DNA of 64,000 nucleotides, taken from Hamiltosporidium tvaerminnensis FI-OER-3-3. Lineage: Eukaryota; Fungi; Microsporidia. The notes under the pieces are model-generated. The model was not told where the DNA came from. It saw only the letters and a list, made by a program, of their open reading frames with translations, and ran no database searches. Below, piece by piece: positions 1 to 64,000 of the stretch (positions within the stretch are counted from its first letter, which is position 1; every line of letters begins with the position of its first letter). The stretch is taken from NCBI GenBank assembly GCA_022605425.2, contig CM061251.1:310001-374000 (forward strand), written 5' to 3'. A program made the translations under genes and the position numbers.

Positions 1-310
1 CTCTTGCCATACGATTCCGTGAAGAGATAGGGAAACTACATTATTATTACGATGCATTGACACTACTTTCGCTGGACCAATATAGAAAGGATCTAATTTT
101 GATCTGTTATGGTTTTTAACCAACGCGAAATTTCCCACTTCGTAAACAAATTCTGTTTTTCGTTTTGCGTTAGATTTTTGATTCTCCGAGTCGGCTGCTT
201 GCTTGATTCTGGTAGCTATACTTTCAAGATTTATTTTTCTTGTCCTTTCCAATAAATCTAATCTAGATTTGTTAAATATTATTTCCTCGGGTGAAAGCTC
301 CGTGATTCTA

Positions 311-1018
311 TTATAGGCGTTGTTTAGGGTAAATTCGGCTATGTTGATTGCCTGTGTTAAAGTTTTTTTCCCGATTGCATCTTAGGACTGATGAAATTAT
401 TTGGTTAGCTCTTTCCAAGATTGAGTTTCCGGTTGGGTTATATACCGAAGTACAAATATGTTTTATGCCGTTGAATCTGCAAAAAGTATTGAATTCTTCG
501 GATATATATTGTCGTCCTTGATCTGTTAGAATTTCTTTAGGTCTTTTAAAGCGATGGAACCAATTTTCAAACGCTTTGATTACTTGTTTAGTGCTGATTT
601 GATAAAGAATGGTTAGTAAGGTATATCTTGAAAAAACGTCTGTAATTGTTAGAATATAGAATTTTCTTTTATCAAATTGATTAATTAATGATCCTAGGAT
701 ATCCGAGCAGATTTTTTTTAATGGTTGAGCACTTTCAATGAATCCGGTGATTTTTCCATATGAGATAGTCTGTCTTTTGTTTATCATGCATGTAGAGCAT
801 GTACTTACTACATGTTTGATCTTGCCTTTAATATTTGAAATAAGATAAAAGTTCTTGATACTATAATATAGTTTGTTGATTCGACAATGTCCTAACATTG
901 TGTGAATTTGGTTGATTACTTTGACTGAAATATCATCAGGGACGATAATCTTATGGTTCAAATCAGTATAGAGATATTTTTCTTTTAGATTAGCTATGTC
1001 ATAGGAGTATTGCGTCAT
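311..1018 (-). pseudogene. Gypsy integrase fragment
   Basis: H-x4-H..C-x2-C zinc motif; DDE core (SDILG, ITDVFSRY, TDQGRQY, NSILER). Confidence 0.9.
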
Positions 1019-1305
1019 TATATTTTTTGAATTTTGCTGGCTCTCTTGAATATTTTCCTTAAGTTAGATGTATCTAGACTTAAAATACTAAAATTCCTTG
1101 ATAAAAAATCAGCTGCCACGTTTTCTTCTCCTTTTATAAATTTAAGTTTAAAGTTATATTCGTCTTAGAGCAGTTTCCATCTCAGAATTCTTGATTTAGA
1201 CGCATCTGTATTGAAAAGTAAATTGTGGTTATCTACGTGAATAGTAACGAGGGTATCAAATATTATTTTTTTAAAAGAGTTGAGGCATTTAATTACGGCT
1301 AAAAA

Positions 1306-1905
1306 TTATTTTTCCATGATTTTATATTTGGTTTCTGCTTTGGTTAATTTCGAAGCAAAAAGTTTTATCAACTTATTCTCTTGTAGTAGAACTCCACTTA
1401 TTCCCGTGTCGCAAGCATCCGTAAATAGCATAAAAGGTTTGTTTGGGTCGGCAATATGTAGAATTTTCGGATTAGAGATATCGTTGAATATGCTTTCGAG
1501 TTGTATAATGTCCTCTTTATTCCATTTAAACTGTGGTTGCTTTAAATAGTCATTCCATCTAGATATACGACTGCTAATATTGTAAACGAAGGGTCTGAAC
1601 CAGTTAATGTATCCTATTAGAGAAAGCAAGTGTTTTTTTGTTGTTGGGTAAGGCATATTTATTCTTTTATGGTCAACGTTACTGATATCAGGTTTTAGAG
1701 TATTGTTTGTAATTAAATATCCTAAGAATTGTACTTCTTTTAAAAAGAAATTACTTTTGTCAAAGTTAATAGAAATTTCATGTGATTTCAGTGAGTTTAA
1801 AACCTCTTTTACGTGTAATTTATGATGTTCAGTGTTTTTAGAGAATATCAGTATATCATCTAAGAATATTCTAACAAAATCTAAATTACCTAATAAAAGA
1901 TTCAT
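1306..1905 (-). pseudogene. Gypsy RT / RNase H fragment
   Basis: FLDDILIFS, VQFLGY, GYINWFRPF, FTDACDTGISGVL. Confidence 0.9.
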
Positions 1906-2422
1906 TGCTTTTTGAAATGTTCTTGGTGCTCCTATAACCCAAAAGGCATTCTTTGGAATTCATAATGTTTGTTCAATATCCTAAAGGCTGTTTTTTTAAT
2001 ATCCTCTAGGTGCATAGCTATTTAGTAATATACATTTTTCAAATCTATTTGAGAGAAATATATTGCCTCTGTTAAAGAATGCAAAGTATCTTCTATATTT
2101 GGGAACGGATACTGCTGTACAATGGTTCGAGCATTTAGTTTACGGTAGTCGACAATCAAACGGATTTCGCCGTTTTTTTTTAAAAAATTGAGTATGCAGG
2201 TGAGTAGAATGGAGACTCACTAGGTTTTATAATATCTAATTGAAGTAAACGATCGAGTTCTTGCTTTAATTTCTTGTCTAAATTATAGTTATAGAGTAAG
2301 GTTTTGCGACTAAGGCAAAGGATCATTTAGCGCCATTTGGTGTTCTATGTTAGGAATTAATCCGATTTGTGGGTTTTCTTTTTTGTATGAAATTATTGCT
2401 TGATCGATTTCTTCTATTATCT

Positions 2423-3058
2423 TTAGGGAAGATCTTTATCAATAAGCATTTGATCTAGGCCTATATTCAAAGATGGTGCATCTAGATTCAATGGTAATTT
2501 TACGGATCTTATAGTTAAGTATTTTTCCTTAAAGCTGATCTCTGAATTATGTTTGTTCAAGAAGTCAATTCCTAAGATAACACTAGTTGGCATAGATGGT
2601 AGGACTAATGCATCAACTTTAAAAGTAATGGTTGGGTGCAATTTAAATTGAAGCGGAAATTCTACTTTTTCCAATATTTGATGGGTTTCTCCATTGGCTA
2701 CTGAAATGGTCTTGGTATTGTTTAATCTAATCGGTAGAATGCCTGTTTTTTTGAGGAATGTTGAGTTGACGTAACTGTATGATGCTCCGGTATCCACTAA
2801 TATGTTATCGAAAGTAGTATTGTTGATACGTGCGATGAATTCCATATTTTTGACCGGGTATTCTTTTTCTATAACCATCATAGATTGTTTTGAATGATTA
2901 ATATCTTTTCTTTTTATACCTCGCTTCCTTTCTTGTTGAGCGATGCACTCTTGGTCTGTATGATTATTACTTTTATGATAGGTGCATTTATATCGCTTAT
3001 CGGGTATTTTATTTGTGGGAAAAGAGTAATCTGATGTTCCTTGATGTATTTTATACAT
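2423..3058 (-). pseudogene. Gypsy Gag C-terminus + aspartic protease fragment
   Basis: CxxHx4Hx4C knuckle, LVDTGAS, VILGIDFL. Confidence 0.88.
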
Positions 3059-5597
3059 ACATTCTTTTTCTTGAATCTGTAATAGTGTTGCATGAGCTGT
3101 TGGGATTGTTTCCTCCGGTAAATCAACCCTTTTTTTCTTTGCTCAAGTGTTAGACCCATGATGAAATAATTAAATTTTTCTCGATTTAAGAGTTTCTCGT
3201 CAAGTGGATAGCAGTGATCAAGATATTTGAGTAAGTTCTCAACTGCTTTTGTATATAGGGTAAGATTCCTGTATTGCTTACACGAGATATTTCTTAATTG
3301 GTTAATCTACTTATGCCTATCTGAAGGCCGAAAGAAAAAGGTGATAATAGTATCGAGACATGTATCTACTTTTGATTGCGGTGCAAGATGAGACTTGATG
3401 TCTTCTGAAAGTAGGATAGAAAGCATGTTTCAGCTATGACTCTGATCCCATTCGTTCAAGGTAGCAATTAAACGGAAGTTAGTAATTCATGTGTGAACGA
3501 CTGATGGGTCAGTATAGACGTTAAGTTTGGTGAGTTGCAAACTTGGTCCGGTACTTCCATTGTTACCCCGAATTTGAAATGTAAACGTTTCTTCTGGTTG
3601 TATAAAGTTAAGCCTTGTGGTACATGTTGTCGTATTGATCGGCTTTGAGCTCAAAATGCCGTGTGCCGGCGTTTTAGAAGAATTAAATGAATGAATTTTA
3701 TTTATTAAAGGTCTTATCTTATGTTTCATTTTCACTCCTTCTTAGGGGTAAAAGAAATAATTATTTAAATAATTATTCAGGGGGGTTTAATGTCGTTACT
3801 CAGAATGAGTTTACGACAAGTAGTATTTTTAAAAAAATCATTTTTTGTGGATTTTATTTTTTTATCTTTGATAAGTTTTAAAGAATATTCGAATAAGATT
3901 GCTATTTTGACGCTTTAATGTATTTCGATTCTTTATCTCTTTCTACATTTAAAAAAATTGCAAATTCTTTTCAAATTATTTTATAATGATAAAGAGTAAA
4001 TATTAGTAGTATTATGGTTGTTTTAATGATTATTTTAAAATTTTTTTTATTGAAATATATTTTGTTATTTACATAGGTTTTGGATTATATTTTGAAAAGA
4101 CGGAAGAAGAAAGGAGATAAGTATTTGAGGAGGTGTGTAAATTCTATTATAATTATATTTATTTTAATTAAGAATAGAGGGAGGATGAATGTATATGAGG
4201 GTTGCATTAATTGGATTGAAATTATTTTTTTTAAGAAGAGAATAGATTAAGGAAGACTTCGGTCGTAAGTTAAACTTAAGCTATGTGTTTTTAATTTATG
4301 GATTTAAAGATAGATAACAGAGGAAATATAATAGTGTGCTAGAATCAATATAATTAGTTGTGTTTAAGGTTTAAAAACTACTTTCTAGAGGACCTAAATT
4401 TGTTTTTAGAAAACGGAAGTAATCATTTATGTTTGTTGATTTAAAATATATTGGTTTTTAGAATGTTCTTAGTTCACAGATAAATGGTTATACGTGCAAA
4501 AATAAGTTTTGAGGTATCATGAATCATTCGAATGATTATATCCTTAAATAAAAAGCTTGGATTAACTATAGCAATGAAGTCCTCTTTGTAGTAAGTTTAA
4601 ATCGAAATACCTAGATTATAGACACCCTTTTCAGGACACCTAAATATCTGAATAAAAGAAAATAAAGAAGAACAAGCGTATTGTGCGAAAAAACTGGTCT
4701 AAATGATAGATTTGTATGAACCTAGAAGAAAAAAACATCTTTATAAAACCTTGAACAGAAGCAATATAAAATCATATTATTTGCTTTGACTCATTTATAA
4801 GGTTTATACTGAATAAATGGTTTAGATATTTTTAAAAAAAAAAATTGTATTCGGTATAACAAAGTGCAAGTACGCACATTCGCTATTTTAATTTTAATTT
4901 AAAAATAAAAATGTATTTTTTGAAAGAGAAATATAGCCTCTAAGTAATTACTATACGAATTTAGATATTTATGTAATATACCTGTAAAGTATGCTTAGAT
5001 TTTTTTTATAGAAAAAAGAAAGAATTGATTAGAAAATTACATTGAAGTGACCTTGGTAAAATATAATTTAAGTAATTAAAAAATTATATAAGTCTCTTTG
5101 ATAAATTCTTCAAATTTAGTATGCGGAAATAAGAATGTACATCATATTTAACCGATTAAAATAAGAATAATAAAACTAAATTTATATTTTATAAAAAAAT
5201 AAAGTTAAAGAACAATCATTTAAACTAAAATTCATTATAAGTTTTATTCAAAATTTTAAAACTGCGAACCCGATTAAGTACAATTTTAGTTAATGTGTAG
5301 TATTTGCTTATAAATATAGTACCAAGGGTTTCTTATACTATAACCCGACAATAATTGATCTCGAATAACATATATGTGCTTTAGAAACCTATATTTGATA
5401 TAAACGTATGTTAAATTTCAAACAATCTAAAGTTCAGTGAACCAAGTTTTTTTTATACGAAAAATAGACTAAATCAAATGCCAACAAAAGCGTAAAGATA
5501 ATAAAGAGTTGCAATAAATAGAGCAAATAAGCACCAAAATAGGCAACAAAAGGCATGTACGTGCTAAAGAGAAGGACTTACAATTATAGCGACAATT

Positions 5598-6325
5598 AAT
5601 ATTGCAGAAAGTAAGATGAAATTACAGTAAAAAAATTCTCGACTCCAAATATAAAAAATGAAAAAATATAGCGCAAATAAATGCTACGGAAATATCTAAG
5701 GATAAGCTACTTAATGGAAATCATACGTAACTTGTATAAAGTAAATTTAATTTATTGTAATTTACCAAATGGGTAAATAATAACCACAATAAATATATTT
5801 TTTTGTTAAATTATTGAATATTTAACCCTGAATCATTTAAAATATGAAAGAGGCAAGTTGGTTTGTAGTATTAAAGCTATAAATCAGATGCTTTTTTAAA
5901 CAATTTTATAAGGAAACGAAAATATGATTAAAATATTACATTTGCACCGGTGAAGAAGAATTTGCAATTTTCTTCTATTACATATATTCGGTCGTTTAAT
6001 TTTTTCAAAAGAAATACTATTTTATCTATTTCTTACTATCGGTGGATTTATGGCGCCTTTTTTTAGAAGAAAAATGGAAATAAAAATTTAACTAGCAATT
6101 AAATGTTCCTGGGAATTGCTGATTTTCCGTATTTCTTAACCAAATACAAAAATGTGATAACATAGCTCAAGCAAAATACTTCGAAATGATTTTTTTAAGC
6201 AGCAAGATGAAGCATTAATTTAAAAATAATAAATTAATTGAAGGACATATATTTTTTTGTATATTCACCAATTTTTATCTTTTTCATAATATTTTTTTTG
6301 CTATTTTTTAATAGAATAAATAAAA
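5598..6325 (+). repeat. Dispersed ~720-bp AT-rich repeat 'B', copy 1
   Basis: Colinear with the reverse complement of 26951-27678 (e.g. gcaccggtgaagaagaatttgcaatt, taaccacaataaatatatt, aaggacat). Confidence 0.85.
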
Positions 6326-6334
6326 TAAAGTGGT

Positions 6335-7025
6335 TTACCAGTTAAAAACTAATGCCTGCACATGATTAGGCAAACTTGGTTTTTATAATACCTATTTGCG
6401 TTTTGGTAGAATAAAATGGCTTCTTTTTTTGCGGTTTGTATATTGAAGAAAAAGTCTACAAAATAGTTAAATTTTATCGAAAAAACTCAGTTTGTAATTC
6501 TTTATGTTACTATATTATGAACAAGCTGTAAACCTTTGATTAATTTACATATAAAAACATTTTAACTTTGTTTTTTTCACTCAAATTAGAAGAATCTGCG
6601 TCTGGAATATCAAGAAAAGCGTGCTATTAAAAAGTCAGGGGGTTTAATGCAAGTTATTCTGTTCGTATATAATTGCAAAATTTATAGTAGACCCAATGTA
6701 AGCTACCATATCTGTATTAAGTTGAAATTTTTTTGATTAGGAAAGTTTAGAGTATTTATGAAGGCTGAATAGTCGTAGGGGGTCTAGGTTGGTATCGACC
6801 AGTGATCAAATTCAAGTAAACAGACATTACGAACTCTAAAAACAAACATGCTCATATTTAAAAGAGGTCTGCACATATTTTATATTAAAAGTGCGTGGTA
6901 TGGGTATAGTAGGGAACACAGATGGTGTTTTGTGAGATGCATTTATACTTCACTAAGACGGGTTTAATATCATGAAACAATATAACATGCGCAAATTTTT
7001 AGAAAAGATGTGAAATTTATTGTAG
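6335..7025 (+). mobile_element. Old, diverged copy of ~710-nt structured element 'A'
   Basis: Colinear matches to 37201-37920: ttttggtagaa, ttagaaga, gaaagt-tagagta, gctg-atagtc, acattacgaactc, gatgg-gt, atgtga. Confidence 0.7.
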
Positions 7026-8876
7026 AAAGTTATGTGATATGTGCTTATAAGAGAAATGATCAAGAATGATAGTATTATAAAGAAAGTACTACTAATTAAA
7101 ATTAATTTCTCTTTGTTATATAGTTTCAATTCATTAAAAGGCATCAATAAATCCCGGTATTTCATAATATAAAAGATAATATACGGTTTCGGCTATACTA
7201 AGATGTGATTTAATACTAAGAAAATATATTGGAAAATATAAATCTTTATTTATTAAATTTCAGGGGCATTAGATTTTTATATTCTTTAAATATAAAGTTT
7301 AAACAACACGATCTAATTATTTGATTATATATTACGGAACAAATTTTATCGTTTTAGACTCAAAAAAATTAAATGTATGGAATAGGTGACTAAAACATAA
7401 TATTGACCTAAAGATTTTCCTTTGAATATTTTAGTATTTTTTGAGCATGAGAATCGGATTATGGCTTAAAAAACATTAAAGTAATAGGTTATACATTGGA
7501 AAAAAAGGAAATCAGATTTTTTAAAAGTTTCACTCTCCAAAGCGGATTTGTTGAGAAAGAAGAATAAACGCGGTAAACGCTGAGGCATTGATCAGTGAAA
7601 AAAACACTAAATTTCATCAGTTCTCCTTCAAACTCGAAAGGTAGAAAAGGGAAAGGGATTAGGGAGAATATTTTGGGAGTATACATTTTTTTTATTTGAA
7701 AAATAATGTGTTTACGACAGAAATAAATTCTTTAAGTTTTAGAGAAAATATTATAGACTTGAATATAGTGTTTGACAAAAATATATAAAAAATGAGGTTA
7801 GTTTAGATTAAACAAAATCGACTTCTAGAGAGACTGATTTTTAATTGCTTTTATAGAGGAAATCTAGAAGCCCTATAAGAAAGGATTTATATTTATTGCC
7901 AGTATTGTTCGAACAGCGAAAAAGAAACTAAAATGTCACCTTTAATGTTACTTCTACTATTCTTTTACACAATAATAATACCTATGTACGAAACCATTTT
8001 AAATAATTTTGACTGATAGGTATAAAATAGTTATCTAGTTTAAGAATTTTATATTACTAACATAGATTCTTTTAGGTATCTAACGACAAATCCTGGCAAA
8101 AAAATTTTTTCTTAACCGTAAAACTTAGACTTAGTGTATTTAAATTAAAGAATTCGTTGGTTCGATTTCAAAACAGGATTATCACAAATCATTTATTAAT
8201 GATGCAAAAAATTCATATAAACAAATACCAGAAAATTTTTCTGATAAAATCACACAGAACCCAAAACTGGCAAAAATTTGATAGTCAAAAAAATGGAATA
8301 CTTGTGAATTTGAACTAAAGAGTTGAATCTGTATTGAACTCGGTTGTAAAATATTTTATAGAACAGGGTACAAAGACGGAAAATCGTATTAAATAAAAGA
8401 TAATATGCTACGTGATTCATTAAAACTGTTCTATTTTGCAATTCCGGATGTGAATAAACTACATATAATTAATTTAATTATTTTATCGAACAATTATTTC
8501 ATGATGTGATTTAATCGAATTATCTGTCTTTGAAGCATAAGATAGTCAATAATAAGTTATTATATTTATGGCCACATTAATTTTAATGTTCGTAATATTT
8601 TAATGAATATGTCTTTCCTCTGAAAGATTGATTTAATATAGAAAAGTCAGACAGTGAGAATACAAATTTAACTTTCAAAATATTTTTTTCGAATTTAAAG
8701 TTAAATTTTATAAATGTTTGCTTCTTATATGCACTTAGGTGAATATCGGTAAATACTAACTACAAAAAAAATATTATTATCGATTAAGATGTTTAAAACT
8801 TCCTTCATTTCTCTAAAAACTATTATTTACTATTTTAATTAAATTAATAAAAAATCTGTTTTTTTAATGTCCATAT

Positions 8877-9647
8877 ATGTTGAAAAAAGAAAGGTACACT
8901 CCAGAGGATTATATGTATCTAGAAATGAAGATTTTAAATCCAATATACTATGTATCAAAAGGTAACACTTTAACTTTTACAGTAGCATATGTTTTGTTGT
9001 TCTTTATATTTTATACATTGTTTTTGTTATATTATATTGGGATAGTATGTTTTTTCATTGTAAAATTTGAGTGTGAAGAAGTATATACAGTGTTAAAGAA
9101 GTATTTTGTGTTAGTAAATTTATTTACTCCACATATAGTGCATCATATAATGTTTATGTACAAAGATCACGATATTACATTTCTAAAACTCTCTATATAC
9201 AATATTTCTATTCTTTTATGCATACTTTCAGAGATATGCATTTATAAACATAATTCTTTGAATCAAGAAAAGATCCTACCAATAATTATCGTGTTCATAT
9301 ATCAGATAATTAGATTAATATTATCTTTTAAGTACTTTGGAGATTTTATATCCTTTATTTTTAAATTCGAACAACAAACTGTTCGTAATACATTTATTTT
9401 CTTTTTAAAATTCATCATGTTTTTTATTATAGATGCGTTTTTCAAGCCTTTTTTATTTAATTCGTTTAGTGAAATATTTTTTTTGCAATCGATCTTCTTA
9501 GTTTTCAAAATTTTATATGTGGCAATTTTTATTAGAAAAACAAAATATATTTTAAACTGTATATTTGGCGTAATATTTTACATATTACTAAATTTTATAT
9601 TTGAATGGAACATATTGCAACTCATATTTGACAAAAAAAACCTTTGA
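8877..9647 (+). CDS. Hypothetical multi-pass membrane protein
   Basis: 256-aa ORF with about 7 hydrophobic segments; no recognised motif. Confidence 0.7.
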   Translation: MLKKERYTPEDYMYLEMKILNPIYYVSKGNTLTFTVAYVLLFFIFYTLFLLYYIGIVCFFIVKFECEEVYTVLKKYFVLVNLFTPHIVHHIMFMYKDHDITFLKLSIYNISILLCILSEICIYKHNSLNQEKILPIIIVFIYQIIRLILSFKYFGDFISFIFKFEQQTVRNTFIFFLKFIMFFIIDAFFKPFLFNSFSEIFFLQSIFLVFKILYVAIFIRKTKYILNCIFGVIFYILLNFIFEWNILQLIFDKKNL

Positions 9648-12600
9648 TTATCTGATATAATCCGATGTAAATTTAAAATAAAAAAAGTAATCTTTCTTAT
9701 ATTATAATTTTTTTCATTATTCTTAATCATTTTAGATTAACACATATCCTATATATATTTTAAATTAAATGAATAAATGATATACAATTGTTAGAAATTA
9801 AATTCTTATTTTTATACATCAATGTATTTATAACAAATAGTGAAATCATCTCATAATTTTTTGCACTAAATTTTTAAATAACTAATTTTTAAACGGCTAT
9901 AGATTAAATTAATTAATAATTCAAAATTTATACTTTAAAATGAAAGAAATACTTCTTAGAGATATATTAATAATTCTAAATATCTAGAATATTGTTATTT
10001 ACACATCAACATATTTACAAAACATCTCGATTTATATACTTCTAACATTTGTTTGTAGCCATCCTTCAGAACTAATAAAAAAAATTATCTTCATTATTTA
10101 CTTAATATAAGTGAAGGAGGAATAACACATTAAAAACCCGCTACTCGGCAATCAGCATTTAAAATTTGGATTAAAATCATTGCTACTGTTTTGGTGGAAT
10201 ATACACCACACGGTATATATAAGCCAATACCCTATAATCTCGAATACAAAAAATGGAAATATACAAATAAAAGACTTTTCTTTGCATATTCGACACCAAA
10301 AGGTGAAAGAGGAATTGAATGAGAGAGTATTTACTTTATATTCTGAAAAAATGTAAACGTTTGCTTTGAATTTTATTATTAAAAAAATATTTCCAACAAG
10401 AGAAATACAGAAAATTATAAATTTTTATGAACTCATAATCTTCAAAACTTAGTTTCGTTTTAGAATGTATAATTATTTTTATTTATACCGAAATATAAAA
10501 TTACTTTAATTTTTTTTGTAAAAATAGTTTATCTATCTCTTGTGATACAGATCTAAATGATTTTGATAGCCAAAATCTTTGAAAATTTAGAATTTTCATA
10601 ATTTTATGTGACCTTGAATATATTTATCAGGATAGTATTTACTTATATTAAACATTTAAAGTGAATTATGTGATATAGAAATCAAAATTTATATTTTAAA
10701 GAGTAATAATAAATTTTTGTAATAGTCTGAAATATTTTTTATTATTACAGCAAGTTTCCTGAAAAGATTCTTGCTATACACATAAATTATTAATTAATAG
10801 AAAATATCCTTATAATATTTTAACATCAATGAATATTTAATTCATAAAAAAATATAATCATTCTATTTTTATGAAATTCCTTAATATTGTTTGTATTTTT
10901 AAAAGACAACAAACATTCCTTGGTATTAATTGGATTTAATTATCATTGAAAATTAAAAATTAATTTAAGATTAAGAATGTTCTAATTATCAGAAACCAAA
11001 TATCAAATTTTTAAATAATAGATTTAAATAAAGAAAAAACAGTATTTATATCCAAGCAAATATTTTAAATCAAATTATTTAAATAGATTTTAGGGTTCAA
11101 TTCAGCCCCATAAAAATACATAATCTACATTTATTAAAAATCATAAAAATATATTATCCTTATGTCAAAAAAAATATTTACGAAATTTCTATTTCTATTA
11201 TTCACTATAATGTACCTATTTATTAGTTATATTTTAATCGTAAATGTAAGTCATAATCTAATTAGCCTTTCTTTATAGAAAAATCAACAGTTGAATTTAT
11301 AACATTATTGTTTGCCTCAATTTTCATAACTATTTTATTTACAGTTTATTTATATGGAAATGAGATATTTTTTAATAAATATAAACAGTAGTTTTATTTT
11401 TAATATTTGTTAATCTTTTTCACAGAATAATTTAAGTATAAAAAATATTAGAAAAATTTTGGTGTAAATTTTTTTTTGAATTTTTTTATTAAACATACAT
11501 TCTAAGAAATAGTAAATTTATATGTTATTGATATTTTGAAAAGATAAAAAGAGTTTTAAAATAAATAAAGCTATATTCATTGGTTTATTTTTATTTTTAC
11601 TTGGTTTTTGCATTCTTTTATCTTATTATTTGACAAGTTTTTAATATTTGACTTACTTTCTGGATTTTGTGTTGTGACTTCAATTTAAGATATCATATTT
11701 CATTTTAGCGTCTTTATTTTTCTTATTAAGTTTCATATAACCGCCTCTTTCGTCAAAAATATATCAGGTCAGTACGTTGTATATATATGGCTTTTGTTTG
11801 TTTCCAATATGCATTTTTCGACTTGAATAGACATTAGAGTCTTAAAGAAAAACCTCATCGTTTTAATAACAAGATTTAAATTTTTTTTATACGATATCAA
11901 CTAGATTATGCCTCTGTTCTAACTGGTATATTAAGCTTGTTAAGGTACATTCTTTGATATTTACTTAGCGCCACATCACAGTTCCACTATAAAATTATAT
12001 CTTCTTATACATACAAATTCACCAATTATTCACAAAAAGTTATTTTTTTGCTGTTTTGTTGCAACAGTTTAAAGAAACCGATGAAGTAAATCCCATCACA
12101 TATAGAGCATTTCTATTGAATTTTTTATCCAAATACCTATATCGAACATATTATTCCGAATTTAGAAACATATTTAAATATAATTTTCTCTAATATTAGC
12201 ATATTGATGACAATCTAGAGCAAAATGACCCCTAAATCTTTTTATGAACCATACTCTATTCAAAAAGTACTAACTTCAACAAAAATGCATTTTTAATTTT
12301 GTCTTGTATTGTAATGTCAAGGAAATTTGAACCTTTTGTTTTTATAATGCTCAGCCTAATTTCTAGAATCGAAATAATCTTTAGACCTTCTGTCTGCAGT
12401 CAAAATATACTTCTATAGTAACTTTAACAAAAATGCGCTACTCTGGTGTTCGATGTTTCCTTTTTTAATATCTAGAAAGAAATTGTGAACACTTATTGAC
12501 CAATTATTGCTTTTGTTATAAAACAAGAAATTTAATATTTGTATTCTATTTGTTATATAAATTTGTTTGTTAGAATAATATGTTTGACCTATCATTCTAG

Positions 12601-14124
12601 CACATATTAAATTAGAATAATTGATAATTATAAGGATTTTTTTAATTTTTTCTATGATTTTTGCTCTGCTGGTAGATACATCTTTTTTTGTTTCAAAAAA
12701 TCCATAAGTAGGCTGCAAAAATATTCACTGGTAAAATAAACTCCGTCAGAGATTTATGTAATTTATAAATTGATTTAAAAAAAATAGCTCTTTACATCTT
12801 AGTTTCAAACCTGCCTAGATTCATCGGTAAAAACCCACGCCGCATGAAGTACATAGAGAAACCGACTGATTTAATTAAATACAACTTGATAGGCCATTAC
12901 CAAATTCTTTTTTTATCAAATACTTGGAATAATCACTTGAGGTTAATTTGGGAAGACAAGATTTTTACATGCGTTTTATAAATAAATTTTAAAATTCCAT
13001 GAATAAACCAAGTGTTTGATTCGGTCCTCTATTCGTCTATTAATTCTAGATATTTTTAAAAAGAACCTCACTTTAATATTTAGCTTTCCTTTCAATGCGT
13101 ATAATTTTTCAAAGATTTATGTTTGATATTTCCTAAACTTATTCTAGACGGAAAGTATTCAATTTAATTCTCAAAAAAATTAAAATGGACTCAATACTGC
13201 TATAATTTTTAATTTACTAGCATATTGACTCGTTTAGATGTCCTAGAAATATGTATCACCATGAATTTCTCTCATTGGTGTATATTTATCCTTGTGCTTT
13301 GATACATCAAATCCATATAGAACACAAATAAGATAAATTACAACACTTTTAAATGCATGATTTTTTATCTTCCCGGTTCATGATTTTTTCAAGTACTACT
13401 GATTATCAAGTTTTTAATTTTGACATTTTAGATTAAATAAATTTCAGAATCTAATCAAGAATTTTCATTATAAATATACTGCAAAAGATAAACACAATAC
13501 ATTAAATCATACTTTCTATATGATCATTTCATGCCGATTTAAAATACCTGCTTCGTTATTTGCACAATTCAACATTTGGCAAAGCTTGCTTTTCCTCTTC
13601 TCAGACACCTCTAAGTCCCTAATAAATCACAGCTAGAAACACATGTCCTTCGACTTCAAATTCAACAATTTTTGTTACACACTTTGTCGCTAACTTATAG
13701 AGCTTTTACATACAAATGATTGGCTTGTAATCAGATTTAATACAAATATTTATTCCATTCACATCAGTAAATGGTTTCAAGGGTAACTAAAATTCTAAAA
13801 AAATATTTATTTATTAAATGCCTTATATAAAGATTCTATAATAAAAAAACATTATAAAAATTCTATACCTAAGTTTCTTATGCCCATCAAATCAAAAATA
13901 ATTATATCTTTATATAAGAGTTAAGATTTAGGGTAAAACCACTTTTAAATAGATAGTTTTTTTAAGACTTACAAAATATAATGTATAATCATCAAACCTG
14001 CAATTAATTTAAATTTTTTTTTGTAAAGTCACACCAGATATTTTAATAGAACCTCTAATAAATAGCAGATAAATATTTTATAATTTTTATTATCAATTAA
14101 ACACGATATACCCTATACAATAGA

Positions 14125-14530
14125 TACATATAAATAACACCTATTACTCATATACTTATAATAACACCTCTTAATCTTACTAATTGTTTTTTAACCCCTT
14201 TAAATCATACTACATATAAATAACACCTATTACTCATATACTTATAATAACACCTCTTAATCTTACTAATTGTTTTTTTGCACCCTTTAAATCATACTAG
14301 ATGTAAATAACACCTATTACTCATAATATTCTATCATTAAAACCTCTTAATCTTACTAATTGTTTTTTTAAACCCCTTTAAATCATACTAGATGTAATAA
14401 CACCTCTTAATCATAATATTCTATCATTAACACCTCTTAAACGTAATATTTATCATTAACACCCATTAAACATACTACATTGATTTTTCCACCCTTTAAA
14501 CACTGTACAATACTATTAACACCTCTTAAA
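14125..14530. repeat. Minisatellite of ~90-bp units downstream of Cdc20
   Basis: Repeated taaataacacctattactca...aacacctcttaatcttactaattgtttttt...ccctttaaatcatacta. Confidence 0.85.
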
Positions 14531-14570
14531 CCCACTTCCCTTTGTACATTACCCCCCTAATAACCCCTTA

Positions 14571-15830
14571 TCATCTAAAACATATACTCTCTCGCTTAAC
14601 ACCCTGTACCTCACTGTCCATAATTCTCCAAAACTTCAAATTCTCATCCGCACCCACACTCGCCAAACAGGTGCCATCCGGAGAAACAGCACACCCCAAA
14701 ACCCTTCCATCATGCTTACCAAACACACTAACCTTCTTCATTTTACTTACTTTCCACACAACAAGCTCATTATCACTAAACCCATGCGCACTGATAATTT
14801 CACGATACTTTGGACTAAAAATCAACCCAAACACCTGGCTTTGACACTGTGTTACTCCCAAACACCCACCACTATTTACATCCCAATACCGTATACTCCT
14901 ATCATTATTGCCACCTCCACTCACCAACATACCACTCTTCCACGGACACCAGTCCATCGCCTTCACTGCTCCATTGTGTCCTACCAACCTATCCCGTACT
15001 CTACAACTACCACTCACCCACACATTTATTATATTGTCGTTACCTCCACTCGCCAAATATCTTTTATCTGTACTCCACTTCAACCCACACACCTCATCCC
15101 CATGCTGTACATTATTTATTATCTTTTTACACCGTAAATCCGTATTATAAATATTTCCATCTTTTGTCCCACACGTAAGCGTATTATTATCAAACCAATC
15201 CATCGTTCCAATTCTAACTCTTCTATTACAATTATTAGAAATTAACTGATTCTTAGAATCTCTATTAAAATTACCAATATTACTACTGTTGCTAATACTA
15301 CTACCAATACAGCTGTTGCTAATACTATTACCAATATTACTACTGTTGCTAGAACTACTAGTACCACTACCAATACTATTACCACTACCAATATTACTAG
15401 AACTTCCTACACTGAGTGTGTGTATTATCTTGTTAGTAGAAATATCTATAAAATATAAATTACCATCACTACTACCAACACATACAGTACCGTTACATCC
15501 CTTGACACTAGAAACATAAGAATCTGTATCCACACAAACCATTTCTTTAACTTTCTTAGTATCTGTATTGTACGTATAAACAGTGTCAGATAATGCAACA
15601 ATAACAGTATTATTGTGCCAGTCAAGAATATTTGTATAAAAATTGTCTGTCACACCAGGTGCATCTAATATTTTGTATGGAGTAGTGTCTATATATCGAG
15701 TGTTTAGACGAGAAGTACGAGTAGAAGAAGATAGTTGTGTTGTACATATTGTAAGGGAGGGTGGTGTGTATCTGTCCGGTTGTTTCTGTTTTGAAGAAGA
15801 TGAAAACGAATTGAGAGGAATGTTGTACAT
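14571..15830 (-). CDS. CDC20: APC/C co-activator Cdc20/Fizzy-family WD40 protein
   Basis: C-box-like DRYTP, KILDAPG..DNFYTNILDW, HGDEVCGLKWS, LASGGNDN, GHNGAVKAMDWCPW, SGGG, GADENLKFW. Cdc20 versus Cdh1 cannot be strictly resolved. Confidence 0.92.
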   Translation of the reverse strand: MYNIPLNSFSSSSKQKQPDRYTPPSLTICTTQLSSSTRTSRLNTRYIDTTPYKILDAPGVTDNFYTNILDWHNNTVIVALSDTVYTYNTDTKKVKEMVCVDTDSYVSSVKGCNGTVCVGSSDGNLYFIDISTNKIIHTLSVGSSSNIGSGNSIGSGTSSSSNSSNIGNSISNSCIGSSISNSSNIGNFNRDSKNQLISNNCNRRVRIGTMDWFDNNTLTCGTKDGNIYNTDLRCKKIINNVQHGDEVCGLKWSTDKRYLASGGNDNIINVWVSGSCRVRDRLVGHNGAVKAMDWCPWKSGMLVSGGGNNDRSIRYWDVNSGGCLGVTQCQSQVFGLIFSPKYREIISAHGFSDNELVVWKVSKMKKVSVFGKHDGRVLGCAVSPDGTCLASVGADENLKFWRIMDSEVQGVKRESICFR

Positions 15831-15889
15831 TTAAGAGTGTGAAGGGTAGACTTATAGGTGTCTTATTTGTATAAAATTATTATAAAATA

Positions 15890-16215
15890 GTTAAAGAGAA
15901 TGAGGGGTCTTAAAGAATAGATAAGAGAATAATTAAAGAGAAGAGTTAAAGATTAGTTAAAGCGAAGAAATAAGAGAATAAGTAAAGAGAAGAGTTAAAG
16001 GGAAGAAATAAGAGGGGGGTCTTAAAAAGAATAGATAAGAGAATAAGTAAAGAGAAGAGTCAAAGGGAATGAGGGATTTTAAAAAAAAGAAATAAGAGAA
16101 TAATTAAAGAGAAGAGTTAAAGAGAAGAGTTAAAAAGAATAGATAAGAGAATAAGTAAAGAGAAGAAATAAGAGAAGAGTTAAAGATTAGTCAACGATTA
16201 GTTAAAGAGAATGGG
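15890..16215. repeat. Purine-rich imperfect tandem repeat upstream of Cdc20
   Basis: Repeated aagagaataagtaaagagaagagttaaag. Confidence 0.8.
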
Positions 16216-16316
16216 GGTGTTAGTAATTAGATATAAATCTAAGAAAGATAAAGTGTAAATTTAAAAAGATAAGAGATAATGCTATATAAATTTTAGTATT
16301 CAACACTTTCTAGTAG

Positions 16317-16400
16317 AATAACCTACTAGTATAATTTAACTGTTAATAATAACCTACTAGTATAATTTAACTGTTAATAATAATTTAACTGTAAATAATA
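16317..16400. repeat. ~30-bp tandem repeat
   Basis: aataacctactagtataatttaactgttaat about 2.5 times. Confidence 0.75.
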
Positions 16401-16619
16401 ATTACCACTTTAATTTTTTCTTTATCTTTCTTAAATATTAAAGATTAGTGATAATAATTAGATTATAAAATGAATTGTTAGATTTTAAAAATAAAAGAAA
16501 TTAAAGTTATAAATTTATTGTGAGATGATAAAGGAATTAAAATTTAATTTTTAATTTATCTTTTACTTTTATGAATTGTGGAGGGAGGATAAATTGTTAG
16601 AGAAGTTTATATTATAATT

Positions 16620-16755
16620 TTATAAATAATAGGGATTATAAATAATAAGGATTATAATTAATAGGGATTATAAATAAACGGGATTATAAATAATAGGGAT
16701 TATAACTAATAGGGATTATAATTAATAGGGATTATAAATAATAGGGATTATAAAT
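16620..16755. repeat. 16-bp minisatellite (tataaataatagggat)n, left half
   Basis: About 8 units; the same array resumes at 20561. Confidence 0.92.
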
Positions 16756-19700
16756 ATGGGTAGAAAGAAAAATGTTAGCAGCGAAATATCGAATAATACC
16801 AAAATAAAGGCTGCAAACGACGCTGATGAGGTGAAAAAGAGTGATAGTGAGATACAAAAATGTAAGCTACACCCACCGGCGATTCCCCTACCTTCCTCCT
16901 CCTACACAACAATAACACCTCCACCACCAAGCCAAACATGCAGTAAAATGCAAAATAGTGGGCTTGACACCTTACCTTCGCCTAATGCACCAGTTCCCTC
17001 TTCGGTTGAAGTCTCTGCGTGCGAGCCATCGTACGACATGACAAGCCCCTGTACTCTAGCTATTCCGGAAGGTAACAGGCTAATGGCATTGCGGACGATA
17101 TTCGATTCCGTAACAGCCGACCCGAAGGAATGGCCTCGAATTGTTTTTTTTGCAGTACAGACAAGGTTTGAAAGAATGCCAAGAAATGGCTGGACAGAGC
17201 TTCACAGGTACTATAATGAGAAATTTGGCTGCACTGAAACTCTCGAAGTGTTAAAAAAATTGGCACAAAGTGAGATGGGAAAGGATGTAAAATCAGAAGA
17301 GAATGGAGAGCGACGTAGAATCGCCACTTGTCTCGCTGATACATGCACCTTGACCGACACCACGGAGTACATAAACCTGAGAGATAAATTCTTGAGTAAA
17401 ATCAAAGAAATCTCTGAGAACGAAATTGGAAAAGTGGTGGTCCGAACTAGAAAACATCCAAATGAATTGGTTGATAGTAAAGTTCTGGATCTCATAAATC
17501 GAATAGTCGGTGAATATGCAGGAGCTCATGTACCTGAGTCAATTACGGAAGCCGCGTATATCATGCAAGCTGCGCAGGTATGCTATGACGAGGCAACACG
17601 TAAAGAGAAGCCTAGATCCGCTTGGAAGGAAAACATAGAAAGTAAAATTTCTAAGTTAGTACTTTCCAAAGATCTCCTCGAGAAAGCTCGTAAGCAGGAA
17701 AAGCTCTCCACTTCGGAAACGAAGAGCCTTAAGAAAATCATGCGAGAGTTTAATTTAAACTTGAGCAGCGTAACTGATCTTTCTGAGGCTTTAGTTAAGA
17801 AGAATGAGTCTTTGAATGTTTACGAGAAAAAAATTACGATGCATGAAAGTAGGAAGCAATTCCGAAAAGAGAATCGTATGTTTGAGCTTTTCCGAGGTCG
17901 ATTTTATCGTGGGTTATCCGAGCGTGTGGAATCCGAGCATGTGGTTAGCCGTGATGAAATTGTGAGTTTTTGGTCTACAATGTGGAACAAAAATGATGAC
18001 ACAGTCACGTACGATGATTATTTGATTCCATTTGTATCAGATAATCATCCGACCACGTTTCCTTCACTTGATGAATTTGTGAATATCATTAATTGGCTCC
18101 CTAATTGGAAAGCTGCTGGAATTGATGGTATTTACAATTTTTTCATTAAGAAACTTACAACTCTTCACAAATATCTTTATGATATTGTGAAAGTTATATG
18201 TTTAGAAGGAACACCTCAAGCTGATTGGTTTTACTGCGGGCTTACGTATTTGATACCGAAAGGAATTCCACGAAGAGGCTCTGACTACAGGCCAATCACT
18301 TGTATGTCCAACCTCTATAAGTTAACGACAAAGTGTGTAACGAAAGTCGTTCAACTCGAAGTGGAAAGGCGAGGGTTGCTTGCAGAGAACCAACTAGGGG
18401 CGGTAAGAGGTGTGCAGGGAGCGAAAGAGCAGGCTCTACTGAATATTGCCTTAAATAAAGAGTATGGAAATAATCTTAAGGCAACATGGATTGATGTAAA
18501 AAAAGCTTATGATTCAATAGATCATGCTTATTTAACTCAATGCATTGAAAACCTTAATTTACCTGATTGGATCCTGAAATTTATTAAGGTAATTATATCA
18601 AAATGGAAAATTGATATATCAGTAGGGCCTGAAAAAATCATGAGCAAGAAGATTGATAGAGGGATTCTACAAGGAGATAGTCTGTCACCTTTGTTATTTG
18701 TGTTGTGTATGGATCCATTAAGCCGAAAGCTTAATGAAAAATACACAAAAGTGACAGTACAAACAGATGCAGAATCCCATTCTACTAATCATCTCTTGTT
18801 TATTGATGATCTTAAGCTCCTTGCAAAAGACAGCTCCACATTGAGTGCTATGACAGGCGAGGCAAAGGAATTTTTAGAGGTGATTGGCTTAGAGATTAAC
18901 AAAGAGAAGTCAGCCACAAATGATACGTGTTGTGAAGATACTGCTACTCTTCTAGAAGGTGTTAGTGTTTACAAATATTTAGGAATAATAGAAGATAGCA
19001 GAGGAATCCCAACACGTAGCTCATTTGAAGAAGTACAGAGCAAACTTATATCAAGAGTTGAAAGACTTTGTCACACTAGATTAAATGCAAAAAATTTATT
19101 TTCTGCAATCAATCAACATGCGATATCGTTAATCAACTACCACATAGGAGTACTTCGACTTGAACCGGCTGACTTCTCTAAGTTAGATGAGGCAGTGCGT
19201 GCGGTGTTGGTTAAAAATAAGATACATCTCCGCCCAGGATGTAAAGAGCGGTTGTATCTTCCTAGAACAGAACTTGGAAGAGGTCTACATAGTGTTGAGT
19301 TGCGAAGCGAACATATGCTTCTGCAACTCTTGGATTGTCTGGAAAAAAGTAAAGAAATATCAACTAGACGAGCAGCAATCCTCAAGGTGGAGAATAATAA
19401 TAAAACCCATCTTGCACTAATAAAAGGCTTCTTAAAAGTAAAGTACAGGTTGGTAGAAGAAGTCACTAAGAAAAGTTTAGAAGAAGCTCAACTTGCAAAA
19501 CTATATAACGAAATAGAAAAACGAAAACTCCATTCAAAGTTATATAATGCAAGGAAAAATGAGCTTGTGAGTGTTAGTGACTCTTCAAGATGGCTAAAGA
19601 GAGGAAATATTAGGCCACGAAATGAAGCTGTGTTCTGCTATATCCAGGATAGAAATGTATTCTGGGGTGCAGATGGTGTGTGTCAACATTGCGGGAAGTC

Positions 19701-20517
19701 TGGTAAGACTGTGGATCATCTAGCAACTAGATGTGAAAAAATGCTAGGCCATGATTACACTAGACGGCATAATGAAGTGGTTAGATGCCTACACCTTCTC
19801 CTTCTAAATAGATATAAGTTTAAGTCTTCAAAACGAATAAGGAGCCACTCAGTTCAAGAAATTCTTGATAATGAGTATGCAGAGATAAGAGTGGACACCA
19901 GAATTAAAACTGATGTTAAAATTCGGAATAACAGACCGGACATATTTATTTTAGATAAGAAGAAGAATAAGATAACACTCATTGAAGTAGGAATCACTTC
20001 CCAAGATTCACTTCAAATAGTTGAAACTGAAAAACTTAGGAAGTATGACCTGCTAGCCAATGAGTTGGGTCTTATTTATAGGTGTAGTGTTGAGATAATC
20101 CCTTATGTGATGACCTGGGACGGTATTGTGACAAAATACCATAAATCTCATCTTAAAAGACTAGAAATACCCATGAATGTAGAAGCATACATTCAGTCTA
20201 TAGTACTTAAAAAGACAGTCGAAACTATTTCCTTTGATCGACGAAGAGGACTTGAGTCAGGACTAAATGCCGAAGAGAGCTGGGAGAGAGCGTCAATGGG
20301 TATTATTATGAGATCAGAGATGCATGAGGAACCAATACCCCCTTTAAAAGAAGCGAAAACAGAGGAAGATGGTGCCAAAAATTTTAAACCAAAATATAAA
20401 GCCCCCTTTATTTTACAAGGAGGAACCACTTTAGAGGAACCGACCAATAACATAAATGAAGAGTCGGATTTGGAAGAAGAGACAAATGTGGTTAAAGAGG
20501 TAGAAGAAAACATATAA
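16756..20517 (+). CDS. Reverse transcriptase + CCHC zinc knuckle + restriction-like (PD-(D/E)xK) endonuclease polyprotein, 1253 aa
   Basis: KAAGIDG, DYRPIT, WIDVKKAYDS, GILQGDSLSPLLF, NHLLFIDDLKL, YKYLG, ERLYLPRTELGRGL, CQHC..DHLATRC, RHNEV, RPDI..IEV. The NHLL.DDLKL and ERLYLPR..GRGL motifs are typical of the R4/Dong/Rex6 group. Confidence 0.95.
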   Translation: MGRKKNVSSEISNNTKIKAANDADEVKKSDSEIQKCKLHPPAIPLPSSSYTTITPPPPSQTCSKMQNSGLDTLPSPNAPVPSSVEVSACEPSYDMTSPCTLAIPEGNRLMALRTIFDSVTADPKEWPRIVFFAVQTRFERMPRNGWTELHRYYNEKFGCTETLEVLKKLAQSEMGKDVKSEENGERRRIATCLADTCTLTDTTEYINLRDKFLSKIKEISENEIGKVVVRTRKHPNELVDSKVLDLINRIVGEYAGAHVPESITEAAYIMQAAQVCYDEATRKEKPRSAWKENIESKISKLVLSKDLLEKARKQEKLSTSETKSLKKIMREFNLNLSSVTDLSEALVKKNESLNVYEKKITMHESRKQFRKENRMFELFRGRFYRGLSERVESEHVVSRDEIVSFWSTMWNKNDDTVTYDDYLIPFVSDNHPTTFPSLDEFVNIINWLPNWKAAGIDGIYNFFIKKLTTLHKYLYDIVKVICLEGTPQADWFYCGLTYLIPKGIPRRGSDYRPITCMSNLYKLTTKCVTKVVQLEVERRGLLAENQLGAVRGVQGAKEQALLNIALNKEYGNNLKATWIDVKKAYDSIDHAYLTQCIENLNLPDWILKFIKVIISKWKIDISVGPEKIMSKKIDRGILQGDSLSPLLFVLCMDPLSRKLNEKYTKVTVQTDAESHSTNHLLFIDDLKLLAKDSSTLSAMTGEAKEFLEVIGLEINKEKSATNDTCCEDTATLLEGVSVYKYLGIIEDSRGIPTRSSFEEVQSKLISRVERLCHTRLNAKNLFSAINQHAISLINYHIGVLRLEPADFSKLDEAVRAVLVKNKIHLRPGCKERLYLPRTELGRGLHSVELRSEHMLLQLLDCLEKSKEISTRRAAILKVENNNKTHLALIKGFLKVKYRLVEEVTKKSLEEAQLAKLYNEIEKRKLHSKLYNARKNELVSVSDSSRWLKRGNIRPRNEAVFCYIQDRNVFWGADGVCQHCGKSGKTVDHLATRCEKMLGHDYTRRHNEVVRCLHLLLLNRYKFKSSKRIRSHSVQEILDNEYAEIRVDTRIKTDVKIRNNRPDIFILDKKKNKITLIEVGITSQDSLQIVETEKLRKYDLLANELGLIYRCSVEIIPYVMTWDGIVTKYHKSHLKRLEIPMNVEAYIQSIVLKKTVETISFDRRRGLESGLNAEESWERASMGIIMRSEMHEEPIPPLKEAKTEEDGAKNFKPKYKAPFILQGGTTLEEPTNNINEESDLEEETNVVKEVEENI

Positions 20518-20563
20518 AAATGTTAAAAATATTTTAACCCAGAATTTTATTAAATAAAAAAAA
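16756..20563 (+). mobile_element. Apparently intact R4-clade non-LTR retrotransposon
   Basis: Single long ORF; short 3' UTR ending tattaaataaaaaaaa; flanked on both sides by the same minisatellite, with aatagggattataaata at 16740-16756 and 20562-20578. Confidence 0.93.
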
Positions 20564-20770
20564 TAGGGATTATAAATAAACGGGATTATAAATAATAGGG
20601 TTTATAACTAATAGGGTTTATAAATAATAGGGATTATAAATAATAGGGGTTATAAATAATAGGGTTTATAACTAATAGGGATTATAAATAATAGGGGTTA
20701 TAAATAATAGGGATTATAAATAATAGGGATTATAATTAATAGGGATTATAAATAATAGGGTTTATAAATT
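20561..20770. repeat. 16-bp minisatellite (tataaataatagggat)n, right half
   Basis: About 13 units with ggg-a/t/g variants. Confidence 0.92.
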
Positions 20771-20959
20771 GTTATAGAAATTTATCTTTTAAATTTCATT
20801 ATTAAAGTATTTATTATATCTCTTTATTAAAATATAAAACATTACATGTGTAAATAAAAAAAATATTAAAAATTAAAAATTATATTAATAAAATTAAAAT
20901 GAGTAGATAGAATAAATAATGAATAAAATATATTTGAATGGAGTATTATATTTATTTTT

Positions 20960-21255
20960 ATTTAAATTTTAAAAGTATTTTGATAGATAAATGAATTTAA
21001 ATTTTAAAATTATTGTGATAGATAAATGAATTTAAATTTTAAAATTATTGTGATAGATAAATGAATTTAAATTTTAAAAGTATTTTGATAGATAAAAGAA
21101 TTTAAATTTTAAAATTATTGTGATAGAAAAGGAATTTAAAATTTAAAATTATTGTGATAGATAAATGAATTTAAATTTTAAAAGTATTTTGATAGAAAAG
21201 GAATTTAAATTTTAAAATTATTTTGATAGAAAATGAATTTAAATTTTAAAATTTT
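20960..21255. repeat. ~34-35-bp minisatellite
   Basis: aaatgaatttaaattttaaaattattgtgataga about 8 times. Confidence 0.88.
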
Positions 21256-21877
21256 ATACGTTTAAATCTTAATTATATTTTTAAATATAAAAAAATTATT
21301 ATAACAAATTATATTAAAGATATTATTTTAAAGCTACTGTATTAATTATTAGAAAAGAGATCTGTGTAATGGTCTGTAATAGATGGGATATTTACTATTT
21401 CTTCATATTCCTAGAAATATTATTGTTTTTATATTTGTTATATTTTTTATTCTTACATTATTGAATTCATGAAAAAATAAAAGAAATAATATTTATATTC
21501 ATTTACAGAGATTTATCTATTACTTACTAGATTTTTATAAAAACATAATTAAATTTGGTGAGTTATATTCAGTTTTGGATGTATAAAATCTAAGAATTTA
21601 TATGTATTTTTTAAGAAATCAATTTATATTTTTACTGTGCCCTTTTTCGTATCTTTTATTTCATGTAAATATTTGGTTTTCTAATTGCTTTATAAGTATA
21701 TCTAGAAAAAATATTTTTTTATAGCTTATTTATGAATAATTTATTCCTTACTTGGTTAATTACAAATTTTATATTTCTCACTGTAAAATAAATTATTTTT
21801 TGTCGTTTAATATCACAAGGATAAATTTATTTATCCTTCTTTTTTTATTTCATTCTACTACTTTAATTTCATTATCT

Positions 21878-23175
21878 TTTTTATTTAATAAAATTCAGGG
21901 TTAAAATATTTTTTACCATTTTTACATGTTTTCTTCTACCTCTTTGACCACTTTTGTCTCTTCTTCCACATCCGATTCTTCATTTATGTTATTGGTCGGT
22001 TCCTCTAAAGTGGTTCCTCCTTGTAAAATAAAGGGGGCTTTATATTTTGGTTTAAAATTTTTGGCACCATCTTCCTCAGTTTTCGCTTCTTTTAAAGGGG
22101 GTATTGGTTCCTCATGCATCTCTGATCTCATAATAACACCCATTGACGCTCTCTCCCAGCTCTCTTCGGCATTTAGTCCTGACTCAAGTCCTCTTCGTCG
22201 ATCAAAGGAAATTTTTTCGACTGTCTTTTTAAGTACTATAGACTGAATGTATGCTTCTACATTCATGGGTATTTCTAGTCTTTTAAGATGAGATTTATGG
22301 TATTTTGTCACAATACCGTCCCAGGTCATCACATAAGGGATTATCTCAACACTACACTTATAAATAAGGCCCAACTCATTGGCTAGCAGGTCATACTTCC
22401 TAAGTTTTTCAGTTTCAACTATTTGAAGTGAACTCTTGGGAAGTGATTCCTACTTCAATGAGTGTTATCTTATTCTTCTTCTTATCTAAAATAAATATGT
22501 CCGGTCTGTTATTCCGAATTTTAACATCAGTTTTAATTCTGGTGTCCACTCTTATCTCTGCATACTCATTATCAAGAATTTCTTGAACTGAGTGGCTCCT
22601 TATTCGTTTTGAAGACTTAAACTTATATCTATTTAGAAGGAGAAGGTGTAGGCATCTAACCACTTCATTATGCCGTCTAGTGTAATCATGGCCTAGCATT
22701 TTTTCACATCTAGTTGCTAGATGATCCACAGTCTTACCAGACTTCCCGCAATGTTGACACACACCATCTGCACCCCAGAATACATTTCTATCCTAGATAT
22801 AGCAGAACACAGCTTCATTTCGTGGCCTAATATTTCCTCTCTTTAGCCATCTTGAAGAGTCACTAACACTCACAAGCTCATTTTTTCTTGCATTATATAA
22901 CTTTGAATGGAGTTTTCGTTTTTCTATTTCGTTATATAGTTTTGCAAGTTGAGCTTCTTCTAAACTTTTCTTAGTGACTTCTTCTACCAACCTGTACTTT
23001 ACTTTTAAGAAGCCTTTTATTAGTGCAAGATGGGTTTTATTATTATTCTCCACCTTGAGGATTGCTGCTCGTCTAGTTGATATTTCTTTACTTTTTTCCA
23101 GACAATCCAAGAGTTGCAGAAGCATATGTTCGCTTCGCAACTCAACACTATGTAGGCCTCTTCCAAGTTCTGTTC
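21878..23175 (-). mobile_element. Young 5'-truncated copy of the R4 element with an 11-bp TSD
   Basis: Near-identical to 19265-20560. TSD tttcattatct at 21867-21877 and 23176-23186. One CAG>TAG stop (22793) and a +1 frameshift near 22430. Confidence 0.95.
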
Positions 23176-23749
23176 TTTCATTATCTAAATTTTATATTTT
23201 TTTATTCATTTGAAAATGTATTTCACTTTTAACTTTAAAATATGAATTATAAATTTTATATGTGAAATATATGGACTAAAAGATATAAAAAGTGTAGGAT
23301 TTGATAAGATATTTCGTAATTAAATATTATTTTGTTAAAAAATAATTAATTAGGATATATAAATGTGTAATGTAAAATCTAAAGTGGTTATTTTATTTTA
23401 TTTTATTTTGTATTAATTAAATTAAATTTAATGTTTTATTATCACACTTTTATCAAAAAAATATAAAAAGTGTATATAAAGTGTATATAAAGTGTATTAA
23501 TAATACAATAGATATAAGAAATTTAAATAAATTATTTTATAAGTATTGATTGTTCAATCGGATATTTAATTGTGGCGAAAACAAAGGTTATGTTTTGTAT
23601 TTTGGTTCAAAAAAAAATTTAAACTTTTATTTTCTCCAAAAATCATCTTTTTAAATTTTTAATTCATATTTTTTTTACTCTAAATCTTTCTTTTTAAACT
23701 ATTTTTATATCACATTTATTTAGTATTTCTTATTCTCTATATCTCCTTT

Positions 23750-23890
23750 CTAAATATTTATCTGTTTATATTTCATATTATTAATATTTCTCTGTTTAAT
23801 ATTTCATATTCAAAATATTTCTCTGTTTAATTTTCATATTCTTGATATTTCTCTGTTTATATTTCATATTCTTAATATTTTTTATTCTCA
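23750..23890. repeat. ~30-bp minisatellite upstream of the SWIB gene
   Basis: atatttctctgtttaatatttcatatt about 4 times. Confidence 0.8.
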
Positions 23891-23949
23891 ATATATCTCC
23901 TTTCTGAATATTTCTTCTTCTTAAAATTTCTCCTTTAAATAACATAAAA

Positions 23950-23961
23950 TACACCCCTTTA
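23950..23961 (+). promoter_or_regulatory. Microsporidian CCC-like start-proximal motif
   Basis: acacccctttaATG. The same motif lies before eIF1A (40429-40431), the 41301 ORF (41292-41295), the 36538 ORF (GGG at 36541-36543) and Cdc20 (GGG at 15844-15846). Confidence 0.7.
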
Positions 23962-25008
23962 ATGATGAATCTTTACAATCATTTGAAAAAAATGGAAAAA
24001 TTAATGGATAACGCTGCACTTAAACGTAAACTTATGATAGAGGATTCACACTGTTCAAGACTAAAATGTATAAAAACACTTCGAATATTTATTTCCATTT
24101 CATTAAATCCTTTTCTTTTAAAAATAGAAGGTAGAGTAATCAACGATTATAAAAATAATGTAACTGTAAAGACATCTGCTCTTTTGAAGAGAATTTATGT
24201 AGAATTTAACAATACTGAACAAAAAAGTGAAGATATAGCAGAAGTAATGGTATATGACAATAAAGATATATTATGTCCTCCTATTTCAGAAATACCGATT
24301 GATCATATAAAAGAAGATATTATTGATTCTTTTGAATGGATACGATCAGATAAACATATTGATGGGTTTGAATTAAAAACTGACAAAACTCCCAATTCTA
24401 TTCAAATTTCTTTTCAATTTGATAATTCTATTAACAAATACAAAGTTTCCCAAAATCTTGCAGAAGTCATAAATCGACACACTGATTCAAAAAGTGAAAT
24501 AATACTTGAAACATGGAAATATATACGATTGAATAGACTTATTGGTAGTAAAGGAAAAGATATTGTGGTTTGTGATGATAAATTAAAAAAATGTTTTGAT
24601 TGTGATACTTTTGACATTTGTCAGTTATCTATGTATGTTGATAGATGTTTACTTCCGTTAGATTATTTAACTATAGATGTTCCTGTGACCAATGGATATA
24701 CCAGAGTATTTGATGTTAGAATGGAATGTGATGATTTGGTAGATTTTCCTATAATTTATACTAATAAGACAATTCTGGCATTGGATAGAAAAATAAATGA
24801 TATATTGGAGTTGATTAAGAAAACGGAAGAAAGAAAAGAATTATTGGAAAAGTTTGCTCAAAATCCTAAAAAGTTTATTGATGAGTGGATTGTATTACAG
24901 TCAAAGGATTTAAATGTTATTGAAGATAATCCAGATTTCCAAACAGATTTTTTTTATCAACCAATCGTACAGGAAACTATCTATTCACTTCTACAAAATT
25001 ATAAATAA
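23962..25008 (+). CDS. SWIB/MDM2-domain SWI/SNF-RSC subunit (BAF60/Snf12/Rsc6-like)
   Basis: TLRIFIS, LKIEGRVI, DGFELK, SWIB core (YKVSQNLAEVI..EIILETWKYIRLNRL..VCDDKLKKCF), FAQNPKKFIDEWIVLQSKDL, FFYQP. Confidence 0.9.
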   Translation: MMNLYNHLKKMEKLMDNAALKRKLMIEDSHCSRLKCIKTLRIFISISLNPFLLKIEGRVINDYKNNVTVKTSALLKRIYVEFNNTEQKSEDIAEVMVYDNKDILCPPISEIPIDHIKEDIIDSFEWIRSDKHIDGFELKTDKTPNSIQISFQFDNSINKYKVSQNLAEVINRHTDSKSEIILETWKYIRLNRLIGSKGKDIVVCDDKLKKCFDCDTFDICQLSMYVDRCLLPLDYLTIDVPVTNGYTRVFDVRMECDDLVDFPIIYTNKTILALDRKINDILELIKKTEERKELLEKFAQNPKKFIDEWIVLQSKDLNVIEDNPDFQTDFFYQPIVQETIYSLLQNYK

Positions 25009-25019
25009 AGTGATTTGTG

Positions 25020-25275
25020 TTTTTTCATTTAAATAATCATTTGTATATTTGCAATATATAAAGCATATTTGTGTTTTTTTTAATTTAAATTATTTTTTAT
25101 TTATATATTTTTAATAAATGAAGCTTATTTCTGTTTTTTTTATTTAAATAAATGTTTAATATTTTTAATATATGAAGCTTATTTCTGTTTTTTTTATTTA
25201 AATAAATAGTTTAATATTTTTAATATATGAAATCTTAGTTCTATTTTTATTTAGTTAAATAAATAGTTTTATATT
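25020..25275. repeat. ~60-bp AT-rich tandem repeat downstream of the SWIB gene
   Basis: Repeated atgaagcttatttctgtttttttt-atttaaataaat. Confidence 0.75.
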
Positions 25276-25279
25276 TTTG

Positions 25280-26940
25280 ATGTATATTGGCTTAGTGATT
25301 AACAAAGAGAAGTCAGCTTCAAATGATACGTGTTGTGAAGATACTGCTACTCTTCTAGAAGGTATTAGTGTTTACAAATATTTAGGAATAAAAGAAGATA
25401 GCAAAGGAATCCGAAACGTAGCTCATTTGGGAAAGTACAGAGCAAACTTATATCAAGAGTGGAAAGACTTTGCCATACTAGATTAAATGCAAAAAATTTA
25501 TTTTCTGCAATCAATCAACATGCGATATCGTTAATCAACTACCACATAGGAGTACTTCGACTTGAACCGGCGGACTTCTCTAGTTAGATGATGCAGTGCG
25601 TGCGGTGTTGGTGAAGAATAAGCTACATCTTCGCCCAGGATGTAAAGAGCGATTTATATTCTTAGAACTGAGCCCTGGAAGAGCCTTACATAGTGTTGAG
25701 CTGCGAAGCGAACATATGCTTCTGCAACTCTTGGATTGTCTGGAAAAAAGTAAAGAAATATCAACTAGACGAGCAGCAATCCTAAAGGTGGAAAATAAAA
25801 ATAAAATCCATCTTATACCAATAAAAAGCTTCTTAAAGTAAAGTACAGGTTAGTAGAAGAAGTCACTAAGAAAGATTTGGAAGAAGCTCAACTTGCAAAA
25901 CATTTAAAGAAATAGAAAAACGAAGACTCCATTCAAAGCTATAAAATGCTAGAAAAAAAGAGCTTGTGAGTGTCAGTGACTCTTCAAGATGGTTAAAGAA
26001 AGGGAATATTAGGCCACGAAATGAAGCTGTGTTCTGCTATATCCAGGATAGAAATGAATTATAGGGTGCAGATGGTGTGTGTCAGTATTGCAGGAATACG
26101 GTTAAGACTGTAGATAATCTAGCAACTTGATGTGAAAAAATGCTAGACCATGACTACACCAGACGGCATAATGAAGTGGTTAGATGCATACACCTACTTC
26201 TCCTAAATAGATATTTTTAAGTCCTAAAAATGGATTAGAGTCACTTAGTTCAGGAAATTCTTGATAATGGGTTTACAGAGATACGCGTTGACACCAGAAT
26301 AAAAACTCATGTTAAAATCAGAATATCAGACCCGATATATATTTTAAATGAGAAGAAGAATAAGATAACACTCATTGAAGTAGGAATCACTTCCCAAGAG
26401 TTCCTTTAAATAGTTGAAACAGAAAAACTTAGGAAGTATGCATTGCTAGCCAATGATTTGGGTCTTATTTTCAAGTGTGGTATTGAGATAATCCCTTATG
26501 AGATGACCTGGGACGGAATTGTAACAAAATACCATAATTCACACCTTAAAAGACTAGAAATACCCATGGATTTAGAGACATATATTTACTCTATAGTACT
26601 CACGAAGACGTCGAAACAATTTCCTTTGATCGACGAAGAGGACTTGAGTCAGGACTAAATGCCGAAGAGAGCTGGGAGGGAGCGTCAATGGGTGTTATTA
26701 TGAGATCAGAGATGCATGAGGAACCAATACCTCCTTTAAAACAAGCGAAGAATGAGGAAGACGCTGCTAAAAATTTAAAAAAAATAATACACCCCAAATA
26801 TCAGAAAGAAAAACCACGTTTGATGGAACCGACATAAACATAAATAAGAGTCGGATTTGGGAGAAGAAACAGTAGTGGTAAAAAAGCTACAAGAAAATGC
26901 TTGAAAATATAAATCTATTAGCCCGGAATTTTATAAAATA
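25280..26940 (+). mobile_element. Decayed 5'-truncated R4 copy (~1.65 kb)
   Basis: Colinear with 18880-20560; many stops and indels; ends agcccggaattttataaaata. Confidence 0.93.
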
Positions 26941-26950
26941 TATGATTTAC

Positions 26951-27678
26951 ATATTCTATATAAAAATAGCAAAAAAAAATATTATGAAAAAGAAAAAAAA
27001 TTGGTTAATATACAAAAAAAATAAATGTCCTTAATTAATTTATTATTTTAAAGTAATGCACCACCTTGATGCTTAAATACATAATTTCGAAGTATTTTGC
27101 TTGAGCTTTGTTATCAAATTTTTGTATTTGGGTAAATCAACACGGAAAATCAGATTTGCATAAAGATTTTATTCTAGTTAAATTTTATTAATTCAATTTT
27201 TCTTCTAAAAAAAACCGCCATAAATCGATCGATAGTAAGTAATAAACAAAATGGTATTTCTTTTGAAAAAAAATAAAACAACCGAATATATGTAATAGAA
27301 GAAGAAATTGCAAATTCTTCTTCACCGGTGCAAAATGTTTTATTTTAATCATGTTCTCATTTCCTTTAAAATTGTTAAAAAGGCAGTTGGTTTTTAGCTT
27401 ATTTCTACAAACCAATTTCCTCCTTCATCTTAAGAAAAAAAATTCTGGGTTAAATATTCAAAAATTTTACAAAAAAATATATTTATTGTGGTTATCGTTT
27501 ACTTAATTGGTAAATTACAACAAATAAGATTTACTTAATACAAGATGTTATGATTTCAATTACGCGGCTTAAGCCTCAATATTTCTGTAGCATTCTATTT
27601 GTTCTATATTTTTTAATTTTTTATATTTTGAGTCATGATTTTTTTTATTGTTATTTTATCATACATTCTGCGATATAT
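26951..27678 (-). repeat. Dispersed repeat 'B', copy 2
   Basis: Inverted homolog of 5598-6325. Confidence 0.85.
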
Positions 27679-27685
27679 AGGGTTT

Positions 27686-27765
27686 TTCGATCAATATAAT
27701 AATCCTTGCAATCAATATAATAATTTTTCGATCAATATAATGATCCTTGCAATCAATATAATAAT
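27686..27765. repeat. 17/34-bp tandem repeat between repeats B and A
   Basis: tttttcgatcaatatataataatccttgcaatcaatata twice. Confidence 0.75.
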
Positions 27766-27804
27766 TATTTTTAAAAAATAAAAAGTTAAAAAATTTTTAT
27801 TTAT

Positions 27805-28521
27805 TTTTATTTAAAAGTATCACATCTTTTTGAAACAGATAAGCGGTATATTTGTTTTAATGACATTAACGCAGTCTAGGTTTTAAATAATTGCTACCCT
27901 AACACTCCATCAGTAACCCCTGCGATACCTACGTCCCAAAGCCTTTCATCTACCATGTGTGTAGAACCTAAATAATAGGCGAGGCAGTTGCCCGGAGTTC
28001 GTTTTATGTCCGTTGCATGGAGTGTGATCGAAGGCCGAAGCCCCCCTGGGCTCCCCCCAAGACTATGCAGCATTTCCACTTACTCTACACTTTCTGAACC
28101 CAATAAACTTCTAGCTAAGACATATTTCAGAGACTTAAATGGGGTCCACCTAGACAGTGCAATGTTATACCAACAGGTATAACCTGCTACTTAGCTTTCC
28201 TGGCTTTAAATGGTTTTTTGTTTTTTATCTCCCAGGCGCTAAGTCTTCTAACCCGAGTGAGCAGAGGCTAGGTTTCCATGCTTTTATATGGCAATTACCT
28301 ACATGTTCAGCTGCGGTCTGCAATTTGGTTACATAAAAAACTACAAATAAATTCGTAGAAAAAGTTTCACCATTTCTTAGACCTCTCCTCTTCATAACAA
28401 CTTCCAATGAACAACCGAAGATGTAGTGTGGTTTTACTCCCACCAAAAATCCAAACAATGATCTTCGCACCAGTTTCACACACTCATTGCCAAGCAGAAA
28501 GTTTTTATTTTGGATATCCAC
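27805..28521 (-). mobile_element. ~710-nt structured non-coding element 'A', young copy
   Basis: Highly similar to 34431-35143 and 37201-37920; GC-rich relative to flanks; no clear TSD found. Confidence 0.92.
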
Positions 28522-28689
28522 CCTCCACCTTTAATGTCCAGAACAAGTATGATATTTTTTATATTTTTAATTTAGATAAATTTATGATTTATGATATATA
28601 TTTGTTTTTTTAAATTTTTTTAATTATATAATTTAAGTAATAATTATTTTATATTGGACCTAATTAATCGAAAAATGGTATAAGTAATA

Positions 28690-29200
28690 ACTATCTTTCT
28701 TAAAACAATGAGTGAAATTGATGAGTAAAGCATTTTTAATTTTCTGGTGAGATGATAACAATACTAAATTTTGATTTTCTATGATAGTTTCTACGGAAAT
28801 GAAGGTCTAAAAGCGATGAAAAGTTTTGTAAAAAGTTGTTTTGTCTTCTTTTATAAGGGACTAAATTACGAATCAGGATTAAATTTGATATTAATTACCA
28901 TGAAAAAGCAAAAAAACCTAACCTTACCCACTTGGGTTGTAAAAAATAGCACATGGGTAATAGATACATAATAAAACATTGAAGTAGCCGTAGATGCTAA
29001 CTAATATGTTATAGCTGTTAATTTGATACTGCGACGTCTATATATAGCCTCCTCTATAAACTAAAAAACATTTTATCTGAAGGTCTATTTTTTTAGAAGT
29101 GTAACGATGAAAACATGGATTGATTTTTGAGGAGCCAGTGGTAATAGGCGACATAAAAACTCACATTAGGTAACAAATTATATCTAAATCAAGTCAAATA
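28690..29200 (+). mobile_element. Old, diverged copy of element 'A', head-to-head with the 27805-28521 copy
   Basis: Colinear caatgagtgaaa, aggtctaa, taattaccatgaaaaagca, aaacctaacctt..cacttgggtt, gttatagctgtt, gaggagcc. Confidence 0.65.
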
Positions 29201-30556
29201 CTACATTCTTGATTTGACTTTAGACATATTTTGGAGGAAAAACTTTGAAATGTAGATATCTGAAAAAATTAAGTTAGTATTAGGATGAGGTTATCTCTAT
29301 GAGACTTATATCAGAGTTATTGCCATAAAAAAAATTATAAAATATGTTGGCATTATAAGTATATGGGAATTTATAGGTGTTCAATGTATTCCTATTCATG
29401 TATCTATTGTATACATGTTGGTGTATCGATATTTTTCTTTCAAATTAAGATTGACTTATTTTGTAGATGGTAGGTAAATGAGATATTAGTCGGATTAATT
29501 TAACTTGAAGTTTCGGTAAAATTCTTAGAACTTTAATGAAAACACAATTAAAAATGATTTATATTTATATACAAACCAACTAATGAATTTGTTCGAAATT
29601 CAAATTACTTTGGATTTGTTTTATTTTAATTTTTCTTTAGGAGATAATTGTAGCTTCTTTTGTATTTAACAGCGTTGTTAGATTTATATTCGATTTAATT
29701 TTTCTGTATTTGTATTTACAAGTATATGTTCGATAATTTTGAAATGTTTTTGTTTAAAATATTTTTTTTATTAATGTATACGTATAGTAGGACCAGGGAA
29801 GACACAAACCCCGAATATTTTATAATATGCCTTTGAATTTTTCCCTATTTTCTAAAAAGGTGATGTCCATTTAATATTTTGAGTCAGTACAAGAAATATT
29901 TTTCATGTTTTTCAAAATACCATCGACCAATATTTCCTATAATTTTACTTGTATTTAAGGTCTCAAAAAACGCATCTTATACTAATTTGTAATAGCACAG
30001 TCTTAAGTTATAACAAGAGAATTTGAGATCCAAATATGGTATTATATATAAAACTTGACATATTTTAAAAGTCTAACTTCTTACATTATGTTTTTTTAGA
30101 TTCGAAGTAATTCTACATAGCAAATCGGACGAGGCTATGTTTATCTTATTTTATGATAGGAACTAAAAATATTCGGGTAATTATTCTGGGCACTAATCAA
30201 AAATTTCTAAATGTAGACAATCTCCCCTGTAATTTAGCTTTGATTTCTTTGATTAAAGAATAATTGTCAATATCAAATAGAAACAAACCAAATTAAAGTT
30301 TAATATGTAAATCATCTTTTATAAACCAAGATTATTTTAGATAGTTGAGATCATCTTTTTAATATATGAATCTATACCATTAGAATTAGCTGGATCTCTA
30401 CATAAAATGATTTATTGGGCAAATCAAGACATATCGAGAAGCAATTAGATTTTTGTACTAGGAAAGTTCCTTTAATGTGATTTAACCTTTCATATTTAAA
30501 TTTAGTTCAATGTAGCTAACTATACTATTAAAAAACATGTCATATACTCGCTTAGA

Positions 30557-30774
30557 TTAATGGTCTAGTGGTTTCGATATCGGAAATCACTTTTAAGGGA
30601 CCGGGTTTGATCCTCGGTTAGTGCTCTCTTTATCTTTCGTTCAGAAAGTTTGCGGGAGGCTTACAACCTAACAAATCAAAAGAAAATTGTCTTTGTAACG
30701 CATGTAACTTGGCAAAGCTATATTTCACGTTGGATTGTGTTCCATCCTTAAAGAGGGAGATATTAAAAATATAA
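30557..30774 (+). mobile_element. tRNA-derived SINE (~218 bp) with a 13-bp TSD
   Basis: A box TGGTCTAGTGG (30561-30571); B box GGTTTGATCC inside the T-arm ccggg/ctcgg; A-rich tail; TSD atactcgcttaga at 30544-30556 and 30775-30787. Confidence 0.85.
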
Positions 30775-31544
30775 ATACTCGCTTAGAATAAATTAAAAAA
30801 GAAAAAAATGGTTTATGAAATGCCAGAAGTATATTAAAGAAAATTTACTATGTTGTTAGCGGGCCTTAAACGGTTCCGAAATGCCTAATAATGCAAAATA
30901 TTCAATTAAAAAAAGAATCAACAAGTAAATTAACCTATATTGAACCTACAGGACCTTATACTTCCGAAATTTTATAGGTTAACTAAAGAAACGAAAAATG
31001 TCAGGTGTATTATAAAGAAACATAATATGTGGAATATATAGGCAGCGATTGGAAATAATAGTGTGAAAAGGTACAAATCTAGAAATATATAAGCTTCATC
31101 AAGTAGTCAAGTTTGTCCTTGTAATGAAACAAAGAAGGCATAGGCGCAAGGCACGTAGAATGAATGTTGTTTAAAAGAGCTGTTAGTTTATTCTTAGATC
31201 TGCTTTTAAGGGTAAGATAAGCCTAGGTGGATCACTAAAAAGAGGGCTACTAGCTGATGTTTAAAGAAATATAAGAAAATCTAATTTATCGCTTTGAAAA
31301 GTTTAGTTCACAATTCAGAAGAATTGGTGGTATGCCGTCCAGGAGTTATGTGCTAATAATAACTCTATAGTTTGTTATTCAGATAGTTATTTAAATGTTT
31401 TATTTGGGATGAAGTACATGACACACCTAAGAAATCTGAATACAAAAAAAATTTAAATAAAAAAAGTCAAATATCCTTTATTGATCTTCATTTTTTCTTT
31501 GTCGTTTTGGCAAATATCACCTATGCTAGGATTTTGACAATCAA

Positions 31545-33089
31545 CTATCTGTCGTTTTTATAGTCAGAATCACGAATTTCATCCCGCATTTCCTGAATTT
31601 TTCCCCTGAATTTCGTTATAAACTTCATGCTTTCAAGGATAAATTTTTGGCAATCGGGATTAGTACATTGATATGCGGATTTAAAATGATTATTTCCGGT
31701 ATCCGGAGAACAGTCCTGTATTATTTCGCCATTAACTTTAGTACAGTTGTTTCCTGTTTTCAACGGTTGAAGAGGATTTGTACTGGATTTTTTTTTATTT
31801 GTGCAATCATAGTCGACGGCCTCTTCTAGAGGATTTGATTCATCGCCATATACTTTGTCCGCATGTTTTACTCGAGTAAAATATAGGCTTGGTAAGTTGT
31901 TGTGACTCCCTTTTGTCTTAGGGGAACTTGTCTTAGGGTAAATATTTTTTGAAATTTCATCGTTTAAATCAAAAATATTTGATTGTATTGATGCGATCGA
32001 ATCATTATCTGAAGAGTTTTTTGAGATTGAATCATTATCTGAAGAGTTTTTTGGGATAGAATTACTATCTGATGCATTATTTGACTCGAGGGTACCCTGA
32101 GGAAGTCTTGTTTGATAAAATCGGTCATTAGAAGATATATTCGAATTGATTGTGAAAACACCACTATTATGTTTCATAGAAATATTATCAGAAGCGTTTT
32201 TGCTTGATGAAGATAATTTTTTTTGTAAGAAACGCATTTTCTTGGGTGAAGAATTATCGGAATTATTTGTATATTCCTTACCATAAAAGGATCTCATATA
32301 TTCACCAAAGCCAGGTTTGTCTATATCGAGAGCGCTCGGACGCATAAAATTACAGCTTTTAGTTTTCTCTTCAGGAAAGAGACTCCTTTTCGCTTTATTA
32401 ATACAGATTGCCTGGGCTCGAATCCGAATATCTTTAGGTTCTAAAAAAGAATTTCTTTTGTTGTCAGTCTTATCTCTAGAATCAATCGAAATTTGTTCCG
32501 TCTCTGTTACCATAGATCTATCAATGCAACTTGATTGATCCGAATCTATTTGGGAAGTTAGAGCATTACTATTTGAATCACTAAAAATTAGTGAATTTTG
32601 TTCGACTCCTTTTGGTAAAGGCGTAGATTTTACTATGCGTTTTCTATTTGAATTTGTATCGGATATAACTTTAAATTTGATTTCATCTGAATCACTATTT
32701 ACCGATATACTAGAATTATGTTCAATTTTATTTAAACCAAGACTAATACTTTGATTTTCTGAGGAAACAGGAAAGTTTTTTCTAATATATCTACGGGTTC
32801 TGCTAGTATTTCTATTATACCATGGTAGAAGATATTTTAGCCTTTTAAAATTCCAACGTGCAATTTTTTTTCCCGAAGTGCCAGATTCTTTCTGCGTAAC
32901 AAAGTCGGCATAAGAAGATGTTTCGGAATTACTACTTTCTAAAACCCTACCATTTTCCGACATTCGAGCTTTGCAATCTACACACCGTAATACGGTATCA
33001 TTTACTGGTTTATTTTCTTTATGACGGGCTGTTATTCCAAAACCAATATTCAGCATTATATAGAATCCACATCGACTAAAAAGTCTCAT
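31545..33089 (-). CDS. Hypothetical Ser/Asn-rich protein, possible N-terminal signal peptide
   Basis: 514-aa ORF; weakly hydrophobic N-terminus; internal 10-aa tandem repeat (KNSSDNDSIS). Confidence 0.75.
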   Translation of the reverse strand: MRLFSRCGFYIMLNIGFGITARHKENKPVNDTVLRCVDCKARMSENGRVLESSNSETSSYADFVTQKESGTSGKKIARWNFKRLKYLLPWYNRNTSRTRRYIRKNFPVSSENQSISLGLNKIEHNSSISVNSDSDEIKFKVISDTNSNRKRIVKSTPLPKGVEQNSLIFSDSNSNALTSQIDSDQSSCIDRSMVTETEQISIDSRDKTDNKRNSFLEPKDIRIRAQAICINKAKRSLFPEEKTKSCNFMRPSALDIDKPGFGEYMRSFYGKEYTNNSDNSSPKKMRFLQKKLSSSSKNASDNISMKHNSGVFTINSNISSNDRFYQTRLPQGTLESNNASDSNSIPKNSSDNDSISKNSSDNDSIASIQSNIFDLNDEISKNIYPKTSSPKTKGSHNNLPSLYFTRVKHADKVYGDESNPLEEAVDYDCTNKKKSSTNPLQPLKTGNNCTKVNGEIIQDCSPDTGNNHFKSAYQCTNPDCQKFILESMKFITKFRGKIQEMRDEIRDSDYKNDR

Positions 33090-34430
33090 ATTTTTTTATT
33101 TTTACGATATTTATACTTTTAAAAATATAAAAAAACTTTATTTTTTGATATATCAAACTTTAAAATATCGAATTCTTATTTTTTTTCAAAATCATAATTT
33201 TATAAAATGAAAAAAATCTCTATTTATAGAATATATTATAATGATAAATTGTTAAGTCATGCGTGAGACATAAGTCGTATGTTCAAAAAATACATTCTTA
33301 TATATTTATAATACAAATATAAAATTTTATTTAATGATTAGACTACTTTTAATTATCTATTTTTATAAAAGGTTTATTTTAGAGAATAATAAAATATAAT
33401 ATATTTTTTGGAGATATTAGACTTAAAACAATATTCTGATTTTTTAAGCGTAAATTTTGAAGAATTTAGATTTATGTTTCCAAATCATCTAGGAAACATC
33501 AATAAATTTAATTTTCTCATGATATTCTATTATTTTAGATATGTTTATATTTAAATAGTTATTAGATGCAAACTTGTTAATCGAACTTCGTAATATAAAT
33601 TGTAAAATCCTTATTATAAATATCTCACAGCCAAATTATAAAGAAAATATGCACAGCAAAGTAAAAACATTTTTAATCAGATCTTATGTTTTAGAGAGAA
33701 TTTATTTAATGTATCAATTGAAAATTTGAATGTAAAAAACAGCCACATTTTTGTTAACATCTTCCTATATATTTTAGAGTTCGTTTTATTTTTTAATTCA
33801 TTATTATATCAATCTATAAAGAAATAATTACAAGAAATATAAGCTTAATTTACACCAATATGTATTATTTTTTTAAAAATACAAATGAAATGATAATATA
33901 GCTTGACGCAAAAACCAAAAAGAATATTTTTCGTGTTATTTGCTTCTTTGACACTTAATTCAAATTTAAAATCAGCTTAAAGTATGCAAAGCAGATTTAA
34001 ATAATCAGATCAAACCTTATCAAATGATTTTGATTACTATTTTACAATCTTGATCGTTTTAATTTATGGTTTTCCGAATAAATGAATTTGTAAGAAATTT
34101 TTCTAAATAATATTCTGTAATCTTTATATTATATCATTTCTTTCTTAATCTTTTTTGAATTTATTAAAGAAAAAATGAAAACGTTTATCTTGTTTTAATT
34201 TAAATTTTAATTTTTACGAGAGATTTATAAAAGGAGAAAGTGATAGGATTTTACTAAGTTTGATGCCACTAAAAATTTAATTCTATCAGAAACCTACTAC
34301 ATTGTAAGATATGTTAATAATTCTTTTAAATTAAGATTAGAATAAAAAATCCTCTGCATATTTTTTTGCATTTAATAGTAATTTTTATAACCCACCTTTT
34401 AAAATTAATTTGACGCTTGAGAGAAAAAAA

Positions 34431-35143
34431 CTTTATTTAAAAGTATCACATATTTTTAAAATAGTGGCAAGTGTTATATTTATTTTTCTGACATTAAGGC
34501 TGTTCTAGGTTAAATATAAATAACTGCTGCCCCAACACTCCATTGGTAACCCCTGCGATACCTACGTCCCAAAGCCTTTCATCTACCAGGTGTGTAGAAC
34601 CTAAATAATAGGTGAGGCAGTTGCTTGAAGTTCGTTACTGTCCGTTGCATGGAGTGTGATCGAAGGCCGAAGTCCATCCTGGGCACCCCTAAGACTATGC
34701 AGCATTCCCACTTACTCTACACTTTCTGAACCCAATAAACTTCTAGCTAAGATATATTTCAGAGATTAACATAGGGTCCACTGAGACAGTGCAATGTCAT
34801 ACCAATAGGTATAACCTGCTACTTAGCTCTCCCGGCTTTTAATGGTTTTTTGTTTTTATATCTCACAGGCGCTAAGTCTTCTAACCCGAGTGAGCAAGGT
34901 TGGGTTTCCATGCTTTTACATGGCAATTACCTACATGTTCAGCTGCAGTCTACAATCTGGTTGCATAAAAAACTACAAATAAATTCGTAGAAAAAGTTTC
35001 ACCATTTCTTAGACCTTTCCTCCTCATAACAACTTCCATGGAACAACCGAAGATGTAGTGTGGTTTTATTCCCGCCAAAAATCCAAACAATGATCTTCAT
35101 ACCGTTTAACTCATGCCAAGCAGAGTTTTATGTGGTTCCCACA
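34431..35143 (-). mobile_element. Element 'A', full-length copy with a 13-bp TSD
   Basis: TSD tgagagaaaaaaa at 34418-34430 and 35144-35156. On the minus strand it starts TGTGGGAACCACA and ends GTGATACTTTTAAATAAAG. Confidence 0.93.
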
Positions 35144-35362
35144 TGAGAGAAAAAAATATATTCAAGATTTGCAAATTATTTTAATTTATCAAATTGTATT
35201 TTTCTATAGAAAATCGTAATTCAGAATTTTAAAAAAGCATAAAAATAAAAACCCGACATAAAACTTAAATTTTTAAAGCAGAAAATATTTTAAAAAAATA
35301 TTCAGGCGTACAACACAAAATTATAATTTATTTAATATAAAGTTTTAATTACAAATTATTTT

Positions 35363-36538
35363 TTACTTTCTATAGAAATCGAAGAAAGAATAAAAATAAT
35401 TTTTGTATTCCGCACATACTCTTATAATTTCATTATTTTTTGTATCAAAAATAAGATTCTGTAAAAGCATCATAACTTTGAACAAAGAATTGGTCAACCC
35501 AGATTCCAACTTGACTTCACTCGAAATGCTTATTACACCATTTTTTAAAATTTTGGTTTTTTCTAAGGAATCATGTTTTATATTTTGTTCTAAACTTTTT
35601 AAAAGTAATTTGAATTCACCGACCCAAAGAGTTCTGTCCTTGGAAATTGTCTTCGTTCCACTGACTTTTCTTATCAGTTCTTCAAGAGCAGGATCATCAA
35701 TATAAATACCAACTTTATTTCTTTTATTCTGATATTCCATTGATTTTGCTTTTTTTGAAAGAACATCTAACACATCTTTCGTATCTTTTGCAAAAGTAGT
35801 GGGATATTCAACTCTAAAAACATTTGGAACCACATCATGTAAAGAATAATTCATATTTTCATACTTTTCTGCTACTTTGTCGAGGTAATCATCAAAATCT
35901 CTTTCAGAATCGTTCATCTTCCAATAATATCTATTAGATAGTTTTATTTTACCACTATTTTCACTTAAATCAACCTTAGATCGAACTTCATTTTCACCTA
36001 AAATTTCTTTCCCACTGTTTGAAACGAGATTCTCATGCAACGTAGCTTCAGAAACCCCTTCACAATATTTTTCATCCTTTTCAATATTTTTACCCTCCTC
36101 TTTCGCCACAATACTTCCCCCAACAATAATCGTATTTCTATCAATAAGATGACACTCTCGATTAAAACTTTTATTTTCAATTAAAATTCCAGATACAACA
36201 TTTCTTTTAAACATTTTACTCTCATTTTTCTTCTCTTCATTCTCGAACACAAACTTTTTCTTCTCTAAAAGCTTAATCCGCTCTCTATAGTTCTCTTCAT
36301 ACATCTCAACCATCTTCTTGTATCTAATATCTTCACAATACTCTACAACACTTGCATACCCGTTTTCTTTACTTTCATTTTCTAATTTAATATATATTTC
36401 CCTCCATTTATAATATAAATTCACATTAAAATCTGCTTTTGAAAAAATATAGTTTTTTATATGAATATCACTAGATTTACCATAAATATTTACAGCGTAA
36501 GCAAGTATTAACTTTTGTGTTGTTGTTATTTTATCCAT
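35363..36538 (-). CDS. Hypothetical protein, possibly a highly diverged BRD8-like NuA4 subunit
   Basis: 391-aa ORF with CCC before the ATG. N-terminal TTQKLILAYAVNIYG resembles the BRD8 N-terminal SANT-like helix; C-terminal VMMLLQNLIF resembles a bromodomain helix. The CDS is likely; the product call is weak. Confidence 0.6.
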   Translation of the reverse strand: MDKITTTQKLILAYAVNIYGKSSDIHIKNYIFSKADFNVNLYYKWREIYIKLENESKENGYASVVEYCEDIRYKKMVEMYEENYRERIKLLEKKKFVFENEEKKNESKMFKRNVVSGILIENKSFNRECHLIDRNTIIVGGSIVAKEEGKNIEKDEKYCEGVSEATLHENLVSNSGKEILGENEVRSKVDLSENSGKIKLSNRYYWKMNDSERDFDDYLDKVAEKYENMNYSLHDVVPNVFRVEYPTTFAKDTKDVLDVLSKKAKSMEYQNKRNKVGIYIDDPALEELIRKVSGTKTISKDRTLWVGEFKLLLKSLEQNIKHDSLEKTKILKNGVISISSEVKLESGLTNSLFKVMMLLQNLIFDTKNNEIIRVCAEYKNYFYSFFDFYRK

Positions 36539-36667
36539 AAGGGTAACCCACTTTTCCGTTATTTTTTTTAAATTTTTCTCCTATTTTCCGTTGGTTTTTT
36601 TGTAATTTTAAAATTTTAAAACTATAATTGGTACGTTAAATATTATTTTTAAAAAATGGAAAAAATG

Positions 36668-36732
36668 ATTATTTAATAAAACTCTGGGTTAAAATTTTTT
36701 ACGATTTTTTTGCATTTTCTCCTACCTCTTTT
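36668..36732 (-). mobile_element. ~65-bp 3'-terminal stub of the R4 element
   Basis: Reverse complement aaagaggtaggagaaaatgc...ttttaacccagagttttattaaataa matches 20494-20557; flanked by a duplicated ttttaaaaaatggaaaaa. Confidence 0.8.
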
Positions 36733-37200
36733 AAAAAATGGAAAAATAATTATTTCAAATAATTATAGATATTCATAATCGTTAAAAAATATATTTTTTT
36801 TAAATTAAATGATTTAAATGAATTTATTTTACCTATTGAGACCAACAACATAAACTATATGTCCATGTCTTTAAATTTTGTTTTTGTAATATAAATATAG
36901 TATAGTGATATATTAATTTCTTTGTTATACCCATCATATAGATCTTACTAATAAGTACCAATTAAATTTATATCATATTACTGTTTAATATTTTAATTGT
37001 TTTAATCAATGATACTTTGTTGGTTTAATTAGTAAATTTCTTTCTAAATTTAATCAAAAAAACTAAATGTGTAATTAAATATAAGTTAGTTAATAATTTA
37101 TGTGGTTATTCATTATTACAATTATCGTTTTGTACGAATAAATTTACAAATATTTTATTTGAAAAATATTTATGAAGAAATAACCTTAATTATATCATTA

Positions 37201-37920
37201 GATAACCACATAAAAAACTTTCTGCTTGGCAATGATTGTGTGAAACTGGTGTGAGGGTCATTGTTTGGATTTTTGGTAGAAATCAACGCACACTACATCT
37301 TCGGTCGTTCCATGCGAGTTGTTATGAGTAGAAGATTCTAAGAAATGGAGAAACTTTTTCTACAAAGATATTTGTAGTTTTTTATGTACCCAGATTGCAG
37401 ACAGCAGCTGAACATGTGAGTAATTGCCATGTAAAAGCATGGAAACCTAGCCTTGCTCACTCGGGTTAGAAGACTTAGCGCCTGGGAGATATAAAAATAA
37501 AACCCATTTTAAAGCCGGGAGAGCTAAGTAGCAGGTTATACCTGTTGGTATGACATTGCACTATCTAGGTGGACCCCATGTTAATCTCTGAAATATATCT
37601 TAGCTAGAAGTTTATTGGGTTCAGAAAGTGTAGAGTAAGTGGGAATGCTGCATAGTCTTGGGGGAGCTTAGGAGGGGCTTCGGCCTTCGATCAACACCAT
37701 GCAACGAACATTAACGAACTCCGGGCAACTGCCTCGCCTATTATTTAGGTTCTACACACCTGGTAGATGAAAGGCTTTGGGACGTAGGTATCGCAGGGAT
37801 TACCGATGGAGTGTTGGGGTAGCATTCATTTATTTTAAAGCTAGAACTGCGTTAATGTCATAAAAACAAATATAAAACTTGCCACTATTTTAAAAATATG
37901 TGATACTTTTAAATAAAGAT
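37201..37920 (+). mobile_element. Element 'A', full-length copy with a 12-bp TSD
   Basis: TSD attatatcatta at 37189-37200 and 37921-37932. Confidence 0.93.
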
Positions 37921-38324
37921 ATTATATCATTAAATCTAATAAAAAGAACTTAATTTTAGATTATTATTTAGAGAAAATCAGACTAATAAATTCTACTTTT
38001 TTGTTAACAGAATAATAATTTTGAATTTACGCTACATTATAATAATTATATTTACATGAATCAAGTATAGGTATTTTATAATAAAAATTTTCAATCTTTA
38101 AAACTGTAAAATATCTAAAATTTTGAAATAAAATGATTTTTATTTTTTCCAATATTTTTTGTATTTTACTTCTAAAAAAGTTAATTGAATATTTATTGTG
38201 AATTATAAGATTTTTAATGACAATATTTACAGTTAAAAGGTAAATTTTTATAAAAAATATATTTTGTAAGTTAAAATTATTATATATTTTAAATTGAAAA
38301 TATAATATAACCGAACAAAATACC

Positions 38325-38725
38325 ATATTCTTAGCAAGATCAAGTTAACTTCATATGAAAATCATTATTTTGGTTTTTGGTTGTCTCTGTGAATTTATAA
38401 AGCGAAGAAGGGCTACAAAACAATGAAACTTTTTATTCAGACCTACATTGTGGTTTATTATGTAACTAGTTAGAAAATACACATACACTTAGGATATTTC
38501 CACGTAAAAGTATAGAAACCTAGCCCTCTTAACCTCTTAAGAAGACATAATGACTGAGAAATAAGACAATACCTGTTTTAAAATACCAAAAAACCATGAA
38601 GAATTTACACCCGCTGGGTTTACACTGTACTGTCTAAATTAAACCATGTAGTTGTCGAGATATATCTTTTTGAAATTTTATTTAGTTCGATAAGTGCAGA
38701 GTATAAAAAAAGGCTGCTGGCCTTT
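38325..38725 (+). mobile_element. Old, diverged partial copy of element 'A'
   Basis: Colinear atcattattttggtttttggt, ttatgtaac, ccacgtaaaagtatagaaacctagcc, agaagac, actgtcta, aagtgcagagta. Confidence 0.7.
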
Positions 38726-39964
38726 GAAGTACTCAAAGAGGTTGTGATCAACAATTACAAATTAGACAACTGGCAATAACGATTTTTAGGCAACCTCTCC
38801 CGAGTAAAATAGATTCTACATATATTTTAGATGAAAAGCCAAAAAATGATGGTTTCTCAGAGCTACCAATCTACTTACAGAGGAGAAGCTATCTAAGTTT
38901 AACATCGAAAGGAAGTAATGTAAAAAAAATTATATAAAAAAGTGACTATTTTTTTAAATAAAACTTACACAGACAGTAGTCTTACACTGTAGATGAAAGT
39001 AAAGGTAGAAATAATTATTTATATCTATCATTCATAGAATCAAGCAAATCTCAACATGAAAAACACCTAAATTTTTATTTGATTGAACAAACATAAAGAA
39101 ACAGATAATTTATTCTGAATTAGAAAATAAATCTTATGATTTATTTAAGAATCTTAAATATCCAATAATAGTGTGCAGAAGTAAAACATAAAACATCTAA
39201 GAATCTAGATTTATTTAAGAAAATATTTGCATCAAATATTTTTAAAAATACTTTCTAGATTGTAGTACATCATATTAAAAACATAATATATAAATGATTT
39301 TTCATATTTTTAAAGTCTTTTATTGAAAAAATATTAATTTGTTAAAGTTTTAATTTTTTTTTATAATTTTACCAACATACTAACAATTATAAGATAATAG
39401 ATTTATCATTTCTCTATATAATTCATTTACCTCAATAATAATTGCTTTAAAAAAATTACACTTAGAATATTCTCATGAGATTTATACTTTTTGAACAAAA
39501 CAGTTGTTTAAAACGAATAAATAAAAATCAAATATTTAATTAATTAATTAATACATCGTTACACTATAAAGATGTGTTTTTACAGAGACGAAGAAAAAAC
39601 TTCTTCTATTTTAAGGCTAACAAAAAGTAAAATAGAATGTGATTAAAAAAACTGATAAACTTAAATGAGCAAAAGAAACTAAAAATTTAAATCAAATAAA
39701 ACAAAGAAGGAAAATGTGCCAATTTAAAATAATATTTCTGTTATTTTACTGAAAATAAAATAGAGAACGACTAAATAAAAAGATATTAAAAACAAAAAAA
39801 TACAGGAGAAAAAAGATTAAGAGAGGCTACAAAAGCCAATCGAAAGATTTAGAAATCAAAAGAAAGCCAATATCATTTAATGAAGATCTATCTGATGTAT
39901 TTTTATTTTTTATTGAATTTAAAATTAAGTATGTTTCTACTGAGTCAACAGATAGTAAAAAATA

Positions 39965-40148
39965 ATATATTTTTATAAAATAAACTTGTGGGTTGAAAAA
40001 TAAATTCACACTTTTAAATATTTTTTTTCTACCTCTTTAATCACCACCTTTTCTTTTATGTTTATTGTATATTTCTTTAATATGGTTCATCCGTATGGAA
40101 TATAGGGTTTACAATTTTTTGATTTAAAATTTTTAACACCATTTTCCT
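39965..40148 (-). mobile_element. Old ~180-bp 3' fragment of the R4 element
   Basis: Reverse complement aggaaaatggtgttaaaaattttaaatcaaaa...ttaaagaggtagaaaaaaa..caacccac aligns to 20363-20555. Confidence 0.7.
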
Positions 40149-40184
40149 AGTTACTCGATTAAAACAAAAAAAATAAAACATTAA

Positions 40185-40345
40185 TACGGAATATAAGACA
40201 AAAGATATAAATATATAGAAATATATTGAAACATAGAATACAGAATATAGAATATAAGACAAAAGATATAGAAATATAAATACATTGAAACATATAATAT
40301 AGATATAGATAATACGGAATACGAGACAAAAGATATAGAAATAAA
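40185..40345. repeat. Imperfect ~60-bp tandem repeat upstream of eIF1A
   Basis: Repeated gaatataagacaaaagatata and attgaaacata. Confidence 0.7.
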
Positions 40346-40448
40346 AAATCCAAAAGTCTCTATTATCTATTTAAAATAGAATATAAAATTTTTAAAACAG
40401 TAAAAATTATTTTTACTTAAAATAAAAGCCCTTTCCTTTTACCGACTT

Positions 40449-40811
40449 ATGAAACCAAAATCAAAAAAGCGATCTGACAATTTAACGAGATCAATTACGT
40501 TTGCTGAAGAAGGTGTATCAGTATACGGACAAATAGTTCGACCGTTTGGTAATTATAGGTTTGAAGTACGGTGTTCAGATATGATAACACGTAACTGTAT
40601 TTTACGAGGGAAAATGCTTAAAAGAGATTGGGTACAACCAAATGATATAGTGCTTATTAATTTACGAGAGGATACTCCTGAAAAAGGAGATGTTCTTCTT
40701 AAATATACACCTGCTGAAGTAAAGGTTCTGCGTAAGAATAAGTATATTCCTGATACTTTTGGTGAAGAAGTTATTGGAGGATTGAGTAATGTTGAATTTG
40801 AGAATTTATAA
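40449..40811 (+). CDS. EIF1A: Translation initiation factor eIF1A
   Basis: YGQIVRPFGNYRFEVRCSD..RNCILRGKMLKRDWVQPNDIVLINLRE..KGDVLLKYTPAEVKVL. Confidence 0.93.
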   Translation: MKPKSKKRSDNLTRSITFAEEGVSVYGQIVRPFGNYRFEVRCSDMITRNCILRGKMLKRDWVQPNDIVLINLREDTPEKGDVLLKYTPAEVKVLRKNKYIPDTFGEEVIGGLSNVEFENL

Positions 40812-40851
40812 AAATATGAAATAAATTTTTTTTTTGCATTTTTTTATTTTT

Positions 40852-40888
40852 TTATTTATCCTCCACGCTATAGCCCTGTACGAGCCTT
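40852..40888 (-). mobile_element. 3'-end stub of the RTE-derived element
   Basis: ttatttatcctccacgctatagccctgtacgagcctt matches 57979-58015. Confidence 0.7.
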
Positions 40889-40977
40889 TGCTTTTTTTGG
40901 AATTTTTTTAAATTTTAGAAAACTACAAACAATAAAAGTTTTAAAGGTTTAAGAGGTTAGTGTATAGTCTTTAGTTA

Positions 40978-41210
40978 CAAGGGTCTTAATACACAGAATT
41001 ATAAACAATATTTTAAAGGGGTCTTAATACACTAGTAATTCAACCTTTACTTAAAGGGGTCTTAATACACTAGTAATACAAATCATACTTAAAGGGGTCT
41101 TAATACACAGAATTATAAACAATATATCAAAGGGGTCTTAACATATTGTAATTCAATCCTTACTTAAAAGGGTCTTAATACACTTATAATACAAATCCTT
41201 CTTAAAGACT
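40978..41210. repeat. ~38-40-bp minisatellite between eIF1A and the TMEM33-like gene
   Basis: aaaggggtcttaatacac... about 6 times; followed by aaccctaaccct at 41221. Confidence 0.85.
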
Positions 41211-41300
41211 CTGTATTTACAACCCTAACCCTTCTTATAAATAAAACCCCCGTCTCTGTTTCCTTAAATTAAATAAAAATCAAAATAAAAACCCCTTTAA

Positions 41301-41948
41301 ATGGATAAAAAATTGATAAAAGATGTATGGCTGTGGTCACAACTAAGTTTTGCATTTCTCTATACACTTTCAATATTAAGAATATTCATAAAAATACCCA
41401 TTCTATCCAATTTACCATGTTTCTCTCTCTGTTTGTTACTATCCATATCATATATAATGACAATGTCAAAAAAAATACTTACCAGTGAAATAACAAGTAT
41501 CGTATCAGAAACTAACTTTTACTGTTTAATTGTTTTACTAAGTTTTCCATCAAAAATACTTTTACTTCCTTTTTATGTTTCAAGTATTTTTAATTTGGTA
41601 GATTTTGTTGTAACCAACAAGAGACAATATCATAAATATTTTTTTTATGAGACATGTAAAAATATTATAATTAAGAGAGATATTTTTATATTTAGTGTTT
41701 ATCTTTTGGATGTTGTAGGTATCTTTGTGGCGAGTGTTGGTATGTTGTTTAGAATTAGTAATGTTATGACTGTTATTGGGTATTGTGGTATGGTCAGACA
41801 GGAATATCTTAGAAGTGAAAAAATGAAAATTATTATTTCTGATTTTTTTAAACTTTTGGATTCTAAAGTAGATAAAATGCCAGAAATTGTTAAACAATGG
41901 TATGTTTATAGTAGAGATTCTAAGGTTAAAGAAATAAAAACTGAATAA
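41301..41948 (+). CDS. TMEM33/Pom33/Per33-like ER / nuclear-pore membrane protein
   Basis: 215-aa hydrophobic ORF with VWLWSQL, ETNFYCL, LLLPFYVSSIFNL, Y..MVRQEY and a C-terminal amphipathic segment; family assigned by recalled motif resemblance. Confidence 0.6.
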   Translation: MDKKLIKDVWLWSQLSFAFLYTLSILRIFIKIPILSNLPCFSLCLLLSISYIMTMSKKILTSEITSIVSETNFYCLIVLLSFPSKILLLPFYVSSIFNLVDFVVTNKRQYHKYFFYETCKNIIIKRDIFIFSVYLLDVVGIFVASVGMLFRISNVMTVIGYCGMVRQEYLRSEKMKIIISDFFKLLDSKVDKMPEIVKQWYVYSRDSKVKEIKTE

Positions 41949-43802
41949 AATTAGGATTTATTTTTAATATTTATCTTTTTATTTTGGATTTATATGGGAT
42001 TTAAATTTAAATTTATATGGGATTGTATAGATGGATTTTTTCTTCTTTTAATTTTTATAAAAAATATGAATTTGGTTATTTTGATTTTTTATATCTTTTA
42101 AATTTTCATTTATGTTGGATTTTATTTACTAGGTTTATTACTTCTTTAATATTTATATGGAATTTCTTATTTATTTACTAGATTTTCTACTTCCTTTAAT
42201 ATTTAAATTTATCTTGGCTTTATTTAATAGATTGTGATTATTTTTATTTATTAAATATCTACATTTTGAATATTTGATTTATACTAGCAATCGCTAATTA
42301 TTTTGGATTTATTTTTTTTTGGATATCCATTTTAAATATTTCATTGGGTTTTGAAGAAGATTAATATTAAGAAAAAACAAGAGAGAATTAACTCAAAAGT
42401 ATCAGTAATTGATATACAAGAGATAGATGCATGTTATTTCTAATTTAAAAAACACCTATATTCCTTATCTAGAATATATTTTAAAGAAAACTTATAAATA
42501 ATTTATATTAGTTGCCACATAAATATATCTTAAACTATCTATATTTATTTCACGATGGGGATATAATTATTTAAATGTACATGGTCATCGATCAAAGAAT
42601 ATATAGACAAGGCAAAGGTGCAGCAATACATGAAATTATGAAATAGAAAAATATGATGAATCTTAAAGAATTCTAAAATAGAATTTATGTAAATAAAATA
42701 AATCTGATATTGAGAAAATCGCTAAGAATTAAACAGAGTAATTTCATATAAATTTTATCTTTAAAAATGTATTTATATTCGGTTGTATATATACAGTTTA
42801 TATTAAACTTTTATAGAAAATTATAATTTTAGTTGTTTTGATAAATAAAAATTTCTAATTAAAAGACTAATTTAAATAGGAAATGTATGGAAATATAAGT
42901 ATAAATTTACTTGAAAGATTAGAAAAGATTTATAAGAAGAAAAATATATGAAGCGGTTAAATATTATATAGAAATCGTAAATAATGTAAGTATTAAATAC
43001 TAAATAAATTAATGACTAAACCTATCTAGGGTATTCCAATATGTCTGCTTCGAAGCAATTTATTAAAGAGCAAAGAATATTTATTCTTTTAACTGTATGT
43101 AAAATATATACATTCAGGTTAATTTTATTAAAAAAATAATTTATCTTTCTTCAATACAATGAATATCGAGAATATAATGACTCTTCTATAGATATAATAT
43201 AAATATTTCTATTATTCTGTATATTTTAGCAATCTATATCAATTTATTACTTTGCATTTGAATTTCTAATTAATAATTTCTGTATTTCAAATTTAATATA
43301 TGAATGGGTTTATTCAGAATTATTTTTATTATCAAGAAAGCAAAGTGATAAATGATTTAAGAAAAAAAAATTAAAAACGATAGTTTAATTTAAATTTAGA
43401 TTTAATTTATCTAAATTAAACTTTAATCGTTTAATCGTCTTGTTATGACCTATAAAAATTAAAAGTAAAAGAAGAATAAAATCGATTTTAAAAGTAATTA
43501 ATTGTAAAAAAAAGAGTATTTTGATTATTGATATTATAGATTTTCTTTTTAATATAATTAGATATAATCAAGGCCAATTAAAATCTTTTTGTTAGAATTA
43601 TATAAAATTTAGACTTGAATTTTACTTACAAATAATTATCTATTTTTTTAAGGAAATACCTCTTTTAATTTATCTAAAAAAGAAACCTTGTGAATTTAAT
43701 CTTTGTGTTTACACAAAATGAAATGAAATTTATTAAAAATTTGTTTCGGAATGAAATTTGTTTGATAAACATAATATTTAAACAAAAATATTTGTAAACA
43801 AT

Positions 43803-44956
43803 ATGATTGGGAAGATAAAGAACTTTCAAGTTGTTCAAAGCAAATGCAATGCTGAGAAAAAACACAATAAAACCAAAGCAACACCTTTTACATCAAATGA
43901 GTTGTTGCAATTGATGTCTAATCTCAAAAAGACTTCCAGCAAACAACAAAATATCTTACCGGTATATAGGCATTTGCAGTGCCACATAGAGAATCACTCA
44001 CAAGTAAGAAAAGAGTGTAAAAATACAAATTCGTGCTTTCAAATTGTTAAAAAAGAGCCATTAGTTTTCATATATAATATAAATAACAATTATTTGTACG
44101 CTCTTATTGAAAACACTTACAGCCGCACCAATATTGATCAAAAAAATAAGATCACTGTGCAAAATATTCAAAAAAATGATACAATACAATATAAAAAGCC
44201 AATAAAAGCGTTGGAATTTAAGCTTCAAAACAAACTATACTATTCGAAGCTTTCAAACGATGAAAAAGAAAGTTTAAAAAAATATTGTAGATATATGCTG
44301 CGAGAAAAGCCAAAAAAAAGCTGTGGCTGTATAATTAATATGATAAAAGGTTTTTTTATGGGAAAAAAACGTAGTGAAGTGGCTAATAAGAAGGATATAA
44401 ATCCCTTTATTTATAATGTTGGGGATTATATTCTGAAAGAGGGTATTAAAACGGAGGGGATTTTTAGGATTTCGGGAAGGAGTAGTCTGTATAAATCAGT
44501 CCCATATTCTCTGAAAGAAAATCGTGGGTATGAAACATCAGAATATACAATACATGATAATGCCAGTATATTTAAGGCATATATTAGAGATGTTTTAAAT
44601 GGGTTGGTTCCAGAATTTATTTGTAAAGAGCTACTAGAAACATTTAAAGGCTCTAGAAATGCGAAATCAATTGAAGAAATAGTTAAATATACGATATTTT
44701 GTTTAGACGATATGGAACGAGAGTTGTTGTTGTATTTAAGAAGAATGTTTCGAGAGATAGAAAATTATAAAGATTATAACAAGATGACAATGGAAAATCT
44801 TGAAAAATCTTTACACCTACTTTATTTCCTGATTTCAAACCTTTTGACTTAACTATGATTGATAAACAGATAGATTTTATAAAACTGTTATTTGAATCTG
44901 ATTTTGAAGAGGTACCGATCGATCTTTTAAATGCCGCACATCCAAATAATAAATAA
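43803..44956 (+). CDS. RhoGAP-domain protein with a one-base frameshift near the C-terminus
   Basis: Arginine finger EGIFRISG, HDNASIFKAYIRD, NKMTMENL. Adding one A at 44803-44807 restores KIFTPTLF and extends the frame to TAA at 44956. Confidence 0.85.
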
Positions 44957-47900
44957 AAATGTTTTTCAGTATATTTTCACTTTATTTTAATTTTTTTAAT
45001 TTTCCATTTATGTTTATTTCTATACTTTAAGATTAATACTTTTTAATAAATTAGATATTAAACCTACCAAATATTTTTCTTATCATATTTTAAAATATCT
45101 TAAATAGAAATTATTTTTTTTATGACTGAAAAACTAAGTTTAATAAATTCTCAAACTACAAAGCTAAATTAATATTTCCCTAAATATATTTTTTTAATTC
45201 GATGATATCAAAATACAACGATTTGATAATCTAAAAATCATAATTAAATAGAAAAATTATTTTAAAGAAATGATTTTTTTACAAAAACATTGGTACTTTT
45301 CAATTATTTCAAGATTTTATACATTGAATAAAATATTAAAAAAAGACTTAATGCTTACAATACACTGTAATATTTATCTATTTTAATTTCTCATTTTCTG
45401 CCTCTTTTTTAACACATAATAGTTGAACAAATTCTAGATGTTTATCCAGCAAATAAATTATAAAGTAAAACTACAAATAAGTAACAATGAATATGTTAAT
45501 AAATAAATTTCATGGTTTAACATATTTTTAACGATTCTTATATATTACATAGAGCCATATTTAGGTATTGATGAAACTAACAAATCTGAAGCTAATAAAT
45601 TCAAAAAAATCAAATATATTATTTAACATTTTATAATAGTAAATTAAACTTCTGAAATATATTTCAATTGATGATGAATATGTAATATCGCTTATAAATT
45701 GTTTAAAGTGTTATTTTTGGTTCAACAAGCTAGACCTCATTTTTTGTTGTTAGATCACAAGGATAGACTGTAAATTTTCACTGACCACAATTTATTTACG
45801 ATTAATTTTGATTTTTTAATTCCCTTGAAGCTGACAGTAGTTTCCATTTTCAAATCGATTCTAATTATACTTAAATCTTCTTAATATTAAGTCTCAATAC
45901 CATTACAGATTTTTATATCACACGTAGTTAGTATATATTGAACCAGACATATGTTTATTTGTATATGAAAAGATATTTAATAATCATTTAAAACAATTCA
46001 AAATAATTTTATTTAGCTATAGATTTGGATTCAATAGGGAAATATCGATTATGAGAATAAATTATACCGTGAAACAATTAATACCCACGTTTTACTTTAT
46101 ATGGCTTTCTTTATCCAAATATAATATAAAGACAAATACTTTGCTACAAAAATTTTATAAGTAAATCACAAATTTTATATAAAAGAAAAGAAATTCGGTT
46201 CAAATTTGTATGAAATAATAAAAAAATAGCTTTAAAGTGACTCTTCAGTTGTATGAAAAAAACAAAATAATATTTCAAAGTAAATTCCATATTATGTCAC
46301 AATATGATTAGATTAATGATCTGAGATATAAAAAAAATGTATCCGTCTATCTATTTCTAGCTAATCTGTAGACATAAGATTGAATTTAAAATATTATTAG
46401 AATAGATATAAAAAACATTTTCAAAAGTAAAACCTATACATCTGTACGTCTTAAATAGATTTAAATATAATATTACAAAACAAAATGTGGTTGAATTCTT
46501 AAAAAATATTTTTTTTTATTTCAGAATAAATTAAACACTTCGAAAATAATCAAAAGCAAATGTTCACTATAACCTGTAAATAAACATGTACAAGTAAGAG
46601 TGAATATCTGAAAGAAAGTTTATATAATATACATTTGGAGAGTCTGATATATAAATTACTAATAGGAAGATCTAATAATTTGATTATTAATTATAAGTTT
46701 CCTTTGTATAACTTTTATTTTAAAATTCTATGCAATTAGAAATATTTACAAGTAAATAATATAAATAAGCTTATATTGCAAATTGTAGATAGAATCGAGC
46801 CTAAAGTATTATAGTAATCATATAGAGAAATCTTCAAAATAAAACTTAGTACAAATAGTGTATCGATAATTTATCTTAATGTACCAATATGTTATCACAT
46901 AAAACCTCAATTAAGAAAATAAAGTCAAGGAAGTTTAAGTTTAATCGCCATAAAATAAATGCCAGTTCTTTTAATCTATCACAAAAATTCGAACAATAAA
47001 ACAATATTTACTTTATAATATATGACATATAAAACAACATCAATATGAATAATCTAAACTTATTTAAAAATTTTACAACTAACATCTTATAAAGATTTTT
47101 ATATTTCAAATATTAATAGGTAAAAATTTATAAACCTACGACATAAAAAAAGAATAAATAATAACTAGATGCTAACTAAATATATTTTGACTTTTTATAA
47201 TCAAATCAATTTCGAGCATTACAATGAATTTTATTTTCTGAGCTAGCAATTTTTTCTATAATTTGTTTCATCTTTAGTTCAAATTCAATTAAATCGAGGA
47301 TTAAATAATATTTTTTGTTCCAAAAAGACAAGAAATACCTATTCTTATAATATAAAGTGAGGATTTTACTCATAATCAAAATCTAAGATGTTATTTGCAA
47401 AGCCTAAATGTACATTAAGGAAGTTTCCTAACTATCAGTAAGTCAGTCTTGAATAGGATACAAACAAGTATTGAGCTCGAAGATTAAAAGACATAAAAAG
47501 ATTTTCTAGCTCATCTTTATATTTATTATATTTACTGCCCGAGTAGCTTTGAATAAACAATCAGATCTTTACCTGCGAATATAATAGGGAAATCACAGAA
47601 TAAAAGATTAAGAAATATAAGGAAACTTAAAAACAATTTTTTTTTAAAAAATTATTTTTCACTTCTTTTAAAAACAATTTTCTAATTAAACCTAAGCAAA
47701 TTATTCACTTTTAGTTTCACTGATTTAAATTCCAATTATATGTTCAATATTGTCTATATCTATTTTTTTAAATTAGAAAGACATTTCTTTAACTTTAAAT
47801 TTCTTCATTAACTAATTGTAATTTGGTTGATATTTCTTTATACTTACATGTTTTTATATTATTTACCTTATCGGAGATTTTTTTCTTTAGTTTGAGAGAT

Positions 47901-48360
47901 TATATTTTTTTTATAACCTTTTAAATAATATTAGCAATTTCCATTTGCTTGAAATTTTATTTTCGACAATAGTTCAAAACTTTTAAACGCATTTCATTCA
48001 ACTTCGAACAAAATATATTTTGAAACTAATGCGAATAAATTGAACGAAACCGGATAAGTATTCAACATTAAAGAAGCAGATGCATATTTAATTCTTTAAT
48101 AAAAAAGAAAATATTTATTACCGAGAATATTTTGTGAAAAAAACCATGATGATTTATTTATCTTTGAAGTAAAATTCTAGCAACGAATATTTCTATTGGA
48201 TAGTAAAGGGTATATGTTTCTTTATCCGCACATAAAACTTATATATAATTGAGCGGAAACGAATAAATAATATATAATAAATATTTTTAAAACAGAAAAT
48301 TAAGAAATGAATAAAATTTTATTGGAATATAATTTTAATTTAAAAATATATTTATTATAT

Positions 48361-49068
48361 TCGAGTCTCCTGACTACGGCCAGCGCGCCAAATCCGCCTG
48401 CGGCTACATTTTTCTGCTCTTTTACTATTTTTTCTATTGAATAGATTTTTTTATACAAATAAATCAAATAAAAAAATAGATAAATCATACAAGGAAAATC
48501 GCAATTATAGATAATTTAGTCATGAATTTGCAATAGAAAGAAGATTCATTGTGTTTTTTCATTTTTTAAATTATTTTATACTAAAAAGTAAAATTAAACA
48601 TAAAAAAATATATGGGATAACATATTATTAATGAGATTGATTCAGTTGAGATTTTTCAGCATATCCTTTTGAAATTATCTTAAACTAATTCAAATGCTTA
48701 TCTGTTAATCTAAATGTGTAAATATTTTTCGTATATTCCATTTAGAGAATTTTTCTTCGCACAGATAGGACGAGCCGAAATTGGGAATAAAATCTCGGCG
48801 CATTAATGAACGTGATTGAATCGGCTTGTCAAAAACTCTTATAAATTCAGTGATTTCTTTGCATTTTTTTATGATTTGAATTTGTTAATATACATGTAAA
48901 TGTTTATTAAAATCTATAAAAACTTTAAAATTTTGATTTAAAAATAGTATTAATAATAATTGCAGAGATATTTTTCGGTATGGTCGCATAAAAATATTGT
49001 TTTCTTGGTCGCGGGACTTTTTTTAGACGTCAATGTGGCTTGCGAGGAAAAAACTTTGAAGACTGTTT
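48361..49068 (-). mobile_element. Non-autonomous hAT (Charlie/Buster/SPIN-like) transposon remnant
   Basis: Termini gtctcc..actacggccagcgcgccaaatccgcctgcg and atgtggcttgcgaggaaaaaactttgaagac resemble Charlie-type ends. Minus-strand 48779-48741 encodes FGSSYLCEEKFSK (hATC dimerisation motif), followed by RLTDKHL. Confidence 0.8.
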
Positions 49069-49897
49069 TTTTAGACGAAAAAAATACAAACATATAAATT
49101 GAATCCCTGAATTAATATATCATTTTATTACATTTTTATGCCAATGTATCTAATCTTAAGATAAGGCGTAAGAGTGCTTGTATTCGTACATATTCTTTCC
49201 AAGATTACATTCATTACGTATTCAATATTGAAAATAGTAGGTAAACGTTGTTATTTTTAACAAGATTTTTACAGCATAGAAAAAAAATACGGTTCATATA
49301 TTCCAAAAAGCAGTTCATTTATCAGAATGTGGTAAAATCACATGCTAAAAGGTACTTTTGAAAGAGTGAATCGCCGCTGAATGATATAAAGCGATACCTT
49401 TAATGATTATTGAAGCGAAGAAAATCTTTTATTACATAGAAAAATACACTGTTATAAATAGAATAATGGTGTGTTTTCAACGGTTCGGTTTATATATATC
49501 TTGTAAAGTATAACTTGAAAGAATTTAATTTCTTTTTTTGCAATTTTATTTATGATAATGATAATCATCAAGTAACCTTCTTGTATTAATTAGTAGGTTA
49601 TGAAGATATTGCGATCATAAATCCTTTTATCGTAGAAATATTTTGTTTATTTGAATGCAGCAAAAAACTTTACATCTTTGATATCTCTATTTCCTCCGCC
49701 CTTCATGATATTGAAGATATATATATCGAATAGAATGTCTTTAAAATATAAACATAATCATTTAAGACAAATTTGGAATTTCACTGAGTAAAAAAAATCT
49801 TTACTTACTCTATAACATATTTGTAGAAGGATCCAATCCTATATTATAATAAAAAACATACTGTGTTCGTTTTTAATTTTTGTATTTTTTGGAATAA

Positions 49898-51400
49898 ATG
49901 ATTGCATTCGCATCAATGTTTCTTTTAGAAGGTACCTATAGATCACTTGATTCTACAAGAAATCTAAAAGATTCCAATGATCTTCATAATCTTATTGATA
50001 GAAAAAGAATACGTGAAACCGAAACAACTTTATTGAATTCAAATAATTATTCGTTTCGGCCAAATAAAAAGCGATACATTTAATTAAATCTATCAAAAGA
50101 ATATGGTATAAGAAGTAAAAAACCGAGATTAGATATATATTCAGAAAATACTACAGATATTACACTTAAATATATTCACGCTAATTTTAAATATAATTGT
50201 GGAGGAGATTTGGAGCAAATCAACATTGAAAAATTTGGTTTTAAAGCAATGAATTAAAAATCATAAAATATGTGGATTTAGAAAAAACACAAAGAAGGTC
50301 ATTTAAAAGAACCATGGATTCTATTAGTGTCGATTATTCAAATATTTTTATAATTAGATCAAGCTGTTTTGATATTTTATACAGATCAAGCCTCATGAAA
50401 CTAATATTAATATTAAAGATATCACAAAAAGTAATATTGATCGTTTTTGGGTCTTAAAATTCATCGATATTTTATATTATGGGTTCGATTCGCAAATTAT
50501 TGGTTTAAATCGCAAGGAATTTATAGATTTAATTAGATTTCTCAACGTTCTTAACTGATACTCTAATACTGATGCCTTCTATATTTTTTAAAAAAATTAA
50601 AGTCCTTATTTATGTTTATACATAATAGATGAAACTTGTTTTAAGTTATTGAATATGACGAAATCTAAATATTTGAGGCATTTAAAATTGTTATTGCCAT
50701 TCTTAGCTGTACTTTATAATAAAGTCGATGTGTTTTTTAATTTAAATACAAAAAAATTAAAGTTTATTACAAAGGAACAAAACAGAGAATCCTTTAAGTT
50801 TGAGATAAATTTTAACGATAATACAATAATTCAGATCACGCCCGAAGCTCTTAATTACATGCAACAAGATGATTCTAACGGGAAAAAGGAACCATTAGGT
50901 GCTTTTGGTTAGCTCTTATAAACTTACTGGAATAAAGATTTCTAGTGATGATAGGTATTATACCGAATTTGTCTCACGAAATTCGCTTGTAAATTTATTC
51001 TAAATAACCGTGTCATCTATAAAATGCAAGCAAGCCTTTGTTCTGTTTTCAGAAACATCTTCTATCAAAATAAATACGTTAAAGCTAAAGAAATAAAAGA
51101 TTATGGCTATTAACAGAAAATGTTGCCCTTTTTAGTAAATTTTAAAACTTGGAATCTTTAAGTATAATGAAATGTGATTTCGAAAACCCTTTGTATTTCC
51201 TTCGTAAATTAGCATCAATGTTTCAAAAATCAAAGATCTTAGGAATTGTTGGATTATTTTTAAGATCTGGCTGTTTAAATAATCTATTTTTTATTTACAA
51301 AGAGATTTTTGATCTTTTTGTTGCAAACCTTAAGAAAAATTTCGAAATCTAAATATGCAAATGAAATCTTGTAAAAGTTTGAGAATAGATTATTAAAGTC
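49898..51400 (+). pseudogene. Decayed protein-coding gene, possibly an LRR / secreted-family relic
   Basis: Chain of same-strand short ORFs with coding-like composition; LRR-like LESLSIMKCDF. Identity uncertain. Confidence 0.4.
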
Positions 51401-54400
51401 TAAATTATAAGGGGACGAGGGCAATGATTTCAACACATTCTTTAAAAATTTGAAGCATGAGGGAAACTAAGGGTAAAATATTTCGTATTTTTGAACATTC
51501 AGAAATTTAAAAAAATTCTTTTATTATTTAAATCTTTCTGGAATAGGTTCAATAAGAAAATCGTAAATTTTTTTAAATATAAAAGCCGAAATATTTTTTT
51601 AGAAAATCTAGATCATTTTGGCGATTTAACCCGAGTATTGACGCTAAATTAATATATTCAAGTACAAAGACCATATCTTATCAAAAAATTATTGGTTTCA
51701 AGATATATTTATATCATTAAGAATTTTGAAATACTCAAATGTTTAAAACTTTCTTGAACAAAAATAATGAGCTTACATCAATTGTTCTTGATTTTCAAAT
51801 TAAATGTCCTTTAAATATCTTTATTTATCGGATAGTAAATTTTAAAAAAATTACATCCGTTGCCTTAATCAGTTTATTTGCATAGAAACAAAAAATATAT
51901 AAACTTGCAACCTTTAATCAGGTTTGATGGAATATCTTTCTGTATGCTCTCAACAGTATCGCTGAGAAAAATAAATTTAGATAGAAATATACTAAGTAAT
52001 TCAGATATATTTACAGTTAAACAATTTATACTTCTATTTAATTCTGTTCTTTTTAAAATGAAATATTTTTTAATTCCTCAAAAGCGTATGAAGCCTTAAG
52101 ACTTGAAAAGTTAGGTACATTGATTTTGGTTTCTACATTTTTTACAAGCGAAATTTATTGGGTATAATGAGACAATCGTCATTGAAAAATCTTGAACTTC
52201 AAGGATTTCATTTAGACAAAAATGTTTTTACAAATATGGAATATCTTATCCTACTTTTGTACAAAAAACTACTCTTATTGATTCCAAATATTTTTCCGAA
52301 TATACAGACACCTTAAATCACTTTAAAATCCGCAGTAAAGAAGTTTGGATTAATTAAATGCCTTTTACTTATTAAATTTTTATAATATTTTTAGATTCAA
52401 AATTATTTGCAAATTTAATGTAAAATTCATAATGACTTGTTTTATCTATGTTGATTATTACTTGCATAATATCAGGCCATATATTTGTGAAGCACACTTT
52501 CCAAATATTTTGATGTGACAAAATAGTCTTCATAAGGTTTTAGTTATTAGAAGATTGTTATTATATTTGTTTATTTGAAAATTACAATTAAATTTTAATT
52601 TAGTTTAATTTGAGTTAATATATTTCTAAAACAGTGAATTTTTTGCTTACGTAAAATATATTTTTTTCTAGAGTTTGTATAATTGTAAAAAAATAAATAA
52701 TTACGGCTTCCCTATATTTCTTAATTTAAAAAAACAGTATATAGTCACATATCCAGTCGATTTTGTTTTATATAAATACCTAGATTAAACTTCAATCAAA
52801 ACTTAAATAGATTAATTTGAAGAATATTCACAGGCTAAAATTCCTAATATGTAATCTAAAAACGCAGAGATAATTAGATAATTTCTATTCAGTATGATTT
52901 CCAAAAAAATTGTGATTTAATCTTAAAAGCAAAAAAACAATTCTGAATATTGGAATAAAATTTTAATACCGAAGCTGTAAGCAGCTGAAGAGTTAATAAA
53001 ATCACTTAAAAAAGCTGCAAATACAAAACAAGCTATTCAATACAACACCCCTTCCGGGAAAATAATTTATTATTTGCGAGAATAAAGGATTGATATAAAA
53101 TTTTCACACAAGAACATGTATTAAAAGATATTCTTTTTTTAATTCAAAAAATCATTTTTCAAGTTTCTAATAGAATTAAAACTTTAAGAATTTAGCAAAT
53201 TGCTTCTTTCTAGAAAAATTACACATGTAATTTCGTTAGAGATTAACACAAAGAAATGGTCCTAAAAATTGAATTTTATCAAAAGATATAAATTTATTAT
53301 TTAAATATTTTGATATATTTCAAATCATATAATGTTTAGAGAACTCGTACATTTTTATAAGGAAATATATAACTATATCATCTTAGATCTCTTTAAATTC
53401 TTATAGAAGCGGAAATCTGTAGTTTAAAAAATTGTAGTTCGGGAATTCGTTACCTTGGGTTTATATGCTTTTATGAATCTTTAGATTTATTTCTTATTTA
53501 TAATTCTACATAAATGTTTGACGCATTTATACTTTTTAGAAGGAAAATTGTCTTTCTTATTCTAATTGGTACTCGATTTATTGCTTAAGATTATTAAAAA
53601 GTTAAGATGTGTAATATTGGCAAGGAAGGATTAAAGGTAATAAATTTCTTATCGGTAATCATTCTTGTTTTTGCTTTATAACTGTTAAAATGAAATAATG
53701 TTTAACGAAAACCATGTCAATATTATTGAATGTATCGATTAGATATCTCCTAGTATTATTTCAAATTATAAAAAATTATTAATGAGATATTTTTAATATT
53801 TAGAAATAGTAAAATTAGTATATAAATATTAAAAAAACATTTTGTGACTATTGAAGTAATATTTCTTAAGTTTTTAGACCTAACTTTTGACTATATCATG
53901 GTAAATAATCTATTCATTTTAAGAAATATTTGCCATATATGTATTTAAATAATTTCCAATAGTGGTTTATTTAGATTCCTAAATACCTTTATTTTAGCAT
54001 ATTTTAATATTGTTTGGCAGGTGCACGGTATATTTTTTTCATTATGAATGTAATACAATTTGTTTAAAGAAACTATATATACCTTTTATAAATTATATAG
54101 AGAGAATAAGAAATAATTTGAAGTTAGACAACTTACTTATATAACAAATGCCTTAGTTAAACTTTAAAATTCAAATTTTGCTCCTATCACGGTCTGATCT
54201 CATAATATTGATTTCTTTTGCAACCAAATATTTGCTTCCAGCATCAAATGTCACTTCAGGTCATTTAGCAAAAATAAAACACATAATGAATGATTTTTCA
54301 GGCTCTTCACCTGTGAATATTATTTTTCGAGTAGCGTTTTTTATACCAAAAATTAAATGTGATTTGCTCGCAGTTCATTTTATCACATATTAGATCATAG

Positions 54401-56875
54401 ATGTAGCGTAAAACAGTGGCTTTTCTGATGCAAAACAGCCAAATAATCATTCTAGTGATAAATATCATTCTTCATATATATTAATTTACCTTTTTTTGGT
54501 CAACTCAATTCTTTCAGGTTTCCTTCTTTAGTAATTGATCTAAATAGATAGGCTTCTTCTCCCTTGTTTCGCAGCGAGATTTTTCCTTTATAAACCAATA
54601 ATATTGCATAACCATTCTAAAAAGAATCTTTTATGTCCAAATAAAAGATTTTTAAGAGAAAATTAAATCTGGATTGAAGATGTTTTCTAGCTTAAGGAAA
54701 ATATTTTTTTATATTTCATCTTTTTTAGGAAAAGTTAGTTTTCATATCAAACTATTAATAATATAATACGTTATTATTTCAGAAATTAATTATTTTTTTT
54801 ATTTCTTTGTAAAAAAAGGCTTTGATGATAAATCTTTGTCGCTAGAACAACATGTTTTAGACTTAATAAATTTTCTACTACACTAGAGCCTTTTTTAATT
54901 TGTATTTCATACTAGGTTTCTTATCTATACTTTATGAGCGCTTTAAACCGGTCAATAATAATTTTAATGCAAAAAACCGAATTTAAAAATTTATTGCAAT
55001 ATTTATAATTCCAAATCTACTTCCCCACTACAAATTGATAAAAAAAATATAATAAATAATTATGGATAGCATAAAATACACTTAAATTTGCTTTAATTCT
55101 TTCAATAATGATTTTTTCCGCATCCTGATATGAAATTTAATAATTTTCTTTTCTAATTATAAAAAGTTTAGAACCAATCATTTTGATATGGATTTTAGAT
55201 ATATAATAAAAACATGATTTTTGAAACTAAAATTCCGTCTTACTTAATATATGCATCTTTTTGGATTGTACGATATTTAGCATTAAGATAACTATGGTGT
55301 AGCTTCTTTGTAGCGATTTTTTCCATTAATCCTCTCTGTCGCTTAAATGGAAAAAATCTCTCTTTTTGTTTCTTTTTTATTCAACAGAATCATTTTGCCT
55401 TTTATCTTTAAATTTAACACGTTAAACATATAGTTGTTTAATTTATTTCCTAATTTCTTTATAATTTATATGAATATGAAATTTATATTTACAAGAAAAA
55501 AAAAATTCATTGAATCATATTATAATTAAACAATTAAATACATTTTGAAAATCTATGAAGAGTTGTGAGTATCATTAAATAAATTATAAAGACAAATTCT
55601 ATAGATAGTGAGCCAAAAAGAAATCTATAATATTTAAATTTATCGATTAAAAAAACACGGTTTCTAGATTTCTAGAAAAAGCTAATTAAAATTTTTTGAT
55701 AGAACCTGTTTTTAAACGCATATCATTAGCTATCATTTTTTATGTTAATTTATACGCTCATATCTGACATTATGGAAGACCTATTAATATTAAAGGCTCT
55801 AAACCTCTAAAATTGAATTTTTTAAATCTAGATTCCTTTTGACACCTTGCTTAATTAAATTCAAGAAGACAAATTTTGCAAACCCCTTTTTAAGAATTCA
55901 TTTATCAAGAAGATGTTTTATTTTTAACATGCTTTTGATTTTAATTGATGGTTTTATTATAATAAATTACTTTTAATTTCTAAAGCCCTTCCCATTGGAT
56001 TTTGAGAAGTTTAAAAGTTTGCTAGATTTATATTGTGGACTTTTTCAATGAATAAAAACATTCCAAAACACATTAACCCCCAAGAAAATTTCTGTGGGGT
56101 TATATAATGTGTTCCATGTATCTGGTTTCCAAAATTATCAATTTTTTAATTTCGTCGATAATTTGATAAAGAAATTCAAAACTTTGCGTAAAATAATCTA
56201 GCAAGGAAGATATATTTCTTTTTTTTTGTTATTTACTTTTTTCTAGACTTTTTTCGAACCCAATTATATGTTTTTTGCCTGTTTATATCTATCATGTGAT
56301 GTATTTTTCAATATACATACTTCGGCCTTTAGAATTATAACTTTTCTTAAGTTTTAGGTTAAATCTAATTTAGTTTTACCTTACACTTTAATTTACGAAA
56401 AAATGGCAAAAAGGAGGTAAATAGTTTGTTATTGCTAACCATAATGCCTCCGCTGCTCTTTCTCTTAACTTTTCTTATAGTGCTTGTTTTTTTATTCAAG
56501 TAAGAGGGTCTACATTCCCTAAATTGTCTATTCATAAAGACTTTGGATAGTGATGCCAGCAACAAACGGTTTTTCGTAATTATAATTGCTAAGTTTAGGA
56601 ATATGCTTATGATTTGAGCCGCAAAACTTTATAAATTAGTAAATACATCGAGTAGCAGAGCTAGAATATCTAAACTGGTTATTCCAAGCCTAGCCAGAAT
56701 ATTAATTATTCTGGGTTTTAGCTATGAAAAAATGGGTAATAATTATATTGAAAAAAATAAATTGTTTTTAAAATGAAAATTGTCAGACTACCATTCTATA
56801 TATTCTTTTATATACTTTTTTTAGAAAAAATTGTTGTTTTAAAGTAAAAAGAATATAAAAAAGGATTTATTGTAT

Positions 56876-57386
56876 TTATGAAATATACAAATTTTTCAAT
56901 CTTTCCTTGGAATCGCTTATTCCTTCCCATCTTTTTTTCCTTTTAATTTTTTTAACAGTAATTTTTTCTTCCTCAATCTGCCTTATAATTGATTCATTGT
57001 TTAGATTTGCAGAGGAATTATTCAGAAAATTTACACCATCGTTTTTAATACCATCTTTAAGAATATTTTTTGAAGCACTTCCACCTTTTCATCACTTTAA
57101 TTACCATACACATAAACTTGCGCCATTGTTATGTAAACTGGTGCTTCTTTTTTCTTATGAAAATAATTATCAACATTATCTTTAAAAGGTAAGCCTAAGC
57201 AATTCTTTTGTCTAGACTCGTTTTTGCGAATATAAGAGCGATATTATTGTAAATGTTTAAAGGTTTTGTATAATTGTGCTTGCAATGATTATCAAGCGCC
57301 TTCGATGTGTTAACATTACTAGATTGATCATTCATTGGCTTTGCTGTATTTTCCCAGAATATTATTAGATCTTTTACTCTTTTCAT
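56876..57386 (-). pseudogene. Disrupted small ORF (MKRVKDLIIFWE...ITVKKIKRKKRWE)
   Basis: Two coding-like minus-strand frames separated by a stop or frameshift. Confidence 0.3.
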
Positions 57387-57976
57387 TGTTATTTGTATTT
57401 TGCAAAAATAAATACTTTTAATATTTTTCTCGAACACTCTTGGATTTTTTTGATAATCAGATACCAGCATAACAAAACAAAAAGGAACAATTATATGTTC
57501 TTTTTTAAAAAATCTATATTTTTTGATTTTTGGAAATGCATTTGGTAATAAAATGCACCTTATGTTATTTTGTACTCAAATATCGTTTTTCATTTAAAGT
57601 TTAATGAATACAGTTTAAACATAAATTTTTTTTAAGAATAGTAGTAGTACACCTTAGAGTAGATTTATTTGTTTTTAGACATTTTATCCCTTCGAATCAA
57701 ATGCTACAATAAAAAATTAGATCTTGCTAAGAATAAGGAATAGAAATTTATGCATGAAAAAATCAAAGCATCAATTTATGTTTAAAGATTGAATTAGATT
57801 GTTGAAAAACTTTAATCAAATTTCTCAAGATTGATTATTTGATCTCTTTTGTATAAAATAAACACATTCATTTAAAATAGTATTATGAAATTAAAATTAT
57901 GTGTATTTAAAGTTATATATAGAAACCCAACAAATTTTAATAATCACATAAGAATTTTATTATTTTAAAAAGCAAG

Positions 57977-58208
57977 CTTTATTTATCCTCGGCACTACAG
58001 CCCTGTACGAGCCTTATCATCAGTCAGTAATGCCACTCGTTGGTCTTTTTGTAGTGGGTTTGTTTACTTTTCGGGTAATGTAACAAGGCTATTTTTAAGG
58101 GTGGGTTGTTAGCCCTACGCCCAACATGAAGGACCAGTTCTTTTTAGTCGCTTCTTACGACAAGCAGAGAACACTTCAAGCCAATTATGCTCCCGGCATG
58201 GTAGAGAA
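57977..58208 (-). mobile_element. ~230-bp bipartite RTE-derived non-autonomous retroposon with a 10-bp TSD
   Basis: TSD aaaaagcaag at 57967-57976 and 58209-58218. 5' part has CTGCTTGTCGTAAGAAGCGACTAA and GTTGGGCGTAGGGCTAACAACCCACCCTTAAAAA (RTE 5'-UTR-like); 3' end AAGGCTCGTACAGGGCTGTAGTGCC + ATAAATAAA (RTE 3'-like). Confidence 0.78.
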
Positions 58209-60629
58209 AAAAAGCAAGTTTAAATGTGATAATTTAAATCTAAATACTAAAGGCTATGGTATAAAAATATATCGACTTTAAAACAAATTTCCATATCAAT
58301 TAAATAATGTTAACGCTTTTTTATATTAGATTCAAGCCATAGAATAAAAATTTCAATAGAAATTTCTAAACTGGATATAAATTTATTTATTAAAACAAAG
58401 CAAGTATAAATCGATGAATATAATACAAATTCATACTTGAAAAAATATTTTTGAAGAATAGAGATAATGTTTTCTTTTTTATACTTAGTAATATTTGTTT
58501 TTTATTTTTAAACAATTATTTTATCTCATAATTAAATTTAACAAAATCCTCCATTTAATTTTCTTCTTCATACGCCAAATATGTCTGTAGTTTTCGATGG
58601 TCAAGCAAAAAATTCTAGTTTTAAGTTCCATGTTTTATTTGACAGGTCATTTTCTATCCAGATGATTATAATTCAAGGTTTTAAATGATTATTATAAACT
58701 ACATTGATGTTTTTTTCTAAATATTCGTAAATATTTTGAAGTGGCTAAGATCATCTTGGATAGTAAAATATGTAATTAGTATTCTCATTCTTAGAAATAT
58801 AAATTGGTTGTACAAATATATTCCAGGGTATTTTAGCTATTCCTGATGTATTTTGGTGCATTTGTGATCAAAAGGGTCTCTATCTACATATATGAGAGTA
58901 TCTATACACTAATCTTCGAGGGCTTTGACCATTGCTACTTAGACAATCGTTAGTTTATTTGTCTTTTTTTTTAAAAAATATAAAAACATTTTGATGAGTA
59001 AATTTATCAAACACATGAAACCTTCTATTTTTTTATCCGCTATATATCAGGTTACTTGATTATAATTTAAGCCTCGATTTTTATTCTGTTTATATTCCTT
59101 ATTTATGTGCTATATTCTATATAATTTCTTTAATGGCATCAGCGCGGAGTCCTTTTTATGACCCAGATCTTTATTTATTTCATATTAGTAGAATATGATA
59201 TTCAAGTAATCAGTTTTTTGGTTATTTTGTTTGTGCTTATCTATTTCCGCTTCTGATATCACGATTCTTATTATTTTAGCAAAGTTACTATTTATTTACA
59301 CATTTCTTAAGAACTAAAATACTATTTTATCTTAGATATAACGGTCACTGCTTCTGTTTGGAGCTAAAGTATAAATAATTTTAATTACCTAATAATACTA
59401 GACATGTATGATTCTATTATTCAAAGTTTAAAATTGACGTTTACCTTTGTTTATTGTGCCTTTTTAACTTCTTTTTTGTTGCATCTCCTTTGTTCCTCGG
59501 TTTTATTCGTAGAAAGTCTTTACTAGGTTTAAATAGATTTTGAATTTTCATTTTTAAAACTTCTGCTTTCCTGAATATGATTTTTTTCCTTTAACTTGCT
59601 TCTTTAAGTTTAAATGAGTATTTTACAATTCCGCAATATCTTCTTTCAAGCTTATATATTTCTGTGTTAGTTAATCTAACATAGTAATTACAAATAATCA
59701 GTAAAATGTGTTTCTTATTTATATGTTATGTAGTTACTTGTTTCGGCAAGCTATTAAAAAAATAACAGATTCTATTGATATTGAATTATAAAGTATAATT
59801 TTTAATATTGTTGAAGGCATTAAATTAAAGTGACTTTTTTTACATACCCTTAAACTGCCAAAGACTCGTTTTACTTATATTATTTAAGACACTAGTTTTT
59901 AGTCTTTTGTGTTAGAAATTTAGTTTTCAGCAACTTGTTATACAATTTTGCTTTTTTTTATGATAAATAATATATTTTTATTTCACAGGCTTATTATACA
60001 AAAAAATTTTTATTTAAAAAAACACTGACATACAAATATATCTGTTAATATATTTAAAATAGATGGTGTAACATTGAAATAAATAAAAAAATACATTTAT
60101 TTTAGTCTGTTCATAATCCACTTACATATAAACAACATATTTACACAGCTCATTACTTTTTGAGTATATATTTTGCCGTTTCTAAAAATTTTAATAAAAT
60201 TTTTTAAAAAGAATGTATATTTAATTTTAAAGGTTTACTTTAATGGAAAAAATTTTCGTTATAATATTTAGCATATTGGTGTTATTATATATTAGAATAT
60301 ATTTGTTTCTTTACAAGGAAATATTTTTGTTTTTTCTGATATTTTTGAGTGAGTTTTCTCAAAACACGAAAATTGTTATAATTTTTAAAGTGAAAGTTTG
60401 AATTTTGAACTTTTTTTATATTTTTTGCCTACTGAAAGAAATGAAATGGTGAATTTCGGCTAAGCTGAAAACTTTAAGCAGAAGTAACTAATAATAATCA
60501 TATCTACAACCATAAATTATCCAAAGAATATAAAATATTTGTATCAAGTAGAAATAAAGTTTTTCGATTTAAGAAGAAAATTAAATATTACATATCTTCT
60601 CAATAACTAATTAAAATTCCATAGCCATT

Positions 60630-62308
60630 ATATTTAATAAAATTCTTGGTAAAATAATTTTCTCATTCTTAATATTTTTTTCAACCGTTTTAATAACTTC
60701 ACCGCCTTCTTCTAAATCCGAATCTTCATTTGCACAAATTTTTAGATCCGCAAATGAGGTTATGCTATCTAAAACAAGGTTGGAAATATTGTTTGTATTT
60801 TCAGTCTGAGCCCTATCTTCCTTCGAAGTCATCTTGATTTACAAGAGGTGTAGCTTGTTTACACTCTCAGCTCATTCAATAATACTTATTTGCTCTTTCG
60901 CAGCTCTTTTTAGCATTTAGTTGAGACACTAGCCTCTTTTTCGATAATAAGAAATTGTTTCGACTGCCTTCTTAAGTACTATTGATTGTATATATGCCTC
61001 TACATACATTGGTACTTGTAATATTTTAGCATAGTTCTTATGATATTTTGTCACAATACCCTCCCAAGTCACCACATAAGGGAATATCTCTACATACATT
61101 TTATAATAAAAAGTAAAACCTTTGCAAATATGTCATACTTACTAAATTTTTCAGTTTCAACTATTTGAAGTGAATATTGGGAAGTATTTTCTACTTCGAA
61201 GGGGTGTTATCATCCTGTTCTTCCTATCTAAAATAAATATTCGGGGGCTATTATTTCGGATCTTGACATACGTGTTTATCCATGATGTCCATTCTTATCT
61301 TTGCATACTCGTTATCAAGAATTTCAGGAACTGAATCGCTCTTAATCTGTTTTAAAGACTTAAAATTATATATATTTTTGAAGAGAAGCTGCGCAAAATT
61401 AATCCCTTCATTACTGTGTCTGGACATGTCTTTTCCTAATATTTTCTTAGGTCGCTTTGCTAGATAATCTACAGTTTTACTAGACCAACCGCAGCCATGA
61501 CACATACGTTCTGCTCTTAAGAAAACATTCCAATCCTGGGTATAGCAAACCACCGTTTTGCCACATGGCCTAATATTCGCTTTCTTCAGCAATCTAGAAC
61601 AGTCACCAACATTTATAATCTCATTTTTTCTTGCATTTTATATAACATTGAGAAAAAGTTTATGTTTTTTAGATTTCGTTATATAGTGCTGCAAGCTGAG
61701 CTTCTTCTGCACTCTTCTTTGTGATCTCTCTTTTCAACCTATACTCTTTTTTTAAAACTTTTTATTGATGTAAGGGTGGGGTTGTTAGTATTTTTCACCA
61801 TTTAGATTCTGCTCTTCTAGATGATATTTTTTTATCTTTTTTCTAGACAATCCAAAAGTTCAGAAGCATATTTTCACTTCGCAACTCGAGAATATGAAAG
61901 CTGCTATTAAGTTCTATCTGGAAAGGAACAAATTTTCTTTACATCATGGAAAATGAAATGCCTCGTTTTTTTTTACCAACAACATATGCACAGAATCATA
62001 TTAAGTAGAGAAATCGGCTTATTAAAGTTGAAGTACTCTTATGAGATAGTTTATTTAAGATATCACATGTTGATTAAATTGAGAAAATATTTTTTGAGTA
62101 TTTAATCTAGTATGGCAAAGTCTTTTGACCATTGATATCAGTTTATTCTGTACTTCTTCGAACGACTTACTTGTTTAAATTTCTCTGGTACCTTCTATTA
62201 TTCCAAGGTATAAATAAACACATATTCCTTCAAGAAGAGTAGCTTTAGTTTCGTAACACGCATCATTTGTCGATAGCTTCTTTTTGTTATATCCCTAAGC
62301 TAATTACA
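60630..62308 (-). mobile_element. Old, heavily decayed 5'-truncated R4 copy
   Basis: Remnants of YLGIIEG, EILDNEYAKIR, FPYVVTWEGIVTKYH, NEDSDLEEG; colinear with 18880-20557. Confidence 0.88.
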
Positions 62309-62310
62309 TT

Positions 62311-62432
62311 TGTCGTAAACTCAGTTTTGACTATAGATCAACACCTCTTAAATGAATATTTCTTTTATTCCTAAGAAGGAGGGAAAATGAAACAAAACAG
62401 AAGACCCTTATTAAATAAAAAATTTTCATTTA
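62311..62432 (+). mobile_element. 5'-terminal fragment of the Gypsy family seen at 1-3818
   Basis: tgtcgtaaactca...cctaagaaggagggaaaatgaaaca..aagacc matches the reverse complement of 3690-3818. Confidence 0.75.
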
Positions 62433-62699
62433 TACTTCTCCATGCCGGCACACGGCAAAGAATTTTTTCACTTTTTAATTAGTCCTAGCATCGGTGCGTT
62501 TTTTATACAAGAAATCCCTTAATCAAAATTTCTATATGGGATAATACGTTCAAAAGAAGCTACTTTCACATTTAAAAATCCTTATTTACTCCTGATTAAA
62601 AACCATCGATCCTTAGATGCCCAATTTTGCGTAAAAAACGAATTCGAAAGAAAGGAAAATAATATAATTTTTTATTTTTAAAGAGCACGAAACACCAGA

Positions 62700-63539
62700 T
62701 CGTTTAAATTACACGAAAATTTTTTATTTAATATGATCACAAAGCACTTGTGAAATTATTGTTGTATATATTATTTTCAACATAATTTCATAAAAAAACA
62801 TGCTGTTGATTTGCACTTCAAATAAAAAATCTCAAATTAAAACTAGAAAAGAAATTTTGTATAGAATCTAAAGAAAATAAAAACATTTTAAATCTGAAAC
62901 ACGAAAAAGCCACGAAAAAATGCGGTTTTGTTGTAAATATGAGTAAAAACGTACGCGGTGGAGATGCTATAAAAAAAATTAAACAAATTTATCGACAATA
63001 TTAAGCAGTATATTCTTGAAAAAGATATTGAAACAAGTGTTTTTAGAATTTCAGGTAAATATGGTGTTAAAAAGGCAGTCTCATATTCTCTGAGAGATAA
63101 TGGTCGATATAGTCTAAGGTATTAACAATAAATGATAATTCTAGTATATTCACGGCATATATCAGAAATAAGTTAACTGGAATGGTGCCAGAATATATAT
63201 ATAAAGAGCTTCTACAAGCATTTAAGGGCTCTGGAGATGCTAAATCAGTTAAATGGTAGTGATATATTAGATTTTGATTAGATGATAAGGATAGAGAGTT
63301 TTTGGTACATTTAAAACGAATCTCTGAACAGATTGAAAATTTTAAAGACTATAACAAGATGCCATTAGATGCTCTTGTAAAAAAAATTTAATCCAACTAT
63401 ATCCCGAACTATAGACATTATGACTTGAAAATGGTTAAAAAGCAAACCGACTAAAAAAAGATTTATTCGAATAAGATAGGAACAAGGCATTTTAGATAAT
63501 TTCAATACCGTACTTTTAAACGTTGTACTAAACAAATAG
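62700..63539 (+). pseudogene. RhoGAP paralog pseudogene
   Basis: Colinear with 44100-44956 (KPRKKCG, VFRISG, NDNSSIFTAYIR, GMVPEYIYKELL, DYNKM) with several frameshifts. Confidence 0.85.
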
Positions 63540-64000
63540 GTAATTATAGTTTTCTTCCTTAATACATTTTTTTAAATAGAGTTTTGCATGAGTCTAGGTC
63601 ATAAGCCAAATCTATTTAATACTTCTATTTATTTTTACTACAATATTTTTTAAAATAAATCATTTATCATATAAATACGGTTAAATGTACTTTTATTTCA
63701 TTTTTTTAATCTAAGCCAATGTGTACATTTTATAAAGTTTACATTATAATTCATTTTTAAAAACATTGTATGAATGTAATTCATTGTAATATTATAAATC
63801 TAAAGAAAATCCCCATTTAAAAAAAAATCTTTCATCTTGTAATTGGTTAGGGTTATCAAATAGATACTAAATCAAAACGTAAAAACCATAATGATATATT
63901 TTGATATAAAATTTCATACAAATTTTTTTACATTAAAACAAATTTGGTATATATATTACCGAGCAAATATAACAAGACATGTTAGCAAAAAATTAAGATA

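What the first reader, a model, noticed from the sequence alone, without database searches (positions are those of the whole stretch)
58135..58205. Pseudoknotted ribozyme-like motif at the 5' end of an RTE-derived mini-retroposon
The minus-strand RNA reads AUG-CCGG-GAGCAUAA-UUGG-CUUGAAGU-GUUCU-C-UGCUU-GUCG-UAAGAAG-CGAC-UAAAA-AGAAC. It can form hairpin CCGG/UUGG, whose loop GAGCA pairs with UGCUU (pseudoknot), an outer stem GUUCU/AGAAC and an inner hairpin GUCG/CGAC followed by UAA. The helix order equals that of pistol and of P3-permuted twister ribozymes, but their catalytic nucleotides are absent. Established: RTE-clade 5' UTRs carry HDV-like or twister ribozymes at this position. From memory, GTCGTAAGAGGCGACTAA recurs in animal RTE 5' UTRs. 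Inference: a candidate unclassified self-processing RNA motif.
Basis: partly seen in the sequence, partly recalled or inferred. Interest (0 to 1): 0.75.

Follow-up and report, generated by a model that had tools for sequence, protein, structure and literature searches.

The report
Double-pseudoknot RNA shared by retroposons, viruses
A short jumping element in a microsporidian parasite begins with a worn copy of a 70-base RNA fold, predicted from matched base changes to form two pseudoknots, that also heads animal retrotransposons and follows the last stop codon in several RNA viruses; it matches no Rfam family and likely blocks 5'-to-3' RNA decay to set an RNA's front end, though self-cutting is not excluded and neither has been tested.

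Summary
The sequence is as quoted and lies at the 5' end of a 232-bp multi-copy retroposon (58208-57977, minus strand, 10-bp TSD) in a Hamiltosporidium genome. Relatives define another, covarying fold of five helices in two tandem pseudoknots (S1/S2; X/P3, carrying hairpin P4), with conserved AGAAUW, U and UAA. It is neither pistol- nor twister-ordered and has no Rfam match. The same fold heads I-clade LINEs and many short retroposons, whose copies start 0-1 base before S1. It also lies 6-101 nt after the last stop codon in five RNA viruses, and between genes in a Gypsy element and IIV-6. No credible prokaryotic carrier was found. Best reading: an exoribonuclease-resistant RNA that sets 5' ends (0.42); rivals are a new self-cleaving ribozyme (0.30) and a translation or host-factor module (0.20). 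No activity was tested and no RNA reads were obtained.

The parts
57977..58208 (-). 232-bp non-autonomous retroposon, one decayed copy of a family with many copies in this organism; GC 45% against 20-21% in the flanks
58209..58218 (-). target-site duplication, 5' copy (CTTGCTTTTT)
57967..57976 (-). target-site duplication, 3' copy
58138..58206 (-). whole double-pseudoknot RNA motif (order S1, S2, S1', AGAAUW box, S2', X, P3, X', U, P4 hairpin, UAA, P3')
58203..58206 (-). S1 5' strand (CUCU here; CCCC in most other copies of this organism)
   Evidence: loose ends at 58202; parse
58202..58202 (-). one-base loop L1 (A here; U in 19 of 21 family representatives)
58195..58201 (-). S2 5' strand, 7 nt
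58190..58194 (-). S1 3' strand (GGGAG; 3-4 pairs in this family)
58183..58188 (-). conserved loop box (AUAAUU here; AGAAUA or AGAAUU in the other 20 of 21 representatives, which were kept on this box; a subfamily of this organism reads AGAAUU)
58176..58182 (-). S2 3' strand; 58176 is G in most other copies, which restores the terminal C-G pair
58173..58175 (-). X 5' strand (AGU), first helix of the second pseudoknot
   Evidence: 61/66 paired at a fixed register, shuffled 40.1
58166..58170 (-). P3 5' strand
58162..58165 (-). X 3' strand (GCU) and the conserved single U
58147..58161 (-). P4 hairpin GUCG/CGAC with a 7-nt loop (58152 is G in most other copies)
58143..58146 (-). UAA(A) junction; UCA, UAU and UAC occur in relatives
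58138..58142 (-). P3 3' strand; two positions (58141, 58139) are G in most other copies and pair with P3 5'; broken in this copy
58085..58125 (-). further 5'-UTR remnant shared by many copies; resembles RTE 5' UTRs (recalled, not tested)
57977..58015 (-). LINE-derived 3' end: last codons KARTGL-stop and a short tail; RTE-like by recall
40851..40888 (-). 5'-truncated second copy, 3' end only (89% over 38 bp)

Best explanation
The 70-base motif is a compact RNA module, predicted from covariation to fold into two stacked pseudoknots, that likely works as an exoribonuclease-resistant RNA: host 5'-to-3' exonucleases (Xrn1 or Xrn2/Rat1) would chew a longer transcript from upstream and stall at S1, leaving an RNA that begins one base before S1. 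In a promoterless retroposon this would free a full-length template from a host read-through transcript, the job that HDV-like and twister ribozymes do in other LINEs. In RNA viruses it would leave a 3' subgenomic RNA, and in the Gypsy element and IIV-6 an RNA for the downstream ORF. Shown: the five helices by covariation, the sharp 5' boundary of retroposon copies, the positions in viruses. Inferred: stacking of S1-S2-X-P3, a contact between the P4 loop and the AGAAUW box (suggested by the 7-bp S2, fixed by my parse but with 6-7 nt between box and X in nearly all copies), a ring round the 5' strand, and nuclease stalling itself. The window copy has lost pairs in S2 and P3 and may be inactive.
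For: Fold: X 61/66 at a register fixed by sequence anchors alone (shuffled 40.1, slid 20-36), S2 142/154 (124.5), P3 75/88 (59.2) in 22 representatives; S1 71/84 (60.5) in 21; RNAalifold on a structure-blind alignment returned S2, X and P4 unprompted, 10 of 16 pairs with changes on both sides; P4 45/48 and P3 44/48 in 12 held-out copies. 5' ends: in 83 of 122 metagenome copies with a recognisable S1 start, information is at most 0.15 bit from -15 to -2, 0.3 at -1 and 0.9-1.7 from +1; all 6 perfect TSDs of 11 nt or more end 0-1 base before S1, as do 15 of 20 TSD candidates. No excess G at -2 in family A (7 of 30), so no sign of a copied cap (weak). RNA level and non-destructive: sense strand, 6, 11, 24, 74 and 101 nt after the last stop codon of five RNA viruses, among them Hubei tombus-like virus 21 and Shuangao toti-like virus, with a tandem second copy in one; 10 nt after the pol stop of a Gypsy element that has a third ORF; alone between genes in IIV-6. 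3'-UTR, tandem and intergenic placement is typical of xrRNAs, and class 3 xrRNAs halt Xrn1 at the base of the first helix (PMC8374639, PMC12397905, passages). No credible prokaryotic carrier: 17 of 26 GTDB hits are core-only chance hits (at most 30 bits), and the other 9 look like eukaryotic repeats in the bins (judged by context).
Against: No activity was measured and nothing shows a ring. Known -1 frameshift pseudoknots do not stall Xrn1 (PMC10321173, abstract), so an H-type pseudoknot alone is not enough. None of the defining features of known xrRNA classes is present. Only one base before S1 is inherited, which fits only if S1 itself is the leader held in the enzyme. The retroposon slot is the one that self-cleaving ribozymes are known to fill, IIV-6 already has an HDV-like ribozyme (PMC8256844, passage), and fusariviruses tolerate hammerheads in front of internal ORFs (PMC13725137, section 13). 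Three or four of the five viral contigs may be incomplete, so a downstream ORF is not excluded. Whether Hamiltosporidium keeps Xrn1 was not tested. The shuffles do not correct for kinship (four annelid-type families share X), and two viral copies have no clear P3.
Confidence: 0.42

Rival explanations
1. A new class of self-cleaving ribozyme that cuts just 5' of the purine before S1 (the HDV or hatchet position), keeps the whole fold on the 3' product, and so frees the retroposon RNA; AGAAUW, the single U, the P4 loop and UAA would form the active site.
For: Copies start 0-1 base before S1, with a family-specific purine at -1 (A in 20 of 30, G in 25 of 35). Same slot as HDV-like and twister ribozymes of LINEs (PMC6765202, PMC5786205, PMC8501958). 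Compact double pseudoknot with conserved unpaired bases. Found between genes in IIV-6, which also has an HDV-like ribozyme, and ribozymes occur in UTRs of RNA viruses (PMC13725137).
Against: Bases around the implied cut are not conserved across families, and the loop next to the S1 end takes inserts of 2-66 nt. Cutting in a viral 3' UTR or inside a Gypsy genome would separate coding RNA from replication signals; the viral ribozymes in the section I read precede ORFs. UAA varies to UCA, UAU and UAC. No prokaryote or phage carrier was found, unlike the widespread ribozyme classes (recalled).
Confidence: 0.3
2. A cap-independent translation or host-factor-binding module (3'-CITE-like in viruses, IRES-like in front of LINE ORF1, Gypsy ORF3 and the IIV-6 ORF) that non-coding retroposons keep because it brings their RNA to ribosomes, where the LINE protein is made.
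For: Non-destructive; eukaryote-restricted; sits right after stop codons or before ORFs; two-ORF LINEs carry it at the head of the 5' UTR.
Against: It does not explain why copies from several families begin within one base of S1; a separate promoter or processing signal would have to coincide with S1 each time, and the spacing to the AGAAUW box varies from 2 to 66 nt.
Confidence: 0.2
3. The reader's fold (loop GAGCA pairing with UGCUU), a degenerate pistol or P3-permuted twister; or a DNA-level internal promoter whose pairings are incidental.
For: The four helices can be drawn on the window copy and on one viral copy (2 of 21 reach 5/5); UAA follows the inner hairpin as in twister.
Against: Pairing at shuffle level in 21 representatives and 12 held-out copies; the alternative helices covary; the motif occurs in RNA viruses with no DNA phase.
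Confidence: 0.04

Closest known systems
HDV-like ribozymes at LINE 5' ends (R2, RTE, Baggins, L1Tc; PMC6765202, PMC5786205, PMC8256844, PMC5640933, passages; Ruminski 2011 and Webb 2009 not read)
   Same: Position at the first base of non-LTR elements, retention in bipartite non-autonomous copies, double pseudoknot, a hairpin followed by (C)UAA before the last helix, presence in IIV-6.
   Different: Two tandem H-type pseudoknots instead of a nested one; no P3/L3/P1.1; the C before UAA is paired in P4 and changes to G with its partner, so it cannot be the catalytic C.
Exoribonuclease-resistant RNAs: flavivirus classes 1 and 2, plant class 3, coremin (PMC8374639, PMC12397905, PMC10520033, passages)
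   Same: Compact pseudoknotted fold at the start of viral 3' UTRs, tandem and intergenic copies, spread over unrelated virus families, RNA end at the base of the first helix.
   Different: No three-way junction, no T-loop/AGY network, no YGAD loop or coremin spacer; found mainly in cellular retroposons, where the 2021 review says no xrRNA had been characterised.
Twister (including S. mansoni Perere-3 T-variants, PMC8501958, first quarter of Results) and pistol (PMC6154101, passages)
   Same: A hairpin followed by UAA, closed by an outer helix and crossed by a short pseudoknot.
   Different: The pseudoknot strand is not in the first hairpin's loop; no T2 or L4 equivalent; elements keep the whole motif instead of starting at the UAA cut as Perere-3 does; UAA varies.
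Hatchet ribozyme (PMC6561176, passages)
   Same: 5' hairpin with an A-rich loop, conserved A-rich strand before the last helix, functional site at the extreme 5' end.
   Different: Hatchet has four nested stems, a conserved three-base linker between P1 and P2 and no Watson-Crick pseudoknot; here the base after S2 pairs at once in a covarying helix.

Membership tests
any Rfam 15 family | covariance-model match | tested here: not met
   No relevant hit at E up to 10 on the window region, E up to 5 on five viral loci, E up to 10 on the 131-base IIV-6 copy, or at gathering score on five more loci
HDV-like ribozyme | nested double pseudoknot P1-P2-P3-P1.1-P4 | tested here: not met
   Covarying order is a b a' b' c d c' e e' d'; a crude descriptor without positive control matched 1 of 25
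HDV-like ribozyme | unpaired invariant catalytic C in J4/2 | tested here: not met
   The C before UAA pairs in P4 and becomes G with a compensatory change in 5 of 12 held-out copies
HDV-like ribozyme | element starts at the first helix | tested here: met
   TSDs end 0-1 base before S1
twister ribozyme (type P3) | T1 and T2 pseudoknots from the P4 loop | tested here: not met
   Loop-to-junction pairing at shuffle level
twister ribozyme (type P3) | cut in the UAA loop, element begins there | tested here: not met
   Copies begin about 60 nt upstream of UAA; Perere-3 begins at the cut (PMC8501958)
pistol ribozyme | 6-bp pseudoknot between the P1 loop and J2/3; two-base GU junction | tested here: not met
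   No such covariation; the junction is UAA(A) (PMC6154101)
hatchet ribozyme | conserved 3-nt P1-P2 linker and L2 residues, no pseudoknot | tested here: not met
   The bases after S2 vary freely and covary with X' (PMC6561176)
self-cleaving ribozyme (any class) | site-specific protein-free cleavage | not testable with these tools
   Needs an in vitro assay
flavivirus xrRNA, classes 1 and 2 | three-way junction with two pseudoknots | tested here: not met
   No three-way junction in the covarying fold
plant class 3 xrRNA and coremin | P1/P2 stem-loop with apical-loop pseudoknot, T-loop and AGY; or YGAD hairpin plus spacer | tested here: not met
   Coremin pattern 0 of 25 (no positive control); topology differs (PMC12397905, PMC10520033)
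xrRNA (functional class) | stalls Xrn1 without protein cofactors through a ring round the 5' end | not testable with these tools
   Needs an Xrn1 assay or a structure
bipartite non-autonomous RTE element (PMC5786205) | 5' and 3' ends of an RTE LINE, with TSD | tested here: inconclusive
   TSD, many copies and an ORF-end remnant are shown; the clade is assigned from recalled motifs only, and no partner LINE was fetched

The most novel reading that the evidence does not exclude
An undescribed class of folded RNA, exchanged among LINEs of two clades, a Gypsy element, a large DNA virus and at least three lineages of RNA virus, that gives retroposons their 5' end by blocking host exonucleases: an xrRNA encoded in cellular genomes and a ribozyme-free, promoter-free route to full-length retrotransposon RNA. 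If it cleaves instead, it is a new class of self-cleaving ribozyme; either outcome is new.
Probability: 0.6. Interest if true: 0.9.

Novelty: categorically new. Interest (0 to 1): 0.8.

Why it matters
New classes of self-cleaving ribozyme and of xrRNA are rare. This fold fails every family test I could run, is abundant in animal genomes, and is shared by retroelements and unrelated viruses, so it is a portable functional module. Two standard in vitro assays on a 90-base RNA tell the leading readings apart. If it blocks Xrn1, it answers the open question of whether xrRNAs exist in eukaryotic genomes (posed in PMC8374639) and shows how promoterless LINEs without a ribozyme get precise 5' ends. 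'Categorically new' refers to the RNA family; what it does would parallel known kinds. The novelty claim rests on Rfam 15 and ten full-text searches of open papers; Repbase or Dfam entries, subscription papers, figures and supplementary motif lists were not seen.

Tried and rejected
No whole genome is held. Single-sequence folding is uninformative. No RNA holder was listed, and two raw-read runs laid 0 reads: no test of expression or RNA ends. A loose AGAAT...TGTCG...CGACTAA scan of viral contigs gave 115 stretches, all but 4 chance by inspection; a second relaxed scan gave 20 with no new carrier, a third 13 with none. Phage and plasmid BLAST gave nothing meaningful. Stop-codon readthrough was considered because of the 6-11 nt spacing, and set aside: by my reading of the printed sequence the Gypsy frame stops again within about 30 codons, and LINE 5' ends have no upstream ORF. 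A DPE-like promoter role for the AGAAUW box was rejected because its spacing varies. Ribozyme regexes are crude, mostly recalled and lack positive controls; twister matched 2 and pistol 4 of 25, taken as noise. The first structural parses optimise pairing, so their shuffles are lenient; searches are the fairer tests. In one search, 2 of 23 representatives were dropped for a missed box. X in held-out copies barely varies, so its shuffle is uninformative (34/36 against 32.2). Motif strings were not found in any relevant paper or in the text of the Kojima 2018 supplement (alignments held as pictures could hide it). PMC5862402 says nothing on microsporidian Xrn1, and PMC7313128 nothing on RTE, SINE or ribozymes.

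Full report
Setting. The window is AT-rich. Proteins of three of its genes cluster at 90% with named Hamiltosporidium proteins, so it comes from a microsporidian of that genus, a group rich in transposons (PMC7313128, passages). No whole genome is held. The finding lies in a GC-richer island (45% against 20-21%) at 58208-57977 on the minus strand, flanked by a perfect 10-bp duplication at 58218-58209 and 57976-57967. It ends in the codons KARTGL-stop and a short tail; a second 3' end lies at 40851-40888. That these ends are RTE-type is recalled, not tested.

Observation. The quoted letters are correct. The stretch alone folds no better than shuffles (z -0.89) and has no Rfam match. Contigs of public DNA runs show a large family: 236-305 contigs per run on the 801-base region and 171-217 on the 95-base motif, with the main loose ends at 57981 and 58202 and unlike flanks. 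Some runs may be the source of this DNA. The majority letters of other copies differ from the window at 58176, 58172, 58152, 58141 and 58139. These variants are unphased.

Relatives. The 18-base core found 5 viral stretches, 26 in GTDB genomes and 122 in 1 of 64 parts of the metagenome collection, about 9300 estimated. Most metagenome hits are interspersed repeats with animal-like tails; 74 of 121 parsed copies score above the best of 60 shuffled controls. Of the GTDB hits, 17 have the core only and score at most 30 bits with model R1; 9 have upstream features and look like eukaryotic repeats in the bins, two of them at the head of two-ORF LINEs with APE and RT, one complete with RNase H, which fits the I group. 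R1 found 19 matches in five such bins; 12 that were neither training copies, near duplicates nor partial served as a held-out set.

Fold. All families fit: S1 (4-5 bp), one base (U in 19 of 21), S2 (7 bp), S1', a loop of 2-66 nt, AGAAUW, S2', X (3-5 bp), 1-6 nt, P3, X', U (20 of 21), P4 hairpin with a 7-nt loop, UAA(A), P3'. With registers set by the AGAAUW box and the P4 start alone, X pairs in 61 of 66 cells (shuffled mean 40.1, 0 of 20000; slid 20-36). With the same search freedom in the control, S2 gives 142/154 (124.5) and P3 75/88 (59.2) in 22 representatives, and S1 71/84 (60.5) in 21, with CCCG/CGGG changing to GCCC/GGGC and GCCG/CGGC. On a MAFFT alignment of 19 sequences RNAalifold chose S2, X and P4 by itself, and 91% of cells paired against 74% shuffled. 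P4 was invariant there because I had selected on it; in held-out copies it pairs 45/48 (36.7) with GUCG/CGAC changing to CUCG/CGAG and GAUG/CAUC. Caveats: the shuffles ignore kinship; no alignment tool handled S1 and P3, which were counted by script; two viral copies lack a clear P3.

5' ends. In 83 of 122 metagenome copies with a recognisable S1 start, flanks are random up to -2, a purine is favoured at -1 and conservation starts at +1. Of 20 TSD candidates 15 end 0-1 base before S1, including all 6 perfect ones of 11 nt or more. The -1 base is family-specific (A in 20 of 30, G in 25 of 35) and family A has no excess G at -2. So the RNA template begins one base before S1, and nothing that could be a separate promoter or ribozyme precedes it.

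Other carriers. The motif lies in the sense strand after the last ORF of five RNA viruses: Shuangao toti-like virus (24 nt after the stop), Hubei tombus-like virus 21 (6 nt), a tetravirus-like capsid contig (11 nt, two records), an RdRP_3 contig (74 nt) and a contig with an S-domain coat gene (101 nt, with a second copy in which the contig ends). It stands alone 121 nt after 206R of IIV-6, before a kinase-like ORF ('kinase-like' by eye, no Pfam hit), and 10 nt after the pol stop of a Gypsy element with a third ORF. It is therefore an RNA-level module that moves between kinds of element.

Mechanism. Whatever it does must give a sharp 5' end in retroposons and be tolerable inside RNA genomes. 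An exonuclease block does both: it acts only on RNA that is already being degraded, and 3'-UTR, tandem and intergenic copies are the known xrRNA pattern (PMC8374639, PMC10520033, PMC12397905, passages; the last reports a halt at the base of the first helix). The lack of a prokaryotic carrier fits a eukaryotic partner. I give it 0.42. Against it: no ring or stalling is shown, and plain frameshift pseudoknots do not stall Xrn1 (PMC10321173, abstract). A new ribozyme cutting before S1 (0.30) fits the slot (PMC6765202, PMC5786205, passages), IIV-6 (PMC8256844, passage) and viral UTR ribozymes (PMC13725137, abstract and section 13), but fits the 3' UTRs and the unconserved cut region poorly. A translation or host-factor module (0.20) fits the viral positions but not the precise ends. 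The roles could be combined, one per pseudoknot.

Comparison and novelty. HDV-like, twister, pistol, hatchet and the described xrRNA classes each fail a defining feature (membership table; PMC5640933, PMC6154101, PMC6561176, PMC10085705 read as passages; PMC8501958 abstract and first quarter of Results). Rfam gave nothing in four searches. Ten full-text searches (seen as listings unless named above) turned up no description. Ruminski 2011, Webb 2009 and Weinberg 2015 were not read, and supplementary motif catalogues, bioRxiv supplements and Repbase or Dfam could hold it. The scan's own look-ups by sequence and place found nothing; by words they gave one full match on an unrelated short repeat and otherwise HDV-type heads, and nothing for the xrRNA wording.

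Verdict. Interest 0.8.

Noticed in passing
window 16738-20517 (+): Intact 1259-aa ORF of a non-LTR element with RT and a C-terminal restriction-like endonuclease (by eye), with decayed copies at 21873-23176, 25286-26940 and 60628-62307.
   Followed up: no
window 311-3306 (-): Broken Gypsy-type gag, protease, RT and integrase remnants (by eye).
   Followed up: no
window 27802-28518, 34431-35137, 37201-37921; and 5599-6324 with 26946-27676: Two families of about 720-bp dispersed repeats, 84-89% alike, in both orientations; type not determined.
   Followed up: no
window 40972-41207 and 14125-14531: Tandem repeats of about 115 and 86 bp period; the first lies next to the orphan 3' end of the retroposon family.
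   Followed up: no
L316 (G002:C1277): Gypsy-type element whose integrase ends in a PHD finger and is followed, after the RNA motif, by a 982-aa third ORF whose first half has no Pfam match.
   Followed up: partly
L068:1365-1517, L294:1501-2075, L302:1501-1766, L271:1-153: Tandem or closely spaced pairs of the motif in retroposon loci and in one RNA virus.
   Followed up: partly
L312 (G003:C4:518500-527500), L313, L290-L307: Several bacterial genome bins in GTDB contain animal-type LINEs and SINE-like repeats, among them a complete two-ORF LINE, most likely host contamination.
   Followed up: partly
L224:2465-2482: A GC-rich palindrome lies directly upstream of the motif in the AT-rich IIV-6 intergenic region.
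   Followed up: no
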